From: Leptospira sp.
GTDB taxonomy: Bacteria; Spirochaetota; Leptospiria; Leptospirales; Leptospiraceae
Length of the DNA stretch: 64,000 nt
Assembly (NCBI GenBank): GCA_034439575.1
Contig: JAWXAQ010000015.1
Location: forward strand, 176,705-240,704
Reading direction: 5' to 3'
Part shown: piece by piece, positions 1-64,000 of the stretch
Position numbering within the stretch: the first letter of the stretch is position 1
How the letters are laid out: each line of letters starts with the position of its first letter
Notes under the pieces: generated by a model
The model's database searches: none
The model's input: the letters and a program-made list of their open reading frames with translations, nothing else
Told to the model about the DNA's origin: nothing
Program-made: the position numbers and the translations under genes

Positions 1-1
1 T

Positions 2-229
2 TCCGTAGATTTCATTATCATCAGCGGAACCACTTCGACTCCACCAACCGAAAAAATATATGGGGAAATGATGGAAGGCGAATCTGCTGATGCCATTGTC
101 AACATTCGATATTATAATGAAAAAGCCGTTTTTGGACCTTTGATTCGACACAGATTCGGTATCAAGGGCGACCTAGTTCGTTTTACACAAACTCCAGCAA
201 CCACAACAACCAAAGGCAAAAGCAGGTAA
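2..229 (+). CDS. 3' part of a TRL-like/lipoprotein gene, truncated by the window edge
   Basis: Frame from base 2 reads SVDFIIISG...ADAIVNIRYYNEKAVFGPLIRHRFGIKGDLVRF...GKSR, with TAA at 227-229. It resembles the next ORF (LINIQI...ADVV). Confidence 0.6.
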   Translation, partial: SVDFIIISGTTSTPPTEKIYGEMMEGESADAIVNIRYYNEKAVFGPLIRHRFGIKGDLVRFTQTPATTTTKGKSR

Positions 230-236
230 ACGAGAG

Positions 237-635
237 ATGTTTTTCTTCAAACACCTAACTTTGATATGGATTGGATTAATAACATTCAATTGTATCGGAA
301 TGAAGTTACGCAGTGAATTGCATCTATTTGATTCTGCGACAATTGTTCAATCAGACAACTACGTAGTATTAGGGAAAGGTGTCGGACAAGATTCGGCTTT
401 TTTTCTTTTTGGGATGATCCCCGTTACAAAAGAGCCTAACGTAGAATTAGCGATGAGCCAAGCATTAGAAAAATTTCCTGATGGCCGGACATTGATTAAT
501 ATACAAATTGCCAGAGAAGATAGACCCTATTTTCCTCTCGGCCTTGTAACATCAGTTATTGTTTATGCCGATGTTGTAGGTGAACCAAAAATTCCTATTG
601 ATGAGATACCAACACAAAAGGGATCCAAAAAATGA
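237..635 (+). CDS. Putative lipoprotein (TRL-like family)
   Basis: Signal peptide with lipobox-like TFNC; tightly packed in the operon. Confidence 0.65.
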   Translation: MFFFKHLTLIWIGLITFNCIGMKLRSELHLFDSATIVQSDNYVVLGKGVGQDSAFFLFGMIPVTKEPNVELAMSQALEKFPDGRTLINIQIAREDRPYFPLGLVTSVIVYADVVGEPKIPIDEIPTQKGSKK

Positions 636-982
636 TCGGAAAGTTTTTGAAAATATTTCTTTTGATTACAATGATTGTTTTTTCTTCTTCATGTGCCCAA
701 GAAGAAGAAAGAGTTCCTGTTAGCGATGCTCAAAGTCAAATTTTAGCTTCTGCAAAATTTTCTGCAGATCGTTGCGGAACTCCTATACCAGAACCTCCTT
801 TAATCATTGTTAGTGATCCCATAAAACGGAATTTAGACCTCTGTACTATTTCCATCACTCGTACCGGTTGCCCATTTACAGCTTATCCATTACCCTGTCT
901 GTTAATTTACCTTCAAAAAGATCCAGGGAATATCCCATGGTATGTGAACTTCAATGAAATCAGCAAACAAACAATTAAGTAA
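632..982 (+). CDS. Cys-rich lipoprotein
   Basis: Lipobox SSSC, four further Cys, ATGA overlap with the previous gene. Confidence 0.7.
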   Translation: MIGKFLKIFLLITMIVFSSSCAQEEERVPVSDAQSQILASAKFSADRCGTPIPEPPLIIVSDPIKRNLDLCTISITRTGCPFTAYPLPCLLIYLQKDPGNIPWYVNFNEISKQTIK

Positions 983-3461
983 AGTTATACTAATCTTTTT
1001 AGTGAGTTTTTTATCCTCACCTTTATTCGCGGTTAGCGTCAAAGCGAAGCTATTTAATGCGAAAACAGAAAAGGGAGAGAAAAATTTATCAGTCATGGTG
1101 TTTGAAACAAAGAAATTTTTTCAAACTGATGACGAAGGAAATGTAAATTTAGAATTTCCAAGTCCAGGGGAATATACCTTACGATTACTGAAAGATACGG
1201 GTGCTGTTGATATAAAGTTAACAGTTTCTTCTGATGAACGTCGAACTATTTATACGGATAAAAAAGCTCCGCCAAAAGGTGGGATCACTGTCGAAGGAGA
1301 GCGAGAAAAAACAGTAGCTTCACGAACTAAGGTTCGTTATGACGAAATTAAACGAATGCCAGGAACTTTTGGAGAAGCCCTAAGAGCCCTGGAAACACTC
1401 CCAGGTGTGATACCAAATATCGGATTTGGTGGTGGTGCCAATGGAATCATAGTTCGGGGTGCAGATCCACAATCAAATACTTATTTATATGATGATTTAC
1501 CGATTCTCTATGCATACCATTTAGATGGATTAACATCTGTTATTCACAATGATCTAATCAAATCGATTGATTTATACCGTGGTGCCTTTCCAGCTAATTT
1601 TAACAATGCGACAGGTGGTGTGATTGAGATAGAAACTATCGATACGGTTCAAAAAACAAAAGGTGCTTTTCAAGTGTCTCTTTGGAATACTACTGCTTAT
1701 ACGGCAACCCCATTCGCCAACGGTAAGGGGTATGTGGCTGTAGGTGGAAAATATGGTTACTTAGATAGAACCTTAGGCCAATCAGGCTTACTTCCCGAAG
1801 GAATTCGTCTCCCTAGATATAATGACTCACAAGTAAAATTTGTATATAATTTTACTCAAGAACACCAAATATCATTCTATAACCTAACAGCTCAAGATAA
1901 CTTTGCAATTAATGTTCCTAATAAACCCGAAAATGATCCTACAAAAGATAGTTTAGGAACTTTCTCGGCCGCTCGTGCCAATTTTGGTCAAAGTTTTAGA
2001 ACTACCGCTCTTCGATATTCTTGGATACCGAGTGAAAAATTTCAGAACAGACTTACTCTGATTAACTATGATCCTATCCAAGAGTACAATGTCGGAATCG
2101 GATCAATTGTTGGAAAAGCATTTACAAGATCGGCTTATTTAGGACTTAGACAAGATGCTACTTGGACAGTAAACACTATGTTTAAAATTGATTTTGGATC
2201 GGAATATAGAAAACTCGCATTCAGAAGTTATGGTGATGAGGTCAAACTTCGAGATCCGACAAATCCTTCGCCAAATCCGTACAATACGACAAATCCAGAT
2301 TTTTTCACACAGCCAGCAAGATCTGTCGGTTCCTCAGCATATTACAATGCTTATACGACAGTTCATGTTAAAATGGGTAATTTCGCGTTCGAACCAGGGG
2401 TTCGTTATGATCACTTAGAAGCTACAAAAAATGGAGCTCTAGGACCGAGAGCCACTATTTCCTATACTTTCCCCGAAGTGGGCAAAGGACTTACAATTTT
2501 TGGAAGTGGTGGAGATTTAGCAAGATTTCCACAAACCACAGTATTTAATCCAGACTCAGGTAATCCTGATTTAAAATTTGAAAAAGTCCGCAAAACGGGC
2601 GTTGGTTTAGATCAGAAAATTACAAATACTTACGATGTTAAATTTGAAGTCTTTAAAAATGAGTTCAAAGATACAATCGTTAGTGATCCATACGCATCCA
2701 TACCAATTGGCCTAAACCCAGATAAAAACCAATGGCTTTCACAACCTCTTGTTTCAAATCGTCCTCTCAATTATTCAAATAAAGGAAATGGTTGGTCACA
2801 TGGTTATGAAGTGATGGTGAGAAAAAATTCTAAACCAGGCGCTAGAGATTGGTTTGGTTGGTTATCATATACTTGGTCACAATCATTTTCAAACACAAAT
2901 ATTTATAAAATTTATGATGGTGATACTTTTCAATATTCTTCTGTAGAGCGTAAAGTTTTAGCCGAATATGCTAACAATTCTAAGGAACAACTCGCGACCT
3001 GGGATAGAACGCATGTTATCAATGCTGTCTATGGTTGGAGAATGACGGAGGAATACCAGTTAGGTGGAAGATGGAGTTATTTGACATCTACACCTTACCG
3101 ACCTATCACTGGTGACGATGGTGGAAAATTCACAAATCCTGCAAATGGCATTACATATTGGAATGATACATATTCAAACAACCCTTATACGGCAGAATAT
3201 GGCAATGTGAAACGTGGAGCCGATTACCATCGATTAGATATAAGGCTAGATATTTTCGAAAACTATTCTTGGGGATATTTGAATTGGTATCTTGAAATAG
3301 TGAATGTTTATTTGAGAAAAAATACAAATGGACAAAGTTATGATAACTCGAGACCTTTTTCAGCGACCAACCCAACGCCAGCTCAAACATTTGGAACATT
3401 AGAACTTCCAAATCGAACAATCATACCATTTTTTAACATAGGAATGGAGGCACATTTCTAA
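954..3461 (+). CDS. TonB-dependent outer-membrane receptor
   Basis: Plug motifs (LETLPGV, IIVRG, IKSIDLYRG..ATGGVIEI), NPDLKFE, C-terminal Phe; upstream of exbBD-tonB. Confidence 0.92.
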   Translation: MKSANKQLSKVILIFLVSFLSSPLFAVSVKAKLFNAKTEKGEKNLSVMVFETKKFFQTDDEGNVNLEFPSPGEYTLRLLKDTGAVDIKLTVSSDERRTIYTDKKAPPKGGITVEGEREKTVASRTKVRYDEIKRMPGTFGEALRALETLPGVIPNIGFGGGANGIIVRGADPQSNTYLYDDLPILYAYHLDGLTSVIHNDLIKSIDLYRGAFPANFNNATGGVIEIETIDTVQKTKGAFQVSLWNTTAYTATPFANGKGYVAVGGKYGYLDRTLGQSGLLPEGIRLPRYNDSQVKFVYNFTQEHQISFYNLTAQDNFAINVPNKPENDPTKDSLGTFSAARANFGQSFRTTALRYSWIPSEKFQNRLTLINYDPIQEYNVGIGSIVGKAFTRSAYLGLRQDATWTVNTMFKIDFGSEYRKLAFRSYGDEVKLRDPTNPSPNPYNTTNPDFFTQPARSVGSSAYYNAYTTVHVKMGNFAFEPGVRYDHLEATKNGALGPRATISYTFPEVGKGLTIFGSGGDLARFPQTTVFNPDSGNPDLKFEKVRKTGVGLDQKITNTYDVKFEVFKNEFKDTIVSDPYASIPIGLNPDKNQWLSQPLVSNRPLNYSNKGNGWSHGYEVMVRKNSKPGARDWFGWLSYTWSQSFSNTNIYKIYDGDTFQYSSVERKVLAEYANNSKEQLATWDRTHVINAVYGWRMTEEYQLGGRWSYLTSTPYRPITGDDGGKFTNPANGITYWNDTYSNNPYTAEYGNVKRGADYHRLDIRLDIFENYSWGYLNWYLEIVNVYLRKNTNGQSYDNSRPFSATNPTPAQTFGTLELPNRTIIPFFNIGMEAHF

Positions 3462-3979
3462 TGAAAGTTAGCTTATCTATTTTATTATTTATTTTTGCTT
3501 TTTCTTGCCTGATTCAATGTAAAGCGAAAGAGAGCTCTTACCAAGAAGATTACAACAATATAATTTTGTTACAATTGGCGACGGCACCTAACAATCCGAC
3601 TCCAGTTTGTGTTAATTTATTAAAAAAACAAACAGAATGCCTAACAGCTCGTGCAACTTCACTTGGCATCATCACACCTCTTAGTTCTGATGAAACGTAT
3701 TCAAATCAGTGTACGACTTTACTTCAATCGAATCAATTCAACACGATGTCGCCAATATCTCAGACTTGCGTTTTAACATGCCAAGAAACAGATTGGAAAA
3801 CAAAGGTATCGTCGGGCGAATGTACGACTTCAACTCCAAGTAGTTTGATTGCTTCTAGTAGCTCAAATATAACAGTTAGGAATTGTATACGTTCTTGTTT
3901 TCAAACTACGAATGGTGTCGTTTCAGATTCTGATATTTCGAAATTATTGATTTTTAATTTTATACAAAACGGAGATTAA
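3461..3979 (+). CDS. Cys-rich lipoprotein
   Basis: Lipobox LIQC, eight further Cys, TAATG coupling to the receptor gene. Confidence 0.7.
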   Translation: MKVSLSILLFIFAFSCLIQCKAKESSYQEDYNNIILLQLATAPNNPTPVCVNLLKKQTECLTARATSLGIITPLSSDETYSNQCTTLLQSNQFNTMSPISQTCVLTCQETDWKTKVSSGECTTSTPSSLIASSSSNITVRNCIRSCFQTTNGVVSDSDISKLLIFNFIQNGD

Positions 3980-3980
3980 C

Positions 3981-4595
3981 ATGCAGGAATTTGTTGAAAT
4001 CGGAGAAAACTTAGTCTTCTTGGCTATGACCATTGCGAGTGTTGTCGCATTTGCTGTCTTTCTAGAAAGACTACTTTATTTTCGTAAAACTATGGGAAAA
4101 GTAAACGAAACTTTCCTAACAGAAGTTAGAAGCTCTCTACACGAAAAACCTGAAATCTCTTGGGAAGCACCTTTGACACATACTTCCTCCTATTGGAGAT
4201 TCGTACACTTTGCCTTAAGACAAATTGGCCTAGGCAGAAAAGGTCTAGATGAAAGTCTTGAAGGACAAATACTTTCTGAAAAACTGGAACTAGAAAAAAG
4301 ATTACCGATTCTCAATACTCTAGGAAACAATGCACCGTTTATTGGACTTCTGGGCACTGTTCTTGGTGTTATCAAAGCTTTTTATGGTTTGGGGACACTC
4401 GGAGCTTCTGGCGCCGATGTTGTTATGCGATCTATTTCTACTGCACTTCTTGCGACAGCTGCTGGCCTAGGTGTTGCTATTCCCGTTGTTATGGCGAATA
4501 ACTATTTTTCCCGCAAAGCTAAAGTAATACTTCAAAACTTGGAAATTTTAAAGAAGGAATTTATCTCGTTTCAAATGAATAAAACGAAGGTATAA
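3981..4595 (+). CDS. exbB: MotA/TolQ/ExbB proton channel protein
   Basis: APFIGLLGTVLG and ALLATAAGLGVAIP motifs. Confidence 0.92.
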   Translation: MQEFVEIGENLVFLAMTIASVVAFAVFLERLLYFRKTMGKVNETFLTEVRSSLHEKPEISWEAPLTHTSSYWRFVHFALRQIGLGRKGLDESLEGQILSEKLELEKRLPILNTLGNNAPFIGLLGTVLGVIKAFYGLGTLGASGADVVMRSISTALLATAAGLGVAIPVVMANNYFSRKAKVILQNLEILKKEFISFQMNKTKV

Positions 4596-4597
4596 TC

Positions 4598-4996
4598 ATG
4601 GCACAGTCAAGTTCACAAGACGAAGAAATTGGAAGCATTAACATCACACCTATGGTGGATGTGATATTAGTACTTCTTGTTATCTTTATGGTAACAGCAA
4701 ACTTTCTTAAAAAAGAAAGTATTAACATTAATTTGCCGAAGGTTCAAGCAGCGGATCCTAATGTTGCAGAATCCATCCAAGTAGCTATGACCAAAACTGG
4801 TGGTATTTTGCTAGAAGGAAAAGATATACAAATCCCTGCTCTAGTAAAAGATCTTGAACGTAAATCAAAAATTAAACCTAACATGCGTTTGACTTTATCG
4901 GCTGATGAATCCTTACCTTATGGTAAAATTACTGAACTTATGGGATTGATTCGTAAAGCTGGAGTTACAAAAATCGCACTCAGTGTAAAAAAATGA
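4598..4996 (+). CDS. exbD: ExbD/TolR biopolymer transport protein
   Basis: INITPMVDVILVLLVIFMV motif. Confidence 0.93.
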   Translation: MAQSSSQDEEIGSINITPMVDVILVLLVIFMVTANFLKKESININLPKVQAADPNVAESIQVAMTKTGGILLEGKDIQIPALVKDLERKSKIKPNMRLTLSADESLPYGKITELMGLIRKAGVTKIALSVKK

Positions 4997-5649
4997 AAAA
5001 AGTAAAAAAATATTTAGCTAAGGTTACTCATTCAGTTAGGCAGAACAAGGAACGTCTATTCCATATCTGTTTGATTTTAAGCTTTATATTACATACTGGT
5101 TCTTATGCGGCTTATAAAATTAGTCAAATGCGAACAGACGAAGAGGTCACAGAATCATCTGAATTCGAAGATGTAGATCTTAATTTTGATGACATACCAC
5201 CTGAACTTATTGGAGGAACTTCTTCACCGGCACCTGTCGAAAAAAGTGAATGGGTTGAAGGAAGTAACAAAGATAAAGAAGATGAGCCTGATAATTCCGA
5301 TCTAAATCCGAATCAATTATCAGGCAATGGAACTGATAAAGATGGATTTCTATTTTCATATAACGGTGATAAGCCTCCGACTCCGATAGTCGATTTTGAT
5401 TTAAAAGATTATTTTCCACCGCAAGCAAGAGCCGCAAATATTTCAGAAAAAACTGTCATACTTTTAGTACAAGTAAACGAAGATGGAACTTTGGAATCTG
5501 CTAAAATTGTAAGCGGAAAAGCTGGATACGGTTTTGATGAAGCAGCAATGAAGATTGCTAGCCGATTGCGTTTTAGCCCTGGTTATGTGCAAGGCCAACC
5601 GAGGAAAATGGCCCATCGAATGCCTATCAATTTTAACTTAGAGGATTAA
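4993..5649 (+). CDS. tonB: Energy transducer TonB
   Basis: N-terminal TM helix with SxxxH, acidic/Pro linker, TonB_C domain (FPPQA...GFDEAA..RFSPG). Confidence 0.88.
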   Translation: MKKVKKYLAKVTHSVRQNKERLFHICLILSFILHTGSYAAYKISQMRTDEEVTESSEFEDVDLNFDDIPPELIGGTSSPAPVEKSEWVEGSNKDKEDEPDNSDLNPNQLSGNGTDKDGFLFSYNGDKPPTPIVDFDLKDYFPPQARAANISEKTVILLVQVNEDGTLESAKIVSGKAGYGFDEAAMKIASRLRFSPGYVQGQPRKMAHRMPINFNLED

Positions 5650-5651
5650 TT

Positions 5652-7574
5652 TTGAATCGGTTTTTGTGGGAAAGGCTCGAGTCCTTTTTAACTAAACCGA
5701 TTTTGGTCATCAGTTTATTTTCTTTAACTATCATCTCTCTATTACATTTTCTAATTCTTTCTCCCATACTTTCTAACCAATCTATCTTTAATTCCTCCGG
5801 AAATACTAAAACTTTTTCATCCGATTCATATTATTTGTTAGGTGACTTACCAAAAATGCCAGATGGGAAATATAATTTCAAATCAACAAATGATATACTT
5901 TGGCCAAAATTTGATGTATATGTGGACACGGATTCTTTAGTAAGACTCGCCGCTTCTGAAATTGTATGGATTCGAGTAGATGGTATTGAACTAGAGGGTT
6001 TAGAAGAAAGATATTGTATGATTGATCACAATGGTACTTTCTTTCAAGTATACAATGATTCAGGAGATTTGTTATTTCAGTATGGAGATCCGAATGAAAA
6101 AGACAATCTTCCGAAATTTTTTGACAATGATTTTTCTTGGGTAAATCTTGGTAGTAAACCATCTAAGTTTTATTATGTGAAAAATACACATAGAAAGGAT
6201 CAGTTATTCGGTGTTCAACCCGTACAAAATCGAATTGGTTCCAAACACGAAATATTAACAAAATTTGCTAAATCAAATTTACTTTCCTTATATCTTCATT
6301 CGTTCTTTGTCATAATTGGACTCATCTGTTCATTAGTATATTTCACTCAGTATGAAAAAAAGTATTATACTCTTTTGGATTTTTCGGTATTCACATTCTT
6401 AATTGGTATATTAGGATTCACAAGTAGTGATTTTCTTAGGTTTCTTTCAAACGATAGACATACTTTATATTTAATTTCTACTATTTGCGCTAACATAGTT
6501 TATATACCGATGCATTCTGGTCTAAAAAGACTATTTGGGCCTGGAAAATGGAATATTTTGACAATATTGATATTTTCTAATATTATAATAGGCATATTTA
6601 ACACTATTCTTGGTTTTAATTTAAATGACAATCCTGATATGATGGTTATTTTTCTAAGATTGCGATTCTTTTATTTGATATTCGCAATTATGAATTTTTT
6701 AGGGCCAATCATTGTAGCCTATTATGCTTGGAAACGAGGGATTGAGATTGCACTCGGGCATGTGATAGGTTTCTCATTCACGCTTGTGCTAGTTTCCATT
6801 GAAATATATTTGTCAATCCAGGACCAAACTTCCCTTACTCATGTAGCATACTGGGGAGTGTTATTTGGTGTTTTTGCACAAGGTTTGGCACTAGAAAAAA
6901 TATTCTTTTCAAATAGACAAAGGATGCAACAGTTTGAGGCATCACTTATAATTGCCGAAAAGTCATTACAGGAAGTTCAATTAAAAACTCTACAAACCAA
7001 ACTTAGTCCCCATTACTTATTTAATTCGCTTAACACTATTCATGCGCTTCATCAAACAAAAGCAGAGCATGTTGGCGATGCTATACTCAGGTTAGCTAAC
7101 AATTATAGATTTTTATCGGATAAAGCTGATCTCCCTCTTATCCCATTTAATGAAGAATGGTCTTTTATCGAAGACTTTCTACATTTACAAAAATTAAGAT
7201 TTTATGATACTGTAAAGATTCATTTAACAAAAGAAGGTGATTTCAATAATGTATTGATCCCACCTTTAACACTTCAACCGATAGTTGAAAATTCCTTTAA
7301 ACATGGATTTCGATATTCTAGTTCCACAAATTGGATGATAGATATTACTGCGAAAATTGATAACAAAGGAAACTTACATTTAAAAATTGCCGATACTGGT
7401 GCTGGTATAGACGACACGATTCCTTTGGATGATGAAAAAATTTGGAGTCGGTCACTTGGAAATATCAAAACAAGATTATTGCATCATTATAGTTATGCGA
7501 ATATAAAAATTACAAAAAATAACCCTTCCGGTCTGGTGACTACAATACTAATCGAAAAACCTAATTCTTTATAA
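5652..7574 (+). CDS. Membrane sensor histidine kinase, LytS/YehU type, with 7TM region
   Basis: H-box PHYLFNSLNTI, LQPIVENSFKHG, DTGAG; multiple TM helices; TTG start. Confidence 0.85.
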   Translation: MNRFLWERLESFLTKPILVISLFSLTIISLLHFLILSPILSNQSIFNSSGNTKTFSSDSYYLLGDLPKMPDGKYNFKSTNDILWPKFDVYVDTDSLVRLAASEIVWIRVDGIELEGLEERYCMIDHNGTFFQVYNDSGDLLFQYGDPNEKDNLPKFFDNDFSWVNLGSKPSKFYYVKNTHRKDQLFGVQPVQNRIGSKHEILTKFAKSNLLSLYLHSFFVIIGLICSLVYFTQYEKKYYTLLDFSVFTFLIGILGFTSSDFLRFLSNDRHTLYLISTICANIVYIPMHSGLKRLFGPGKWNILTILIFSNIIIGIFNTILGFNLNDNPDMMVIFLRLRFFYLIFAIMNFLGPIIVAYYAWKRGIEIALGHVIGFSFTLVLVSIEIYLSIQDQTSLTHVAYWGVLFGVFAQGLALEKIFFSNRQRMQQFEASLIIAEKSLQEVQLKTLQTKLSPHYLFNSLNTIHALHQTKAEHVGDAILRLANNYRFLSDKADLPLIPFNEEWSFIEDFLHLQKLRFYDTVKIHLTKEGDFNNVLIPPLTLQPIVENSFKHGFRYSSSTNWMIDITAKIDNKGNLHLKIADTGAGIDDTIPLDDEKIWSRSLGNIKTRLLHHYSYANIKITKNNPSGLVTTILIEKPNSL

Positions 7575-8145
7575 TAATTTTACGTAATTGCTCAGAAATG
7601 ACATTGGCAGAAGTCCCACCAGGTAAGGCAGCGATTTGATTTATATTTTCATCCAAGATATAGATAAAATTTGAATGCTCAACTGTGTAAGAGTTTCCAA
7701 AATTAACTTTCTTATTGATTAATCCAAATATTTCACCTAACCTTAATATGCTTTCGTTTGTTGGTGATAGGGCTACCAGTTTGCCTCCGGGAAATTGTTT
7801 TGAATAATTCTCTAATAATGTAGGATTATCTCTTTCTGTATCCAAAGTCACAAATACAAATCGCACCTGATTCCCAAGTGGGCCAAGGATCAACGAGGCT
7901 CGACCAAAATTTGTCAAAGCTAAAGGACACATATCTGGACAATGGGAAAAGCCAAAATATAACACGGTGTAACCTTTGTTCCAAAATTCGGGCGATAGCA
8001 AATTTCCATTCGGTAAGGTAAATTTCAGATGTGAAATCTCTGATTTATCCCTTGAGGCATCACCCAAATAATGACAATTCATCGTAAAACACATAAGAGA
8101 TAGAGCTAGGTGAAGATAAAATAATCTCATACTGCCACTATCCAA
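7561..8145 (-). CDS. SCO1/SenC family copper chaperone
   Basis: FGFSHCPDMCP (CxxxC) and YTVEHS. Confidence 0.92.
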   Translation of the reverse strand: MDSGSMRLFYLHLALSLMCFTMNCHYLGDASRDKSEISHLKFTLPNGNLLSPEFWNKGYTVLYFGFSHCPDMCPLALTNFGRASLILGPLGNQVRFVFVTLDTERDNPTLLENYSKQFPGGKLVALSPTNESILRLGEIFGLINKKVNFGNSYTVEHSNFIYILDENINQIAALPGGTSANVISEQLRKIIIKN

Positions 8146-9167
8146 CCCATGGCACCATTCTCTGCCATATGTGTTTGGTGGGGATGAAACATATAACGAC
8201 CTTTCTTTGGTAAAGTAAATTCTATGATCGCTCTTTCTGTTGGTCCGAGTGATACGACATCCGAATGCCCATCAGGTTTAGTACTTCCTAAATTTCTAAT
8301 GATATCAAATGTTTGGGCATGTAAGTGAAATGTCAAAATAGGATCTCTTTCTAATAAATTCTGAATATAAAAACGAACTTTTGAACCGACGGGAACTTTC
8401 ATCGGATAACGATCATATAAACCTGAAACTCCATTCCAAGTATAAAAATCATTTACCCCTCTGTTTTTTGTGTCCCAGCCAGAAAATGTTAATACAAATT
8501 CATGTGCAGGTGTCCTTGGAATCAATGGATCTACAATCAAAGTACCAAACAATCCTTTAGCTGTATGAAGTGTTAGCGGGGGTACATGACAATGGTATGG
8601 ATGAATTCCAACTGGCCCCGCTGTAATTTTATAAATTTTTTCACCAAAGGCTGGGATAGGTTCCCAACCATCCTCATTGGGATCATGTGATCCATGAAAA
8701 TGTATAGAATGAGGATCAGGGCTAGAATTTTGAACTTTAATATTTAAAACATCGTTTAATCGAACTCTAATAATGGGACCAGGAACTAGTCCATCAAAAG
8801 TCCAAGCAGGATAACTTACGCTATGTGCTATATCCACATTTAAAGGAAATACTTTTAAATCAAAATTTTTTACTTTCTTCGAATCCGGACTGTAGTTTGG
8901 AGGAAAATAAAACCTTTCCGCATATTCACTTGTTATATGAAAGGGAGGATGTGCCATGCTCCCATATTGGTTAGTGGCTCTTAAACTTCCATTCGCACCA
9001 AGGCTACCCGAATAAAGATCTACTGTCGTATTTGGATTTGGAACAGAAGAGCTACAAACATCATTAGATCCATACACGGTATTTGTTGTTTTATAGGAGC
9101 CGAATAATGCCCCAAAAAAACCAGTAGCTCCAAAACCTAATGTTGTAAGAAAACTCTTCCTATCCAT
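8127..9167 (-). CDS. Two-domain multicopper oxidase (small laccase-like), probably Tat-exported
   Basis: HSIHFHG, YHCH..H...L, FHLHA, FHPH motifs; N-terminal DRKSFL. Confidence 0.88.
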   Translation of the reverse strand: MDRKSFLTTLGFGATGFFGALFGSYKTTNTVYGSNDVCSSSVPNPNTTVDLYSGSLGANGSLRATNQYGSMAHPPFHITSEYAERFYFPPNYSPDSKKVKNFDLKVFPLNVDIAHSVSYPAWTFDGLVPGPIIRVRLNDVLNIKVQNSSPDPHSIHFHGSHDPNEDGWEPIPAFGEKIYKITAGPVGIHPYHCHVPPLTLHTAKGLFGTLIVDPLIPRTPAHEFVLTFSGWDTKNRGVNDFYTWNGVSGLYDRYPMKVPVGSKVRFYIQNLLERDPILTFHLHAQTFDIIRNLGSTKPDGHSDVVSLGPTERAIIEFTLPKKGRYMFHPHQTHMAENGAMGWIVAV

Positions 9168-9170
9168 GGA

Positions 9171-9485
9171 TTAAATCTGACTGATTAAACTCAATATCCA
9201 AACTACAACCAACACACCAAATCCACCAAGCACGGCAGTATATCTGAATTTTTTATTCAAATGGGATTGATTTGAAAGTAGAAAAATACCACCACCAAAC
9301 ATCGGTACGAGTAAGATCACAAAAGACCAGATGGTAGATGTTAAAGTTGATGTTTCCTTTTGTTGCGACAAATCATAAAGCGCTATAGGCGCCCAAACAG
9401 TAGTTAAAACGAAAGGCAAGTAATATGCGTAAGAACCTAAAAAGTAAGTCCAAGCGCTGGCATTTGATAACATTGTTGATTCCAT
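9171..9485 (-). CDS. Small membrane protein with PLDc_N-like domain
   Basis: ALYDL...IWSFVILLVPMFGG pattern, three TM helices. Confidence 0.7.
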   Translation of the reverse strand: MESTMLSNASAWTYFLGSYAYYLPFVLTTVWAPIALYDLSQQKETSTLTSTIWSFVILLVPMFGGGIFLLSNQSHLNKKFRYTAVLGGFGVLVVVWILSLISQI

Positions 9486-9504
9486 AAAATTCTCCTTTTT
9501 TCCA

Positions 9505-11478
9505 TTAAACCGATGGTGTTGCTACGCGAGTAATCGCATAGACTGCTAAAATTAATATTGTCATAAAGAATCCAACACCACCAAACACGATGACGTTTGT
9601 GAATCTTTTTGGAACTTTACTTTCCTTTGAATACAAAACGACTAATGAACCCAAAAATGGGATTAACATCACACTCCAATAAGAAATATTAAACTTAATT
9701 TCCTTTGATCTATTTACCAAATCCAAAATAGCCATTCCCGTCCAAGCCGCAAAAATTGTAAATGGTAGTAGATATCCGATTATATGAAAAAACCAAGTTT
9801 TAAAAGTTCCTGGATAGTGATTACGCAATCCATTGGTAAAAACTTTTGATTCTTTTTGATACTTATCAATTTCTTGTTTTGTGATCGTTGGTAGAGTCGC
9901 CGTCTCGATTAGATATTTATTTGTTTCGTAAACATCGTGAGCTGGGACTATTTTTGATTCATTTTCTTTCGGCATATTAGTCTGATTAGGTGGTGCCGGT
10001 TGATTTTTGTACGAAGCCAATGTAAAATCACCCAGACTTGCTTGCACAAAAAGTCCAAGAAGACCAATGGTGGAGGACAAATCAGCTACCCAAGGATAAC
10101 GTAACTTTCCACAGCCTTGAAATGTTTCAAGCATTGGTGGGCTACTCACATTGTAATGATTGTTCTCAAAACAATTTCCCACATTGACAGGTCCGCTCAG
10201 AGCGATATCACCTCTTCCTGAAGAAAATACTTTATTATTTCTAATCACATTATTATTTGAAATCCATATATTTTCATCCAAATTCATTGCGACAAGAATT
10301 CCGTAATTATTGTGATTAAAAACGACGTTTCCTTCGACAATATTTTCCAACCCACCTAACAAACCTATTCCATTTCCAATGGAAGGAATTTCTAATTTTT
10401 TAGATGGGGCTTCCAAATTATTGTTGTCATAAACTAAATTATTTTTAACAACAATGCTTTTTTGAGGAGGTAATAATTCTCGATCTAGTGTATTTGGTCC
10501 TATACCTAACTGGTTTTTTCTCCAGACAGAAGATAATAAATACAAATTACCACTTGCATTCGTTCCAGAATATCCGAGTGCATTATTTTCGGCGATAACA
10601 TCATTAACAATCGCATTACATGGATTACACTGCCCTATATATAATCCAGCATCTGGAGAACCAGAGCCATACGAATGTTCAATTAGACCGTCCACAGAAT
10701 CGAATGCATAAATTCCATAATCACCATTATTATATGCCGTGAGATAGGAACCTCGATAACCTTTGACCCCCGTCCAATAAACACCATTCAAAGTAGCATT
10801 TCTGGTTGTTAGGTTTTCGACGGCAACTCCATCTGCACCAACGACCATCACACCATTCCCACGAAGAAATTCACCATCGATGATCGTTTCATTTCTATCC
10901 TCACCCCGAATGATAAGAGAAGGAGTGGTCACGACAACTTCTTCTTTATAAACACCTTTCGCAATTAAGATCAAATCACCAGGCGAAGCGGCATCTACAG
11001 CGTTTTGTATTGTTGGATACTGAGCGGGAACCTTTCGTGTTATACGTGACCAAGTTTTTGAAATCTTCGACTTAGCAATGTTTGACTGAGGACTATATGT
11101 AGCATCACCTATCACAGCTACACCCGTCATACCAATTTTTCCATCTGGAGAAGAATGAAAGGAACAAAAGAATGGATACACTCCATCTTCAGGAAAGAAC
11201 ACATCGGTTTGTGCCCCACGAAACATAGCAGACTGACCATAAGTTACTTCTGTTGACCATTTTTTATCAACAGCTATCGCATTATGTGGGTTATTTCCAA
11301 TATTAACAAATCGGATCTTTCCACCTTTAAAAGTTTTGATCACAGGTGGACTGAAGGCATTGTCAGTCATCGTTACGTGAACAAAGGCAGAAGATGCAGG
11401 ATCTTCTCCACTACATCCCATAACAAAGACCATTCCTATTGCTAAAAATATTAAATAAAATGAATGTTTTATTTTCAT
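9505..11478 (-). CDS. Lipoprotein: cupredoxin domain, right-handed beta-helix and C-terminal PLDc_N-like TM domain
   Basis: MGC lipobox; type-1 Cu ligands PHNA...CSFH...GM; YPTIQNAVDAASPGD and PbH1-type repeats. Confidence 0.82.
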   Translation of the reverse strand: MKIKHSFYLIFLAIGMVFVMGCSGEDPASSAFVHVTMTDNAFSPPVIKTFKGGKIRFVNIGNNPHNAIAVDKKWSTEVTYGQSAMFRGAQTDVFFPEDGVYPFFCSFHSSPDGKIGMTGVAVIGDATYSPQSNIAKSKISKTWSRITRKVPAQYPTIQNAVDAASPGDLILIAKGVYKEEVVVTTPSLIIRGEDRNETIIDGEFLRGNGVMVVGADGVAVENLTTRNATLNGVYWTGVKGYRGSYLTAYNNGDYGIYAFDSVDGLIEHSYGSGSPDAGLYIGQCNPCNAIVNDVIAENNALGYSGTNASGNLYLLSSVWRKNQLGIGPNTLDRELLPPQKSIVVKNNLVYDNNNLEAPSKKLEIPSIGNGIGLLGGLENIVEGNVVFNHNNYGILVAMNLDENIWISNNNVIRNNKVFSSGRGDIALSGPVNVGNCFENNHYNVSSPPMLETFQGCGKLRYPWVADLSSTIGLLGLFVQASLGDFTLASYKNQPAPPNQTNMPKENESKIVPAHDVYETNKYLIETATLPTITKQEIDKYQKESKVFTNGLRNHYPGTFKTWFFHIIGYLLPFTIFAAWTGMAILDLVNRSKEIKFNISYWSVMLIPFLGSLVVLYSKESKVPKRFTNVIVFGGVGFFMTILILAVYAITRVATPSV

Positions 11479-11487
11479 GATTTTCCT

Positions 11488-11511
11488 AAATGTGAGGAAA
11501 TCCTCATATTT
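11488..11511. promoter_or_regulatory. Palindromic operator, likely bound by the adjacent TetR
   Basis: AAATGTGAGGA-aa-TCCTCATATTT (1 mismatch), just downstream of a minus-strand TTGACA-16nt-TAGGAT (11545-11518). Confidence 0.65.
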
Positions 11512-11557
11512 TAAAGAATCCTAAAGAATAGGAAAAATATGTCAAATAATATTCGAA

Positions 11558-12190
11558 TTATTTTAAGGATCGGAAATAAATATCCAAAAAAATATTTAGT
11601 TCCTGAATCATTGCTTTTTTATGAGATTTGCTTAAATTTGGCTCTCGCATTAACGAACGGTAAACACCATCCACAGCTTCTACAGTTATCTTTGCTACAA
11701 CCAAAACCCTTTGTTTATTTAACTTCGGAAATAGAGGTAATAAAAGTTCCTTAACCAAAGATTTGGCAAAACGTTCGTTACTTTTAAAATCCAATTCCAT
11801 TAAAAAGGGATTAGAATATACGATCGTTTGAACAAGAGGATATCCTTTATTTTCAGAAAGCGAAGTTTCAAAAGCTTCTAGAATTTCTTTTGTTAGATTT
11901 GAGTCATATTTTTTAAATTTCTTAATTAAATACCTAATTTTCTCAAAAAAAGCATCATGCAAGCTAATATACGTTAATTCAGCCTGGGTATAAACAATCG
12001 TTTCTTTATTTGGAAAAAATTGATACAATGAACCCACAGAAATGCCAGAGCGAACGGCGATGATATCAGTAGTTAGATTTTCATATCCGATTTCACTTAA
12101 CACATCAAAGGTTACGTCTAAAATCTTTTGAAATCTCTCCTGAGATCTTTTTTGTTTAGGTGCTTTTCTTGGGAAAAGTTTATTTTGCAT
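11558..12190 (-). CDS. TetR/AcrR family regulator
   Basis: PKQKRSQER...SGISVGSLYQFFPNK HTH. Confidence 0.92.
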   Translation of the reverse strand: MQNKLFPRKAPKQKRSQERFQKILDVTFDVLSEIGYENLTTDIIAVRSGISVGSLYQFFPNKETIVYTQAELTYISLHDAFFEKIRYLIKKFKKYDSNLTKEILEAFETSLSENKGYPLVQTIVYSNPFLMELDFKSNERFAKSLVKELLLPLFPKLNKQRVLVVAKITVEAVDGVYRSLMREPNLSKSHKKAMIQELNIFLDIYFRSLK

Positions 12191-12218
12191 TTTTGAATTA
12201 GAATTTCAAAAGATTATA

Positions 12219-13169
12219 TTACCAACTACCCGAACTGCCACCACCACCAAAACTTCCCCCACCGCCACTAAAACCTCCACTACTTCCGCCCGAAGACCAA
12301 CCTGAGCTTGAACCTGATGAAGATCCTCCACTAACAAATGATTCCCTCTCTTCCATTTTTTTGCGCCCGCTAGGTGTTAGGAGAAAATATAATTTGTAAA
12401 GACCTATGCCAATTACATAAATTAAAAATATGGAGACACCGATATTGACACCATGTAATGCGATAGGGAATAAACTCCAGAAAGGAAAAAGAAAAAAATA
12501 AATAAACCAACCTATATAAGGTGTCGTTGCCGCAACGTAAGTAAAAATCCCGAGCACAAAAACAACGAATAAGGATGCAAAAATACGTACTACAATAGGA
12601 ATATTTTCTCCACCTCCATCTAAGGCTCCAAAAAATGATAAGGGGCCAAGATAACTATAATCCTTTGGTGGAGGAATAAAATAAGTCCCACCAATTGCTC
12701 CTATAATGGAATCAATGCCAGCTGTGATTCCTGTTTCAAAGTCACCAGCCTTAAAATGGGGTTTTATTTCTGACTCAATGATACGGTGACACAAAACATC
12801 CGTTAATACGCCTTCTAATCCGTAACCAACTTCAATGCGCAATTTGCGATCATCTTTTACTATAAGTAAAAGTACTCCGTTATCAGTATTTTTTTGACCA
12901 AGTTTATTTTTTTCTGCAACTTTGAGTGAGAATTCTTCAATAGATTCGGCGTCTAAAGAGGAAATGATTAATATGGCAATTTGGTTAGTGGATGCTTTTT
13001 CAAAATCAGTCAATTTTGATTCTAGTTGTCTTTGGAATGATTCTGAGATAGTCCAAGTTTCATCAGTCACTCTGGCACGAAGGTTTGGAACATCTCGTGC
13101 ATTTAAATTATAAAATGAAAATAGATAACAAGCAAGTGGCAGTAAGTAAAAAAATTTCTTTCTTTGCAT
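12219..13169 (-). CDS. TPM-domain (YgcG-like) membrane protein
   Basis: DNGVLLL..DRKLRIEVGYGLEG and GGSFGGGGSSGSW tail. Confidence 0.9.
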   Translation of the reverse strand: MQRKKFFYLLPLACYLFSFYNLNARDVPNLRARVTDETWTISESFQRQLESKLTDFEKASTNQIAILIISSLDAESIEEFSLKVAEKNKLGQKNTDNGVLLLIVKDDRKLRIEVGYGLEGVLTDVLCHRIIESEIKPHFKAGDFETGITAGIDSIIGAIGGTYFIPPPKDYSYLGPLSFFGALDGGGENIPIVVRIFASLFVVFVLGIFTYVAATTPYIGWFIYFFLFPFWSLFPIALHGVNIGVSIFLIYVIGIGLYKLYFLLTPSGRKKMEERESFVSGGSSSGSSSGWSSGGSSGGFSGGGGSFGGGGSSGSW

Positions 13170-13199
13170 GGCTTTTGCAATAGAAGCCTATGCAAAGAA
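13160..13199 (-). terminator. Stem-loop, putative sulP terminator, overlapping the TPM gene start codon
   Basis: Minus strand TTCTTTGCAT-A-GGCTT..AAGCC-ATGCAAAGAA, followed 5 nt later by a T7 tract. Confidence 0.45.
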
Positions 13200-13232
13200 T
13201 CTAAAAAAACAATCTTTTTTCCAAACTTAGAT

Positions 13233-14843
13233 TTAGTTTACCTTGTGCCTTGATGCTTGAGGATGATTTGATACTGGCACTAAATCTTCAAATCCATGTA
13301 TGTTTACCTTTCCTCCATTCAATTCATAATCTCTTTTGAAATCTTGCAAAAAATCAAACGCTGAAAATCCTACAAATTTAATATCTTCAAATTTGATATC
13401 CACATTTCGACCAAAAGGAATACGATTTAACAGTCGTTTAAGCGAAATCATATTTGAAAAAATCAACGCCTTTTTTACATGAAATTGATATGCATGGTGG
13501 TCTTCTGTGATTCGAATATCAGAAAAAAACAAATTTTTTAATGGTACGCCAAAGGCAATTTGGATAATTATTTTTGCAAGGATACCACAAGCGACACCAA
13601 CTAACAAATCTTCAAAAACTGTAAAAAACACTGTCACCAAAAATACAACGATTTGATCCCAGCCTGTTTTATATGCATGAATGAATTGTTCTGGTGAAGC
13701 AAGTTTCACACCCACCATGATCAACACACCGGCCAATGCCGCGAGTGGGATTTGGTGAATCAGTCCAGGCAAAAATACGATAAACACCAATAAAAACAAT
13801 CCATGAAAAAAATTGGACCATCTTGTTTTGGCCCCATTACTTACGTTTGCTGAAGATCTCACAACTTCTGCAATGATTGGTAATCCACCAATCCATCCGA
13901 GAAAAAAGTTTCCTATCCCTTTTGCGATAAGTTCTCTATTCATATTGGAATGTCTGTTATGTGGATCAACTTTATCAATGGCTGAAGCGGTTAAAAGTGA
14001 TTCAATACTCGCAATTAAAGCGATGGTTACAACCATAAGCCAAAATCCACCTGTTCCTATGAGCCCAAAGTTTGGAAAAATTAGTCCTTCAGATATATGT
14101 TCGGGAAGATTAACCAAATTTTTTGGTCCGATTTCATAGGCATTGTTCATTAATGAGTATGTATGAGTTTCATCTAAATTAAAGATCATACCGAGTCCTA
14201 CTCCAACTAACACAGCCATGAGTGGTGCGGGTAGTTTTTTAACAATAGGGTTTTTGATACGGCTGAGTATGATCAAAACAAGTATAGTTGAAATTCCAAT
14301 AATACCGATCTCTGGATTTATTTTACTCAGACTCTGAGGCATCTCCAAAATCAATCCACTAATAGTTTTTGCTTGCGGTGTAATTCCAAGAGCAACATAG
14401 AACTGTTTTGAGATAATAATAATCCCAATTGCCGCCATCATACCATGTACAACTGAAATCGGAAAGTAGACCGTTAAGTTTCCTGATCGAATCAATCCAA
14501 GTATGATTTGAATGGCTCCCGCGATCACAATCACTGCTAATGTATATTCAAATCCCAAACGATTATCGCCGCCACCGAGTACGGTTATAGAATGCAATAC
14601 AACTGCAATCAAACCAGCGGCCGGGCCATTTATTGTCACATAAGACCCGCTAAATAAGGATACGATGAGTCCACCTACGATTCCAGAAAACAAACCAGCC
14701 ATAGGTGGTGCGCCAGAGGCTAAAGAAATGCCTAAGCATAATGGCAAAGCAATCAAAAAAACGATGAATCCGGAAAGTACATCCGACTTCCAGTTTTGTT
14801 TTAGTCCAGAAATCCCATCGAGTGGAATATTTTTTTGAGTCAT
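13233..14843 (-). CDS. SulP/SLC26 family anion (probably bicarbonate) transporter
   Basis: ALPLCLGISLASGAP, GPAAGL, ASIESLL, VVRSSANV, STAS-like C-terminus. Confidence 0.92.
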   Translation of the reverse strand: MTQKNIPLDGISGLKQNWKSDVLSGFIVFLIALPLCLGISLASGAPPMAGLFSGIVGGLIVSLFSGSYVTINGPAAGLIAVVLHSITVLGGGDNRLGFEYTLAVIVIAGAIQIILGLIRSGNLTVYFPISVVHGMMAAIGIIIISKQFYVALGITPQAKTISGLILEMPQSLSKINPEIGIIGISTILVLIILSRIKNPIVKKLPAPLMAVLVGVGLGMIFNLDETHTYSLMNNAYEIGPKNLVNLPEHISEGLIFPNFGLIGTGGFWLMVVTIALIASIESLLTASAIDKVDPHNRHSNMNRELIAKGIGNFFLGWIGGLPIIAEVVRSSANVSNGAKTRWSNFFHGLFLLVFIVFLPGLIHQIPLAALAGVLIMVGVKLASPEQFIHAYKTGWDQIVVFLVTVFFTVFEDLLVGVACGILAKIIIQIAFGVPLKNLFFSDIRITEDHHAYQFHVKKALIFSNMISLKRLLNRIPFGRNVDIKFEDIKFVGFSAFDFLQDFKRDYELNGGKVNIHGFEDLVPVSNHPQASRHKVN

Positions 14844-14863
14844 TTTTTTTCCTTTTGTTGCTT

Positions 14864-16456
14864 CTATTTATTTTGATTCTCAGAGCCAGATTCTATGCTG
14901 ATGATCTCTTGTGCTTTTTTCTTAAATTGATTTGGATTAATGCCTGTTTGTTTTTTAAATTCAAGATAAAAGGCTGATCTAGAACCAAACCCAGCCATTT
15001 TCCCTATTTCGGCGACATTTAAATCAGATTGTTCTATTAATAACTTTTTTGAATCTTCAATTCTATGTTTATTCATCAATGTAGGAAAATTCATTTTATA
15101 TTCAGAATTGATTATTTCACTTAACTGGTGATATGTAATTCCCATTAATTGGGCAACAGTTTCTTCACTGGAAGAAGGATCGAGATGTATTTTCTCAATT
15201 TGGATTAAGCTTTGTAGTTTATTTAAATGATAAGGAACATCTAAAATTTGATATATATTTTTCTGTTTAACAATTACTGATTTTCTTTTTTCCAAACCGT
15301 GCAGAACTAAAAATGACCCTGCAGATAACAATGGTAAGTAAAAAACAGAAGCATATATAGCAAATTCTTGGTACGGGTAAAAATCAAAATGATACAATGT
15401 CTTCAAAAATACAAGCGCCTGGAAAACAATCCATCCGATGACATAGAATTTCTCTTCTGTTTTATCTTTTTGGATAAGGTAAAGATGGGTCTTAAGTAAA
15501 TATGTGATCAGGCCACTAAAGAGTGTTAGGACTAAAAAAATTCTATATTCATAAAACCTACTCACCAATGGAACAAGAACATACAAACTTCCACTTATTG
15601 CAAATAACCAAAATTTGATAGATTTGCGTTCAGTTCCGCCTGAATAAGAATCAAAATTGGCAAGATACAAGAAAAACGCAAAATGGTTTAGCGCAAGCAA
15701 AAGGTAATAAGAATGTTTAATGAGATTGTTTTGATTTCCGTAAACTGAGGCGAGCTCCCTGCCGTGAACGAGATATACCAGACTAAAAAATGCTAGGTAA
15801 TGTAAAGAAATTCCAAGGAAAACGGCATAGCCCGTTTTACGAAATTCTCTTACTCCCCATAAAAGATAGATAACCGCTAAGGCTGAAAAAAGTACAAAAC
15901 TCAAAAAACGGAACATGACGACACCACGGTACATTCCTTCAGATAATAAACGTATTGGGTAATTGAGATCTTGATTGGAAAATACACGGAGGTAAAAGGT
16001 TCTACCTTCTCCAGGTGACAATTCTACATTAAAATGTGGGAAAGGAGAAAGTATTTCATACCAATTTTCCCATTTATAGCCACTATAAACATCTATCACT
16101 TTTCCTTCCGAATTTTCAGAACACAATTCCACGAAGGGTAAATTGATCCATTGGATTAGGACTGAAAAAAATTCAGACTTTTCCGAAGGATTCTCCAGAG
16201 TAAAACGAAGCCAAAGACCTCTTGGGTCTTGAGGAACCCGAACTGCGTCTATACTTGTGTTTTGCATCCACTCTAGATGTTTCAATTGTTGGATGGATGC
16301 ATGGTCACAAGAAGTGGGATTGGGTAAGTTTTTACCCTGCAGTCGGAATTCTACCAAACTGCTAATGTTTTCTCCGTACACTTTGTCTGCCTTGTGTAAA
16401 CAAGTCGTTGTGAGAGCAAATATTACTGAAATTGAACAAAAGCGGACAAAATACAT
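14864..16456 (-). CDS. Membrane-bound AraC family regulator with 7TM-DISM-like sensor
   Basis: Extracellular domain (LWLRFTLEN), ~7 TM helices, C-terminal AGFGSRSAFYLEFKKQTGINP. Confidence 0.88.
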   Translation of the reverse strand: MYFVRFCSISVIFALTTTCLHKADKVYGENISSLVEFRLQGKNLPNPTSCDHASIQQLKHLEWMQNTSIDAVRVPQDPRGLWLRFTLENPSEKSEFFSVLIQWINLPFVELCSENSEGKVIDVYSGYKWENWYEILSPFPHFNVELSPGEGRTFYLRVFSNQDLNYPIRLLSEGMYRGVVMFRFLSFVLFSALAVIYLLWGVREFRKTGYAVFLGISLHYLAFFSLVYLVHGRELASVYGNQNNLIKHSYYLLLALNHFAFFLYLANFDSYSGGTERKSIKFWLFAISGSLYVLVPLVSRFYEYRIFLVLTLFSGLITYLLKTHLYLIQKDKTEEKFYVIGWIVFQALVFLKTLYHFDFYPYQEFAIYASVFYLPLLSAGSFLVLHGLEKRKSVIVKQKNIYQILDVPYHLNKLQSLIQIEKIHLDPSSSEETVAQLMGITYHQLSEIINSEYKMNFPTLMNKHRIEDSKKLLIEQSDLNVAEIGKMAGFGSRSAFYLEFKKQTGINPNQFKKKAQEIISIESGSENQNK

Positions 16457-16602
16457 TCAAATGCCGATTAAATGCATTTGGACAAATTTTACCAGTTATT
16501 TCAATCCGTTCGGACTTTGGTAAAAAAATAATTTTTGTCTATTTTTATATTCTTGGATATTTTTATTGTCTAAATAGCTAATCATAGACAGGAGATTCTA
16601 TC

Positions 16603-17574
16603 ATGCAAATGCAAGGTGTCTTAAACAATTTATTGAACCCGCCAGTCCTTTTCTTTTTCCTAGGCATGGGCGTTGTATTCTTCAAATCAGATCTCAAAAT
16701 TACAGATGGAGTTTCTAAGTTCCTATCGCTCTATTTGTTATTTGCGATAGGTTTTAAAGGCGGTCATGAACTTTTTAGTTCCCCCTTTGAACAAGAGCAT
16801 TTATTAACCCTCATTGCTTGTATGTTTATGGCATTTTTTGTTCCTATCTATTCCTTCTTTATCTTTCGGCTCAAACTAGACCACCATAACGCAAGCGCTC
16901 TTGCAGGAAGTTTCGGTTCCATCAGTGCTGTCACATTTGTAACTGCGGGTGCATTTCTTCATAGTATGGGATTGGAATTCCAAGGATTCATTGTAGCAGG
17001 AATGGCATTAATGGAATCACCCGCAATTATCATCGCTGTGATCTTGGATAGATTAGGAAACTCAAAATCAAAAGGAGAACAGAAAATAAAATGGAAGCAC
17101 CTTCTCCATGAAGCGTTCTTTAGTTCTTCAGTTTATATCCTTATAGGTTCGCTTATCATTGGTTATCTTTCTGGAGAATCAGGATGGAAAACGACAAAAC
17201 CATTTACAGAAGATATTTTTAAAGGACTATTGACATTCTTTTTACTCGATAAAGGAATTGAAGCCGCCCGCCAAATGAAAGACTTACGGAAAACAGGTCT
17301 ATTTCTTTTGGGAGCGTCACTTTTGATTATGATCTTCAATGCTTTTTTAGCAGTTATTCTAGTAAAAATAATCAGAATGCCTCTTGGTGATTCATTAATG
17401 TTTGTTGTACTCTGCACCTCTGCATCTTACATTGCAGTACCGGCTGCTATGAAAGATTCAATTCCCGAAGCGAATCCAAGTATTTATATAACTGTAGCTC
17501 TATCTATAGTATTTCCGATTAACATAATCATAGGAATTCCACTCTATTTCTATTTACTCAGAACCATCAGTTAG
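16603..17574 (+). CDS. sbtA: Sodium-dependent bicarbonate transporter, SbtA family
   Basis: PPVLFFFLG, GSISAVTF, MESPAII, SASYIAVPAA, FPINIIIGIP. Confidence 0.9.
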   Translation: MQMQGVLNNLLNPPVLFFFLGMGVVFFKSDLKITDGVSKFLSLYLLFAIGFKGGHELFSSPFEQEHLLTLIACMFMAFFVPIYSFFIFRLKLDHHNASALAGSFGSISAVTFVTAGAFLHSMGLEFQGFIVAGMALMESPAIIIAVILDRLGNSKSKGEQKIKWKHLLHEAFFSSSVYILIGSLIIGYLSGESGWKTTKPFTEDIFKGLLTFFLLDKGIEAARQMKDLRKTGLFLLGASLLIMIFNAFLAVILVKIIRMPLGDSLMFVVLCTSASYIAVPAAMKDSIPEANPSIYITVALSIVFPINIIIGIPLYFYLLRTIS

Positions 17575-17604
17575 CATTCGTCAGTATAAAAGAGGAGAGA
17601 TAAA

Positions 17605-19431
17605 ATGAAAAGATTGGTATTATTTATTTTTTTGGTCATTGCTTACTTAGCATCTAATGCAATAATGTTGGCAGTCGAACCAGACTCAATCAAACTTACA
17701 TCAACCGAAGAGAAATACAAATCCCCTATGATCGAGAAAGGCATCGACTCAGATTTCACAAAGCACATGTTTATAGAACCCGAACTTGCCGCCAAAGTAA
17801 ATAAATCTCAACAGATGTGGATCAATGATATCATTAGGCTCGGAATCTATCTCAGGCCTAGACAAGAAGTGAGAAACAATTTGGACTTTAATCGAACTAA
17901 TTCTGGTTATACGGACAGAACTCTTCAAACTTCATCATTATATCTTTTAATCGATCCAAATCCATATGTAACAGCAAAAATCACTTTTCAAGATGCCAGA
18001 GTTTGGGGCGGAGATTCCCCTGCTTCCTCAGGTGATATTCGCGCCGTTTTTTTTAACAATACGCCAAATATAAGTTCTGCTGGACAAACGACGTCCACTT
18101 CATTAAACACGACTGGCATTCGCGAAGCATTCGTTATGTTAAAAAAATTGCCATTGGATGCTAAGTTACAAGTGGGTCGACAAATCTGGACATATGGTGA
18201 CCAACGAATGATAGGTGGTGCGAATTGGACAATTAATGGACTTTCTTATGATGGAGCACGCTTATTTATAGAACGGCCAATTTTTAAAATTCATTTGTTT
18301 GCTGCAAGGCCATATTGGACACAAAGTGGAGTGAATGGAGTCGTGTCTGCGAATGATCCAAAATCAAATGCAAATGCGAAAGGTAGTGATACTACACTTT
18401 TTGGAACTTACAATTCTGTTAAACTTTTTGATGTTGTGATGTTAGATTTATATTCTATAAACATTGTAAGGAAATGGATTCCGAATTCATATAATGGAAC
18501 TACAGGATTACCCAATGTTTCAAGTGATGATCCAATTGCACAAAATAGAGCAAAACAAAATCAAGAAATTTATACCCTTGGTTTTCGTTTAACAAATAGA
18601 ATTGCCAATAACTTTTTACCGAAAGGGGAAGCTTGGGATTGGACATGGGAAAGTGCTTGGCAAGGGGGTACAACTGGCCGTCGTTTAAATGAAAAAATAT
18701 TAGGTGTTAGTTTAGATCCACCTTATCAAAGTTTAAAAACAGAAAGAGAAAAATATACAGGACAATTCCATGTCATTCAAACAGGATATACTTTCTTTGA
18801 AAAACTCAGATTTGGAGTCCAAGTATTATATGCATCTGGGGACAAAAATCGAAGTGATGGAAGTTCCTCAACATTTCAAACATTGGCAAATCCTAGATTT
18901 GGCACGATTCCTTTTTTCAATGGTGTTGCAGGCATTTCAGAAAATATCGGAACCAAAAATTTGATTTCTAAAAGTATTTCTGTCTCGTATAACACGAATG
19001 ATTGGGGAAATTTTCAACTAAGTTATTTTCAAAATGATAAGGCAGAAAAACAAGATGCATGGTATGCAATCAACGGTGCTAATAATTCGAGTAGTGACCT
19101 AAGTGCCATAAATAGTTCCCCTGTATCTAGTGCCAAAGGAAGCACAGAAAATTTTTCTGACAACCCTTATACACAATCCTATTCATTAGGAAAATCCATT
19201 TATAATGAAATAGATTTAACTTGGATGGCACTGATAAATGACAATGTCTCTATCTGGTTAGGTGTTGGATATTTGAAAGCAGGAAATTCTATTTCCAATT
19301 ACCGGAATAGTCCACTCCTGTATCAAGCGAGCACAAATAGTTACGAACTAAATTCAGATTTTTTTCAAGGCAAGAATAAGGTCGCTAAAGACGGTTCTAT
19401 GGCCTATTTGCAACTGAATGCGGCATTCTAA
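17605..19431 (+). CDS. Alginate-export (AlgE-like) outer-membrane beta-barrel
   Basis: Signal peptide, QDARVWG, VGRQ..YGDQRMIG..W, ASGD, C-terminal F. Confidence 0.8.
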   Translation: MKRLVLFIFLVIAYLASNAIMLAVEPDSIKLTSTEEKYKSPMIEKGIDSDFTKHMFIEPELAAKVNKSQQMWINDIIRLGIYLRPRQEVRNNLDFNRTNSGYTDRTLQTSSLYLLIDPNPYVTAKITFQDARVWGGDSPASSGDIRAVFFNNTPNISSAGQTTSTSLNTTGIREAFVMLKKLPLDAKLQVGRQIWTYGDQRMIGGANWTINGLSYDGARLFIERPIFKIHLFAARPYWTQSGVNGVVSANDPKSNANAKGSDTTLFGTYNSVKLFDVVMLDLYSINIVRKWIPNSYNGTTGLPNVSSDDPIAQNRAKQNQEIYTLGFRLTNRIANNFLPKGEAWDWTWESAWQGGTTGRRLNEKILGVSLDPPYQSLKTEREKYTGQFHVIQTGYTFFEKLRFGVQVLYASGDKNRSDGSSSTFQTLANPRFGTIPFFNGVAGISENIGTKNLISKSISVSYNTNDWGNFQLSYFQNDKAEKQDAWYAINGANNSSSDLSAINSSPVSSAKGSTENFSDNPYTQSYSLGKSIYNEIDLTWMALINDNVSIWLGVGYLKAGNSISNYRNSPLLYQASTNSYELNSDFFQGKNKVAKDGSMAYLQLNAAF

Positions 19432-19495
19432 AAAACTATAGATTTTTTCTTGTAATTCAAAACGATTGCTTTAAAATTCCGTTTAAGGCGATCAA

Positions 19496-20131
19496 TTGGG
19501 AACAGAAACAAAACAACGACGTGTCAGAAATAGTCTCTCTCGAGAAGAGATTAGAAATGTATCATTGTTGATTCTAAAGGAAGAAGGCATTGATGCTCTT
19601 TCAATGCGCCATATTGCCAATAGGCTTGGTTGCAGTGTGGCGAGTCCCTATTCGTATTATGAAAGTCAGATTGACCTTGTAAAAGATCTCATCAAACACG
19701 GAGAAGACGAGCTATTAGGTATGTTAAAGGAAGCTATTCCTGAAGGAGAAAATATACCGACATTCGAAAAATTAGCAGGTATAGCCAGAGCTTACTTCCG
19801 TTTCGCGAGCATAAACCGTGAACTTCATAAGATAATGTTTGTTACCGATTATGGAGCCCTACATAGAAAAGCGTTTCCACAACTTCCAAAAAGTTATCGC
19901 TTTTTTTTAGTAACACTTAGAGAAGGATTTGAAACTGGTGAAATACAATACCCAATCAATGAATACACAGCTATTGCCAGACTTATGTGGAGTTGGATGT
20001 ACGGCCTTTTGGTATTAGATATGACTGGCATGTTGCGAAAGCGCAGAGGATCAGAAAATCCCATAGAAGAAGGTATCTCCTATTTTAAAGCGCTTTTCTC
20101 ATCGAAACCAAATATGCCGACTAACTTCTGA
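19496..20131 (+). CDS. TetR/AcrR family regulator
   Basis: LSMRHIANRLGCSVASPYSYY HTH; TTG start. Confidence 0.88.
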   Translation: MGTETKQRRVRNSLSREEIRNVSLLILKEEGIDALSMRHIANRLGCSVASPYSYYESQIDLVKDLIKHGEDELLGMLKEAIPEGENIPTFEKLAGIARAYFRFASINRELHKIMFVTDYGALHRKAFPQLPKSYRFFLVTLREGFETGEIQYPINEYTAIARLMWSWMYGLLVLDMTGMLRKRRGSENPIEEGISYFKALFSSKPNMPTNF

Positions 20132-20852
20132 TTGTTTCCTTCTCTATCCATTGATCTGTTCCCACATCAATGAGTCTTTCTTCTTTCAATCGTAAAAATT
20201 CGCTCGCGACTATTTCTATTACCATACTAGCATCCATCGGTTCCCAAATCGGATTGCCAATAGAAATGCGTGATTTTTTATTTAAATTATAAGCATCGAT
20301 AAAAATTGGTAGGATCGGAAGATTATATCGTTTGCTTAAAATTGCCATCCCACCATGGAGTTTTCTTGATTTTCGATACCCACGGAAATAAGTTCCTTCA
20401 GGAAAAATCCCAAGTGCCAAATCACCCTGTTGTATCCTTTGCGTAATTTCACGAATGGTATTTGGATCATTTTCATTTCGATTTAAAGGAATTAAATCCA
20501 TAGTTTTGACGATACCCTTTATTAACTGCTCTTTTCTAATTTGAGAAGGTCGTAGCTTCTTGGCACCTTTCGCACGTTTGCCGGCATCATAACTCGTGAT
20601 AGCTGTTGCGTATATCCCATGTTTCTTTAGCAAATGCCGAATCATAAACGCGTCGTACGGCATAGAAATCATTCGAAGAAATTTATTTCTGGGTTTGATA
20701 TGATTTGAAACAGCAATAAATGATTTTCCTTTTAGTTCTTTCAAAATATGTTCGTTTTGATATTTACAATTTCGGAATCCATAAATTAGCCGCATCGGCT
20801 TAATAATTAAAAGCATCAAAATAAGACCTATGAGTCTTCCTAGTTTATACAC
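20121..20852 (-). CDS. PlsC-like lysophospholipid acyltransferase family protein
   Basis: VSNH, IFPEGT, LPILP motifs; the HX4D motif is non-canonical. Confidence 0.8.
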   Translation of the reverse strand: MYKLGRLIGLILMLLIIKPMRLIYGFRNCKYQNEHILKELKGKSFIAVSNHIKPRNKFLRMISMPYDAFMIRHLLKKHGIYATAITSYDAGKRAKGAKKLRPSQIRKEQLIKGIVKTMDLIPLNRNENDPNTIREITQRIQQGDLALGIFPEGTYFRGYRKSRKLHGGMAILSKRYNLPILPIFIDAYNLNKKSRISIGNPIWEPMDASMVIEIVASEFLRLKEERLIDVGTDQWIEKETIRS

Positions 20853-20948
20853 TTATCTACCTACTTACAAATGATCAGAGTCTTTAAGTCCTACCTGGTT
20901 GCAAAAAAATGAATTACAGGACAGTGACAATTTCTTGAGTGTTATTTT

Positions 20949-21980
20949 ATGTTTCTGAGAGGAATACTTTGCTCCCTTCTAATTTGTTTCATTCAATGTT
21001 CTCAATTGACCGAGGCAAAATTTAAAAATGAAAAATTAGATCAAAATCTTGTCTTTGGATTGTTACTATCAGGCATCGATTTACAAACAATTGCCGCGGT
21101 AAGGATAGGAGCTCTTCCAAATCAAACGCCAGGAAGTGATTCTGATACATCTGCACAAATTTCATTAGGTGAAAAAATATTTAAAGATAAGTCATTGTCT
21201 TTAAATGGAGTTCAATCATGTTCCACCTGTCACCTGCTAACTGGAAGAAATGCTGGTACAGATGCACAATCCACTTCAAGGGGAACACTTGGCCAAGTTG
21301 GCAGAAGAAATGCATTATCTATTTTTAATGTAGGATTTCAAGAGACACTCTTCTGGGACGGAAGAATAAACACTCTCGAAGACCAAGCCCTAATGCCGTT
21401 TGTGGATCAAAACGAGATGTCTTTACCTTCCATAAGTGAACTCATCAATAGATTAAATACTAACTCTGATTATGTGCAATTATTTGCGCAAGCCTTTCCT
21501 GATTCACCAAACATCAGTACTAGCCATATTAAAAAATCAATTTCAGCTTTTGAACGAAGTCTAATCACACCTTCAAGATTTGATGAATTTATAAAAGGTG
21601 ACAATTTAGCCCTAAATATAGCAGAAAAACAGGGTCTTCGTTTATTTTTAGATCTAAATTGTATCAAGTGCCATCAAGGACATATGTTAGGTGGAGGTAA
21701 GTTTGTCAAATTAGATAGCGTTTTTTCTTACAATAACCAAGATTTGGGAAGATATGAATTTACTTTAAATGAATCCGATAAATATTTTTTCCGTACTCCT
21801 TCACTTAGAAATGTTGCTCTTACTGCTCCTTACTTCCACGATGGAAGTGTCTCTACATTAACAGAAGCTGTTCGTAGAATGAATCATTACGAATCGCCGA
21901 GGACCATTTCCGAATCAGAAATACTAATCCTTGTTAACTTCCTAAAAACACTTTCAGATAAACCTAGGTCTCTCCTATAA
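20949..21980 (+). CDS. Di-haem cytochrome c peroxidase (CCP/MauG family) lipoprotein
   Basis: CSTCH and CIKCH haem motifs, LFWDGR, FRTPSLRNVALTAPYFHDGS. Confidence 0.93.
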   Translation: MFLRGILCSLLICFIQCSQLTEAKFKNEKLDQNLVFGLLLSGIDLQTIAAVRIGALPNQTPGSDSDTSAQISLGEKIFKDKSLSLNGVQSCSTCHLLTGRNAGTDAQSTSRGTLGQVGRRNALSIFNVGFQETLFWDGRINTLEDQALMPFVDQNEMSLPSISELINRLNTNSDYVQLFAQAFPDSPNISTSHIKKSISAFERSLITPSRFDEFIKGDNLALNIAEKQGLRLFLDLNCIKCHQGHMLGGGKFVKLDSVFSYNNQDLGRYEFTLNESDKYFFRTPSLRNVALTAPYFHDGSVSTLTEAVRRMNHYESPRTISESEILILVNFLKTLSDKPRSLL

Positions 21981-22024
21981 ATATTGGCTTGACATAAAAT
22001 CTTTTATTTTCAGTCTGGTCATTA

Positions 22025-22160
22025 ATCCTTCAGGGAGGAAACAGGTGAAAATCCTGTGCTGACCCGCAACTGTAATACCATCTGACTTCGGTTAACCGAA
22101 TTTAAGATGGCAAGCCAGATCTTCCCCGCAAAGAAAACCTCGAGGTTCGGGATCTTTGCA
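22025..22160 (+). ncRNA. Cobalamin (B12) riboswitch, short class-II-like
   Basis: GGAA-ACAGG-TGAAAAT-CCTGT-GCTGACCCGC-AACTGTAA core, P6 hairpin CCATCT..TTCGG-TTAA-CCGAA..AGATGG, B12 box AAGCCAGATCTTCCCC; TTGACA at 21989. Confidence 0.88.
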
Positions 22161-22347
22161 CACTTACACATAACGATTCTCGTAATGTGTAAAGGGGCCC
22201 CGGAGGAATATCGGGGCAATTGAATGGATCACAAAAATCGGTACATCTAAATATGTTACACCTAACGGTAAAAAGTATTTGGCGAAGCTTTCACTTTTGT
22301 TTCTATTTTAGTTCCCCTAAATTCACTTTAAATTTAGGAGATTCAAA

Positions 22348-22974
22348 ATGAAAAAAAAATTAACACTCACGGTAACAATAATTATGTTACTACTCGCAAT
22401 CAATTGCGCTGAATCTGGTAAAGTTGATGAATCAAAAGCAAATGAAAATTTGTTTGTAGGTTTACTTCTTGGCCAATCAAACGGAAATACCACAGGTATT
22501 AACTCAGTTTTGAATAGTTTAGTTGAAATTCGTGGCATGTGGAAAGATGGATTTTGTAGTGGTGGAAATTGCACAGGATTTACTACTAATTTATCTATAG
22601 CACAAGATCCATCTGGTTTTGGAATTTGGACAACTGGCTCTGGATACTTCAGAATTATCGAAGCATCTAACACCTCTCGTTATTTGATATATCAATACTT
22701 ACCAACAGCAACTTTTGGTAATGCGAGCAAATATACTAAAATTCTCTGGACTGCACCTGCGACGACGGATTGCGAAAATGGAGCTTCTAAATGTTTCTAT
22801 TATTGTACAGTGCTTAACTCCAGTTTTACGGGATTTTCCACACTTGACGAAGCACGAAATGTTGTGTTAGATGAGACAAAATACAACACCACGGATCCAA
22901 AACGCACTGGTTGCGGAGGATTTGGTTGGAGTAAGGCAATTTTTGTATCAAATAATCCAACTAATTGGCCATAA
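22348..22974 (+). CDS. Cys-rich lipoprotein under B12 riboswitch control
   Basis: AGGAG RBS, lipobox AINC, CFYYC and GCGGFGWS motifs. Confidence 0.75.
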   Translation: MKKKLTLTVTIIMLLLAINCAESGKVDESKANENLFVGLLLGQSNGNTTGINSVLNSLVEIRGMWKDGFCSGGNCTGFTTNLSIAQDPSGFGIWTTGSGYFRIIEASNTSRYLIYQYLPTATFGNASKYTKILWTAPATTDCENGASKCFYYCTVLNSSFTGFSTLDEARNVVLDETKYNTTDPKRTGCGGFGWSKAIFVSNNPTNWP

Positions 22975-22982
22975 ATGAAAAT

Positions 22983-23009
22983 CCCTACTCATTTAAATAA
23001 TGGGTAGGG
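22983..23009. other. Intergenic stem-loop
   Basis: CCCTACTCATT-taaat-AATGGGTAGGG; no U-tract on the + strand. Confidence 0.5.
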
Positions 23010-23022
23010 TAAGAGATTACAT

Positions 23023-23883
23023 ATGAAAATTAAAATATTCAAAATTATCACATTATCGATACTAATCGTTTTTTTTACAAATTGCGAAGACAAAAATAAT
23101 TCTCAAAATAATCAGGCCGTACTCGGTCTATTACTTGCAAGTAGTCAAAGTACAAATACTGGAACAAACACTAACACTTCTTGTCCGCAAGGTACTGTAC
23201 CATCAAATATTCCCATTGCCACTACTGTGGTTTCCGCGAATTCCACAGTGAGTGGTTTTAATAATTCCACAAAGGCTGTGAATGGGATTTGTGGTGCGGG
23301 GAATAATTCTGGAGGCTTGGATGTTTATGCTCTCAATCTAACGGGAGCAGGTGCCACTTTGAAACTTTCTTGGGCAGGAAAATCTGTAAAAAATGTCTCA
23401 GGTATTGATTTTATAGTCTATGAGAATGCCTTCCAAGTAAGTGAAACTAGCGATCGTTATCTGTTAGATCCAATGGTAGTCGAAGTATCTTCGGATGATG
23501 TAACTTATTGTGGTTTTACTTTAACATATGATTCAACAGCATCTACTCTAAATAAGATTTCTTCTTGGGGAGGATTTGCTGGATTAAGGCCAGTCATATA
23601 CAATATGACTTCTAAAGTATTCACATTGGATGAATTATTCACTTCAAGCGGAGATGGTTTTTTGTTAGGTGGTGGGGACGGGTTTGATTTAGATAATTTA
23701 ATTACAAGCGCTAGTTGCACGACAACGATTAGAGATTCTTTAAAATTGAATGGGATAAAATTTATAAAAATGGTTTCCGCTTCGGCTGTTACAAATCCTA
23801 ACACCGGAAACGTTTATACGTATCCACATGCGTTCGATAATGCCAGTGATATTGATGGTGTAATTGCTAAAAGTGTAGAATAA
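23023..23883 (+). CDS. Surface lipoprotein (LIC13355-like), candidate B12-binding protein
   Basis: Lipobox FTNC; DFIVYENAF...VEVSSD...GFAG..P...GGDGFDL...DIDG motif set. Confidence 0.75.
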   Translation: MKIKIFKIITLSILIVFFTNCEDKNNSQNNQAVLGLLLASSQSTNTGTNTNTSCPQGTVPSNIPIATTVVSANSTVSGFNNSTKAVNGICGAGNNSGGLDVYALNLTGAGATLKLSWAGKSVKNVSGIDFIVYENAFQVSETSDRYLLDPMVVEVSSDDVTYCGFTLTYDSTASTLNKISSWGGFAGLRPVIYNMTSKVFTLDELFTSSGDGFLLGGGDGFDLDNLITSASCTTTIRDSLKLNGIKFIKMVSASAVTNPNTGNVYTYPHAFDNASDIDGVIAKSVE

Positions 23884-23927
23884 ATAGAATATAAGTATTT
23901 TCGAATCTTTCAATAAAAATGAATTAC

Positions 23928-24710
23928 TTAAACGGAAATTTCAGCGATGAGGACAGTTATATTATCAGTACCACCTTGTTCATTTGCGGCAGTCACAAGG
24001 GCATTCACCGTATCGTCACCATTTGTTTCTGATAATATATTAGCTATTTCTTTCGCAGATAAAAGACCATGAAGACCGTCTGAACAAATTAATATCTTAT
24101 CTCTAGGTTTAATTTTGATTTTAAAATCGACTGGCTTTATTGTATGCGAAGGGCCTAGCGCTTGTGAAACGACGTTTCTCTGAGGATGACTTTCAGCTTC
24201 TTTCGGAGTAATTTTACCCATGCGAACTAAATTGGAAACAAAGGTTTGGTCTTCACTTATTTGATTGAATTCACCATCTCGGAATAAATACAATCGGCTA
24301 TCTCCCACTTGAGCACAATTAGCACTCCCCCCACTCAGATAACAACTCGTAGCCACAGCACCCATTCTTACTAAATCTGGATTTTGCTCTGCTAGTTTTT
24401 TTAAATGTTCATTTGCTTTTTCTAAGGCAACAACGGGAACTCGACTAGATTTTTCTTTTTCGATTTCTAACCAATGTTCTGCGATATAATTTACAATACT
24501 TTGGCTCGCGATTTGACCACCAGCAAGTCCACCCATACCATCAATTGCGGCGAGAAATATTCCATCACCACGAAGTGATAAATTTGTCCAAGCTTGTTTA
24601 TTTTCCGTTTGTGAAATTTCTGAAATTTTACCTCTGATAATGATATAATTATCTTCGTTTAAACTTCTTCTTCTTCCAAGATCACTTTTTCTATAAACGG
24701 ATACCTTCAT
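23928..24710 (-). CDS. PP2C/Stp1-type Ser/Thr protein phosphatase
   Basis: SDLG.RR..NED, DGMGG, VGDSRLY, CSDGL, GGTDNIT. Start moved to MKVSV (24710) to avoid overlap with the SDR. Confidence 0.92.
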   Translation of the reverse strand: MKVSVYRKSDLGRRRSLNEDNYIIIRGKISEISQTENKQAWTNLSLRGDGIFLAAIDGMGGLAGGQIASQSIVNYIAEHWLEIEKEKSSRVPVVALEKANEHLKKLAEQNPDLVRMGAVATSCYLSGGSANCAQVGDSRLYLFRDGEFNQISEDQTFVSNLVRMGKITPKEAESHPQRNVVSQALGPSHTIKPVDFKIKIKPRDKILICSDGLHGLLSAKEIANILSETNGDDTVNALVTAANEQGGTDNITVLIAEISV

Positions 24711-24721
24711 TAGCGAAATTT

Positions 24722-25486
24722 TTATACGGCTGTCCATCCACCATCGACAGGCAGAGCGACTCCCGTTATGAATGAAGCGCCTTCTCCTAGTAACCAAACA
24801 CATGTTTGCGCTATCTCTTCAGGTTTTGCTAAACGACCTAGGGGATGCATAGCTTCTATAGCTTTTTTCGTTTCTTCTGGTTTACCAAATGCATTCATAA
24901 TGATATCACTCATATCTGTTTCAATGACACCTGGACAAATCATATTCACACGGATCTTTTTCGAAGCATATTCCAATGCTATACTTTTCGTTAATCCAAC
25001 AATTGCATGTTTTGTGGCGGAATATACAGCATTTCCTTTATAACCAACTAAACTAGTAGCTGAACCAACATTGACTATAGAACCACCATTTGTTTTCATC
25101 ATTGCGACTTCTTCTTTTAAACAATGCCATGTGCCTTTTACATTCACATCAATGACAGACATTGCTAAATCATCTGGATACTTTTCGATCATAGCAATGG
25201 TTCCAAGTAAACCCGCGTTGTTTACTGCTAAATCTAATTTGCCAAACTTGGCTTTTATTTCTGAAAACAAATTTATAATTTCTTCATGTTTTGAAATATC
25301 ACATTTTATAAATATCGATTTTGGAGAATGTATGGAAATTTCACTAAGAGCTTTATTTCCCAGTTCTACTCTCCTACCAGAAATCACGACAATTGCCCCA
25401 CGTTTTCCTAGTTCACGGGCAATATCCAATCCCAATCCAGATGTACTCCCAGTAACAAGCGCTATTTTACCTTCAAAATCTTTCAT
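24722..25486 (-). CDS. Classical SDR oxidoreductase (FabG/GDH-like)
   Basis: TGSTSGLG, NNAG, YSATK, PGVIET. Confidence 0.93.
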   Translation of the reverse strand: MKDFEGKIALVTGSTSGLGLDIARELGKRGAIVVISGRRVELGNKALSEISIHSPKSIFIKCDISKHEEIINLFSEIKAKFGKLDLAVNNAGLLGTIAMIEKYPDDLAMSVIDVNVKGTWHCLKEEVAMMKTNGGSIVNVGSATSLVGYKGNAVYSATKHAIVGLTKSIALEYASKKIRVNMICPGVIETDMSDIIMNAFGKPEETKKAIEAMHPLGRLAKPEEIAQTCVWLLGEGASFITGVALPVDGGWTAV

Positions 25487-26332
25487 TCATTTTCTACCTT
25501 TTGAACCTTGGTTTTTGGGAGCATCCTTTACTTTTCTTTGATAGGCTTTCGCTAATTCTTCCGCTCGGGAAAATATAGAATTTAAATCAGAATATTTTCC
25601 ATAATTTAGTTCTTCCGCCAAACTCAAATTATATCTGATTTCATTTAAACAAGCAAACAAGATATCAAGGGCCCTAATCTTTTCACGACGATACGGGGAT
25701 TTTCTTGCTCTGGCGGCAGAATTTACTGCTTTTACGCTATATTTGCGAAGTCCAGAGGCTAATATTTCTTGTTCGTGACTTGGCAAATCATTGGCTATCG
25801 TATATACATTTTTTAGTAGTTTGAGTGTCGTGATCCAAAGTGGAAATCGTTTATACACCTCACCAAATTTACGCATCTCTTCAGAGGTATTCTTGATATC
25901 TAGTTCTTTTGCCGCAATTAGATCTAAAAATTCCTTTGGAATTGGGACAACTTTCCTTTCTTCATAATTAAAAAATAATACAGAGATACGGACTCTTGTT
26001 ACAGAGACCATACCATGATCTTTTGTTAGATGAAAAAATAACTCAAATGACTTTTCACGCAAATTTTCTATAGTAACTTTTGCTTCAACTAAATCGCCAA
26101 AGAGTAGCTCAGATTCGTACGTAACCGTCGCATTACTAAAAATGATGCTACGTCCATAAATGTCCAAAACAGAAAATCCAAGGTATTGGAAAAATTGCAA
26201 ATGAGCTTCTAGTACAAGATCGAGTACTGTCGCAAACGAAACATGTAATTCCCCCCAAAGGTCCGTTTTGCGGATTGGGATCTCAGTCTTAAAATGATAT
26301 TTACTTGGGAGTGGTAAATCGACTTTCGCCAT
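25487..26332 (-). CDS. Hot-dog thioesterase fused to a four-helix-bundle (23S rRNA IVP/Avd-like) domain
   Basis: N-terminal IRKTDLWGELHV..EA thioesterase. The C-terminal LW...VY..ANDLPSHE..LASGLRK...EIRYNLSLAEELNY matches the four-helix-bundle pattern. Confidence 0.75.
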   Translation of the reverse strand: MAKVDLPLPSKYHFKTEIPIRKTDLWGELHVSFATVLDLVLEAHLQFFQYLGFSVLDIYGRSIIFSNATVTYESELLFGDLVEAKVTIENLREKSFELFFHLTKDHGMVSVTRVRISVLFFNYEERKVVPIPKEFLDLIAAKELDIKNTSEEMRKFGEVYKRFPLWITTLKLLKNVYTIANDLPSHEQEILASGLRKYSVKAVNSAARARKSPYRREKIRALDILFACLNEIRYNLSLAEELNYGKYSDLNSIFSRAEELAKAYQRKVKDAPKNQGSKGRK

Positions 26333-26333
26333 A

Positions 26334-26783
26334 TTATTTTACCGAATATCGATTCCTGAATGTTTCAGGTACATTCATGGTTTTTTTATCTTTATAATCA
26401 AAGAAAATTAACACGGTTTTTGCGACCGAAGCAATTTCGCCATTTTCTTTTTTAACAACTGTAATTAATTCAAACGATTTATTTCCGAAATTGGTAGGTG
26501 TTAATTGGAACGTTAAAACTTCACCAGCTTTCACTTCGCTTTTAAATTCGACTTCCATCTTCGGCACAATGATATTTGAACCAGCTATGTTCCATTTTGA
26601 ATCCCCAGTGGATGATAAAAACAAATCAAAGGCTTCATTCACAAGTAAAACCATGTTTTCATATGTCACATGACTTACATAGGCACCAGAAGCGGTGATA
26701 GCACTGCGAGCATCTGCATGCCTTACTGGAAATTTTGTCTCATAAGCAAAGTCAGTTGGTATTTGGATTCCTGTATCAGCCAT
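26334..26783 (-). CDS. 4HBT/YbgC-like acyl-CoA thioesterase
   Basis: VRHAD...HV, VEFKSEV, VPETFR; hot-dog fold pattern. Confidence 0.82.
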   Translation of the reverse strand: MADTGIQIPTDFAYETKFPVRHADARSAITASGAYVSHVTYENMVLLVNEAFDLFLSSTGDSKWNIAGSNIIVPKMEVEFKSEVKAGEVLTFQLTPTNFGNKSFELITVVKKENGEIASVAKTVLIFFDYKDKKTMNVPETFRNRYSVK

Positions 26784-26927
26784 ATCACTCCGAATCTTTA
26801 ATCGAAATTAAGTTCTTCTCCTCAAATATCGACACTTATATGTACGTTCTTTAAAAAGCAAAAAACTAGCTGGACAAAGCTAGGGAATCACTCTATATAG
26901 TAAGCTACTTCAAACCTCGGAGAATCC

Positions 26928-28202
26928 ATGGTAGAAAGAAAAAACCAACGAGTTGTCATTACTGGTATAGGATCTATACTACCGAATGCACTCACTGTCT
27001 CTGATTTTTGGAGTCATCTAGTCAAGGGTGAATCGCAAGTAGATTTTTTGACTAGGTTTTCTACTGAAGATTTGAGAGTCAAAACGGGTGCAGAGTTACG
27101 CCAATTCGACTATAAAGAGCATTTGAAAGATTTAGATCCTGCCCATGCGAAAAATTATAATCGAGAGACATTGGCCATCATGTCCGCATTAAGCGATGCA
27201 CAAAAAGATGCAGGACTTGACAAAAATACAGTCGCACCTAACAGGGTTGGATTTATTGACTCCTCTTCCCGCGCATCACTTGCTTGGTGGGAACACGCAT
27301 GGAATTTATATAATGAATCAAAAGACGATTCACATTTTAATAAATACGCCGTTCTGACTTCAATGGCCTCAAATCCGACCAATCTAACAGCAATTTATGC
27401 GAACATCCAAGGGTTTGTCACGACAATAACAGCCGCTTGTGTGGGCGGTCATCACGCCGCAGCACTTTGTTTTCAAGCAATCAGAAAAAATAGAGCTGAT
27501 GTGATGTATGCGGGAGGGCACGAGTTCCCTCTCCTTAAACCGCTTATGAAAATGTATTCCGATCCTTCTAGTTCAGTGATGTCTCCTGAATCTGTGAATC
27601 CAAAAAATGCCATGCGACCTTATGATAAATCCAGAGAAGGGTTTGTACTCGGTGAGGGAGCCATGTGCCTTTGTTTGGAATCATACGACCATGCCATAAA
27701 TCGTGGTGCTAGAATCTATGCGGAAATAACTGGTACTCTTAGTTACAATGAAGCAAGTCATGCTATGCGAATGGATATGACGGGCGTTAAAGCTGCCAAT
27801 GGTATGAGTGATTTACTTCGCATTAGCAAACGCTCTTTGAAAGATTTTGATTATTTTTGTGGCCATGGAACTGCTACGTATAATAATGATTTGGCCGAAA
27901 GCCGCGCTCTAAAATTATTATATGACGGGGCACCAAAAACCACTTGGGCACCACTTGGATCTATCAAACCCATTTATGGTCATACGTTTGGTGCCGCTGG
28001 TATCATCAATTTAGCAGCCTCTGCTCTAATGATTCACAACCAAACACTTTGTCCGACGATTAATTTGAAAAATCCAGATGATGAATGTGACCACGATCAT
28101 GTGGCAGAAGGCTCGAGAAAAATCAAACTCAATAATATTATGTCATTGGCATTTGCCATAGGTAGCCAATCTTCATTCGTCAGTTTAGCCAAAGCAGATT
28201 AA
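26928..28202 (+). CDS. Beta-ketoacyl synthase, FabF/KAS II-like
   Basis: RVVITGIG, TAAC (Cys), HGTAT and GHTFGAAG (His, His), GFVLGEG. Confidence 0.92.
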   Translation: MVERKNQRVVITGIGSILPNALTVSDFWSHLVKGESQVDFLTRFSTEDLRVKTGAELRQFDYKEHLKDLDPAHAKNYNRETLAIMSALSDAQKDAGLDKNTVAPNRVGFIDSSSRASLAWWEHAWNLYNESKDDSHFNKYAVLTSMASNPTNLTAIYANIQGFVTTITAACVGGHHAAALCFQAIRKNRADVMYAGGHEFPLLKPLMKMYSDPSSSVMSPESVNPKNAMRPYDKSREGFVLGEGAMCLCLESYDHAINRGARIYAEITGTLSYNEASHAMRMDMTGVKAANGMSDLLRISKRSLKDFDYFCGHGTATYNNDLAESRALKLLYDGAPKTTWAPLGSIKPIYGHTFGAAGIINLAASALMIHNQTLCPTINLKNPDDECDHDHVAEGSRKIKLNNIMSLAFAIGSQSSFVSLAKAD

Positions 28203-28208
28203 TATTCT

Positions 28209-29963
28209 ATGAACCAAAGAATCGCCAAAAGATTTGAAGACCCTGACCAAATGGTAAAAGAAATGTTACCACTTGGTGCTTCAATCCATTTGGCGGCGAC
28301 TATGTCTAGACCCAATGCATTGATATACGCTTTGACTAGACAATTCTTTGATAAAAAGCCAGACTTCACGATCAGTGTGGCAGGTCTTCATTCCAGTGCT
28401 CATGCTCTTACTATGGCAGGTGTGATCAAAAAAGCCATCATAGGATTTGCGGGCGACAATTACCCACGTCCGCAACCAAATGCTCTTTATTCAAATATCT
28501 TAAAGGGAGAACCTTTCGAAGTAGAACTTTGGTCTCTCCTAACATTGATTCAACGATTGCAAGCAGGGGCAATGCGTTTACCCGGATTTGTTACTAATTC
28601 ACTATTGAAAACCGACATGATTACAGACAAATTAAATAAAACTGTGCATGTTTATCCTTCACCGGATTCAACGGAGAAGGATCCAAAAAATTTTGCAGTC
28701 GTACAACCACTTAACCCAGATTTTACTTTAATCCACGCAGTTCTTGGCGATGAAGATGGAAATTTACTCCTTACAAATCCTTCAGGTGAAGGAATTTGGG
28801 GAGCCATGGCCGCTACTAAAGGTGTGATAGCAACTTGTGAAAGAATTGTCCCAAGAGGTTCAATACCAGCAGAACTTATATCTATTCCTGGGACCAGAGT
28901 GATATCTATCGCCGAAGCTAAGTTTGGTGCACATCCTCAATCATTGCGCATATTTCCACTCCCTCATCTTGAGATTTATAATGAATTGTCAACTTATATG
29001 GATGACTACGAGTTTCAAATTGATGCAAACCATGCGGCGGCTGGAGATGAAAAACTAAAGAAACGTTGGATGGATGAATGGGTTTATGGACCGAAGAGCC
29101 ATGAAGATTACCTTCGTTATGTGGGCAGCCAACGCCTCAGAAAATTAACAAAACTTCCAGACCCTCAACCCATGTTACCGCCCCAAGATGCAGAATCAGT
29201 CAATGATTCCGAACAAATGATCATTCTTGCCGCGAGAGCCATTATGGAACATGTGAAACGGCGAGGATATACGACACTCCTAGCTGGAATCGGAGCCGCA
29301 CATATCGCTTGTTGGACGGCCGCTCGCCTTCTTGCCAAAGAAGGAATTCCGGTTCACGTCATGACAGAACTCGGTTTTTATTCCATGACACCTTCTGTGG
29401 GAGATGTATTTCTCTTTAGCCAACTTCATGCCAATGGATCACAAGGTCTTTCGGACATCACACAGATTTTAGGTATGCTCGTTCCCGATAAGTGTTTGGG
29501 AGTGATGGGTGCAGCAGAAATAGATTGGTTTGGAAACGTGAACTCTATTGCCACAGCAAAGGGAAAATTTATCGTAGGTTCGGGCGGTGCCAATGATATT
29601 GCCTCAACAGCAGATTGTATTATTGTAGCAAAAGCGATACGTCAAAGGTATGTAAGAAAGGTCAATTTTATTACCACAAATGGGGATAGAGTCAAAGAAG
29701 CGGTTTGCCAATTCGGTCGATTCAGAAGGGATAAAATGGAACATCTTTTTGAATTCACTAATTGGATAGCCCCTCCCTCAGATCCCGAAATGGAAGTGGA
29801 AGAAGCAGTTTTAAAATTCACAAGTTGGTTTCCTCCAGATGAAATTCCTCCCAAGGATGAGCCAAAGCCCACTTCTGAGGAATTGACAATTCTTAGATCA
29901 CTTGATCCAGATCGAATTTATATAGAGCAGTTTATGGTTTACAGAAGCCTTCCAGGAGATTGA
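28209..29963 (+). CDS. Fused alpha+beta family I CoA-transferase-fold protein (GctAB/IpdAB/AibAB-like)
   Basis: PDFTLIHA..D.DGN, AKFGAHP, AGIG, TELG (catalytic Glu position), AAEIDWFGNVN, GSGGANDIAS. Confidence 0.82.
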   Translation: MNQRIAKRFEDPDQMVKEMLPLGASIHLAATMSRPNALIYALTRQFFDKKPDFTISVAGLHSSAHALTMAGVIKKAIIGFAGDNYPRPQPNALYSNILKGEPFEVELWSLLTLIQRLQAGAMRLPGFVTNSLLKTDMITDKLNKTVHVYPSPDSTEKDPKNFAVVQPLNPDFTLIHAVLGDEDGNLLLTNPSGEGIWGAMAATKGVIATCERIVPRGSIPAELISIPGTRVISIAEAKFGAHPQSLRIFPLPHLEIYNELSTYMDDYEFQIDANHAAAGDEKLKKRWMDEWVYGPKSHEDYLRYVGSQRLRKLTKLPDPQPMLPPQDAESVNDSEQMIILAARAIMEHVKRRGYTTLLAGIGAAHIACWTAARLLAKEGIPVHVMTELGFYSMTPSVGDVFLFSQLHANGSQGLSDITQILGMLVPDKCLGVMGAAEIDWFGNVNSIATAKGKFIVGSGGANDIASTADCIIVAKAIRQRYVRKVNFITTNGDRVKEAVCQFGRFRRDKMEHLFEFTNWIAPPSDPEMEVEEAVLKFTSWFPPDEIPPKDEPKPTSEELTILRSLDPDRIYIEQFMVYRSLPGD

Positions 29964-29964
29964 T

Positions 29965-30948
29965 ATGAATAGCATGGGTGCAGGACAGTTAAAATATTTA
30001 GGTGTTGAATTCCGCGGAGTTGGACACTACCTCCCCGAGCGAATCGTGTATAACGATGAAATCCGTTCTCGATTGAAATACCCAGAAATGCACCCAGCAG
30101 AAAAAGCTGTGATCGGAAATATTGGTGTCACGGAACGTCACCGTGTAAATGAAACAGAGACGGTTCCCTTTATGGCAATGAAGGCCGCACAAGACGCATT
30201 AGCTGATGCTAAGATGAAACCGGAAGATATTGATTTATTTATTTTGGCCAATTGGACAGACAGATACTACCTTCCCGATCTCGCACCTCAAGCCTCAAAA
30301 CTAACAGGGACAAAAAATGCACTCGCCTTTGATATTTCAACAGCTTGCACTGGTTTTGTGCATGGCGTTCAAATGGCGGCATGTTATTTACAATCTGGTC
30401 GATGGAAAAACGCCCTTGTCATCGGTTCTGAACGATTTAGTGTCAGAACAAGAATGGGTGGATATGGTGAATTTACTGCGGGTGATGCGGCGGCTGGTGT
30501 TGTATTATCGCATACAGGTAGTCAGACGACAGGTCTTATTGATTCATTTTTAGTAGATGAGGCAGACTTAGCCGATATTATCGTGACAGGTCCACCACCA
30601 CAAAGTTATGTGAAAAGTTATCCTGAACTTGTGACAAATGCAGCAGACCTCACATTGAAAGCATTTGATATGCTTATGGAAAAACATGGCTTAAAAGAAA
30701 CCGATGTGGATTGGGTAGTTCCTCATCCAGGTACAGATATTGTTGTTCAAGATGTACTAAATCGGATTAAATTCCCGCGCGAAAAAGTATTGGGAAATTT
30801 TGACAGAGTGGGAAACGCATCGGCGGCTTCAATCCCTATCGTTATATCGGAATATTATAAAAAAGGAATAATCAAGAAAGGTCAGCTGTTGTTAACACCT
30901 GCTGTCGGTGGAGGCTTCTATTGGGGTGGCCTTCTTTTCCGTTTCTAG
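29965..30948 (+). CDS. 3-oxoacyl synthase III, FabH-like
   Basis: STACTGF (Cys), PHPG (His), GNASAASIP (Asn), GGGFYWG. Confidence 0.9.
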   Translation: MNSMGAGQLKYLGVEFRGVGHYLPERIVYNDEIRSRLKYPEMHPAEKAVIGNIGVTERHRVNETETVPFMAMKAAQDALADAKMKPEDIDLFILANWTDRYYLPDLAPQASKLTGTKNALAFDISTACTGFVHGVQMAACYLQSGRWKNALVIGSERFSVRTRMGGYGEFTAGDAAAGVVLSHTGSQTTGLIDSFLVDEADLADIIVTGPPPQSYVKSYPELVTNAADLTLKAFDMLMEKHGLKETDVDWVVPHPGTDIVVQDVLNRIKFPREKVLGNFDRVGNASAASIPIVISEYYKKGIIKKGQLLLTPAVGGGFYWGGLLFRF

Positions 30949-30968
30949 TTTAAAAAGAGAGTTAAAGT

Positions 30969-33900
30969 ATGATTTCATTTTCTGGCTACCATATCCGTAA
31001 GCGGATGAATGCTGAAGGTTCACCTTCCCAAGTTTATTTAGGCGTATCAAATGATGACGGTAAAGAAGTCGTCATTAAATTTATCTCTATCTCTGATCCT
31101 TTACATGCAGCAATTGTTAACTTAAGAAATGAGTTTGAGATCCTCACTTATTTACATGGCCATGGTTTAGGGATTAAACCTTTTGAATTCAGAAGATTAC
31201 CTGATGGGCATGCGCTTGTCATGGATTATTTAAAAGGTTTGTTCCTTCCTGATATCGTTGCAAATAAAGATGACCACCAAATGCCACTCGGCATGTTTTA
31301 TGATGTCGCCATTAGTTTAGCCGAAGACCTCGCAGAATTGCATCGCCACAAAGTGATGCATAAAGATATCAAGCCAGATAATATTATTTATTTTCCAGAA
31401 ACTAACAAAGCAAAGTTGATAGACTTTGGTATTTCAACTAGACTTTCCAAAGAAGAAAGTGGTTTTTATGCACCTAACCAATTAGAAGGTTCAGTCCAAT
31501 ACATTTCTCCAGAACAAACGGGAAGGATGAACAGGTCAGTCGACTATAGGACGGATTTTTATTCCTTGGGTATTTTATTTTTTGAATTAGCCGCAGGTCA
31601 ATTGCCTTTCAAAGGCTCTGATTTAATGGAAATCATTCACTCTCATATTGCGAAGCCGCCAAAAAATCCAACGGACATAAACTCAAAAATACCTGCTTCC
31701 CTCAATGCTATCATCTTAAAGTTATTAGAAAAAAATGCAGAAAATCGTTATCAAACTTCTTATGGATTAAAATTCGATTTAGAAAAATCCCAAAAACTTT
31801 TCAAAGATGGCAAACTAGACGAATCATTCCCGTTAGGTGCTAGAGACTTCTCAGAAGAATTTCGTATACCTCAAAAACTTTATGGTCGTGAAGAAGAACT
31901 CAAACAGCTACTTTCTTCCTTTAATAAAGTTGGACTTGAAGGTACAACTGAAGTTGTATTGATTGGTGGCTATTCTGGTGTTGGTAAATCATCACTCGTC
32001 AAAGAAGTTCAAAAACCGATCACTGCTCTTCGTGGTTATTTTTTAACCGGCAAATACGACCAGTATAATCGTAGCGAACCATTTAGTGCCATCTTACAGG
32101 TATTATCCTCACTTGTTCGGATGATCTTAACTGAACCTCCCGAATCAATTGCAAGATGGAAAGAAAGAATTCTTTCGGCATTAGGTAGCAATGGTAAGGT
32201 GATAACTGACATTTTACCTGATTTGATTCATATTGTTGGAGAACAAAAAAGCGTAGCCGAAATGGGAGCTAGTGAAAACGCAAACCGTTTTTACGCTGTG
32301 TTTTTAGAATTCATTCGAGTGTTTGCTGATCGTGAACATCCACTCGCCATCTTTTTGGATGATATGCAGTGGGCGGATTCTGCATCCTTACAACTTCTCC
32401 GAACACTTTTAGATGATAGATCAACTGGTTCACTATTTATCATGTTAGCATACAGAGATAATGAAACAGATGCGAATCATCCATTTACTTTACTTATTGA
32501 AGATATCAAAAAAGAAAGTGGATCTCTACCTTCTATCATACTTAAACCACTTTCAAATGCGAATGTTGCCGAATTATTAAGTGACTCACTATATACCCCA
32601 AAGGCCAATGTACAGCCATTAGCTGATCTTCTCGCTTCAAAAACAGGCGGAAATCCATTTTTCATTACTGAACTACTCAAACAATTAATCCGAAAAGATT
32701 TGATACGTTTCGATGGCTCTGCGGGTTCAGAAGGCCAAGGTGCTTGGATTTGGGATCTCGCCAAGATCAAAGAAGCTGCCATCTCAGACAATGTCGTCGA
32801 GTTGTTATTACAAAGGATGCGTTCTCTTCCCAAAGAAAGCCAAGATTTGCTCCGAACAGCATCAAGTATCGGTAACCAATTTGACCTCTATACACTAGCT
32901 CAAATCACTCATTACAGTTATAGCGAAATAGTAAAGTTAGTTGGTGATACAGTCAGAGAAGAACTTTTCATTCCGCTTGGCGATGATTATCGCAAAATTG
33001 ATTCACTCGGAAATGAAGATAATGATGAAAATAAAAATACTGCCATTTCCATCCGTCTCAGGTTCCAACATGACCGTGTTCAACAAGCTGGTTATGAATT
33101 GTTATCTGCGGATGAAAGACCAAAACTCCATCTTGCGATCGCCAAAGTATTATTAGCCTCCACTTCCAAAGAACAACTCGAAGAGAAAATTTTTGATATA
33201 GTTGGACATTGCAATAAAAGTGTCAAAGCGACAACCAACAAGGATGATTATCGTCAATTTTTAGACTTGAATTTGACTGCCGCCAAACGTGCCAGAAGTG
33301 CGGCCGCTTATTCTCCATGTCTAGATTATCTCAAAACAGCTGAACTTCTTTTGAATCTTATTTATCCCGACGATAATAAAGTTTGGAGCGCAGAATATGA
33401 ACTTGCGTATGATTTGTATCGAGGATTAGCGGAAGCTGAATACCTAAATGGAAATTTTGAAGCCTCAGAGAAACTCATTTCAAATATTCTCAAACATGTT
33501 AAAACTCCATTAGAGAAAGCAGAAACATATAAAATCTTAATTATCCAATATTCACTAAAAGCAGCTTACAAAGAATCAGTGGATGCTGGACTAGATGCAC
33601 TTAGCCTACTTGGGATCAATATTTCCAAAGAAAATGTGGATGAAGCGATTGGCAAAGAAGTAGCCAGAATCAAAGAACTTTCTGAAGGTAAAATCACTGA
33701 ATCACTGATTGATGCACCTTTGATGGAAAATACGGAGATGAAGGTTGCTGTGACTCTCCTAACAGACCTTATGAGTCCATGTTGGAATTCCTATCCAAAC
33801 ATGTTTCCATTGTTAGTTTTTCGAACTGTAAATCTTTATTTGGAACATGGTTTAAATCCAGTTTCATATGGTTATTCTTGTTATGGTATCATTCTTGGAA

Positions 33901-36323
33901 GTGGATTTGGCCAATTCAAAGATGGTGATGATTATGGAACTCTTGCCTTCCGTATCGCAGAAAAATTTCAATCCAAGTCTGACTTGACAAAAGCGGCTAA
34001 CGTTCTTGGTAATTTTACAAGTCCTTGGGTTCGTCACGTTAAACATTCGGAAGAAATAAATAGACAAGGTCTAGAAGCATCATTAGAATCCGGGGAATTC
34101 CAACACGGGTCTCTTGGGGCAATGAACACACCTGTTTGTTTATTTTTCCAAGGAAAACAACTTTCCGAATTCACAAATGATATCAATAGACTTTTATCCT
34201 TCGGCAAAAAAGTAAAGAGTATCCTAGCAACCGACACGGTAATGGCGTTTGACCTGATCGTAAATAACTTACGTGGTCTCACCCCTGCCGCATTAGAATT
34301 TAGAAATGCTACAATCACAGAAGAAGAGTATTTAAAAACTTGTGAAGAACACAAAGGTTTGTATTCCATCACACTTTATAATATTCTAAAAGCCCAAGCT
34401 TTATATATTTATGAAGAACCAGAAGAGGCGCTTAGGTTATTAGAGGAAGCAAACAAAAATATCGTTTTCCTATTTGGCCTCGTAAGCAATGCAGAGTTGA
34501 ACTTTTTTATATCTTTATGTTTGTCTAGTTTGTACAAAATCAAATCAACAAGCGAAAGAAAAGAGATCATCGTCCGCATCAAAGCAAATCAAAAACAGAT
34601 GAAAATCTGGGCTCAAAATTCTCCTGAAAACTTCTATCACAAATTTCTTCTCATAGAAGCAGAACTTGCTAGATTAGAATACAAAAACTGGAAAGCTGCA
34701 AAGTTATATGACCAAGCAGTAACTGAAGCTCGCGCAGGTGAATTCGTCCAAATGGAAGCGATCATTTCCGAAGTTTCTGCTAGGTTTTGGTTATCAAAAA
34801 AGAATGATCGTAATGTAGCCGAATACTATACCGACGCATACAAGTTATACGAACAATGGGGTGCCACACGCAAGTGTACTGAATTAAAAGAACGATATCC
34901 TGATTATATCATTGAAAATCGCCAATTCACTGGCTCCAAAAATTTTGCACTTACCATTTCTGCAACGACCACAGATATTTATTCTGGTCAATCTCTTGAC
35001 TTACAATCAGTAGTTAAAAGCTCTGTAGCCATTTCTGGAGAAATTCAATTCGAAAGTTTGATTACAAAATTGATGTCCATCATGATGGAAAATGCGGGCG
35101 CCGAAAAAGGTGTACTGCTTTTACGCGACGGCGAAGGGTTGTTTGTCGAAGCTGAACATTCCGTAGGAAAAGGCGAGATGCGAACTTTGATGCACGAACC
35201 GTTAGAAACATTTATGAATGTTCCACGTTCGGTGATCTATTTTACCGAACGAACTCGTGAGATTTTGGTATTAAACTGTGCGACCAAAGACACTCGATTT
35301 GCCATTGATAAGTATGTCCAAGAAAACCAAATTAAATCTGTATTTTGCGTTCCGATTTTAAAGCAAGGTGCCTTGTCGGGTATCCTCTATTTAGAAAACA
35401 ATTTATCGGAAGGAGCCTTTACACCAGAAAGGCTTCAAACCATTGGCTTACTCAGTTCACAAGCGGCGATCTCCCTCGACAATGCCCTACTCTACCAAAG
35501 TTTGGAAGAAAAAGTTCGTGATCGTACACAAGAGTTAGCTCATGCTAACGATGAATTGGCGGAGAAAAACAAACATATCACAGAATCGATCACTTATTCA
35601 CTTAACATTCAACAAGCGATGTTACCTGCTATGGATGCGCTCAAACAATCATTTAACGATTACTTTGTGTTGTATATGCCAAAGGATATTGTTTCTGGAG
35701 ACTTCTTTTGGCATGCCAAAAAAGATGATTGTGTGTTACTCGCTGTTGCCGATTGTACTGGTCACGGAGTTCCAGGCGCACTGATGTCGATGATTGGTAT
35801 CAATTCACTTAATGCTATTGTGAATGAAAAAGGTATCACAGATCCTGCAAAAATTTTAGAAGAATTAAATATTCGTGTTCGCACTGTTTTGCGACAGGCT
35901 GAAAATGATGCTAACTCAATGGATGGTATGGATATTTGCCTAATTCGTTATACGGGAAACTCACTTCAATTTGCTGGTGCGAAACGTCCACTTTACATCT
36001 ATGGGCCAGAAGGTTATAGAGAGTATAAGGGTGATAAGTCTTCCATTGGGGGAAGACAAAAAGAAGAATTGAGAACCTATACAACTCATGAGATATCGTA
36101 TACACCTGGTAAAACGGTTGCATATCTATCCACTGACGGATATACTGATCAATCAAATACGGAACGAGTTCGAGTATCGACAAAGAATTTTTTGAAAATT
36201 GCGGAAGAGAATCTTTCAAAGTCAGGCGAAGCCCAAAAGGATGCCTTTTTGTCCTTTTTACGAAGTCACATGGGAACAGAACAACAAAGAGACGATATCA
36301 CGATCGCAGGTATCGTGATTTAA
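30969..36323 (+). CDS. Multidomain Ser/Thr kinase, AAA/STAND-like ATPase, helical repeats, GAF and SpoIIE/PP2C phosphatase (HstK-like architecture, SiaA position)
   Basis: HKDIKPDN, DFG, SPEQ; GYSGVGKS and LDDMQWAD; GAF (CVPI..GILYLEN); VSGDF, ADCTGHGVPGA, TDG, RDDIT. Confidence 0.92.
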   Translation: MISFSGYHIRKRMNAEGSPSQVYLGVSNDDGKEVVIKFISISDPLHAAIVNLRNEFEILTYLHGHGLGIKPFEFRRLPDGHALVMDYLKGLFLPDIVANKDDHQMPLGMFYDVAISLAEDLAELHRHKVMHKDIKPDNIIYFPETNKAKLIDFGISTRLSKEESGFYAPNQLEGSVQYISPEQTGRMNRSVDYRTDFYSLGILFFELAAGQLPFKGSDLMEIIHSHIAKPPKNPTDINSKIPASLNAIILKLLEKNAENRYQTSYGLKFDLEKSQKLFKDGKLDESFPLGARDFSEEFRIPQKLYGREEELKQLLSSFNKVGLEGTTEVVLIGGYSGVGKSSLVKEVQKPITALRGYFLTGKYDQYNRSEPFSAILQVLSSLVRMILTEPPESIARWKERILSALGSNGKVITDILPDLIHIVGEQKSVAEMGASENANRFYAVFLEFIRVFADREHPLAIFLDDMQWADSASLQLLRTLLDDRSTGSLFIMLAYRDNETDANHPFTLLIEDIKKESGSLPSIILKPLSNANVAELLSDSLYTPKANVQPLADLLASKTGGNPFFITELLKQLIRKDLIRFDGSAGSEGQGAWIWDLAKIKEAAISDNVVELLLQRMRSLPKESQDLLRTASSIGNQFDLYTLAQITHYSYSEIVKLVGDTVREELFIPLGDDYRKIDSLGNEDNDENKNTAISIRLRFQHDRVQQAGYELLSADERPKLHLAIAKVLLASTSKEQLEEKIFDIVGHCNKSVKATTNKDDYRQFLDLNLTAAKRARSAAAYSPCLDYLKTAELLLNLIYPDDNKVWSAEYELAYDLYRGLAEAEYLNGNFEASEKLISNILKHVKTPLEKAETYKILIIQYSLKAAYKESVDAGLDALSLLGINISKENVDEAIGKEVARIKELSEGKITESLIDAPLMENTEMKVAVTLLTDLMSPCWNSYPNMFPLLVFRTVNLYLEHGLNPVSYGYSCYGIILGSGFGQFKDGDDYGTLAFRIAEKFQSKSDLTKAANVLGNFTSPWVRHVKHSEEINRQGLEASLESGEFQHGSLGAMNTPVCLFFQGKQLSEFTNDINRLLSFGKKVKSILATDTVMAFDLIVNNLRGLTPAALEFRNATITEEEYLKTCEEHKGLYSITLYNILKAQALYIYEEPEEALRLLEEANKNIVFLFGLVSNAELNFFISLCLSSLYKIKSTSERKEIIVRIKANQKQMKIWAQNSPENFYHKFLLIEAELARLEYKNWKAAKLYDQAVTEARAGEFVQMEAIISEVSARFWLSKKNDRNVAEYYTDAYKLYEQWGATRKCTELKERYPDYIIENRQFTGSKNFALTISATTTDIYSGQSLDLQSVVKSSVAISGEIQFESLITKLMSIMMENAGAEKGVLLLRDGEGLFVEAEHSVGKGEMRTLMHEPLETFMNVPRSVIYFTERTREILVLNCATKDTRFAIDKYVQENQIKSVFCVPILKQGALSGILYLENNLSEGAFTPERLQTIGLLSSQAAISLDNALLYQSLEEKVRDRTQELAHANDELAEKNKHITESITYSLNIQQAMLPAMDALKQSFNDYFVLYMPKDIVSGDFFWHAKKDDCVLLAVADCTGHGVPGALMSMIGINSLNAIVNEKGITDPAKILEELNIRVRTVLRQAENDANSMDGMDICLIRYTGNSLQFAGAKRPLYIYGPEGYREYKGDKSSIGGRQKEELRTYTTHEISYTPGKTVAYLSTDGYTDQSNTERVRVSTKNFLKIAEENLSKSGEAQKDAFLSFLRSHMGTEQQRDDITIAGIVI

Positions 36324-36367
36324 CAAAGATGATAGTATGATATTAGAGGAGAAATGTTAAAAATTAT

Positions 36368-36919
36368 ATGCAAAAAATGGATATCTTAACCTACGAACAG
36401 TACAAAACCATGTCGGATCACCGACTCCTGATTCACTTTAAGGGTGCTCTATACCAAGACATCCTTACAGAATTAGGCAGTATTATACAGACCTCGATGA
36501 AGGGTGAAACTAAAATTAAGAAGATTTTTGCCGTTTTTGTCGAACTTGCTCAGAATATTCTTCATTATTCTCTTGAAAGGATAGCGAATCCTGACGAATC
36601 TACATCTGGAGTCGGTATGATTGTGGTGACGGAAAGACCAGAAGGATATTATGTCAGTTCTGGAAATTATATTTCGTCAGATAAAATCACGGGAATTGAG
36701 GAAAAGATCAAATTTATAAATGAGCTCTCTCCCGAGGAAAAAAAATCATACTACACAAAACAATTGCGCTCCGATCGACCAGACGATAGTAAAGGTGCTG
36801 GAGTTGGGCTTATCGACATTGCTCGAAAGTCTGATGCACCGCTTGAGTATTCGATCGAAAATGTTCCAGAAGGGAAATCCTTCTTTACATTAACCGCATT
36901 TTTCAAGAAGGAAGATTAA
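36368..36919 (+). CDS. siaB: SiaB family protein kinase
   Basis: FVELAQNILHYS N-box, SGN, GAGVGLIDIARKS; followed by a SiaC homolog. Confidence 0.87.
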   Translation: MQKMDILTYEQYKTMSDHRLLIHFKGALYQDILTELGSIIQTSMKGETKIKKIFAVFVELAQNILHYSLERIANPDESTSGVGMIVVTERPEGYYVSSGNYISSDKITGIEEKIKFINELSPEEKKSYYTKQLRSDRPDDSKGAGVGLIDIARKSDAPLEYSIENVPEGKSFFTLTAFFKKED

Positions 36920-36922
36920 TCA

Positions 36923-37297
36923 ATGGAAACGATTCGCATCGCAAGTACAAAAAATTCACCCGAAGTCACTCTCGATTTTGAGAATGGAATCGCTGAAGTC
37001 GCAGGAGAATCTTATCCTGAAAATGCCGTCAGTTTTTTTAAACCCGTTTTCGAATGGCTTAATCATACTATTTCGCAAAAGAAGCCCTTTAAGTTTTTAT
37101 TTAAATTAGATTATTTTAATACTTCATCTTCTAAATGCATTATCGATATTCTGGATCTACTTCAAATTTATCATACTAACGGTGGTAAGATTAACGTCGA
37201 GTGGTACTATCGCCAAGACGACGAAGATATGAAAGATACTGGTGAAGAATTTTTAGAAGATGTAGATTTACCTCACGAACTGATTGCTTACAAATGA
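36923..37297 (+). CDS. siaC: SiaC (DUF1987) STAS-like phospho-switch protein
   Basis: TKNSPEV, GESYPEN..FFKP, YFNTSSSK (phospho-Thr), WYY...DEDM...GEEF. Confidence 0.9.
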   Translation: METIRIASTKNSPEVTLDFENGIAEVAGESYPENAVSFFKPVFEWLNHTISQKKPFKFLFKLDYFNTSSSKCIIDILDLLQIYHTNGGKINVEWYYRQDDEDMKDTGEEFLEDVDLPHELIAYK

Positions 37298-38739
37298 GTG
37301 GTGTTTTCGAAGAAGAACATGAAGCCTGGAGCCAAATCCAAGAGGCTCTCAAACAACCAAACCTCAATACCTCAGAATTAAAAAATCTGGCAGATACTAT
37401 GTCTGCTAGATTTGGTAACCTTTTAAAACAAACAGAAAAACTAACAAAAGTTGGCGATTCCGCACAAAATCGATTGATGCGAATCCAAAACGAATTACAA
37501 AATTCAAATTCAAAATTAGAAAAATCTATACGAAATCTCCACCTACTCTCTGAGTTAGGAAAAGTCATCACCTCTTCGTTAGACGCAAAGAAAATTTTAT
37601 CAGAATTATATAATCAACTGAAAGATGAAATGGATCTAGATATCATTTCTGTAGGAAGTTACGACCAAGAATCAGACAGCGTAAAATATAAATTCAGTCT
37701 TAACCAAGGCAGTTATGTGCCTTCGATTTTTTTAGAAAACTTAAATGAGGACAATTATTCTTCTATTTGCATTCGCGGGAATAAAGAAGTCATTTTAGAA
37801 GATTTAAACTTAGAAACACCAGAACGTATTGCAGGCCTTCGCAAACAATGGGGAGAAGAAATTCGATCTATCGTTTTTATTCCATTAAAAGTAGAAGACA
37901 GAGTTGTGGGTGTTTTCACCATTCAAAGTCGCAATGCAAATGCTTACAATTACCAACAACTCAATATTATACGATCACTTGCAAGTTATCTTGGTATTGG
38001 TCTAGATAACGCAGATGCATACCGTAGTTTATCTAAAAGAAACAAAGATCTAAAATCTTCTTTAGAGAAAGTTCGCTCATTAAATGAAAATTTGGCGCTC
38101 GAACGTCAAAAATCTGAGAATTTATTATTAAACATTTTGCCAGGTCCTATCGCAGAACGCCTCAAAAGTGGTGAAGAAATCATTGCAGACTTTTTTCAAG
38201 ATGCTTCTGTTTTATTCGCAGATATCGCGGGTTTTACTGTCCTCAGTTCCAAGATGAATGATGCGACTAAACTAGTTTCAATATTGAATGATATTTTTCG
38301 TGATTTTGATAACATCACCCAAGAGTTTGGTTTAGAAAAAATTAAAACGATTGGTGATTGTTATATGTTAGCTGGTGGAATTCCAAATGCAGCACCTGAT
38401 CACTTGGACCGCATGGCTAAAGCAGCCCTTCGTTTTTGCCATGTTTTTGAAAAAATCAAAAATGATTGGGGTCTTGATATCAATGTTCGTATTGGAATTC
38501 ATTCTGGCGAAGTAGTCGCTGGTGTGATAGGAAAGTATAAATTCGTATATGACCTCTGGGGTGATACTGTGAACATAGCTTCGCGTATGGAATCACATGG
38601 CCAAGTGGGCAGAGTGCATGTATCGAAAGAAGTTTACAATCGTTTGAAAGATAGTTATCATTTTGAAGCTCGTGGTGAAATTGACGTCAAAGGAAAAGGA
38701 AAGATGGAAACATGGTTCCTTGGCTCTACTAAAAATTAA
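37294..38739 (+). CDS. Class III adenylate cyclase with SiaD-like N-terminal coiled coil and GAF domain
   Basis: LLLNILP, LFADIAGFT, KIKTIGDCYM, YDLWGDTVNIASRMES; N-terminal EKLTKVGDSAQ. Confidence 0.9.
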   Translation: MSGVFEEEHEAWSQIQEALKQPNLNTSELKNLADTMSARFGNLLKQTEKLTKVGDSAQNRLMRIQNELQNSNSKLEKSIRNLHLLSELGKVITSSLDAKKILSELYNQLKDEMDLDIISVGSYDQESDSVKYKFSLNQGSYVPSIFLENLNEDNYSSICIRGNKEVILEDLNLETPERIAGLRKQWGEEIRSIVFIPLKVEDRVVGVFTIQSRNANAYNYQQLNIIRSLASYLGIGLDNADAYRSLSKRNKDLKSSLEKVRSLNENLALERQKSENLLLNILPGPIAERLKSGEEIIADFFQDASVLFADIAGFTVLSSKMNDATKLVSILNDIFRDFDNITQEFGLEKIKTIGDCYMLAGGIPNAAPDHLDRMAKAALRFCHVFEKIKNDWGLDINVRIGIHSGEVVAGVIGKYKFVYDLWGDTVNIASRMESHGQVGRVHVSKEVYNRLKDSYHFEARGEIDVKGKGKMETWFLGSTKN

Positions 38740-39429
38740 TTAAGTTTGAACTTTTATCCCTATTTGAATCAACCGTAATAGAGCAACTAACTGTTGCTCT
38801 ATTTTTTTGACATCTTCCTCAGTTTTTGCAGATCGGATGTTCCTTTCGTTTAAGTTAGCAAAACCATGAACAGCACTCCAAACGGACATAGATAATGTTT
38901 CTGCATCATCATCTTTTTTAAAAACCCCTCTCTCTTGCCCAAGAGCTATGATATCGTAAAGACCCATATATGCCTCGCGACCTACAATGGAAAGCTCTTC
39001 GGGAACAGGTCCTTCTAAATAAATTTCACCACTAAACATAAGTTCGGTGCGTCTTGGATTTTTCCAAGCCAATCTTATATAATTCTCACCAGCCTGATTT
39101 AATTTTACAATAGGATCGTCACTGAGATTCCAAGCATCTCGCAAGGTATCTCTCAATTCTTTGAAACCCAGGGAAGTGATGGCATAAAGAAGATCTATTT
39201 TCTTAGGAAAATGGCGGTATGGTGCCGTATGACTCACACCAATAGCTGCCGCGACATCACGTAAACTAAGATTATAAACACCGCGTGCCTCCAAAAATTC
39301 GCAAGATTTAATTAAAACTAGATTTCGAAGGTCCCCATGATGATAATTTGCCTCTATTAATTGTCCTTTGGATTTTGCCTTTTTTGTTTGAGAGATTAGG
39401 GATTTTTTTTTAGTAATATTTTTTTTCAT
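38740..39429 (-). CDS. TetR family regulator (WHG-type C-terminus)
   Basis: YHHGDLR, LSLRDVA..GVSHTAPYRHF, WSAVHG. Confidence 0.92.
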   Translation of the reverse strand: MKKNITKKKSLISQTKKAKSKGQLIEANYHHGDLRNLVLIKSCEFLEARGVYNLSLRDVAAAIGVSHTAPYRHFPKKIDLLYAITSLGFKELRDTLRDAWNLSDDPIVKLNQAGENYIRLAWKNPRRTELMFSGEIYLEGPVPEELSIVGREAYMGLYDIIALGQERGVFKKDDDAETLSMSVWSAVHGFANLNERNIRSAKTEEDVKKIEQQLVALLRLIQIGIKVQT

Positions 39430-39432
39430 TCT

Positions 39433-39494
39433 ATATATACACTGTATACATTATTTGTTGACAATGGAAACATCTATGTTTACACTGTATATAA
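39433..39494. promoter_or_regulatory. Three tandem 19-bp pseudo-palindromic operators overlapping a sigma70 promoter
   Basis: ATATATACACTGTATACAT (39433), TTGTTGACAATGGAAACAT (39455), ATGTTTACACTGTATATAA (39476); TTGACA 39458 + 17 nt + TACACT 39481. Confidence 0.75.
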
Positions 39495-39567
39495 AGTAAA
39501 TTTTCATTTCCGGCGATGTCAATCCAAATTCATAACAGGAAATTAAAGCCGAACCTAAGGAGTCTAT

Positions 39568-40530
39568 ATGCGTATTTTAAATTTTCCCCCTTTAAGTGAT
39601 CCAAGATCGGCCAATTATTGGAATCTGATTTTTATGTTCATTTTCACATGTATTCTGATACCACTCAATCTTTTTGATCAGAGCCTTATTTCTGGTGCCC
39701 CAAAATGGATCAAACCATTGAAGTTTTCTATGTCAATCGGTCTCTACTCCATCACATTTCTTTGGATACTCCAATTTATGAATCTGAAAGACAAATGGTT
39801 AACAAGAATTTCTTGGACGATTACAATCACACTGATCATAGAAATGATAGCCATTTTCGGTCAAGTGGTGAGAGGTGAGGCGAGTCATTTCAATATATCC
39901 TCTCCGCTAAATGGATTTATTTTTTCGATCATGGGTACAAGTATAGGAATTATGTGGTTTGCCCATCTAAGTGTAGGTATTTACATATTTCGCCTAAAGA
40001 AGATTAACTCATACCTTAGAGAATCATTGTTATGGGGGATTTGTATTTCTGCATATGGAATGATAATCGGTTTTTTTATGACAGTACCAAGACCAGAACA
40101 AATTGAACTTATGCAACAAGGAATCATGCAAGTGAATGGAGGCCACAGCTTTGGTGCGCCAGACGGGGGTGTAGGTGTTTTATTTTTGGGATGGAGTACT
40201 GTTGCGGGTGATATGCGAGTTCCGCATTTTTTTGGAATGCATGCGATCCAATTTTTTTCTATCCTATCAATTTTCAAATTAGGACTAAAACCCGAAACTT
40301 CAATAGAAAAAATAAATCGAACAGGCCTTAGATTCATGGCCATGGCTTGGTTTGCCATATCCATACTTATGACCATCCAAGCATTAAATGGTGAATCAAT
40401 ATTTAGAACCAGTCAGAATTTTCTAATTGGGTATATAATATCTGGAATCATTGGTATTATTGGAATGGTTTTAAATACTCAAAAATTCAATTTTTTCTTA
40501 AATTCAAATAACAAAACAAAGGTGGCATAA
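39568..40530 (+). CDS. Conserved multi-pass membrane protein
   Basis: WIKPLKF, RGEASHFN, GDMRVPHFFGMHAIQ; AAGGAG RBS. Confidence 0.75.
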   Translation: MRILNFPPLSDPRSANYWNLIFMFIFTCILIPLNLFDQSLISGAPKWIKPLKFSMSIGLYSITFLWILQFMNLKDKWLTRISWTITITLIIEMIAIFGQVVRGEASHFNISSPLNGFIFSIMGTSIGIMWFAHLSVGIYIFRLKKINSYLRESLLWGICISAYGMIIGFFMTVPRPEQIELMQQGIMQVNGGHSFGAPDGGVGVLFLGWSTVAGDMRVPHFFGMHAIQFFSILSIFKLGLKPETSIEKINRTGLRFMAMAWFAISILMTIQALNGESIFRTSQNFLIGYIISGIIGIIGMVLNTQKFNFFLNSNNKTKVA

Positions 40531-40531
40531 A

Positions 40532-40969
40532 ATGAATGCATCACAAATTTTTCAAATCGTAAATCCATTAGCTGGAATGGCATGGATACTTCTAATTGTC
40601 ATTCCAAATTGGAAGTATACAAAATTGATAACTTCTGTTATCTTACCTGCATTAATTTTTGCAGGGATTTATGTTTTTTCCTTGGGCCTTTCTTTTGGTC
40701 ATTCTGAAGGCGGATTTGGTAGTTTGGAAGAAGTTCGAAGTTTATTCGCGAACGACAACGCATTACTTGCCGGTTGGATTCACTACCTAGCTTTTGATTT
40801 ATTTGTAGGAACTTGGGAGATGGAAGACTCTCAAAAGAATGGTATCTCAAGATTTATTGTCGCCCCATGTATGTTTTTAACATTTATGTTTGGTCCGACA
40901 GGTCTATTGTGTTATACGGTGATCAAATTGATAATAAAAAAAAATCTATCATCCTCCATAAACGTCTAG
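40532..40969 (+). CDS. ABA4-like (DUF4281) membrane protein
   Basis: LAGWIHYLAFDLFVG and LTFMFGPTGLL. Confidence 0.85.
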   Translation: MNASQIFQIVNPLAGMAWILLIVIPNWKYTKLITSVILPALIFAGIYVFSLGLSFGHSEGGFGSLEEVRSLFANDNALLAGWIHYLAFDLFVGTWEMEDSQKNGISRFIVAPCMFLTFMFGPTGLLCYTVIKLIIKKNLSSSINV

Positions 40970-42625
40970 TAAGGATATAATTCTTTCGTATCTTCCTAGT
41001 TTCTCTTCATCTCCTTCTAATTCCGCGATCTCAAGTTCTTCCAGAGCTAGGTCGCGGCCAGTTTTTCCATCCTTATTCTTAAGATTTGCCTTTGCACCCG
41101 ATTCTAGTAATAAAGCTAATATGGCAGAGTGTCCAAATTTGCAACTTTCGTGTAGGGACGAATTGTTATTGAAATCTAAAATATCAACGATAGCTCCAGC
41201 TTGGATTAATTTTTTTGCAAGCGATGGTTCCCCAAAAAGGGCGCACCAATGTAAGGCGGCCATTCGATTTTCTGATTGGTGATTCACGTCTATTCCAAGA
41301 CTTATGAAAGTATCCAAAATCGAAAGTTTATCTTGAAGGTGCATTTGACTATTTTGACAAAGTTTAAAGACCGCAGTCTCACCTACAGTGTTTTGATAAT
41401 TTGGATCAGCACCTGCTTCTAACAAAAGCTTGGCGCAATGAAAACCATCTCCAGAAACTGCTTCTTCGAGCAATGAAAAACCCAATGGATTACTGTCTTC
41501 ATCGTCCTTTACATAATTGGGCGAAAAACCTGATTCTAAGAGTGCCGCTAGACTTTCAGCATCATCCCTTGTGATCATAGTAACAGGGTCTTTAGGAATT
41601 ACGATGCGATGGGAGATATCATCTAGGATTTCCTGGATTTCTTTGGGGTATCTTTTTTTTAAAATTTGAATGTAACTTTCATTTTTATGAGGAGAGCTTT
41701 TTATTTTTTTCTTTAAAGTAATCCAAAAGATCTCTTCGACGATCACTTGATTTGCGATCATAAAAACAATCGCTTCGTTCAATGTTTTTTCAAAAAGCGG
41801 TATCTCAAATAAAATGTTTTCTTGTAAGAATTTTAAATTTTGATCTTCGTTTGTATCATCATTTCTCCAAACATTGATTAGATCTAAAAAAATATCACTT
41901 TTTTCTTTTTCAGTAAGTCGATTAAAACTATCTTGAACATCAAAAATATTTCCAGAAATAAGTAATACTTTTGACGTTAGTTGGTGTGAAATGTTTTGTG
42001 GAAGAACAACTTTGTTTGCACTATCAATAGTAAAATCTACTATAATAATTTTTGTCGCATGAAATGATCCAAAAATATAACTGTTATGTGAATCAGGAAT
42101 CGCTAAATAAATTTTTCCTATCACTTCATGTGGGGAATCTTCCTCGATAAATATGGAAAGTCTATAAGCGGCATGTGCTTTATAGATGTCTGATACATTT
42201 AATTCACGATTTAGATTTGGTGGGTCACTGGGTTGAATATCAAATTGAAGGCCTTTTAATTTCTTCGCATCGCTAATTCCTGTGATCGAAATGAAATGTT
42301 TGGGATTTATGATATCTGATTCATGGATTGGTAAAAATAACACTCGTTTGGCAAACCAATAAACATTAAAACTTTCTATAGATTGGCCACTCAAATGACC
42401 AGAAATATAATTGTCTGGTATCGATTGATTGAAATCCAAATCGAATGAAATCTCTTTTTTTGAGATTTGATTTTCAGTCTTAATAGAAGATACGGTTACA
42501 ACAAAAGAAAAAGGTGTATGTGCTCGACAACGTATACATCGAAATTTTCCTTTTTTGCCATTCACCTTCTCTTCTGAAATTTCATGGTCGGCTAGGCAAT
42601 GTTGGCATCGCAATAATACTTTCAT
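40949..42625 (-). CDS. Ankyrin-repeat protein with N-terminal zinc ribbon
   Basis: CQHC...CIRC; ankyrin repeats (LLLEAGADPN, ALHWCA, SLHESC..GH). Confidence 0.82.
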   Translation of the reverse strand: MKVLLRCQHCLADHEISEEKVNGKKGKFRCIRCRAHTPFSFVVTVSSIKTENQISKKEISFDLDFNQSIPDNYISGHLSGQSIESFNVYWFAKRVLFLPIHESDIINPKHFISITGISDAKKLKGLQFDIQPSDPPNLNRELNVSDIYKAHAAYRLSIFIEEDSPHEVIGKIYLAIPDSHNSYIFGSFHATKIIIVDFTIDSANKVVLPQNISHQLTSKVLLISGNIFDVQDSFNRLTEKEKSDIFLDLINVWRNDDTNEDQNLKFLQENILFEIPLFEKTLNEAIVFMIANQVIVEEIFWITLKKKIKSSPHKNESYIQILKKRYPKEIQEILDDISHRIVIPKDPVTMITRDDAESLAALLESGFSPNYVKDDEDSNPLGFSLLEEAVSGDGFHCAKLLLEAGADPNYQNTVGETAVFKLCQNSQMHLQDKLSILDTFISLGIDVNHQSENRMAALHWCALFGEPSLAKKLIQAGAIVDILDFNNNSSLHESCKFGHSAILALLLESGAKANLKNKDGKTGRDLALEELEIAELEGDEEKLGRYERIISLLDVYGG

Positions 42626-42718
42626 ACGAGGTTGTCTTAAATATAAGAATTGTTACTAAGAAGGAATCAATCTAAATTTGTCTTAGATGAAATTAGGTCA
42701 GAGAAAAAGGAAAGATTT

Positions 42719-43543
42719 ATGAGCGAAAATAAATATCTTGTGATCGGTGGTGCTGGAGAGGCTGGACAAAGTGCAATAGAATACTTTCGAAAAAATGACA
42801 AAAACTGTCTCATCATTAGTACTACATCAGAGAATTCGAATATTTCTGGTGCTGATGTCATTCTGACCCATATAAAGGCAAATGAAGATATCGTTGAAAA
42901 TATCCAATCACAACTTGAAGACAAACTTCTTTCTGGAATTTTTCATACTATAGTTTATACGCCTGCCCTCGGAGAGGTAGGGTATCCAATTCGACAAACC
43001 ACAAAAGATGCCCTTGAAGTGGCCCTAGGTATATCGTATTATCCAATGTTAGAACTTGAAAAATTTTACACACCTAAATTCACAATAGCTTATTCCGCCT
43101 TTTATTGGTTATCTCATACACTTGCATTTTATGGAAGTATGGGTTTTGTTAAATTAAGAATGGATGAATGGGCATTGGCTTCACCAACAAATCGAAGAAT
43201 CATTCGAGCTGGAACATTTTATTCAAAGAGTGTTCGGGGTATCTCGATTGTATTACAAAGAACTATGAAAACTACGACAGATCCTGATCTTATAAAATTA
43301 AAAACAGCATTTAACGAATCAGGAAAAAAATTCCAAGACTTCTTTCTGGATTATGCATGGAAACATGAAAAAGAATATTTTTCAAATCCCGGTTTTAAAC
43401 AAGCCTATCGACCAACAAATCGTGAAGACCTAACGCGAGGCCTTGGGAATGCGATGAATACCGATGCCCCAATCACAACTGTATTAGGTGATTGGGAATG
43501 GAATGAAAACAAACTTCCTGATCTTCCAGAATGGTTTAAATAA
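42719..43543 (+). CDS. Atypical Rossmann-fold SDR, divergent FabI-like enoyl reductase
   Basis: GGAGEAG, YGSMGFVK (Y-x6-K), IRAG..SKSVRGI; ATG start at 42719 preferred. Confidence 0.6.
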   Translation: MSENKYLVIGGAGEAGQSAIEYFRKNDKNCLIISTTSENSNISGADVILTHIKANEDIVENIQSQLEDKLLSGIFHTIVYTPALGEVGYPIRQTTKDALEVALGISYYPMLELEKFYTPKFTIAYSAFYWLSHTLAFYGSMGFVKLRMDEWALASPTNRRIIRAGTFYSKSVRGISIVLQRTMKTTTDPDLIKLKTAFNESGKKFQDFFLDYAWKHEKEYFSNPGFKQAYRPTNREDLTRGLGNAMNTDAPITTVLGDWEWNENKLPDLPEWFK

Positions 43544-43619
43544 TTTAAAAATTTAAATTTGACACTGCTCTAAATGGAATCCAAATATAAACAACAGCTA
43601 CATTATTATCTCTTCAAAT

Positions 43620-45152
43620 ATGAATTTAAAATTTCTTAAGATAAAAAAAAATACCCTTCCCTATTTATTATTTGGAATCACCATACTTTCAGCTATCCCC
43701 TTTATCGTGATTGAATTGTTCCATAATACTTTATACACAGTTATGGATGTACCTTCCTATTTGTTATTTCATAATATTGCTGAATTTTTCAGTGTGATGG
43801 TATCATTTTCCATATTTGGAATAGGATGGTATTCATTTCATCAATCAAAGGACAAACACGCCCTTTTTTTGAGCTTATCATTTTTATTAATCGGGTTTAT
43901 AGATTTTTCGCATACACTTGGCTATACGGGTATGCCTGATCTTATCACAGTGAATTCCCCAAACAAATCTACACAATTCTGGGTCATTGCTAGAAATTTT
44001 TCTGGATTGCTCCTCCTAGCGAGTGCATTTATTTATCCAAATAGTTATAGTAAATTATTAACAAAATCCGTTTTATTAACCATAACTATCTCTCTTTCAA
44101 TCTTTATTTTTTTAGCGATTACATTTTATCAATCAGAACTTCCAAGAACTTATATAGTCGGGATAGGCCTCACTCCTTTAAAAAAATATGCTGAATATTT
44201 TTCGATTTTCCTATATTTTCTCTGCTTCATTGCATACTTTCGAAGATTTCAATTAACATTTAACAAAACGATTATTTATTTTTTATCTGCATTCATAGTA
44301 AGCATCTTTAGTGAATTGGTATTTGTTGGATACCAAAGTGTTTTTGACACTTACAATGTCTTAGGTCACATATATAAAATCATAGCTTACTATCTTATAT
44401 ATAATGGAATCTTTGTAGCTACCATTAATTTACCGTATAACAAACTCAGAAAAGTGAACCAAAAAATAAACGGGGAAATTTCTAGGCATCTCATTGCAAA
44501 GGAAAATTTATCAAAGTCTCTTCGCGAAAAGGAGACCCTAATCAAAGAATTATATCACCGTACAAAAAATACTCTCCAACTCATTCGTAGTATGGTACAT
44601 ATTCAAGCGGGACAATTGGAGCCAAATAAAGATATAGATACTCTCATAAGCAAAACAGATGAACGAATCCAATCCATTTCCCTAGTCCATCAAATGTTGT
44701 ACAATTCGAAAGATTTATCAAAGATAAATATCAAAGAATATATCATGGAACTGACTATATTAATCAAAAAGAGTTTTATCATAAACGAAGATCAAATTCA
44801 AATTGAAATGATAGTAGAAGAACATAATTTGCTTTTGGACACTGCGATACCTTTTGGTTTAATTCTAACAGAGCTGTTAACGAATTCCCTGAAATATGCT
44901 TTTCCGTTTAACCAAAAAGGGAAAATTTCTATAATGTTGAAAATGCTTGGCAACACACTTCACTTTTCTTACAAAGACAATGGCGTTGGTTTTAAAATGG
45001 AAAAGCAAGAAATTGACTCATCAAGTCTCGGTCTAAAGTTGGTTGAAACTTTAGCGAAAGAACAAATGCATGGAAATTTCCAAATGAATTCCCATCCAGG
45101 ATTTAATTTCGAATTTGAATTTGCTACGGACTTATATCAAGCGAGAGTCTAA
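43620..45152 (+). CDS. MASE3-domain sensor histidine kinase (HisKA_2)
   Basis: FHNIAEFFS, DFSHTLGYTGMP, NVLGHIYK; ELYHRTKNTLQ, ELLTNSLKYAF, DNGVG. Confidence 0.88.
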   Translation: MNLKFLKIKKNTLPYLLFGITILSAIPFIVIELFHNTLYTVMDVPSYLLFHNIAEFFSVMVSFSIFGIGWYSFHQSKDKHALFLSLSFLLIGFIDFSHTLGYTGMPDLITVNSPNKSTQFWVIARNFSGLLLLASAFIYPNSYSKLLTKSVLLTITISLSIFIFLAITFYQSELPRTYIVGIGLTPLKKYAEYFSIFLYFLCFIAYFRRFQLTFNKTIIYFLSAFIVSIFSELVFVGYQSVFDTYNVLGHIYKIIAYYLIYNGIFVATINLPYNKLRKVNQKINGEISRHLIAKENLSKSLREKETLIKELYHRTKNTLQLIRSMVHIQAGQLEPNKDIDTLISKTDERIQSISLVHQMLYNSKDLSKINIKEYIMELTILIKKSFIINEDQIQIEMIVEEHNLLLDTAIPFGLILTELLTNSLKYAFPFNQKGKISIMLKMLGNTLHFSYKDNGVGFKMEKQEIDSSSLGLKLVETLAKEQMHGNFQMNSHPGFNFEFEFATDLYQARV

Positions 45153-45153
45153 C

Positions 45154-45528
45154 TTGTATTCAAACTTGAAAGTTTTATTAGTAGAAGACGAAGCTCTCAC
45201 AGCTATGTATATGCAAAAGGAGCTCAAAAGAGAAGGATTTACGATTACAAGAACGGTAAGCACTGGCGAAAACGCGATTTCTACTGCTCTTTTGGAAAAA
45301 CCTGATCTCATATTAATGGATATTTTGTTAGGTGGAGATATCGACGGCATTGAAGCTGCCTCTACAATTCAATCTTCGAATGAGATTCCTATTATTTTTA
45401 CTTCTGGCTATGATACTCAGGCCTTATTAAAACGAGCTTCCGTAATTAAACCACATATTTTTCTAATCAAACCGATAGAAATCACAGAGTTAACATCTGT
45501 TATGAAGTCGTTACTTATCAATAGCTAA
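45154..45528 (+). CDS. Single-domain response regulator (receiver)
   Basis: LLVEDE, PDLILMD, DGIE, IKP; TTG start right after the kinase stop (ORF open from 45115). Confidence 0.88.
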   Translation: MYSNLKVLLVEDEALTAMYMQKELKREGFTITRTVSTGENAISTALLEKPDLILMDILLGGDIDGIEAASTIQSSNEIPIIFTSGYDTQALLKRASVIKPHIFLIKPIEITELTSVMKSLLINS

Positions 45529-45655
45529 TTAATTTCCCTAATTTTTATTCAAAACATATTATTGCAAAATCGCTTTGTATAAGAATTTGGTATTATCATT
45601 ACACTTATTTATTTATAAAACACGATTGATAGGCAATACCTATGTTCTCTAATTT

Positions 45656-45685
45656 ATCGGATGAAAGATTAAATTTTCATCCGAT
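45656..45685. terminator. Perfect 11-bp inverted repeat between convergent genes, putative terminator
   Basis: ATCGGATGAAA-8nt-TTTCATCCGAT; U-tract is weak. Confidence 0.45.
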
Positions 45686-45697
45686 TGCAAATTTTAC

Positions 45698-46081
45698 TTA
45701 TTCAGATTTTGATTTAAAAAGTGGAGCAAACGTTTTTCGATAATAGTAGCCGATAAAACTGTTTCCTAAGACCAAAAAAATCGCAACGGGAAGTGTGGCT
45801 CTATCCAAAAAGACGTGAACAAAGAATATATTAACGATGACTGGGGAAATGAGAATTGCCGCGAAAGGCACAAATCTACCAGATAAGAATAGAACACCTA
45901 CCACTAGTTCTGTGGCCTTAACTAAGTTCAATAAATACCCAGAAGCCGCCATACCTTCATTAAATGTCTTCATATCACCTGTCAATTCTGGTTTTGGAAA
46001 TAAATCTGCAAAATATGCGACTGAACCAAAAATAAACAAAGCACCCATCAATGTCCGAACAATTACTACAGCTATTTTCAT
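45698..46081 (-). CDS. DoxX family membrane protein
   Basis: RTLMG, SGYL..LVK.TE...G, PVIVNIFFVH. Confidence 0.82.
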   Translation of the reverse strand: MKIAVVIVRTLMGALFIFGSVAYFADLFPKPELTGDMKTFNEGMAASGYLLNLVKATELVVGVLFLSGRFVPFAAILISPVIVNIFFVHVFLDRATLPVAIFLVLGNSFIGYYYRKTFAPLFKSKSE

Positions 46082-46145
46082 GCTAACCTCAAACGAATTT
46101 TATTTTTACTGTATCCTCTTCCTCCTGTTTTTTTTGCAATACGAT

Positions 46146-46568
46146 TTAATTTTTGTTACTCCCTGCTTTAGGATGTTTACGCCCTATAAATTGTTTTAAG
46201 CCAAGATCATTTTTTTCTTCCATATCTCTTTCTTGGATATCAGTAAGATATGAATCCAATTGATTAAGGCGAGATTCCCATATTTTACGATACGGTGCAA
46301 GCCACTCACTTGCGTCTTGCAAAGGTTTTGTTTGTATCTTGCAAGGACGCCATTGTGCATCTCGACTCCTTTCGACTAGACCAGCCCTTTCCAATACTTT
46401 CAAATGTTTTGAGATCGCCGGTAAACTCATTGGAAACGGATTGGCCAATTCATTCACACTTTTTTCGCCTGTCGAAAGCAATTGGAGAATGGCTCTTCTT
46501 GTAGGATCCGCCAATGCATTAAAAATCAGACTAAGAGAATCGGTATCTGTAGTTTCCTGTATTCGCAT
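46146..46568 (-). CDS. ArsR/SmtB family regulator
   Basis: FNALADPTRRAIL, SLPAISKHLKVLERAGLV; ATG start at 46568. Confidence 0.9.
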   Translation of the reverse strand: MRIQETTDTDSLSLIFNALADPTRRAILQLLSTGEKSVNELANPFPMSLPAISKHLKVLERAGLVERSRDAQWRPCKIQTKPLQDASEWLAPYRKIWESRLNQLDSYLTDIQERDMEEKNDLGLKQFIGRKHPKAGSNKN

Positions 46569-46572
46569 TTCA

Positions 46573-46596
46573 TTATTTAACTCATTGGTAAAATAA
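46573..46596. promoter_or_regulatory. Putative ArsR operator
   Basis: Imperfect palindrome TTATTTAAC-tcattg-GTAAAATAA in the divergent intergenic region. Confidence 0.5.
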
Positions 46597-46647
46597 GAAT
46601 TTACACTAAAAATGTCAATGTTAATTATGGAAAAAAAGGAGATTCCC

Positions 46648-47133
46648 ATGACAATCATTCACGGAATACAAATCAATCCAGACCTTGACTTACTTTTTGA
46701 AAGAGAAATCGATGTTCCAACTGAGTTAGTCTGGGCTGCCTGGACACAACCAGAGCATTTAAAAAAATGGTTCACACCAGCACCATGGAAAACGGTAGAT
46801 TGCGAAATCGAACTTAAAGCAGGTGGCATCTTTCGTACTGTTATGTTGTCCCCAGAAGGCCAAGAGATGAACAATGTCGGCTGTTATTTAGAAATCATTG
46901 AAAATAGAAAATTGGTTTTTACAGATACACTCCTTCCAGGTTTCAGACCATCAGAAAATCCATTTTTTACTGCGATAGTAATTTTCGAACCAACAAAGCT
47001 AGGAACAAAGTATGTCGCTATCGCAAGGCATGGTAAAGCTGAAACGTGCAAACAGCATAAAGATATGGGCTTTTTTGAAGGATGGGGGGCTGCCCTTGAT
47101 CAATTAGTAACACTCACAAAAACTATGAAGTGA
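46648..47133 (+). CDS. SRPBCC/AHSA1 family protein
   Basis: [35 protein letters not shown] before ATG 46648. Confidence 0.9.
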
Positions 47134-47138
47134 ATTTG

Positions 47139-47566
47139 TTTAAATATTTTTTGGTATTCATTTAAAAAACATTTTTTGAAAGTCGGCTATTATTGCCGGC
47201 TTACTTATATAATCATACATTCCGGCGTCTAAACATCCTTCCTTTTCACCTAACACTATTCCTGCGGTCACGGCTTTGATCGGAACTTCTTTAACAGAAG
47301 GCAATACCGAATCAAAATATAATTTGCAACCCTTTCCAGATTCACTTTCAATAATAAGAAGACTACCCATCAATTTTAATAGGTTATTTGTTATGGATAA
47401 TCCGAGACCTGAGCCTGTATCTTTGACTATAAAACGTAAAAAAATATACTGATCTTCTTTTTGCTATAGTAATTTAATCTCAAAAGAAATAGAACCGTCC
47501 ATTGTAAATTTTACGGTATTTCCTAGTAAAATAACTAGAATTTGGTGAAGACAATTTGCATCTGCC
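47139..47566 (-). pseudogene. Hybrid histidine kinase/receiver remnant (copy 1)
   Basis: Fragments LHQILVILLGNTVKFT, DTGSGLGLSI, ESESGKG, CLDAGMYDYISKP, with stops and deletions. Confidence 0.8.
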
Positions 47567-47737
47567 ATAGTTTTAGAAAAGGAAAAGCATTTTATAATAA
47601 CGAGGCTACTTCCCACCAATGATGCATAAGACAAACTGGACCTTGTTGAAATGAATGCGATTTTGACAAATAGTTTGAAAACGATTCCCATTCAGGATTT
47701 AAAAGATAAATCCAAATGGTTGCAAGGTTGGATATGA
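47567..47737 (+). pseudogene. 5'-deleted copy of the TIGR02450-like Trp-rich gene
   Basis: Matches 51223-51393 but lacks the start codon and first ~21 codons. Confidence 0.75.
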
Positions 47738-48023
47738 ACTTTATGAATTTAACACTTCGTAGTTTTAGACACTCTTCAAATAAGACATATAGTGATGCAC
47801 TCGTCCATCCATTACAATCATAGACATTGAGTGATACTGTACCTTACCAATAGCCATGGAGTAGGAATTGCGGAAGAACCCAATTACCTGCAAACTTACT
47901 TAGCTCAATTTTTCAGGGGAATACAAAGAATCAAATGAGTTCGATTCAACAATTTTTTTAGTCCGAATGGATCAATCAGGTCGCTCTTAGTTAGGAACTG
48001 TGGTAAGCTTTAATTGAACAGGA

Positions 48024-48524
48024 GTGAACATCATGAATATTGTATTGAATTTTATTTCTCGCTGGATGACTTTTCTTGCCGTGATTGCGCTTGGTATTTC
48101 TGCTGGTGCCAGTCTAGCAGAGGAAGTACTACTTGTCCCATTCTGGCAGAGTATGAGCCCTATTGATTTTTATAAATGGTATGCAGCTAATGAGTCTAGG
48201 CTTGTGGCTTTCTATAGTCCTCTACAAATTTGGAGCACTGTTATTGCATTACTTGGATTCATATCGCTTTCTGTTAAGCGCGAAAGAAATCAATGGATGA
48301 TGCTTGTCGCAACAATTCTTTCCATTGCAGTTCTTGCTACATATTTTATTTATTTCAAAAATGCAAATGCTACATTTCTTGCGCAAACAATGAACGCCGA
48401 ACAATTGCAAATGTCAATTCAAACTTGGGGCAATTGGCAATGGATTCGTATCGCTTTACAGATTGGTGCATTCTGTTCAGCTGTTTATGCAATTAATATA
48501 AATCGCAATTCCACAATTGAATAA
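48024..48524 (+). CDS. DUF1772/anthrone oxygenase-like membrane protein
   Basis: Four TM helices, W..W.WIR C-terminal motif; AGGAG RBS. Confidence 0.65.
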   Translation: MNIMNIVLNFISRWMTFLAVIALGISAGASLAEEVLLVPFWQSMSPIDFYKWYAANESRLVAFYSPLQIWSTVIALLGFISLSVKRERNQWMMLVATILSIAVLATYFIYFKNANATFLAQTMNAEQLQMSIQTWGNWQWIRIALQIGAFCSAVYAININRNSTIE

Positions 48525-48632
48525 AATTTATGAATTCTATATCAGAAAAAATCGATTTTATTTCGTACGGTAAATTCGTGTTAGTGGATAAAAATAAAAT
48601 CCAGTTCAGTGGTTATTTTGGAATTACAGTTT

Positions 48633-48968
48633 ATGGATAAGCCAATAAATATAATACCTCGATTCAACGATCCTTTTCAAAAAGTTGAAGAATATTATAA
48701 TAATAGCCTACAACTCCAAAATTTTGGAGCCGTAATTAGGTTCGAGGATGAAAATTTACTGACAGTAACTGTTTCTCATCCAAATGAATTGCACCGAGGG
48801 GGAACAGGAATAGATTCAATGAATGGAGCTATCATCTCCTAAGAAATCATTGTTTATGCAAAGGTAAATCAAACGAAAAGAAATCTTATTGATTCAAAAG
48901 TTTGGGTATGCGACCGGAACAACAAAATTGCAGCATCAGCAGATGGTTTATTATTCACCATTTCCTAA
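48633..48968 (+). pseudogene. PaaI-like thioesterase pseudogene (internal deletion plus TAA)
   Basis: HRGG...MNGAIIS then TAA (48840-48842), followed in frame by EIIVYAKV...KVWVCDRNNKIAASADG; the central hot-dog segment is missing. Confidence 0.6.
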
Positions 48969-49016
48969 AAACATATTAATTTTCATCTCTAACCTGAGGT
49001 AATCCTTTTTGGTCTA

Positions 49017-50483
49017 TTAAGTTCCACAGAACGTCCGATAGTTGCCATCTCCCCCTCTCGGGACTTCATCTGCGTAATTATAGCCGATCTCCCGTGTGTA
49101 GGGCGACCGACTTCTTTCGATCAGTTGTTCGGCAATACTTATATGTCCTTGCTTTGCGTTCCCAAGGGCGATTTCTACGAGATGATTTCTAGGAATGAGA
49201 CTCGGATTGGTTTTTTGCATAAGGGTTATGGCATCTTCCTCGCGGATCCCACGTTTCTTTTTTTCCTCCATCCAAACATTCACCCAATCTTTCCATCGAG
49301 TATTGTTATAAATGGAATCCTTTGGTGAAAATACACCTTCCAATACAAGGAATGTATTTGTAAAATCGGCTTCCATGTCTTGCATCCATTGGTATAGGCT
49401 TTGCAGTAATGGTAAATCATTTTCAGTTAAATTAGGAATTCCTATTTTTTCACCTAACATATGTATGTAACTTATTTGAAACCAATTTTCCAATTCTTTT
49501 AATTTTGCTTTAGCCAATTCAATTGCAGTTTCCTGATTTGAATCTATAAGTGGTAGGAGGGAATTGGTAAGACAAGCTAGGTTCCACTGTGCGATTCCCA
49601 CTTGATTGGAAAATGAATAGCGTCCATTGGCATCGATGGAACTAAACACTCGTTTTGCGGAAAATCCATTCATAAAAGCACATGGACCATAGTCGATGGT
49701 TTCTCCTGATATACTCATATTGTCGGTATTCATCACTCCATGTATAAATCCCACTCTCATCCAATTGGTGATAAGGTTTACTTGACGCTTCATCACAAAA
49801 TCCAAAAACGAAAGAGCGGGATTCTCAGTTTGTAAAACTTCTGGTGAATGTCTATTTGCTGTGTATTGAAATATTGCCTCTAGTTCTTCAAAGGACAAAG
49901 TTTGATAAGCATATTCGAACGTTCCTACTCGAATATGGCTTTTTGCTACACGAGTCAAAACAGCCCCTTCCTGGGATTCTTCTCTTAAAACGGTCTCTCC
50001 CGTTCTGACAACCGCCAAACTTCGAGTTGTTGGTATTTTTAAGCCTGCCATCGCCTCACTCATGATATACTCTCGCACCATGGCACTGATTGTGGCTCGG
50101 CCATCACCGTTTCTAGAATACTTAGTCCTTCCTGAACCTTTCCATTGAAAATCAAATCGTTCCCCGTTTAGATTTTTGAATTCTCCCATCACGATTGTTC
50201 TACCATCACCTAATACTGTAAAATGTCCAAACTGATGGCCAGCATAGGCTTGTGCAAACGGCTGAATCCCTTCGGGAATACTTGTCCCTGAAAATAAATG
50301 AGCCGTAGACTCATCTTCTTTTTTCCAATGCGAAAATTGAAACTCAGATGCTAACGTTTCGTTCCAAAATATGACTTTTGGTGAAGATACGGGAGTGGGT
50401 TTAGTGAACTGGAAAAAGGAATTTGATAAGGAAGTATATGTGGCTTCGACTGGCGGAAGTGAAGAGAAGAAAGGAGATGGCAT
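49017..50483 (-). CDS. selO: Protein adenylyltransferase SelO (YdiU)
   Basis: AQAYAGHQFG, LGDGR, KGSGRT.YSR.GDGRA, GFIHGVMNTDN, IDYGP, TFCGT. Confidence 0.95.
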   Translation of the reverse strand: MPSPFFSSLPPVEATYTSLSNSFFQFTKPTPVSSPKVIFWNETLASEFQFSHWKKEDESTAHLFSGTSIPEGIQPFAQAYAGHQFGHFTVLGDGRTIVMGEFKNLNGERFDFQWKGSGRTKYSRNGDGRATISAMVREYIMSEAMAGLKIPTTRSLAVVRTGETVLREESQEGAVLTRVAKSHIRVGTFEYAYQTLSFEELEAIFQYTANRHSPEVLQTENPALSFLDFVMKRQVNLITNWMRVGFIHGVMNTDNMSISGETIDYGPCAFMNGFSAKRVFSSIDANGRYSFSNQVGIAQWNLACLTNSLLPLIDSNQETAIELAKAKLKELENWFQISYIHMLGEKIGIPNLTENDLPLLQSLYQWMQDMEADFTNTFLVLEGVFSPKDSIYNNTRWKDWVNVWMEEKKKRGIREEDAITLMQKTNPSLIPRNHLVEIALGNAKQGHISIAEQLIERSRSPYTREIGYNYADEVPRGGDGNYRTFCGT

Positions 50484-50634
50484 AGTATTTAGACCTTTAT
50501 ATTCTTTGAAAATAAATTTGTTTTTTGGTCAAATTCTTTGTTCTTATTTTTCATAAAATCCGAGGCGAGAAAGAATTGATTCAATGCGATCACCGAGATA
50601 TATCAGAGTGTGCTAAATGTAGAAATAACTCTAT

Positions 50635-51064
50635 TTAAATGATTTTTGCTAACCATTTAATAAACATTTTTTGAAAGTCAGCTATTATTGCCGGCTTAAT
50701 TATATAATCATTCATTCCCGCGTCTAAACATCCTTCCTTTTCACCTAATACTATTCCTGCAGTCACAGCTTTGATCGGAACTTCTTTATCAGAAGGCATA
50801 GTTCGAATCAAGATAGAATGTGCTACCCTTACCAGATTCACTTTCAATAATAAGATGACTACCCATCATTTTTAAAAGATTATTTGTTATGGATAATCTG
50901 AGACCTGAGCCTGTATCTTTGACTATAAAACGTAAAAAAATATACTGATCTTCTTTTTGCTCTAGTAATTTAATCTCAAAAGAAATAGAACGGTTCATTG
51001 TAAATTTTACGGCATTTCCTAGTAAATTAACTAGAATTTGGTGAAAACAGATTGCATCTGCCAT
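50635..51064 (-). pseudogene. Hybrid histidine kinase/receiver remnant (copy 2)
   Basis: QILVNLLGNAVKFT..VKDTGSG..MMG..ESESGKGSTF, frameshifted to PIKAVTA..CLDAGMNDYIIKP. Confidence 0.82.
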
Positions 51065-51159
51065 AGTTATAGAAAAAGGCCAACAATTTGCATACAATGC
51101 CCATTTTTGAGAGCAAATACCCACAATAGGTTATCTAATACAAAGTCAGACTAAGAAGA

Positions 51160-51393
51160 ATGAGAAATTTGAAAAACCAAATCAATCCACGTAAGCTCCT
51201 TTTATCAAAATGGACTTCTGTTATAGTTTTAGAAAAGGAAAAGCATTTTATAATAACGAGGCTACTTCCCACCAATGATGCATCAGACAAACTGGACTTT
51301 GTTGAAATGGAGGCGATTTTGACAAATAGTTTGAAAACGATTCCTATTCAGGATTTAAAAGAAAAATCCAAATGGTTGCCAGGTTGGATATGA
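51160..51393 (+). CDS. TIGR02450-like Trp-rich small protein
   Basis: INPRKLLLSKWT...EKHF...W..GW signature. Confidence 0.8.
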   Translation: MRNLKNQINPRKLLLSKWTSVIVLEKEKHFIITRLLPTNDASDKLDFVEMEAILTNSLKTIPIQDLKEKSKWLPGWI

Positions 51394-51773
51394 ACTTTAT
51401 GAAATTAACACTTTGTAGTTTTAGACACTCTTCAAATAAGACTTATAGTGATATTATTCATTAAAGACAGCAGGCTACCGGATAACTGTTGTCACAACTA
51501 TTTCAACTAGCAGTACCCGAATTGTTAGTTGCACATACATAAATTTGATTTTGATCTGATTTAGAAAGATACCAAAATCCAAACCTTGCCCATTTAAAAA
51601 TAAAGTCCAATGCTTCTGGACAATGCGAAATATGAAAAGTTTGGCTCATTCTGCAAATAAGATAAGGCAAAATGAAATTTCTTGCCTTGAAATCTCGGAG
51701 ATATTCTTAACTCATTTGCATAGAATTTCAATACAATTATCCATTGCAGGGAAAAATCATTTTATAGTTTTAC

Positions 51774-53372
51774 CTATTTTTTATCAAATTCAATCACCAA
51801 AATGCTCATTTTATCCAATTGTGTTTCTTTAGATGCCAATTCGATGTAATCGCCACCTTCACCTAATGTTACTTTTGTGCTAATAGATCCCGAAAAGGCT
51901 TGTTTCAATTTTTCACTATATGTTTTGCCATTCATTTGATTGATTTTTGAATTTAAATTTTCATAATCGAGATTTTTAGAGGAAAGCACGACTGCGATTG
52001 AATCTCGTTCCCCTATCCTATCTGCTTCGAGACTTTGTTTTCTAGGAAAGGTGCGCACACCACCAGGACCGCAATAGGGAGAATGAGATTTGTTATAAGG
52101 GAATAAAACATAAGAACTATTATCCGTTTCTTGTCCAAATATATAAACATAAGTTGGTGCCTCGTTCGTTACAGCCACTTTGAACCTCGTACCTTTCAAA
52201 ATTGGATTTGTAGTTCTATATGTGAATTCACCTACTTTTGTTAGTTTAATAAATTTTTTAGACGTATTTTCTACGAGTCCAAATTTTAAATTGCGAACAT
52301 CATTTGCTTTGGGTTTTGCAATTGGGTAAACGGAGTATGCTTCCCGTATGAATTGATTAAAGTCTTCATAACGTAACCAAAAAGTGCCCTGATCTCCCCA
52401 GTCCATTCCCCAAGAGTTCATCACCTGCACAGCTCCGCCTTCTAAATCGTCGTCATAGCCAATGGCTGTCATGGCATGACCTCCCCAATCTTCAGGTTCA
52501 TTTCCACCAGATGCTTTATATTTTTTAGCAGATTCATAATCAGCAAATTTTGGTATCCATACTTTGCCACCAAATTCATTAAAACTTCCACCGACATTCA
52601 TCGAAATAATAACAGGTGCTCCATGAGATAGATATTGTTTGACTGAATTGACATCTGTGTCATAATCTTCACCATCAACAGTTAACCTTTGATAGCCGTC
52701 AATTTTGTATGCCTTTGCCATTTCTTTATGACTTGCATTTGGTTTTTTACGGCAGGAATTTTCATTATAAGGAAATTCTTCATACGGCAAATTTCCTTCT
52801 TTTTTTAGATCTTCAAGTAAGTCTGATGGATAGGCCCCATTGCACTTAGCATCTGTATTTTGATTAAAAAGATAGGCTGGACTAAAAGCAATTTCATCGG
52901 GATTTTCACCAGTTAACTTTGCTTGTAGTATAGTTCTCGCTGCATAAGAAACGGCCCAGCCCGTACAAGAACCTTGGTCTCCTTGATTTTTTCTCTTAGG
53001 CGCATACTTAAGTAGAGAATACTTAGAGGGTAATTCGTTACCATATCCTTCCGCTAGTGGTTCATAGACTTTGGCCGCGGCATATTTCTTTTGATCAAAG
53101 CGAGATCCCATAGCTCGGTGGAGTGATTTTGAATTCTCTCTTTGCTCTGTTTTTTCTGCATCACTTTCATATTCTGTATCACCAAAACAAAGAAAGGAGC
53201 CGAATAACAAACCTGCTACCAAAAGGACAGGAATCATTACTTTCGGATATTTGAATATAGCTGCAAATACGATTCCAATAATTGCAAATAACCAAAAACT
53301 AGATGACTCTGACTTATTTTCTTTTTTTTCATCATCATTATTGTCTTTATCATTTGTCATTCGAATAGGCAT
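51774..53372 (-). CDS. Membrane-anchored C1 (papain-like) cysteine peptidase with C-terminal DUF4384-like domain
   Basis: QGDQGSCTGWA, GGHAM..IGYDD, NSWG.DWG. Confidence 0.88.
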   Translation of the reverse strand: MPIRMTNDKDNNDDEKKENKSESSSFWLFAIIGIVFAAIFKYPKVMIPVLLVAGLLFGSFLCFGDTEYESDAEKTEQRENSKSLHRAMGSRFDQKKYAAAKVYEPLAEGYGNELPSKYSLLKYAPKRKNQGDQGSCTGWAVSYAARTILQAKLTGENPDEIAFSPAYLFNQNTDAKCNGAYPSDLLEDLKKEGNLPYEEFPYNENSCRKKPNASHKEMAKAYKIDGYQRLTVDGEDYDTDVNSVKQYLSHGAPVIISMNVGGSFNEFGGKVWIPKFADYESAKKYKASGGNEPEDWGGHAMTAIGYDDDLEGGAVQVMNSWGMDWGDQGTFWLRYEDFNQFIREAYSVYPIAKPKANDVRNLKFGLVENTSKKFIKLTKVGEFTYRTTNPILKGTRFKVAVTNEAPTYVYIFGQETDNSSYVLFPYNKSHSPYCGPGGVRTFPRKQSLEADRIGERDSIAVVLSSKNLDYENLNSKINQMNGKTYSEKLKQAFSGSISTKVTLGEGGDYIELASKETQLDKMSILVIEFDKK

Positions 53373-53466
53373 GGATTAAATCTCCCTTAAGTGGATAGAT
53401 CTCATTATAAAAATGTTTTGAGTCAATGGGAAAATAAATTTTAAATCAGTGAATTGTCGTCTGTTA

Positions 53467-53853
53467 CTAATTTTCTAATTTCTTAAGGATGGGACAATCA
53501 GGTCTGTGATCACCATGACAATTATGAATTAAAAGTTTCAAAGTGTTCGTCATGTCTTGGATCTGTTTCAATTTTAATTCCAATTCCGACAAATGTTTTG
53601 TAGCTAGGGCTTTTACTTGTTTGCTACTTCTAGATTTATTTTTCCAAAGACCTAACAAATCTTTTATGGTTTCTAATGAAAATCCGAGTTCACGAGAACG
53701 TTTGATAAATCTTAAATAATGAATATCATCTTCAAGATAGAAACGATAACCATTTTCACTCCGACCTGCCTCTTTAATCAGACCGATCTCTTCATAATGG
53801 CGAATTAATTTTGAACTGACTCCGGATTCCTTAGAAAGTTGTCCAATATTCAT
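53467..53853 (-). CDS. cueR: Cu(I)-responsive MerR family regulator
   Basis: MNIGQLS..SGV..IRHYE; CHGDHRPDCPIL metal-binding loop. Confidence 0.93.
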   Translation of the reverse strand: MNIGQLSKESGVSSKLIRHYEEIGLIKEAGRSENGYRFYLEDDIHYLRFIKRSRELGFSLETIKDLLGLWKNKSRSSKQVKALATKHLSELELKLKQIQDMTNTLKLLIHNCHGDHRPDCPILKKLEN

Positions 53854-53917
53854 AAAATATCTCCTTCCAAAAATTGAAAAAAAATTCCTAAATTGTGATT
53901 TTTTTTTAAAACGCCTA

Positions 53918-53948
53918 TTGACCTTCCAATAGTTGTAAGGTTTAGACT
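53918..53948 (+). promoter_or_regulatory. CueR-dependent promoter with CueR box
   Basis: TTGACC-19 nt-TAGACT with ACCTTCC-N7-GTAAGGT dyad (53921-53941). Confidence 0.88.
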
Positions 53949-53976
53949 AGGTAACATGTTCACAAAAGGAGTCAAC

Positions 53977-54396
53977 ATGAAACTAAATCAAGAGCTAATC
54001 TGCACAGCGATTTTTCTAAGTGTCGCTATTTCTCCCCTATTCGCACATGGGGAACACAAACCAGGACCTCACGGCGGCGAAATTCGTATGCCCGGAGCAT
54101 TCCACACCGAAGTTTCCAGTTATAAAGACTTAGGATTTAAAGTTTATCTACTTGATATTAATTTTGAAAATCCAATCTCAAAAGATTCTTATGTACAAGG
54201 AAAGGTGCTTTCCAAAGGAAAAGAAATCGCTTTAAAATGTTCCACCCATCCAGATCATTTTTATTGTGAATTTCCAAAAGGTATTTCATTGAATGAGGGA
54301 GAACTTATTCTATCCCCAACTCGCGCTGGAAACAAAGGTGCTGAAGCAAAATACAAACTTCCATTAAATGAATCAAAGGAGCATAATCATGGTTAA
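53977..54396 (+). CDS. Exported His-rich protein in the CueR operon
   Basis: AGGAG RBS, signal peptide, mature N-terminus HGEHKPGPHGG. Confidence 0.75.
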   Translation: MKLNQELICTAIFLSVAISPLFAHGEHKPGPHGGEIRMPGAFHTEVSSYKDLGFKVYLLDINFENPISKDSYVQGKVLSKGKEIALKCSTHPDHFYCEFPKGISLNEGELILSPTRAGNKGAEAKYKLPLNESKEHNHG

Positions 54397-54592
54397 TTAC
54401 GAAATTTCTGGTATGACTTGCAATCATTGCAAAATGACTGTCGAAAAAACATTTAAAGCATTGGGTAAAGATGCCAAAGCTGATGTTGATAATGAAATCG
54501 TCTCTTTAAATGATTCATTATCACCGAGCGAATACGAATTGGTCCAAAAAAAATTGGACGAGGAAGGTTATACTCTTGGAAACGCTAAATAA
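54389..54592 (+). CDS. copZ: Copper chaperone (HMA domain)
   Basis: GMTCNHC motif, 67 aa. Confidence 0.88.
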
Positions 54593-56798
54593 ACCTAACC
54601 AAGAAACCAACATCCAACGTGAATTCACGTTGGATGTTTTTGGTATGACATGTGCCAACTGTGCACTACGTATAGAAAAAGGACTTTCTAAGTTAGCTGG
54701 TGTGAATGAAGTTCGCGTCAATTTTGCTCGCGAATCTATATTTCTAAAAACAGAATCCGACCTAACTGACAAAAAAATATTTGAACAAATTGAATCCCTA
54801 GGTTATACAGCAAGTGCACACAATGAAAATCAATATTCAGAAACAGAAAAGAAACAAAAAGCTTATGTTAGAAATCTTAAAATAAGATTTTTTCTCTCAT
54901 CTCTTTTTTCTCTTCCACTTTTTTATGGAATGGTAACTCATTTTGAATTTTTGAATTTTTTGCCTATGCCTCACTTACTTATGGATAGGTGGGTACAAGC
55001 GATTCTTGCCGCTCCCGTCCAATTCATAATAGGATTTCCTTTTTACCAATCTGCATACCGCGCTCTCCGAAACAAAACCGCAAACATGGATGTATTGGTT
55101 GTGCTAGGAACTTCGTCTGCATATGGTTATAGTTTGGTGGGAAAAGATTTGTATTTTGAAACATCAGCCATCCTCATCACATTTATCCTTGCTGGCAAAT
55201 GGATAGAACATGTTGCCAAGGGAAAAAGTAGTGATGGAATCAATGCCTTATTAAAACTTCGGCCAGAAACAGCCCTTGTAAAAAACAATGACATATGGTC
55301 TGTAGTACCGAGCGAATTTTTAAAAGTTGGCGATTTCATTCAAGTGAAAGCAGGCGAAAAATTCCCCGTGGATGGCAAGATAGAAGAAGGGGAAAGTTTT
55401 GTCGACGAATCTATGTTAACCGGAGAAAGTCTACCTGTTGACAAAAGAAAGGGAGATTTGGTGCTTGGTGGTACTGTCAATGGGAATGGCACTCTCATTT
55501 TTAGTGCGACGAAAGTTGGAAACCAAACGACTCTTTCTTCCATTATTAAATCTGTTGAAGATTCACTAGGAACAAAAGCACCGATACAACGCATTGCCGA
55601 TGAAATCTCTGCTTACTTTGTTCCCGCAGTTGTTCTCATCAGTATCATAGATTTTTTTGTATGGTATTTTTTCTTGAACCCTTATGTGATTACAACAGCA
55701 CTGGAAACTTCTATCGCTATTCTTGTCATCGCTTGTCCATGTGCCTTGGGACTCGCCACACCCATATCTTTGTTAGTTGGCACTGGTAGAGCCGCCAAAA
55801 AAGGGATCCTATTTCGAAGTGCGGAAGCATTAGAATCAGTATCTAAAATCAATCTGATTGGATTTGACAAAACGGGGACTTTGACAGAAGGAAAACCTCA
55901 TGTTGTTAGTATCATTAATGATTTAAATTTGAACGAAGATGAATATTCTGAAATTCTAATGAATGTCATTTCGATTGAAAAAAGTTCCGACCATCCTCTT
56001 GCGAAAGCAATAGTATCTTATGGTAATTCTAAAAATATTCAATCTACAGAAAGTGTATTGACAAATACCGTCGTCGGCGGTGGGATTCAAACTAAAATTG
56101 ATGGAAATGAATATTTTATCGGTAAACGTTCGTATGTTGAATCGAATGGTATCATCATTTCAGACTATATAGAATCCACAGTTAACACTTGGAATGAAAA
56201 TGGGGTCACTCCTGTTTATGTAGGTATCAAAGGAAAAAGAAGTGGTATCATTGCATTTGGAATCGAAGACACACTTCGACAAGATGCCAAGGATGCTATC
56301 ACTGACTTAAGATCCATCGGCGTAGAACCCATGTTACTCACAGGTGACACAATTGCTTCTGCGGAAAAAATCTCCAAAATGGTAGGCATCACAAATATTT
56401 TTGCTGCCTTACTTCCAACAGAAAAAGCTAAGATTCTAAAACGAATGATGTCAAACACTACTTATGTGGCGATGGTCGGAGATGGTATCAATGATGCACC
56501 AGCTCTCGCCACTGCCAATGTGGGTATCGCTATGGGAACAGGATCTGATGTAGCAATCAGTACAGCAGATGTAATCCTTGTCAAAGGTGATATCCGTCGC
56601 ATTGTAGACTTGATACGAATTGGAAAAGATACAGTGATAAACATTCGCCAAAACTTTGTTTGGGCTCTTGGTTATAATTTAATCGGAATACCAATTGCCG
56701 CATCTGGACTCCTTGCACCTTGGGTCAGTGGCGCGGCTATGGCCTTTAGTTCCGTATCTGTTGTGTTAAATGCACTTCGAATGAGTCTGAAGAAATAG
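54576..56798 (+). CDS. copA: Cu(I)-translocating P1B-type ATPase
   Basis: [40 protein letters not shown] start after GAGGAAGG (ORF open from 54510). Confidence 0.95.
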
Positions 56799-56942
56799 AA
56801 CGAATATTAAAAGATAATTCAAGGAGTCATTATTTAAGTAAAATAAAACTCAAATGTATTTAATTTTTTAAATCCAGGGCGCCATATTCTTGTTATCCGT
56901 TGGACGCCTCGGATTTTTTCTTTTAACCTCATTTTTTTGATC

Positions 56943-57006
56943 ACACCGACCGGGCTTTCCGCTTCAATCTTCGCTTCGCTTCGATTTCCACTGCAATCCC
57001 TGGCGC
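56943..57006. repeat. REP-like structured intergenic element
   Basis: GC-rich GACCGGGCTTTCCGCTTCAATC...GATTTCCACTGCAATCCCTGGCGC between convergent genes, with an internal TTTCCRCTKCAATC direct repeat. Confidence 0.5.
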
Positions 57007-57014
57007 AATTGCTT

Positions 57015-60000
57015 TTATTGATTTGGAACTTCTCTCTTTCTCCATAGAAAATAAATCGCAGGATAAACTAATAGCTCTAAAAGAAAACTCGTAGTCAATC
57101 CACCAACCATTGGTGAGGCGATTCGCTTCATTAGATCAGCACCTGTCCCTTGAGCCCACATAATCGGCAATAAACCGATAAATCCAGAAAGAACCGTCAT
57201 CATCTTTGGCCGAATGCGATGCACTGCCCCTTCTAAAATAGATTGTTTCAATTCAATTTCAGTAAATTCTGGACTCTTTGAAATGAGTTTGTTATAAGAT
57301 AGATCTAAATACATCAACATAAAAACCCCAGTCTCTGCATCTAAACCTAACAATGCGATAAATCCCACCCATACTGCTACGGATATTTGATAATCAAGAA
57401 AATAGATTAACCAAATGGCTCCTATCATAGAAAAAGGGACAGCCGTTAAAACTATTGCTGTTTTCTTAATTGATCCAGTACTCCAATACAAAAGCACACA
57501 TATCATAACTAATGTGATCGGAAGAACTAACATCATTCTTTGTCTAACTCGAATGATATTTTCATATTGTCCACTCCATTCCAAAAATACACCCTTTGGT
57601 AAGGAAACCGAATTTTGAATGATTGATTTAGAATTTTCTACAAAACCTAACAAGTCATCTTCATTAGTATCAAGATAGACATAACCTGTAAGAAATCCAT
57701 TCTCATCTCTGATCATAGCCGCCCCACTCGAGAATTGTGTAGAGGCAATTGAAGAAAGAGGGATATGTCCACCACCAGAAATTGGTATCAAAATATGATT
57801 TATTTTATCCATAGAATCTCGAGATTCTCTCGGATAACGAACATTAACCGAATATCTTTCCCTTTTTTCTATCGTTGTGGAAATCGTTTCACCACCTAAG
57901 GCTGACAATATAGTTTTTTGGACATTATCAACAGTTAATCCATATTTGGCGGCAAGTTCACGTTTGATTTCGATATCCAAATAATATCCACTTGCCGTTC
58001 TTTCTGCAAAAACAGATCTGACTCCAGGTTTTCCTTTAAGGGCGGATTCAATTTGAATTCCTACTTTTTGAATTTCTTCTGTATTTTCTCCTTGGATTTT
58101 AATTCCTATGGGTGTTCTAATCCCTGTTGATAACATATCTATGCGTGCTCGGATAGGTTGAGTCCAAGCATTTGTAAAACCCGGAAAATCAAGTTTATGA
58201 TTCAAATCCTCCAGAAGTTTATCCTTTGTTAGGCCAGCTCTCCATTCTGATTCAGGTTTCAAATTTATAATAATTTCAAACATAGACAATGGTGAAGGAT
58301 CAGTCGAAGAATCAGCACGACCGGCCTTTCCATATACAGACTCTACTTCTGGAAATGATTTTATGCGCTCGTCCATAGCAGTTAAAATCTTTTCGGCTTC
58401 TCCAATCGATAACCCTGGCAAGGTGGTAGGCATATACAATACGCTGCCTTCGTTCAAAGGAGGAAGATATTCCGTTCCAAGTGAAAAATAAATTGGAATC
58501 GTAAGAATAAATAAAATAACAGCAGAGAAAATAGTCAATTTCGGATGATTCAATACTTTATGTACAATTGGTTCATAAGCTGCAAATAACCTTCTACTCA
58601 CTGGGTGAGAATTCTCTGGTAAATATTTTCCTACACAAATAGTTGTTAGAATTTTATTTACAAACGGAGTAAATTCTGTAAACGGATCCATTCTAGTAAA
58701 AATCATTCTAAAAGCTGGATCTAATGTGATTGCGAGTAATGCGGCGATTAACATAGTCAAATTTTTTGAAAGAGCTAAGGGTCTGAATAATCTTCCTTCT
58801 TGATCCACTAAGGTGAATATAGGAAAAAATGCGATCGCTATGATGAGCAATGAAAAGAAAACGGATGGCCCAACTTCGAGTAGTGCTTCCAATCGAATTT
58901 GATGAAAATCTCCGATGCGACCTCCAGATTCCCACTCTTCTAACTTCTTATAGGCGTTTTCCACTTCAACAATGGCCCCATCAACTAACACACCTATTGA
59001 TAAAGCAATACCAGCGAGAGACATTAAATTTGATCCAATGTCTGCAAGATACAATGGAATAAACGACAATAGGACTGCAATGGGGATGGTTAAGATTGGG
59101 ACTATGGCAGAAGGAATATGCCATAAAAAAATAAGTATGATGAGTGAGACGACAATGATCTCTTCAACCAATTTTTCTTTTAATAAATGTATAGTATTCT
59201 CAATTAAAATCGAACGATCATAGACTGGAATTATTTTAACTCCATCTGGGAGTGAACTCTCGATAGTTTCTATTTTATTTTTGACTGATTCTATGACACG
59301 TAATGCATTTTCACCATGGCGCATAACAACGATTCCACTGACGGCATCCCCTTCTCCGTTATAGTCCCCAACACCTCTACGCAAATTTGGGCCAGTTGTT
59401 ACTCGGGCAATATTATATAGAAAAATGGGTGTTCCATTCTTATCATATCCCACCGAAATCCTTTCAATGTCCTGGATAGAACGAGCGTAACCTTTAACCT
59501 TAATCATAAATTCGGCACCGCCAATTTCTAATAATCTAGCACCGACTTCATTATTAGATTCACGAACTTTATCTATCACAACTCCCATATCAATGCCATA
59601 GGTTTGGATTTTCAGAGGGTCAATTTGTATTTGGTATTGTTTTTTAAATCCTCCAATGCTTGCAACTTCAGCCACACCAGGAACAGATGTTAGTAAATAT
59701 TTGATTTTAAAATCTTGTAATGATCTAAGCTCCGATAGATCGAGTTTTTTACTTTCATCTATCAAAGTATATTGGAAGATCCAACCAACACCAGTGGCAT
59801 CAGGACCAATACTCAAAGTCACATCCTTTGGTAAATTGGCTTGGAGTTGGGAAAGAAATTCATTCACGCGCGACCTCGCCCAATAAATATCCGTGCCATC
59901 TTCAAAAATTACATACACAAATGAATATCCAAAATCTGAAAATCCACGTACTGCTTTGATCTTTGGTGCACCTAATAAAGATGTAACGATTGGATAAGTG

Positions 60001-60191
60001 ACCTGATCCTCAATGATGTCGGGGCTTCTATCCCACTTAGTATAAATAATTACCTGAGTATCAGACATATCAGGTAATGCATCCATAGAAATATTTTTTA
60101 CAGCATAAAACGATGCAAAAAGTAACATAAAAGTGAAGAAAAGAATAAAGTAACGATTGTGAGCTGAAAATCGAATAATTGACTTAATCAT
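57015..60191 (-). CDS. cusA: CusA/SilA family heavy-metal RND permease
   Basis: DALPDMSDTQVI, DIYWARSRV, NLMSL.G.A..IG.LVD, RIDMLSTG, RIRPKMMT. Confidence 0.95.
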   Translation of the reverse strand: MIKSIIRFSAHNRYFILFFTFMLLFASFYAVKNISMDALPDMSDTQVIIYTKWDRSPDIIEDQVTYPIVTSLLGAPKIKAVRGFSDFGYSFVYVIFEDGTDIYWARSRVNEFLSQLQANLPKDVTLSIGPDATGVGWIFQYTLIDESKKLDLSELRSLQDFKIKYLLTSVPGVAEVASIGGFKKQYQIQIDPLKIQTYGIDMGVVIDKVRESNNEVGARLLEIGGAEFMIKVKGYARSIQDIERISVGYDKNGTPIFLYNIARVTTGPNLRRGVGDYNGEGDAVSGIVVMRHGENALRVIESVKNKIETIESSLPDGVKIIPVYDRSILIENTIHLLKEKLVEEIIVVSLIILIFLWHIPSAIVPILTIPIAVLLSFIPLYLADIGSNLMSLAGIALSIGVLVDGAIVEVENAYKKLEEWESGGRIGDFHQIRLEALLEVGPSVFFSLLIIAIAFFPIFTLVDQEGRLFRPLALSKNLTMLIAALLAITLDPAFRMIFTRMDPFTEFTPFVNKILTTICVGKYLPENSHPVSRRLFAAYEPIVHKVLNHPKLTIFSAVILFILTIPIYFSLGTEYLPPLNEGSVLYMPTTLPGLSIGEAEKILTAMDERIKSFPEVESVYGKAGRADSSTDPSPLSMFEIIINLKPESEWRAGLTKDKLLEDLNHKLDFPGFTNAWTQPIRARIDMLSTGIRTPIGIKIQGENTEEIQKVGIQIESALKGKPGVRSVFAERTASGYYLDIEIKRELAAKYGLTVDNVQKTILSALGGETISTTIEKRERYSVNVRYPRESRDSMDKINHILIPISGGGHIPLSSIASTQFSSGAAMIRDENGFLTGYVYLDTNEDDLLGFVENSKSIIQNSVSLPKGVFLEWSGQYENIIRVRQRMMLVLPITLVMICVLLYWSTGSIKKTAIVLTAVPFSMIGAIWLIYFLDYQISVAVWVGFIALLGLDAETGVFMLMYLDLSYNKLISKSPEFTEIELKQSILEGAVHRIRPKMMTVLSGFIGLLPIMWAQGTGADLMKRIASPMVGGLTTSFLLELLVYPAIYFLWRKREVPNQ

Positions 60192-61164
60192 TGATTTCTC
60201 CCATCTGAAGTTTAGCCTCAGAATCTAAGAGAAAATTTGCTTTTGATACAATTTCATCACCTTCACTTAGTCCATCCGTTATTTCTGTCCACTCCTCAGA
60301 TGAAAATCCTTCTTTAACAACAATGGGTGCGAATTTAGAGTTTGATTTTTTTAGGTAAACAATTGATTTTTTTCCATTCGGGAAAACAGCTTCTTTCGGA
60401 ATTCGCAAAACATTTTTCTTAGTAACCTTTGCGCTAGATTCCAAAAACATTTGAGGTTTTAGAATGTAAGAAGGGTCTTTTACTTCACACCAAACAGAAA
60501 CTGTACGAGTATTTTCATCAATTAAGTTACCCACAGCCACAATATTTCCATAAAAAGTTTTTTCAGGGAACGCATCAATTTTCATCACCATTTTAGTGCC
60601 AATTGGAGTGTGAGCAATGTCGGATTCATAAACTTGTACTATGGCAAGTGAATTCGCCCCTTCCCGACCTGTTAAAAAGATTTCTGGTTTTCGGTGATTC
60701 ATAAACTGAATCTGATTATCACTCAATCCTAATTTTATAAGTCTTAATCTAGATCCTTCGATAAAAACTTTTCGATTTTCATTGGACATTGATTTTGCCA
60801 TTTTATACTCTGTGAAAGAAGAATATAAATCTGGATTATAGGCAACCCGACCACTAAAACTTAACTTTCGTTCGATTGTTCCGCGATTAACAACCGTTGA
60901 ACTTAGGCCGATTAACTTTTGTTTTTCTTCGGAAATCAAAAATGTTTCTATTTCTTCTGTTATCTCTTTGGATTCTTCCACTTTTAAACTTATTTCTTTT
61001 TTAATAAGTTTCATTCCGCATATTGGACATTCTCCTTCATGATCCATTTCAATTTGCGGATGCATTGGGCATGTGTATATTTCCGCTTTTTCTTTTGTCG
61101 CTTCATTGCATGAAAACATCGTAAGTAATAAAAAAATGAATGTATATTTTTTAGACGAAACCAT
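60184..61164 (-). CDS. cusB: CusB-like periplasmic adaptor with heavy-metal-binding domain
   Basis: YTCPMHP...CPICGMKL, LKPQM, FLLDSE. Confidence 0.9.
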   Translation of the reverse strand: MVSSKKYTFIFLLLTMFSCNEATKEKAEIYTCPMHPQIEMDHEGECPICGMKLIKKEISLKVEESKEITEEIETFLISEEKQKLIGLSSTVVNRGTIERKLSFSGRVAYNPDLYSSFTEYKMAKSMSNENRKVFIEGSRLRLIKLGLSDNQIQFMNHRKPEIFLTGREGANSLAIVQVYESDIAHTPIGTKMVMKIDAFPEKTFYGNIVAVGNLIDENTRTVSVWCEVKDPSYILKPQMFLESSAKVTKKNVLRIPKEAVFPNGKKSIVYLKKSNSKFAPIVVKEGFSSEEWTEITDGLSEGDEIVSKANFLLDSEAKLQMGEIND

Positions 61165-61165
61165 A

Positions 61166-62524
61166 TTATTTCTCCTTTAACACAGGCATCAAACTATTCG
61201 TTATTTCCAAAATTCGCATAAGGCTTGTCCATCGGTTCAATTCAACTTCATGCGAATAAGAAGTCATTTCGATCGAATCATTTAGAAATTGCAAAGATTC
61301 AGATAAACTAATATCCCCTTTTGAATATGAGCTGAGGGAAGAAGTGTAACCTAGTCTGTAAGTCTTTAATAGTTTATCATTAAAATTTAAAGATCTTTCT
61401 TTGTTTCCTCTCCAGTTTTCCCATGCAGATTTTAATTCAGATTCTAAAAATCTTTTCTGCTCCTCTCTTTCCTGGCTGACCCTTCTTCTTTTATACGTAT
61501 TAGATTTATCTAAATCATTTTGCTTTCCGAGAGACCATACAGGGATTCGCATTGTTATACCTGCACTCCACAGATCACCTGAAAATTCCGGGTTATCCAT
61601 AATAGCATAGTTTAACGGCCCACTGTCGAGCAAGAATGGTCTATTACGCCTTTGCATATAACTAAAGAAGACTTCTGTATCAGGAAAATGTAATATTTTA
61701 TCGCGTTCTATTTCAGCTTCTACTCTACCGACATTAACTTCTGATATTTTTAAAATAGAGGAATTCGAAAAATGATTTATCCCAATCCCTTTTTCAAAAC
61801 TCAATTCTTTCAATTTCAAATATTCTAAAATCTCTCCTGAATTCAATGAAATTGGACTATTATTCACTTCATAATAATTCAATTTTGATTTCAGCTGTTC
61901 TAAGTTTACTTTTTTTTGAAGCAAACGATCGTTAATTTTTTCTTTAAAATTTAAAAGCTTTAAAGTGGGTGTTATATTTGTTTTACCAGCACTATAGCCA
62001 CTTGCTTCCAATTTAGAAGTAGACTTTAATGAAGTTGATAAGGATTCAAGATTTTGAATTTCTTTTTCTATGGATTCAATAGTAAGCTTAATTTCAAAAT
62101 ACGTTTTTAAGAACGTATTCAAATTCCATTCCACTTCATAGATTGATTCTTCAGCATCAAACTTTCTAATTTGTTTTTCTAAAGATAATTTTCCTGGATA
62201 TGGAATTTCTTGCGAAATTGAAATTTCATTTCCTGTCATCCCTGGTGTATCTGGTCGGGTCCTTTCTCGAACGACTCCATTTCGATAGGGGTACGATCTA
62301 TATGCGAATCCCAATTTGGGATCTGGATACACATCTGCATGTTCCGCAAGGTATGATTTTTCTTTAATACCATTCATTTTGGAAACTATTGCGGGATGAT
62401 CCGATACCAGGTTTTTTATTTTAATTTCTAATTCATTTTCTCTTTCAGACGAAAATATTGGCAAAATTGAATAAAAAATAATATTAATATATATTATTAT
62501 TCTAATGTATTTATATCTATTCAT
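61166..62524 (-). CDS. TolC-family outer-membrane efflux protein (CusC role)
   Basis: YPDPKL, ISQEIPYPGK, ITMRIPVW; position in the operon. Confidence 0.85.
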   Translation of the reverse strand: MNRYKYIRIIIYINIIFYSILPIFSSERENELEIKIKNLVSDHPAIVSKMNGIKEKSYLAEHADVYPDPKLGFAYRSYPYRNGVVRERTRPDTPGMTGNEISISQEIPYPGKLSLEKQIRKFDAEESIYEVEWNLNTFLKTYFEIKLTIESIEKEIQNLESLSTSLKSTSKLEASGYSAGKTNITPTLKLLNFKEKINDRLLQKKVNLEQLKSKLNYYEVNNSPISLNSGEILEYLKLKELSFEKGIGINHFSNSSILKISEVNVGRVEAEIERDKILHFPDTEVFFSYMQRRNRPFLLDSGPLNYAIMDNPEFSGDLWSAGITMRIPVWSLGKQNDLDKSNTYKRRRVSQEREEQKRFLESELKSAWENWRGNKERSLNFNDKLLKTYRLGYTSSLSSYSKGDISLSESLQFLNDSIEMTSYSHEVELNRWTSLMRILEITNSLMPVLKEK

Positions 62525-62564
62525 AAAAACTCCTTTTTGAATATTAAAAAGAGAGATTACAAAT

Positions 62565-62996
62565 TCAGATTAGAAGGCGAATTGTTTTTGTAGGTATGGA
62601 AAGACTTAGATGTGAAGGCGGAGAGTATCTCTGAAATATTGTTTTTATATTAAATAATTCTGGGACATTCGATAATATTAAAAGTGTATGGTTAGAAAAA
62701 TAAAATCGGATTTTTAATTCAGCATTTTTTTCTATAGAAATGTAGGTAAAATCATTTGAACAAGAGCAATTCGAAGATGATTTTGAATCTGTACTGTTTG
62801 CCTTTTTACCTTCCCTATTTTTATGACAAGGTAAATCATTTAAAGAGACATCGTGTATTGATTTAATCTTTTCTTTAGATACTAAGAACTTTGGACAATC
62901 CAAAAAGCCAGAAGTACATAAAATGGATAAAGTAAATGTGAAAACTAAGAGTCGGCTCCCCACTTTTTTCCATTTATTAGTCATTTTATAATACAA
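62565..62996 (-). CDS. Cys/His-rich leader protein upstream of the cus operon
   Basis: Hydrophobic N-terminus, PCH, CSC, C-terminal YSPP...RLLI. Confidence 0.6.
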   Translation of the reverse strand: MYYKMTNKWKKVGSRLLVFTFTLSILCTSGFLDCPKFLVSKEKIKSIHDVSLNDLPCHKNREGKKANSTDSKSSSNCSCSNDFTYISIEKNAELKIRFYFSNHTLLILSNVPELFNIKTIFQRYSPPSHLSLSIPTKTIRLLI

Positions 62997-63110
62997 CCTA
63001 TTATTTATCCAATGTTTAGACTATCGTATCTGCAATTAATTATTTTTTCTGAACGAAATTTATTTTAATCGCATTTTAGCCTCTGAAATGAAAATTCTAG
63101 GTGAGGTGCC

Positions 63111-63491
63111 ATGTATATGAAAATTATTCTAATCATTATTTCGTTCGTTTTCTTCTACAATCCGATATTTTCGGACAATTGTGATAAGGTCAAAGAAGGG
63201 TTTGATGGCTTGTATTGTTTACAGAAAGTTTACTTTCAGGCTGATAAAGAGCTAAATGAATCTTACAAAAAACTGAATTCCATGCTTGATAAAAAAACGA
63301 AAGCCGTTTTGAAAGAGTCTCAACTAGCATGGATTAACGAAAGAAACACCGATTGCAGTTGGAAAGATGATAGAGGTTCCTTTGTGAATATGGATTGTGC
63401 CACTAACAAAACCATCTCTCGCAATAATTTTTTAAAAGATAGGATCAGAGAATGCAAAAGCACCGGTTGCAAACCTAGCGAATTCAAATAG
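63111..63491 (+). CDS. LprI (DUF1311) lysozyme-inhibitor family protein
   Basis: ADKELNESYKKL...LKESQLAWINERNTDC...C. Confidence 0.85.
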   Translation: MYMKIILIIISFVFFYNPIFSDNCDKVKEGFDGLYCLQKVYFQADKELNESYKKLNSMLDKKTKAVLKESQLAWINERNTDCSWKDDRGSFVNMDCATNKTISRNNFLKDRIRECKSTGCKPSEFK

Positions 63492-63510
63492 AAAGCCAAT
63501 AATTCAATAT

Positions 63511-64000
63511 ATGAAATCAATCCTATTTTGTTCTCTCGTTTTTATGCTATTTTCATGCACGACCTCAAAGGTCTATTATTCCTATGCTTCGTCACCAGAA
63601 GAAATTTTAATTCGTGAAGATGGTAAGGGACCAAAGATCAGAATGGTCATTCTCCCAGAAATGATTCGTGATTGTAAGTTACCGACCGTACATACTGCAA
63701 AAATACAATTTGCGTCTGAGTACCAGTATTACCCTCGAAGCTTACAATTCGAACTGTTTGAAAATGACAAATTACTAACGTTAGCTCCTGCTGAGATCAC
63801 ACTAACAACAGTGATTGATGGAAGTGTCAGTTATTTTAAAACGCAAAATACTTTTGAAGATATCGAAGGATTACTTACAAAATTCAAAACTGAGAATAAA
63901 ATTCCTTCGGAAGTTCATTACTTTTCCCTTTCAGCTAATATCAAAGCACAGCTAACAAATACAAATTGCACAGAAACAATACCTCTCAAATTGAAAGTCC
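63511..64000 (+). CDS. Lipoprotein, truncated by the window edge
   Basis: MKSILFCSLVFMLFSC lipobox; the frame stays open to the window end. Confidence 0.65.
   Translation, partial: MKSILFCSLVFMLFSCTTSKVYYSYASSPEEILIREDGKGPKIRMVILPEMIRDCKLPTVHTAKIQFASEYQYYPRSLQFELFENDKLLTLAPAEITLTTVIDGSVSYFKTQNTFEDIEGLLTKFKTENKIPSEVHYFSLSANIKAQLTNTNCTETIPLKLKV

Follow-up and report, generated by a model that had tools for sequence, protein, structure and literature searches.

A carrier-protein-less ketosynthase cassette adjoining a Sia-type partner switch with a predicted cAMP output in Leptospira

In the Pseudomonas quinolone signal (PQS) pathway, enzymes of the FabH fold build a signalling molecule from CoA thioesters, and a thioesterase also takes part. 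In Mycobacterium tuberculosis, Ser/Thr kinases phosphorylate the condensing enzymes KasA, KasB and FabH. The SiaABCD system of Pseudomonas aeruginosa comprises, in this order, a membrane HAMP-PP2C phosphatase, the SiaB kinase, SiaC and the GGDEF diguanylate cyclase SiaD. Phosphorylation of T68 of SiaC has been reported (PMC7647112), and SiaC is described as binding the stalk of SiaD, which leads to SiaD activation (PMC8457831). In addition, AfsA homologues are described as transferring a beta-ketoacyl group to DHAP, yielding signalling molecules (PMC13500789).

We analysed a window of 64,000 nucleotides from Leptospira sp. (contig JAWXAQ010000015.1), in which one block combines fatty-acid-type condensing enzymes with a phospho-switch predicted to govern a cAMP-making enzyme, and lacks a carrier protein. 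The plus-strand arm opens with a FabF-like ketosynthase (KSII, 26928-28202), followed after 6 nt by a fused alpha+beta family-I CoA-transferase of the glutaconate/3-oxoacid type (28209-29963) and after 1 nt by a FabH-like ketosynthase (KSIII, 29965-30948). A 20-nt spacer (30949-30968) with a ribosome-binding-like AAAGAGAG separates KSIII from a giant kinase protein of 1784 aa, the SiaA analogue (30969-36323). Then come a SiaB-family protein kinase (36368-36919), the phosphoprotein SiaC (DUF1987; 36923-37297) and a protein with a coiled coil, a GAF domain and a class III adenylate cyclase domain (37294-38739), the start of which shares 4 nt with the SiaC stop. A terminator-like hairpin of 11 pairs with a T run (38777-38803, plus strand) marks the operon end just past the cyclase. 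The minus-strand arm carries a hotdog-fold thioesterase-like protein (26334-26783), another such domain that is fused at its C terminus to a four-helix bundle (25487-26332), an SDR resembling FabG or 3-hydroxybutyrate dehydrogenase (24722-25486) and a stand-alone Ser/Thr phosphatase of the Stp1/IreP-like PP2C type (ORF 23928-24803). The two thioesterases are 1 nt apart, and the thioesterase-bundle fusion and the SDR 0 nt; the PP2C probably starts at Met32 (24710), leaving 11 nt to the SDR. The genes, coordinates, gaps (6, 1 and 20 nt; 0-11 nt) and domains of the original prediction all agree with our re-derived ORFs and Pfam matches. Its statement that ACP, FabD and dehydratase are missing also holds, since no such family was matched within the block by Pfam; enoyl reductase was likewise absent from it.

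KSII matches ketoacyl-synt (108.4 bits) and Ketoacyl-synt_C (75 bits) but stays below the TIGR03150 cut-off (278 against 493.75 bits), and its Cys-His-His triad is intact, with the motifs AAC, HGT and GH readable. The CoA-transferase matches CoA_trans (127.6 bits) and aligns to GctA over positions 113-311 and to GctB over 422-487; 12 homologues all carry E387 and the GSGGAND motif. KSIII matches ACP_syn_III_C (94 bits) and ACP_syn_III (57.5 bits), retains its Cys-His-Asn triad with readable TAC, PHPG and GNAS motifs, and falls short of TIGR00747 (199 bits, cut-off 292), whereas a true FabH is encoded separately in the window's genome (328.5 bits). Among solved relatives, KSIII is closer to true FabH enzymes (E 8e-47) than to PqsD (3h76, E 3.5e-27). 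The locus shares with PqsD/PqsBC an apparently ACP-independent enzyme of the KSIII family with the FabH fold and an accompanying thioesterase; unlike the PQS pathway, it lacks an anthranilate-CoA ligase, and its KSIII is closer to true FabH.

KSII, CoA-transferase and KSIII recur as a trio in actinobacteria, with an unchanged gene order and 40-48% identity, and 34 of 39 loci there keep all three together. The CoA-transferases of the actinobacterial and leptospiral trios form one KS-linked clade apart from stand-alone homologues. An AfsA-like gene of the butyrolactone/butenolide synthase type lies just downstream of the trio in 10 of the 39 loci, and one actinobacterial plasmid has ScbA/ScbR near the trio and its AfsA-like gene. 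No PP-binding domain was found anywhere on this 88-kb plasmid, and the C. belfantii trio locus contains no gene of ACP size. The window lacks the AfsA, HAD phosphatase, acyl-CoA dehydrogenase and extra KS/CLF genes of the actinobacterial clusters, while these lack the giant kinase, SiaB, SiaC and cyclase of the window. Our literature search found no publication describing the actinobacterial trio clusters.

The giant protein consists of a Ser/Thr kinase (Pkinase, 122.7 bits), an AAA_16 (STAND) ATPase (133.7 bits), a TPR-like region, a GAF domain (43.9 bits) and a SpoIIE-type PP2C phosphatase (70.9 bits). Its kinase motifs HKDIKPDN and DFG are intact, and GDFFW and DCTGHG are readable. SiaB exceeds the cut-off of NF038262 (170.4 against 85 bits) and matches DUF6272 (141.8 bits). 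SiaC matches PF09345 (141 bits), does not reach the cut-off of the SiaC equivalog model in NCBIfam (107, cut-off 150) and aligns to P. aeruginosa SiaC (6kko, E 3.3e-21) with NTSS under NTSS. The predicted phospho-acceptor, Thr67, aligns with the T68 site of P. aeruginosa, and N66-T67-S68-S69 is invariant across 12 orthologues. The cyclase matches Guanylate_cyc (209.4 bits) and GAF_2 (43.2 bits), with the metal and transition-state motifs FADIAGFT, KTIGD and NIASRMES readable; we take it, from the Lys/Asp motifs, to be specific for adenine. The block's two GAF domains, which belong to the kinase and the cyclase respectively, are barely alike (28% identity over 58 residues). Gene order, the PP2C domain for dephosphorylation, the SiaB family and the NTSS motif are common to the window and SiaABCD. 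In contrast, the window has a GAF-class III adenylate cyclase in place of a diguanylate cyclase, its phosphatase is the tail of a kinase-STAND-TPR-GAF protein rather than a membrane HAMP-PP2C, and its operon opens with ketosynthase and CoA-transferase genes. The giant kinase, SiaB, SiaC and a class III cyclase also occur without ketosynthases in a Gallionella MAG, and in one metagenome protein the giant kinase and DUF6272 are part of a single chain. Among 80 giant-kinase neighbourhoods outside Leptospirales, no KS cassette was seen, with only four weak KS-like matches (23-31%).

We propose that the block is a composite operon in which two separately evolving modules have been joined. The first would be an ACP-independent, CoA-based condensing cassette, most likely converting acyl-CoA and malonyl-CoA to a short or medium beta-ketoacyl-CoA, which would then be reduced and/or hydrolysed, with the SDR and the two thioesterases as putative tailoring or release enzymes. 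The second would be a SiaABC-type partner switch, with the SiaA function residing in the PP2C domain at the C terminus of the giant protein: SiaB would phosphorylate SiaC on Thr67, and unphosphorylated SiaC would activate the adjacent adenylate cyclase to give cAMP. Because Leptospiraceae keep both modules in one transcription unit, the cassette product, or acyl-CoA flux through the cassette, is the most likely cue for the GAF/TPR sensor parts of the giant protein. In our judgement the chance is about even that a beta-keto or beta-hydroxy acyl product of the cassette, or the acyl-CoA flux that it reports, is coupled in this way to cAMP output. The low similarity of the two GAF domains and the lack of a KS cassette in the giant-kinase neighbourhoods outside Leptospirales count against this reading. 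Such an arrangement in Leptospira suggests that cAMP signalling is connected with a small acyl metabolite in a way so far uncharacterised. The original prediction had likewise tied an acyl-CoA-derived small molecule to signalling, a claim that gains an independent hint from the ACP-less trio beside AfsA-type hormone synthases in actinomycetes.

Information might also flow in the opposite direction: the Ser/Thr kinase of the giant protein would phosphorylate the ketosynthases or the CoA-transferase and so tune the cassette, the stand-alone PP2C would reverse this, and cAMP would be a parallel output of the same sensor rather than a response to the product. We consider this unlikely, although the intact kinase motifs and the divergent PP2C are consistent with it. 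The PP2C matches PP2C_2 (41.9 bits) and PP2C (40.4 bits), has readable RRSLNED, DGMGG and GGTDN motifs, and reaches 202.8 bits against Stp1_PP2C_phos (cut-off 230). Neighbouring Stk/Stp pairs are described as a known arrangement (PMC1262709). In P1/P2-type species, a SiaB paralogue directly follows KSII despite a single SiaC per genome, which also favours kinase action on the cassette. The control of M. tuberculosis FAS-II offers a parallel in which condensing enzymes of the KasA/KasB/FabH type are likewise connected with a Hanks-type kinase and a PP2C phosphatase; there, however, the condensing genes are outside the kinase operon, ACP is used, and the Sia switch and cyclase are lacking. Against this reading, the PP2C was matched only in loci of three Leptospira-type genera and gave no match in four distant Leptospiraceae loci (L028, L041, L105 and L096), where KS genes still adjoin the kinase, and the family of the giant kinase occurs widely with no KS gene beside it.

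It is quite unlikely, in turn, that the modules share an operon and are co-expressed under the same conditions by history, with no direct biochemical link. Each module is found alone elsewhere, and in at least one Leptospiraceae genus (genome G072, loci L098 and L099) they are on different contigs. Two further observations speak against the coupling proposed above: at locus L027 no kinase was found within 9 kb of the trio, and the CoA-transferase, relocated in another genus, lacks the linkage in five of the genomes examined (G067, G124, G125, G129 and that of L029). However, among 114 Leptospiraceae genomes, 68 have both CoA-transferase and SiaC, three SiaC alone, none CoA-transferase alone and 43 neither, counts within a single family whose related genomes are not independent. 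The halves whose failure to co-occur would have counted against the original prediction are therefore found together, and on one contig less than 10 kb apart in 50 of the 68. The kinase lies directly 3' of KSIII in 18 of 21 spirochaete loci, and in 17 of 20 loci from Leptospiraceae only a short spacer of 12-77 nt separates the KSIII stop from the kinase. This linkage, with kinase orthologues at 42-50% identity, has outlasted four or more distinct rearrangements among neighbouring genes, including relocation of KSII beside a second SiaB paralogue, an SDR/thioesterase insertion and displacement of the CoA-transferase.

Within the window, a consensus scan found no terminator-like site between 30895 and 31052; its promoter-like sites are about as frequent as in shuffles (47 against 48.4 +/- 6.8) and so speak neither for nor against an internal promoter. 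In stranded RNA-seq of the orthologous L. interrogans locus (600-nt bins), sense coverage is unbroken across the KSIII/kinase junction, as the original prediction had proposed to check, with depths of about 1070 in KSIII, 904 in the junction bin and 896 in the 5' part of the kinase. One 4745-nt RNA contig covers CoA-transferase, KSIII and kinase, although a two-gene contig need not equal a single transcript. Depth climbs about threefold within the kinase gene, so that the Sia genes probably have a second transcript source too; this step suggests partly independent expression, as expected of modules joined by history. Right after the cyclase, sense depth drops from about 3300 to 31. The predicted single divergon of about 15 kb thus stands as a conserved, linked unit with a junction transcribed in L. 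interrogans, but is too strong as worded because of the contig split, the relocated CoA-transferase and the depth rise inside the kinase.

A role in primary lipid metabolism is very improbable. The cassette would then be a CoA-dependent stand-in for the absent FabF/FabD, serving the elongation or remodelling of fatty acids taken up from outside, and the kinase and cAMP would control it. Leptospires do rely on exogenous long-chain fatty acids and canonical FabF is missing from the Leptospiraceae genomes searched, but the cassette is absent from, and hence dispensable in, 37 of 41 genomes of the window's genus, the block lacks dehydratase and enoyl reductase, and the trio's closest relatives are located in specialised-metabolite clusters. 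KSII is the sole FabF-like gene in the window's genome and the only free-standing one in L. interrogans and two other genomes, one of which (G135) has an additional weaker match inside an ORF of about 3300 aa. In none of the genus's 41 genomes does a FabF match pass its cut-off, nor does any FabD match in the window's genome, where the only PP-binding match is on another contig, making malonyl-ACP chemistry unlikely. Almost all pathogenic-type Leptospira have the block, as do a few that are free-living.

In the divergent arm, the SDR (adh_short_C2, 208.6 bits) passes the glucose 1-dehydrogenase subfamily cut-off (219.1 against 215 bits) and is below all other NCBIfam cut-offs among the matches listed, every equivalog included; its orthologues (43-49% identity) are in the same arm of other Leptospira. 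The thioesterase-like protein at 26334-26783 matches 4HBT_2 (49.1 bits), as does the fusion protein (54.7 bits, residues 29-137), whose bundle matches 23S_rRNA_IVP (36.4 bits, residues 165-263); the same fusion is found in L. interrogans (L017:8715-9578). The region between the two arms (26784-26927) contains a palindrome at 26866-26883 that is not kept as such in aligned close relatives. It also contains TGGACA (26871-26876) and, 17 nt further, TATATA (26894-26899), facing the plus-strand operon and forming its putative promoter, and GCTGGACAAAG in this region is invariant in all three aligned close relatives.

All genes named in the original prediction are present according to the ORF list and the Pfam and NCBIfam scans, and its description of the gaps and domains also stands. 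On the + strand, a FabF-like ketosynthase (KSII, 26928-28202), a fused CoA-transferase of 584 aa (CoAT, 28209-29963) and a FabH-like ketosynthase (KSIII, 29965-30948) precede a giant protein of 1784 aa (30969-36323) carrying Pkinase, AAA_16, a TPR-like stretch, GAF and a SpoIIE-type PP2C domain. These are followed by a SiaB-family kinase (36368-36919), SiaC (36923-37297) and a GAF-containing class III cyclase (37294-38739). The successive gaps in the ORF list are 6, 1, 20, 44 and 3 nt, and the last pair overlaps by 4 nt. A 144-nt intergenic region separates this + operon from a divergent arm on the - strand, which encodes two 4HBT_2 hotdog proteins, an SDR and a PP2C. For the latter, Met32 (24710) is the most probable start, leaving an 11-nt gap to the neighbour gene. 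The 20-nt spacer between KSIII and the kinase contains AAAGAGAG, and no terminator-like site was found in it by a consensus scan of the window; the terminator scan placed a strong hairpin 3' of the cyclase (38777-38803). The promoter scan was uninformative, with 47 promoter-like sites found versus 48.4 expected.

The four genes at the 3' side of the block resemble the SiaABCD partner switch of Pseudomonas aeruginosa in the phosphorylatable Thr motif of SiaC, in the SiaB kinase adjacent to SiaC, and in the PP2C phosphatase encoded upstream. SiaC matches PF09345 (DUF1987) with 141 bits and scores below the NCBIfam SiaC equivalog cut-off (107.3 against 150). In alignment with the solved P. aeruginosa SiaC (6kko), NTSS falls under NTSS, so that the phosphorylatable Thr, expected where helix alpha2 begins, is present, and the motif is invariant among 12 orthologues. 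In P. aeruginosa, SiaB and SiaA act on the Thr of this motif (T68), as stated in PMC7647112. SiaB, 3 nt from SiaC, reaches 170.4 bits on NF038262 (cut-off 85), and the SpoIIE/PP2C domain occupies residues 1586-1779 of the giant protein, the place of a SiaA-type phosphatase ahead of SiaB and SiaC. Unlike SiaA, the giant protein lacks HAMP and membrane parts. The output gene also differs: SiaD is a GGDEF diguanylate cyclase, whereas the gene here encodes GAF and a class III cyclase domain (Guanylate_cyc PF00211, 209.4 bits), and Pfam detected no GGDEF in it. Its N-terminus forms a coiled coil ahead of the GAF domain. The translations contain what we take, from consensus motifs, to be the catalytic positions of the kinase (HKD...DFG), the PP2C tail (GDFFW, DCTGHG) and the cyclase (FADIAGFT, KTIGD, NIASRMES). 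Complex prediction for the cyclase (12-row alignment) with SiaC made no call for or against binding, its uncontrolled scores of 0.13 and 0.16 lying below the mark of 0.32. The idea that both GAF domains read one ligand is unsupported, with 28% identity over 58 residues.

The cassette contains condensing enzymes with catalytic triads, a feature of type II FAS/PKS systems: read in translation and placed by comparison with consensus motifs, the presumed triads are Cys (AAC), His (HGT) and His (GH) in KSII, and Cys, His and Asn in KSIII. Both proteins lie below the level of the housekeeping equivalogs in NCBIfam, KSII scoring 278.3 on the FabF model (cut-off 493.75) and KSIII 199.3 and 213.6 on two FabH models (cut-offs 292.1 and 249). 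The claim that the block lacks an ACP and FabD was borne out. Pfam gave no PP-binding match in the block, and the single match of the whole genome is on another contig (C29); the best TIGR00128 (FabD) match in the genome reaches 32.6 of the 260.9 bits required. The cassette KSII is the sole FabF-like gene of this genome, a true FabH is encoded elsewhere in it, and no FabF passes the TIGR03150 cut-off in any of the 41 genomes of the window's genus. In L. interrogans and two further genomes (G134, G135 and G129 were checked), the cassette-type gene is likewise the only free-standing FabF-like gene; G135 also has a weaker FabF-like match within an ORF of ~3300 aa. A KS domain within an ORF of ~3300 aa was also observed in four genomes of the window's genus. 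Given the lone off-contig ACP, the subthreshold FabD, the sole FabF-like KSII and the separate true FabH, both ketosynthases would most likely use CoA thioesters. CoAT matches PF01144 with 127.6 bits, and its profile covers GctA (113-311) and GctB (422-487) in one chain, so that both the alpha and beta halves are present. E387 and GSGGAND are invariant among 12 homologues; E387, a candidate for the catalytic glutamate of the beta half, lies about 35-45 residues N-terminal of the segment aligned to GctB 98-167.

To trace the locus, 80 CoAT-anchored loci were kept of 527 confirmed, and all window proteins were mapped on them by tblastn. The giant kinase lies directly 3' of KSIII in 18 of the 21 spirochaete loci, and on contigs that extend far enough SiaB, SiaC and the cyclase come next; the identity of the kinase is 88-90% in the two closest relatives and 45-50% outside the window's clade. 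Between KSIII and the kinase gene lie 12-77 nt in 17 of 20 loci; the three others have longer spacers of 169, 460 and 909 nt. Rearrangements are found within the block. In pathogenic-type species, and in part of the intermediate-type ones, KSII sits instead beyond the divergent arm, where a second DUF6272/SiaB paralogue directly follows it (L017:4528-6361 in the L. interrogans record; the same place in L013-L018, L021, L023 and L025). The paralogue is 36-40% identical to SiaB, and even so each genome has one SiaC. In other genera (loci L030 and L041), an SDR and a thioesterase are inserted between CoAT and KSIII.

Among 114 Leptospiraceae genomes, CoAT was found in 68 and SiaC in 71: both in 68, SiaC only in three fragmented or incomplete genomes, CoAT only in none, and neither in 43. 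In 50 of the 68, the coordinates of the two genes place them on one contig within 10 kb. Thus, the prospect that the two halves never co-occur in other genomes is contradicted. By genus, CoAT is present in 22/22, 24/24, 7/8 and 4/4 genomes, versus 4/41 in the window's own saprophyte genus (3/40 besides the window's own). The first two, judged by named loci and general taxonomy, hold the pathogenic and intermediate types, and we take them to be the P1 and P2 groups. The block is mostly kept together as one unit, with exceptions. In genome G072, one contig carries the cassette along with a thioesterase and two SDRs, and another carries kinase-SiaB-SiaC-cyclase. G124 and G129 keep an unbroken KSII-KSIII-kinase-SiaB-SiaC-cyclase run with CoAT elsewhere; in G125, SiaB-SiaC-cyclase directly follows KSIII. 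CoAT stands on its own in G067 and locus L029, and in locus L027 the 9 kb around the trio of KSII, CoAT and KSIII contain no kinase. Near the cassettes that are unlinked (L027 and L098, the latter from G072), just unrelated genes and 7TMR-DISM proteins were found, none of them a convincing alternative dedicated sensor. Therefore, the link between cassette and switch is frequent and resilient, and not obligatory.

Transcription was followed at the orthologous locus of L. interrogans (L017), standing in for the window's species. The KSIII-kinase junction corresponds there to L017:12781-12806; the 3-kb stretch around it is covered by 19 RNA runs from seven studies, and one 4745-nt RNA contig spans CoAT, KSIII and the 5' part of the kinase gene. 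Two stranded raw-read runs (X21 and X22) were evaluated over 18 kb in 600-nt bins; the values given are those of X21, with which X22 agrees. Sense depth is about 390-810 in CoAT, 1070 in KSIII, 904 in the bin containing the KSIII-kinase junction, 896 and 875 in the first part of the kinase, about 2600-3100 in the kinase from about 14.3 kb of L017, 3800-5600 in SiaB/SiaC, 3300-3800 in the cyclase, and 31 beyond its 3' end. On the opposite strand, depth in the divergent arm is 730-840 for the thioesterase, 170-240 for the SDR and 55 for PP2C. The locus is thus well transcribed in cultured L. interrogans, and the data support read-through from the cassette into the kinase, a single mRNA not being proven. 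The proposed co-transcription is supported by unbroken coverage over the junction in L. interrogans; an additional internal source of transcript or 5' decay is also indicated. In both stranded runs, an approximately threefold rise (from about 880 to about 2600-3100) occurs at L017:14300-14600, ~1.5 kb into the kinase ORF. This step could reflect an internal promoter, a processing site, or faster 5' decay.

The trio also occurs in actinobacteria, where 39 loci have KSII directly 5' of CoAT and 34 of them have KSIII after CoAT; tblastn detected no Sia genes in these 39 loci. In a FastTree phylogeny, from which two of the 80 loci with a short or broken match were left out, the actinobacterial and leptospiral CoATs form one clade (support 100), with 20 stand-alone homologues outside. 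One type of actinobacterial locus contains, besides the trio, another KSIII, SDRs, a KS/CLF-like pair and an enoyl-CoA hydratase. No ACP-sized gene is present in the Corynebacterium belfantii locus, whose genes are tightly packed. In this record the FabF-like gene of the trio appears as two overlapping ORFs of 233 and 256 aa (L067:3879-5151), suggesting a frameshift. The second type contains an AfsA-like gene in 10 loci, and an eleventh locus ends early. The trio is preceded there by genes for a 4-oxalocrotonate tautomerase, a phosphotransferase and an acyl-CoA dehydrogenase, and followed by those for a HAD hydrolase, an AfsA-like hotdog protein, a KSIII-C protein and an SDR. Plasmid NZ_CP107949.1 has ScbA and ScbR genes about 10 kb from the trio, and no PP-binding domain was found on its entire 88 kb. 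According to PMC13500789, AfsA homologues move a beta-ketoacyl group onto DHAP, leading to butyrolactone, butenolide and furan signals. We infer that the actinobacterial trio plausibly supplies a beta-ketoacyl thioester to an AfsA-type synthase. The trio is common to these hormone clusters and the window, but the AfsA tandem hotdog synthase is not in the window: tblastn with the AfsA-like protein of the plasmid found no such gene in the window or any spirochaete locus at E <= 1e-5.

Proteins with the giant-kinase architecture occur widely, 6908 of 8000 scored candidates lying at E <= 0.001, and the named candidates include Bacteroidota and one gammaproteobacterial MAG. Among the matches listed for giant-kinase loci outside the family, most are cyanobacterial kinase-histidine-kinase fusions. 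The match included the PP2C end in just five of the 80 loci fetched, so the absence of KS neighbours outside the family is weakly sampled. SiaB and SiaC follow the kinase in two of these five, and in a Gallionella MAG kinase-SiaB-SiaC is followed by a class III cyclase, without KS genes. The same MAG locus (L109:9968-19322) carries a convergent HAMP-SpoIIE gene resembling classical SiaA after the cyclase, and a second SiaB-SiaC pair at its start. In loci of Spirosoma, Microcoleus and Saprospiraceae (L121, L135 and L172), kinase-AAA_16-TPR-GAF ends in a cyclase-like segment replacing the PP2C tail, as judged solely from tblastn, where matches of the window cyclase overlap with the end of the match to the kinase. 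In addition, a metagenomic protein of 2001 aa (P0208) combines the giant-kinase architecture with a DUF6272/SiaB domain in one polypeptide.

SiaC phosphorylation in P. aeruginosa depends on SiaA and SiaB, and SiaC binds the stalk of SiaD and thereby activates it, as PMC8457831 describes. If the locus works likewise, the phosphorylation of SiaC-Thr67 would be governed by SiaB together with the PP2C tail of the giant protein, and free SiaC would activate the GAF-cyclase. Input would most obviously enter through the GAF and TPR/STAND parts, which precede the PP2C tail. As transcription runs from the cassette into the kinase gene, the cassette's product or flux is the strongest candidate for this input. 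The original prediction of an acyl-CoA-derived molecule coupled to cAMP signalling is supported in part. It is possible, if rather doubtful, that the ACP-free trio makes an acyl signal or metabolic reporter which the giant kinase reads, leading through SiaC phosphorylation to cAMP, that is, a previously unknown autoinducer-like or carbon-status circuit. Alternatively, the kinase domain may regulate the cassette enzymes, with the stand-alone PP2C of the divergent arm reversing the regulation; this PP2C exceeds the Pfam PP2C_2 and PP2C cut-offs and scores below the NCBIfam Stp1 equivalog (202.8 bits, cut-off 230). Cassette and switch may also be co-expressed without direct coupling. A role of the condensing enzymes in primary lipid elongation is weakened, as 37 of the 41 genomes in the window's genus lack the cassette and the block has no dehydratase or enoyl reductase. 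Leptospires live on fatty acids. The Sia system of P. aeruginosa is responsive to carbon availability, as noted in part of PMC7647112; therefore, a reading of acyl-CoA status is as plausible as a secreted signal.

A literature search found no paper on the leptospiral locus, and nothing specific on Sia-type systems with an adenylate cyclase or on the actinobacterial trio. The L. interrogans cyclase LA_4008 (PMC3789758) was ruled out as the cyclase of the locus, being a different protein. The individual components are of known kinds; the searched literature has no example of an ACP-free KS/CoAT cassette combined with a Sia switch whose output is cAMP and whose SiaA is a giant kinase. If true, the proposed circuit would be shared by all the pathogenic- and intermediate-type species searched, most saprophytes having lost it. 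It would also extend the Sia partner switch from c-di-GMP to cAMP output. The locus offers a concrete, testable way into leptospiral cAMP signalling, and flags an uncharacterised ACP-independent KS/CoAT module that actinomycete hormone-type clusters also contain.

Some further features of the region were observed. A palindrome at 26866-26883 was considered as an operator and rejected as a conserved palindrome, since only GCTGGACAAAG is retained in two relatives. G+C content is 0.38-0.42 over the cassette and kinase (26001-36000) versus 0.32-0.37 in most of the window. At 38740-40969, a TetR regulator gene convergent with the cyclase gene is followed by genes for a 320-aa protein with no Pfam match and an ABA4-like protein; TetR and the 320-aa protein stay beside the locus in the two closest relatives only (L012 and L026). 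The larger hotdog thioesterase, at 25487-26332 (- strand), is fused C-terminally to a four-helix bundle of the 23S rRNA intervening-sequence/Avd-like family, and this fusion is also kept in L. interrogans (L017:8715-9578).

Follow-up and report, generated by a model that had tools for sequence, protein, structure and literature searches.

The four-gene locus described here, carried on a 64,000-nucleotide stretch of DNA (the window) from a saprophytic Leptospira, probably encodes a SiaABCD-type partner switch that has cAMP, not c-di-GMP, as its output. The genes all lie on the plus strand in the order giant multidomain sensor, SiaB-family kinase, SiaC-family phosphoprotein and stalk-GAF-class III cyclase (Table 1), with intergenic distances of 44 nt and 3 nt followed by a 4-nt ATGA overlap between siaC and the cyclase gene, which was read directly. 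SiaABC-type switches have been described only for c-di-GMP synthesis in Pseudomonas, and searches on SiaC, DUF1987, DUF6272, partner switching and Leptospira found no paper describing the wiring of SiaB/SiaC to an adenylate cyclase. If correct, this reading would carry the mechanism over to another second messenger and to an enzyme of a different fold, and would define a short docking module by which any genome could be searched. The first-pass annotation had inferred a cytoplasmic-sensing Sia pathway controlling cAMP, an inference now supported by gene adjacency, by joint presence and absence, by a stalk motif and by a complex model, with no biochemical demonstration.

Table 1. Features of the Sia-type locus and its flanks, in window coordinates.
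Feature	Position	Strand	Basis
Beta-ketoacyl synthase, CoA-transferase and KASIII-like genes	26928..30948	+	3 co-directional genes upstream of giant
Giant	30969..36323	+	ORF, 1784 aa
Giant, kinase-like domain, aa 16-263	31014..31757	+	Pfam Pkinase, E 2e-35
Giant, AAA_16 ATPase domain, aa 303-491	31875..32441	+	Pfam, E 1e-38
Giant, GAF domain, aa 1362-1503	35052..35477	+	Pfam GAF, E 4e-11
Giant, SiaA-type linker and PP2C phosphatase domain, aa 1510-1780, proposed SiaC~P phosphatase	35496..36308	+	NCBIfam SiaA model
SiaB-family protein kinase	36368..36919	+	ORF, 183 aa
SiaC-family phosphoprotein	36923..37297	+	ORF, 124 aa
Stalk-GAF-class III adenylate cyclase, proposed output enzyme	37294..38739	+	ORF, 481 aa
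Cyclase, proposed SiaC-docking motif, aa 43-65, LLKQTEKLTKVGDSAQNRLMRIQ	37420..37488	+	Best-conserved stretch of first 95 residues; modelled SiaC interface
Cyclase, GAF domain, aa 97-238 (ligand unknown)	37582..38007	+	Pfam GAF_2, E 6e-11
Cyclase, class III catalytic domain, aa 301-476	38194..38721	+	Pfam Guanylate_cyc (PF00211), 209 bits, E 4e-62
Terminator-like hairpin	38777..38803	+	11-bp stem, then T run; 38 nt past cyclase stop codon

SiaB scores 170 bits against NF038262, the SiaB-family kinase model (cut-off 85), matches Pfam DUF6272 with E 1e-41, and has chain A of 6kko as its sole PDB match, aligned over residues 2-177 (E 8e-23). SiaC scores 141 bits against PF09345, for which the cut-off is 24.5 (E 2e-41), and aligns to P. 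aeruginosa SiaC (6kko, 7e6g) with E 3e-21. The threonine of its NTSS motif is T67, encoded by the ACT codon at 37121-37123 and aligned to T68 of P. aeruginosa SiaC; the surrounding YFNTSSSK is unchanged in 23 of 23 SiaC orthologues. T67 is the predicted phospho-acceptor, although no biochemistry is available for it. None of the three Pseudomonas equivalog cut-offs of NCBIfam is reached by the Leptospira proteins: SiaB has 102 bits, under its cut-off of 225, SiaC has 107 bits, under 150, and the giant falls short of the 700 bits set for full-length SiaA, from which its N-terminal architecture differs. The four co-directional genes, the SiaB assignment and the SiaC with an NTSS phospho-Thr motif that had initially been read from the letters of the window are borne out by these matches and by the ORF coordinates, which agree with the gaps and the overlap.

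The output enzyme would be an adenylate cyclase. Gene 4 contains only Guanylate_cyc and GAF domains by Pfam, with no GGDEF domain among them, and at the 40 Leptospiraceae SiaC loci that were fetched a GGDEF query matched at one only, beyond the giant gene in L025. Structurally, the catalytic domain is closest to mycobacterial and mammalian adenylate cyclases (E 2e-58 to 2e-69). In class III cyclases the positions of D310 and D355 bind metals, those of K351 and D420 recognise adenine and those of N427 and R431 stabilise the transition state, and ATP is selected by the Lys and Asp pair, which is Glu and Cys in guanylate cyclases. All six are unchanged across 23 of 23 orthologues, with K351 and D355 held in KTIGD and D420 in YDLWGD, and the catalytic residues align with their counterparts in mammalian AC5 C1/C2. 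The ATP-specifying Lys (KTIGD) and Asp (YDLWG) and the GAF domain claimed for this protein were thus recovered. Judged by its full ATP-type catalytic set the cyclase is of the adenylate type; that its product is cAMP is inferred, in the absence of an assay. Class IIIa cyclases of the Cya/Rv1625c type (4p2f, 7yz9) and mammalian membrane cyclases have the same catalytic residues, but unlike these the Leptospira enzyme has no membrane anchor, and it would be regulated by way of its stalk and GAF domain and by SiaC.

All 54 stalk-GAF cyclases carry the proposed docking motif of the stalk (consensus LLKQ..KL.K[IV]GDS.Q.RL), as do, among the 67 further cyclase homologues listed, 25 that are all short (310-382 aa) and without another sensor domain. 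SiaB and SiaC lie directly upstream of such short motif-bearing cyclases of other phyla at three of three metagenome loci, and one Leptospiraceae genome has a second module of SiaB, SiaC and short cyclase in which the motif is also present. Neither the motif nor SiaB/SiaC was found at 79 of 80 other class III cyclase loci, the single locus with both being that of L. borgpetersenii. This comparison set came from a scan of the genome collection with the short-cyclase alignment, using patterns from the catalytic domain, and is mostly composed of unrelated cyanobacterial cyclases; it served as a motif-free comparison and not as a survey of the motif. Within the window's genome, the stalk profile matched this cyclase alone of 7292 frames. 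At the three metagenome loci, an ORF for a dsRBD protein (Pfam) is located between SiaB and SiaC.

Homology of the stalk to SiaD at the level of sequence is not shown. When the PDB was searched at E-values up to 10 with a profile from a 22-sequence alignment, SiaD (7e6g) was missed and only coiled-coil noise came back. Because this search misses SiaD, the resemblance between the stalk and the docking site of SiaD depends on a short motif together with a register inferred from the residues named in PMC8457831. Of the SiaD-like stalk (EKLTKVGDSAQ) of the first-pass annotation, the conserved motif stands, whereas its likeness to SiaD cannot be detected by profile search.

Two stalks and two SiaC chains were modelled together in three runs, with three controls. 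The runs scored 0.74, 0.80 and 0.76 against 0.13 for the best control; among solved complexes 58 of 80 attain the score mark, among mismatched pairs 2 of 110. Contacts agree to 82% or more between the three runs, and SiaC has a pLDDT of at least 90. In the model the stalk comprises one docking motif and an N-terminal F5/E8 segment, SiaC T67 sits on the motif packed against residues 50-54, and the SiaC surface includes 11 of the 14 SiaC residues named at the SiaD interface (PMC8457831). Our use of our own alignments and of 2+2 chains deviates from the calibration of the tool. Modelling of SiaC with the cyclase stalk is consequently supportive only in part: the scores exceed those of the controls, but they may reflect memory of 7e6g and there are no binding data.

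We propose a model where SiaB phosphorylates SiaC at T67 and the SiaA-type PP2C at the C-terminus of the giant strips the phosphate from this residue, with the kinase-like, AAA_16 ATPase, helical and GAF domains of the giant tuning PP2C activity. Unphosphorylated SiaC would clamp the cyclase's N-terminal stalk, a parallel dimer, at K49-L-T-K-V-G-D-S-A-Q58. With T67 packed on stalk residues 50-54, a phosphate would not fit there and phospho-SiaC would therefore release. By analogy with SiaC/SiaD, docking may stabilise an active dimer of stalk, GAF and cyclase domains and so raise cAMP synthesis, while the cyclase's own GAF domain would represent a second input, as yet unknown. The phosphotransfer steps, the binding, its activating direction and the product are inferred, without biochemistry.

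Class III cyclases work as dimers, and dimerisation should be promoted when a parallel stalk is clamped. This expectation counts against the alternative that SiaC docks on the stalk but inhibits the cyclase, such that phosphorylation by SiaB turns cAMP synthesis on with a polarity opposite to that of SiaC/SiaD. We regard such a polarity as unlikely, though not negligible, given that there is no evidence here on direction and that the stalk presents one motif and the F5/E8 segment against the two motifs of SiaD (PMC8457831), so the docking geometry need not match. Mutants of L. interrogans in the phosphatase gene and in the cyclase gene both lose fitness (PMC5100919), as would be expected if the phosphatase regulates positively, barring a polar effect of the insertion. 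An activating SiaC is retained in our model.

The domain order of the giant, namely kinase, AAA_16, a helical/TPR-like region, GAF and PP2C, matches that of Ser/Thr kinase-AAA_16-GAF multidomain sensors. The kinase-like domain keeps K37, E55, HKD (D133), N138, DFG and SPE in nearly all of 26 aligned giants, one of which has DFN, and a degenerate glycine-rich loop is common to all 26, with a single Gly in the four giants of the window's clade and none in the other 22. Walker A (GYSGVGKSS) and Walker B (FLDD) are conserved throughout the same 26. No clear membrane segment was identified, the top 19-residue hydropathy window (1.74, at residue 1165) falling inside the helical region, and no SiaC-docking motif was found in the giant itself. 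With SpoIIE placed at aa 1586-1779 (Pfam, E 2e-19), the description of a soluble 1784-aa kinase, P-loop ATPase, helical, GAF and SpoIIE protein is reproduced, and Leptospiraceae orthologues have the same layout at 44-91% identity. On aa 1510-1780 the NCBIfam SiaA model scores 206 bits over model positions 384-653, a PDB search at E<1e-5 returns SiaA-PP2C 6k4e (E 9e-45) and nothing else, and the domain bears a DCTGHGVPGA signature; on these profile matches the PP2C end is assigned to the SiaA type.

The scaffold that precedes this domain is not specific to Sia systems. Its first ~1500 residues are 36-41% identical to kinase-AAA_16-TPR-GAF sensors, related scaffolds end in HisKA/HATPase, Guanylate_cyc or a generic PP2C, and giants of the same layout occur in three of five cyanobacterial genomes searched, all five of which lack SiaC. 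The giant might then serve a separate pathway, with adjacency a matter of inherited gene order and another PP2C resetting SiaC. Such a view gains from the occurrence of the same scaffold with histidine-kinase or cyclase outputs, and without SiaC in cyanobacteria, and from four fetched loci (G109, G002, G003 and G013) where the giant is not beside SiaB/SiaC and is encoded elsewhere in the genome, G109 and G003 also holding further SiaA-like PP2C genes of 471-546 aa. It nevertheless appears quite improbable, as the SiaA model gives 206 bits in the window and 242 in L. interrogans while the two cyanobacterial giants tested reach 77 and 70, the sole PDB match is the SiaA phosphatase, and the giant adjoins SiaB/SiaC at 24 of 40 loci. 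A Pfam search of the other ORFs near the cluster found no alternative phosphatase. The giant's PP2C is thus kept as the proposed SiaC phosphatase. Giants with a SiaA-type PP2C also exist in Desulfobacteraceae and Bacteroidia.

A SiaC gene occurs in 71 of the 114 Leptospiraceae genomes, spread over 12 of 14 genera. The gene-neighbourhood survey of the 40 fetched SiaC loci found SiaB adjacent at 31, the stalk-cyclase at 28 and the giant at 24, and the grouping seen in the window recurred in full, with all four genes together, at 23; these four-gene loci include ones from pathogen relatives, and giant adjacency spans several genera. The cluster occurs in all sampled genomes of two Leptospiraceae genera, g12 (22/22) and g13 (24/24), and proteins of their loci match ones that bear the names of pathogenic and intermediate species of Leptospira. 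The genus of the window itself is saprophytic and most of its genomes are without the cluster; the cyclase is found there in exactly the 4 of 41 genomes with intact SiaC. The arrangement is family-wide and not peculiar to the window's genome. In L018, the cyclase is followed by a 1675-aa ORF with no Pfam family.

This joint presence and absence within the genus, together with the ATGA overlap of siaC and the cyclase gene, gives little credence to the notion that SiaB and SiaC act chiefly on another target and that the cyclase is a mere neighbour. That the motif accompanies SiaB/SiaC in other lineages too, that the complex model passes its controls and that no other protein of this genome has the stalk render it very unlikely indeed. 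SiaC may still have other targets, because two genomes of one genus (G087 and G088) keep SiaC where the query found no stalk-GAF cyclase, the giant and SiaB being retained at the G087 locus. Extra SiaC paralogues with no cyclase nearby are also found in some Leptospiraceae genomes. The cyclase remains our favoured target.

The closest comparison is SiaABCD of P. aeruginosa (PA0172-PA0169; 6k4e, 6kko, 6kkp, 7e6g; PMC8457831, PMC7647112). Both systems have a SiaB kinase, the N-T-S phospho-site of SiaC and a SiaA-type PP2C in one co-directional cluster, both output enzymes begin with a helical stalk, and the SiaC surface in the model agrees with the crystallographic one. In contrast, the Leptospira output enzyme combines a GAF domain with a class III adenylate cyclase where Pseudomonas has a GGDEF diguanylate cyclase, the PP2C ends a soluble 1784-aa kinase-ATPase-GAF protein where that of Pseudomonas is on a membrane sensor, and in place of two docking motifs the stalk offers a single one and an N-terminal segment. 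A phosphorylatable small protein also binds and modulates a nucleotide cyclase in the STAS-type switches HsbA/HsbD and BgrV/BgrR (cited in PMC8457831), but their small protein is of the STAS family, where here it is SiaC/DUF1987, and their product is c-di-GMP. The giant differs from the 'trifunctional serine/threonine-protein kinase/ATP-binding protein/sensor histidine kinase' (NCBI name) in having a SiaA-type PP2C as its output instead.

In L. interrogans, PMC5100919 assigns PK, AAA_16, GAF and SpoIIE domains to lic12324 and GAF and AC/GC domains to lic12327, two locus tags apart, and reports that transposon mutants of both are less fit in hamsters. In that paper the two are treated as separate signalling genes with no mechanism proposed, and lic12325 and lic12326 have no occurrences. 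Proteins named L. interrogans are 49% (giant) and 50% (cyclase) identical to those of the window over their full length. We take lic12324 and lic12327 to be the counterparts of the giant and the cyclase from domain layout, tag spacing and these named proteins only; literature searches found no published link of either gene to SiaB/SiaC. The hamster phenotypes have been without a mechanistic explanation since 2016 and the locus offers a testable one, although a polar effect instead of a shared pathway could account for their match.

A broader reading is tentatively raised, and we hold it to be possible but doubtful. SiaC would be a portable plug-in regulator that recognises a ~25-residue stalk module (an F-x-x-E segment and LLKQ-x-x-K-h-x-[KR]-h-[GS]-D-x-x-Q-x-R-L), which different enzymes would have acquired by grafting in evolution. 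A STAND-like cytoplasmic sensor with kinase-like and phosphatase domains would thereby set cAMP in Leptospiraceae, and this signal would explain the attenuation of lic12324 and lic12327 mutants in animals. The metabolite that is sensed may be made or reported by the products of the conserved ketoacyl-synthase and CoA-transferase genes upstream.

The upstream trio is separated by gaps of only 6, 1 and 20 nt, the last one to the giant, and for this reason the trio and the Sia cluster may form one operon. The transcription unit likely ends at the hairpin 38777..38803, which has the longest stem of 18 terminator-like sites in 26000-40000 and is a consensus match only. A promoter scan returned 35 sites, with no excess over the 39.1 expected by chance. 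Metatranscriptome contigs from two runs of one study span the giant/SiaB, SiaB/SiaC and SiaC/cyclase junctions, which is weak support, since contigs from RNA libraries are proof of neither transcription nor a single transcript. Parts of the giant are left uncovered by these contigs. A KASIII gene lies beside the cluster at 20 of the 40 fetched loci.

The cluster is a variant of the SiaABCD kind, distinguished from the P. aeruginosa system, in which SiaC acts on the stalk of the diguanylate cyclase SiaD and SiaA is a PP2C phosphatase, by a predicted cAMP output and by a cytoplasmic multidomain sensor that bears the phosphatase. The phosphotransfer steps, the binding of SiaC, whether it activates or inhibits, and the cyclase product are all inferred. 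All four open reading frames lie exactly where the first-pass annotation had placed them, on the plus strand, and each of its domain calls was reproduced by Pfam and NCBIfam. Intergenic gaps of 44 nt and then 3 nt are followed by a junction at which the TGA stop of siaC and the ATG start of the cyclase gene share ATGA. The threonine proposed as the SiaC phospho-acceptor, T67 (ACT, 37121–37123), corresponds in the alignment to T68, the residue phosphorylated in P. aeruginosa SiaC, and the absence of any convincing membrane segment in the giant (the 1784-aa product of gene 1) agrees with its description as a soluble protein. As far as computation reaches, the original interpretation is supported.

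Genes of the cluster and their domain assignments
Feature	Position	Strand	Assignment
Giant ORF (gene 1)	30969-36323	+	Pfam Pkinase, AAA_16, GAF, SpoIIE
SiaB-family kinase (gene 2)	36368-36919	+	NCBIfam, 170 bits (cut-off 85)
SiaC (gene 3)	36923-37297	+	Pfam PF09345, 141 bits
Cyclase (gene 4)	37294-38739	+	Pfam GAF + Guanylate_cyc

The closest solved relatives of the cyclase are mammalian membrane adenylate cyclases and enzymes of the mycobacterial Cya type (E 2e-69 to 2e-58). Alignments show D310, D355, K351, D420, N427 and R431, all six invariant in 23 of 23 orthologues. From textbook knowledge we take D310 and D355 to be the metal-binding aspartates, N427 and R431 the transition-state Asn and Arg, and K351 and D420 the adenine-selecting pair, the last matching the ATP-specifying Lys and Asp claimed at first pass. 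The protein is ordered as an N-terminal helix or stalk (residues 1–95), a GAF domain (97–238), a coiled-coil linker with an LLLNILP element and the catalytic domain.

Conservation within the stalk centres on F5/E8 and on the stretch L43-L44-x-Q46-x-x-K49-L-x-K52-[VI]-G54-D55-S56-x-Q58-x-R60-L61, the proposed SiaC-docking motif. In the accessible part of PMC8457831, the SiaD stalk residues contacting SiaC are R74, K77, V78, R80, I81, S82, D83, R84, Y85, Q86, M88, R90 and D91. When K49 is placed on K77, V53, G54, D55 and Q58 of the window stalk fall on I81, S82, D83 and Q86 respectively, a register that is our inference only. The same part of that paper lists P. aeruginosa SiaC R103 among the residues hydrogen-bonding the SiaD stalk and D91 as one bonded stalk residue. 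In the inferred register R103 becomes D102 in window SiaC and D91 becomes R63 in the window stalk (K in most orthologues). Provided R103 pairs with D91, the two charges may have been exchanged in a compensating way. The likeness of the stalk to SiaD rests on the short motif and this register; a search of the PDB with the stalk profile did not recover SiaD.

Modelling of SiaC with the cyclase stalk, a check suggested at first pass, used two copies of cyclase residues 1–99 and two of SiaC, with our own alignment for each. The complex scored 0.74, 0.80 and 0.76, and the best of three controls 0.13. Among the calibration cases of the tool, 58 of 80 solved complexes reached that mark, as did 2 of 110 mismatched pairs, figures that are only roughly valid for the present set-up. 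The runs share at least 82% of contacts, with a SiaC pLDDT of at least 90, and place stalk residues 2–7, 45–46, 49–60 and 62 against SiaC residues 31, 34–36, 64, 66–68, 70–72, 74–75, 102, 105–106, 109–110 and 113, with T67 contacting stalk residues 50, 51, 53 and 54. Via the alignment, the modelled SiaC surface covers 11 of the 14 interface residues found in the available portion of PMC8457831 (Y31, Y65, N67, T68, S69, I71, M75, R103, L107, E110 and D114), leaving Q10, D29 and D79 outside. Because a complex of the same family has already been solved, the pass may partly reflect memory, and the model shows likeness rather than proof of binding.

The stalk motif tracks SiaB and SiaC well beyond this locus. 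As a regular expression it matched 54 of 54 stalk-GAF cyclases and 25 of the 67 other cyclase homologues listed, all 25 being short proteins (310–382 aa) without another sensor domain; one further listed homologue (P0098) is a near match. Four of the 25 have source names of Kapabacteria, Ignavibacteria or Bacteroidota, or none. Scanning metagenomes with the stalk of a short cyclase returned three loci, in each of which the cyclase is immediately preceded by SiaB, a small dsRBD ORF and SiaC, and the motif also occurs in a paralogous second SiaB-SiaC-short cyclase module of one Leptospiraceae genome. When 80 class III cyclase loci were instead collected by catalytic domain, 79 lacked the motif and had no SiaB/SiaC within 7 kb, and the single locus with both was that of L. 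borgpetersenii. Within the window's genome, the stalk profile matched one of 7292 frames, that of the cluster cyclase only. The ORFs of 150–190 aa lying between SiaB and SiaC in the metagenome loci (L125:3695-4147, L126:3787-4254 and L127:3799-4371) carry a double-stranded-RNA-binding motif.

Full-length relatives of the giant form a large family with kinase, AAA_16, helical/TPR and GAF regions in that sequence and then a variable output, which may be SpoIIE, HisKA/HATPase or Guanylate_cyc. By sequence comparison, the PP2C end of the window giant resembles SiaA in particular: SiaA-PP2C (6k4e, E 9e-45) is the one PDB entry it matches, and the NCBIfam SiaA model gives 206 bits for this giant, 242 in L. 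interrogans, 242 for one giant from Desulfobacteraceae and 201 for one from Bacteroidia, against only 77 and 70 for two cyanobacterial giants. SiaC was not found in the five cyanobacterial genomes searched, three of which encode giants of 1765–1839 aa. Together with the SiaA-model scores, this suggests that the scaffold is a general sensor chassis, which the SiaA-type phosphatase links to SiaC. Walker A, Walker B and PP2C metal-binding motifs are intact in all 26 aligned giants. In the kinase-like domain K37, E55, HKD, N138, DFG and SPE are retained in nearly all of them (one has DFN); all 26 have a degenerate glycine-rich loop, which leaves kinase activity open.

The arrangement is conserved across Leptospiraceae, relatives of pathogens included. 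The window cyclase shares 91% identity with a protein named Leptospira ognonensis, 87% with one named L. ryugenii and about 50% with those of L. interrogans, L. borgpetersenii, L. wolffii and others, which places the window in a saprophyte-group Leptospira. SiaC (PF09345) is present in 71 of 114 Leptospiraceae genomes and 12 of 14 genera, including every genome of two genera (22/22 and 24/24), and in only 4 of 40 other genomes of the window's own genus, where the stalk-GAF part of the cyclase occurs in exactly the genomes with intact SiaC (4 of 41 including the window). The gene-neighbourhood survey proposed at first pass bore out the grouping: at 40 SiaC loci fetched from the family and mapped with the window's domains as queries, SiaB was adjacent at 31, the stalk-cyclase at 28, the giant at 24 and all four genes together at 23. 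Several of the incomplete loci run into a contig end or represent extra SiaC paralogues. Two patterns argue against treating the four genes as a strict unit. At L012 (genome G087) giant, SiaB and SiaC stand without the cyclase, and no stalk-GAF cyclase was found genome-wide with the window query in G087 or its relative G088; at four others (L018, L036, L037 and L040, in G109, G002, G003 and G013) the giant is encoded elsewhere in the genome, away from SiaB/SiaC.

Among the remaining loci, extra SiaC paralogues without SiaB or cyclase nearby occur in several larger Leptospiraceae genomes (L017, L019, L021, L027, L028, L031, L042 and L043). G087 and G088 are two small-genome (3.7 Mb) species that retain SiaC. 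A SiaB-SiaC pair has no cyclase nearby at L030 and is followed by a DUF6976 protein at L029:8433-10710. At L018, where the giant is not beside SiaB/SiaC, a 1675-aa ORF without a Pfam family follows the cyclase (10838-15865). Decay or assembly error has broken the giant into three ORFs and the cyclase into two at L016:2919-10831, and the cyclase into two at L039:3556-4917.

Mutant data exist for the L. interrogans counterparts, which are matched to the cluster by domain layout, locus-tag spacing and named proteins. The available text of PMC5100919 describes lic12324 as 'PK, AAA_16, GAF, SpoIIE' and lic12327 as 'GAF, AC/GC', and reports a significant decrease in hamster fitness for both members of each mutant pair and attenuation of lic12327 mutants tested alone; it cites earlier work in which physiological osmolarity induces lic12327. 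The insertion coordinates fit the cluster geometry seen in relatives; the L. interrogans locus itself is not in our sample. Five loci sampled from its genus are closest to L. borgpetersenii, with proteins 86–92% identical to those named L. interrogans. No mention of lic12325 or lic12326 was found in the literature searched. Nor was any account found there of SiaB/SiaC control over an adenylate cyclase, the accessible parts of PMC8457831 and PMC7647112 included and supplements not covered; the former, in that part, goes no further than to suggest a modulating effect of DUF1987 proteins on neighbouring proteins.

Metatranscriptome contigs (two runs, one study) span the giant/SiaB, SiaB/SiaC and SiaC/cyclase junctions, though DNA carry-over is possible and a single transcript is not proven. 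The best terminator-like hairpin of the region 26000–40000 lies 38 nt past the cyclase stop codon. Upstream, a co-directional trio (26928–30948) encodes a beta-ketoacyl synthase, a 584-aa CoA-transferase-domain protein and a KASIII-like protein, separated by 6 nt and 1 nt and ending 20 nt before the giant. A KASIII gene stands beside the signalling cluster at 20 of the 40 fetched loci, a persistence that hints at some connection of the switch with an acyl/ketoacyl pathway. On the minus strand, two thioesterase-like (4HBT_2) genes (25487–26783) diverge from the ketoacyl-synthase gene, one of the two fused to a 23S rRNA intervening-sequence protein/bAvd-like domain. Beyond the cluster, the 558-aa product of a minus-strand gene (40949–42625) has a zinc ribbon at its N-terminus and ankyrin repeats at its C-terminus; the three closest relatives share this protein.
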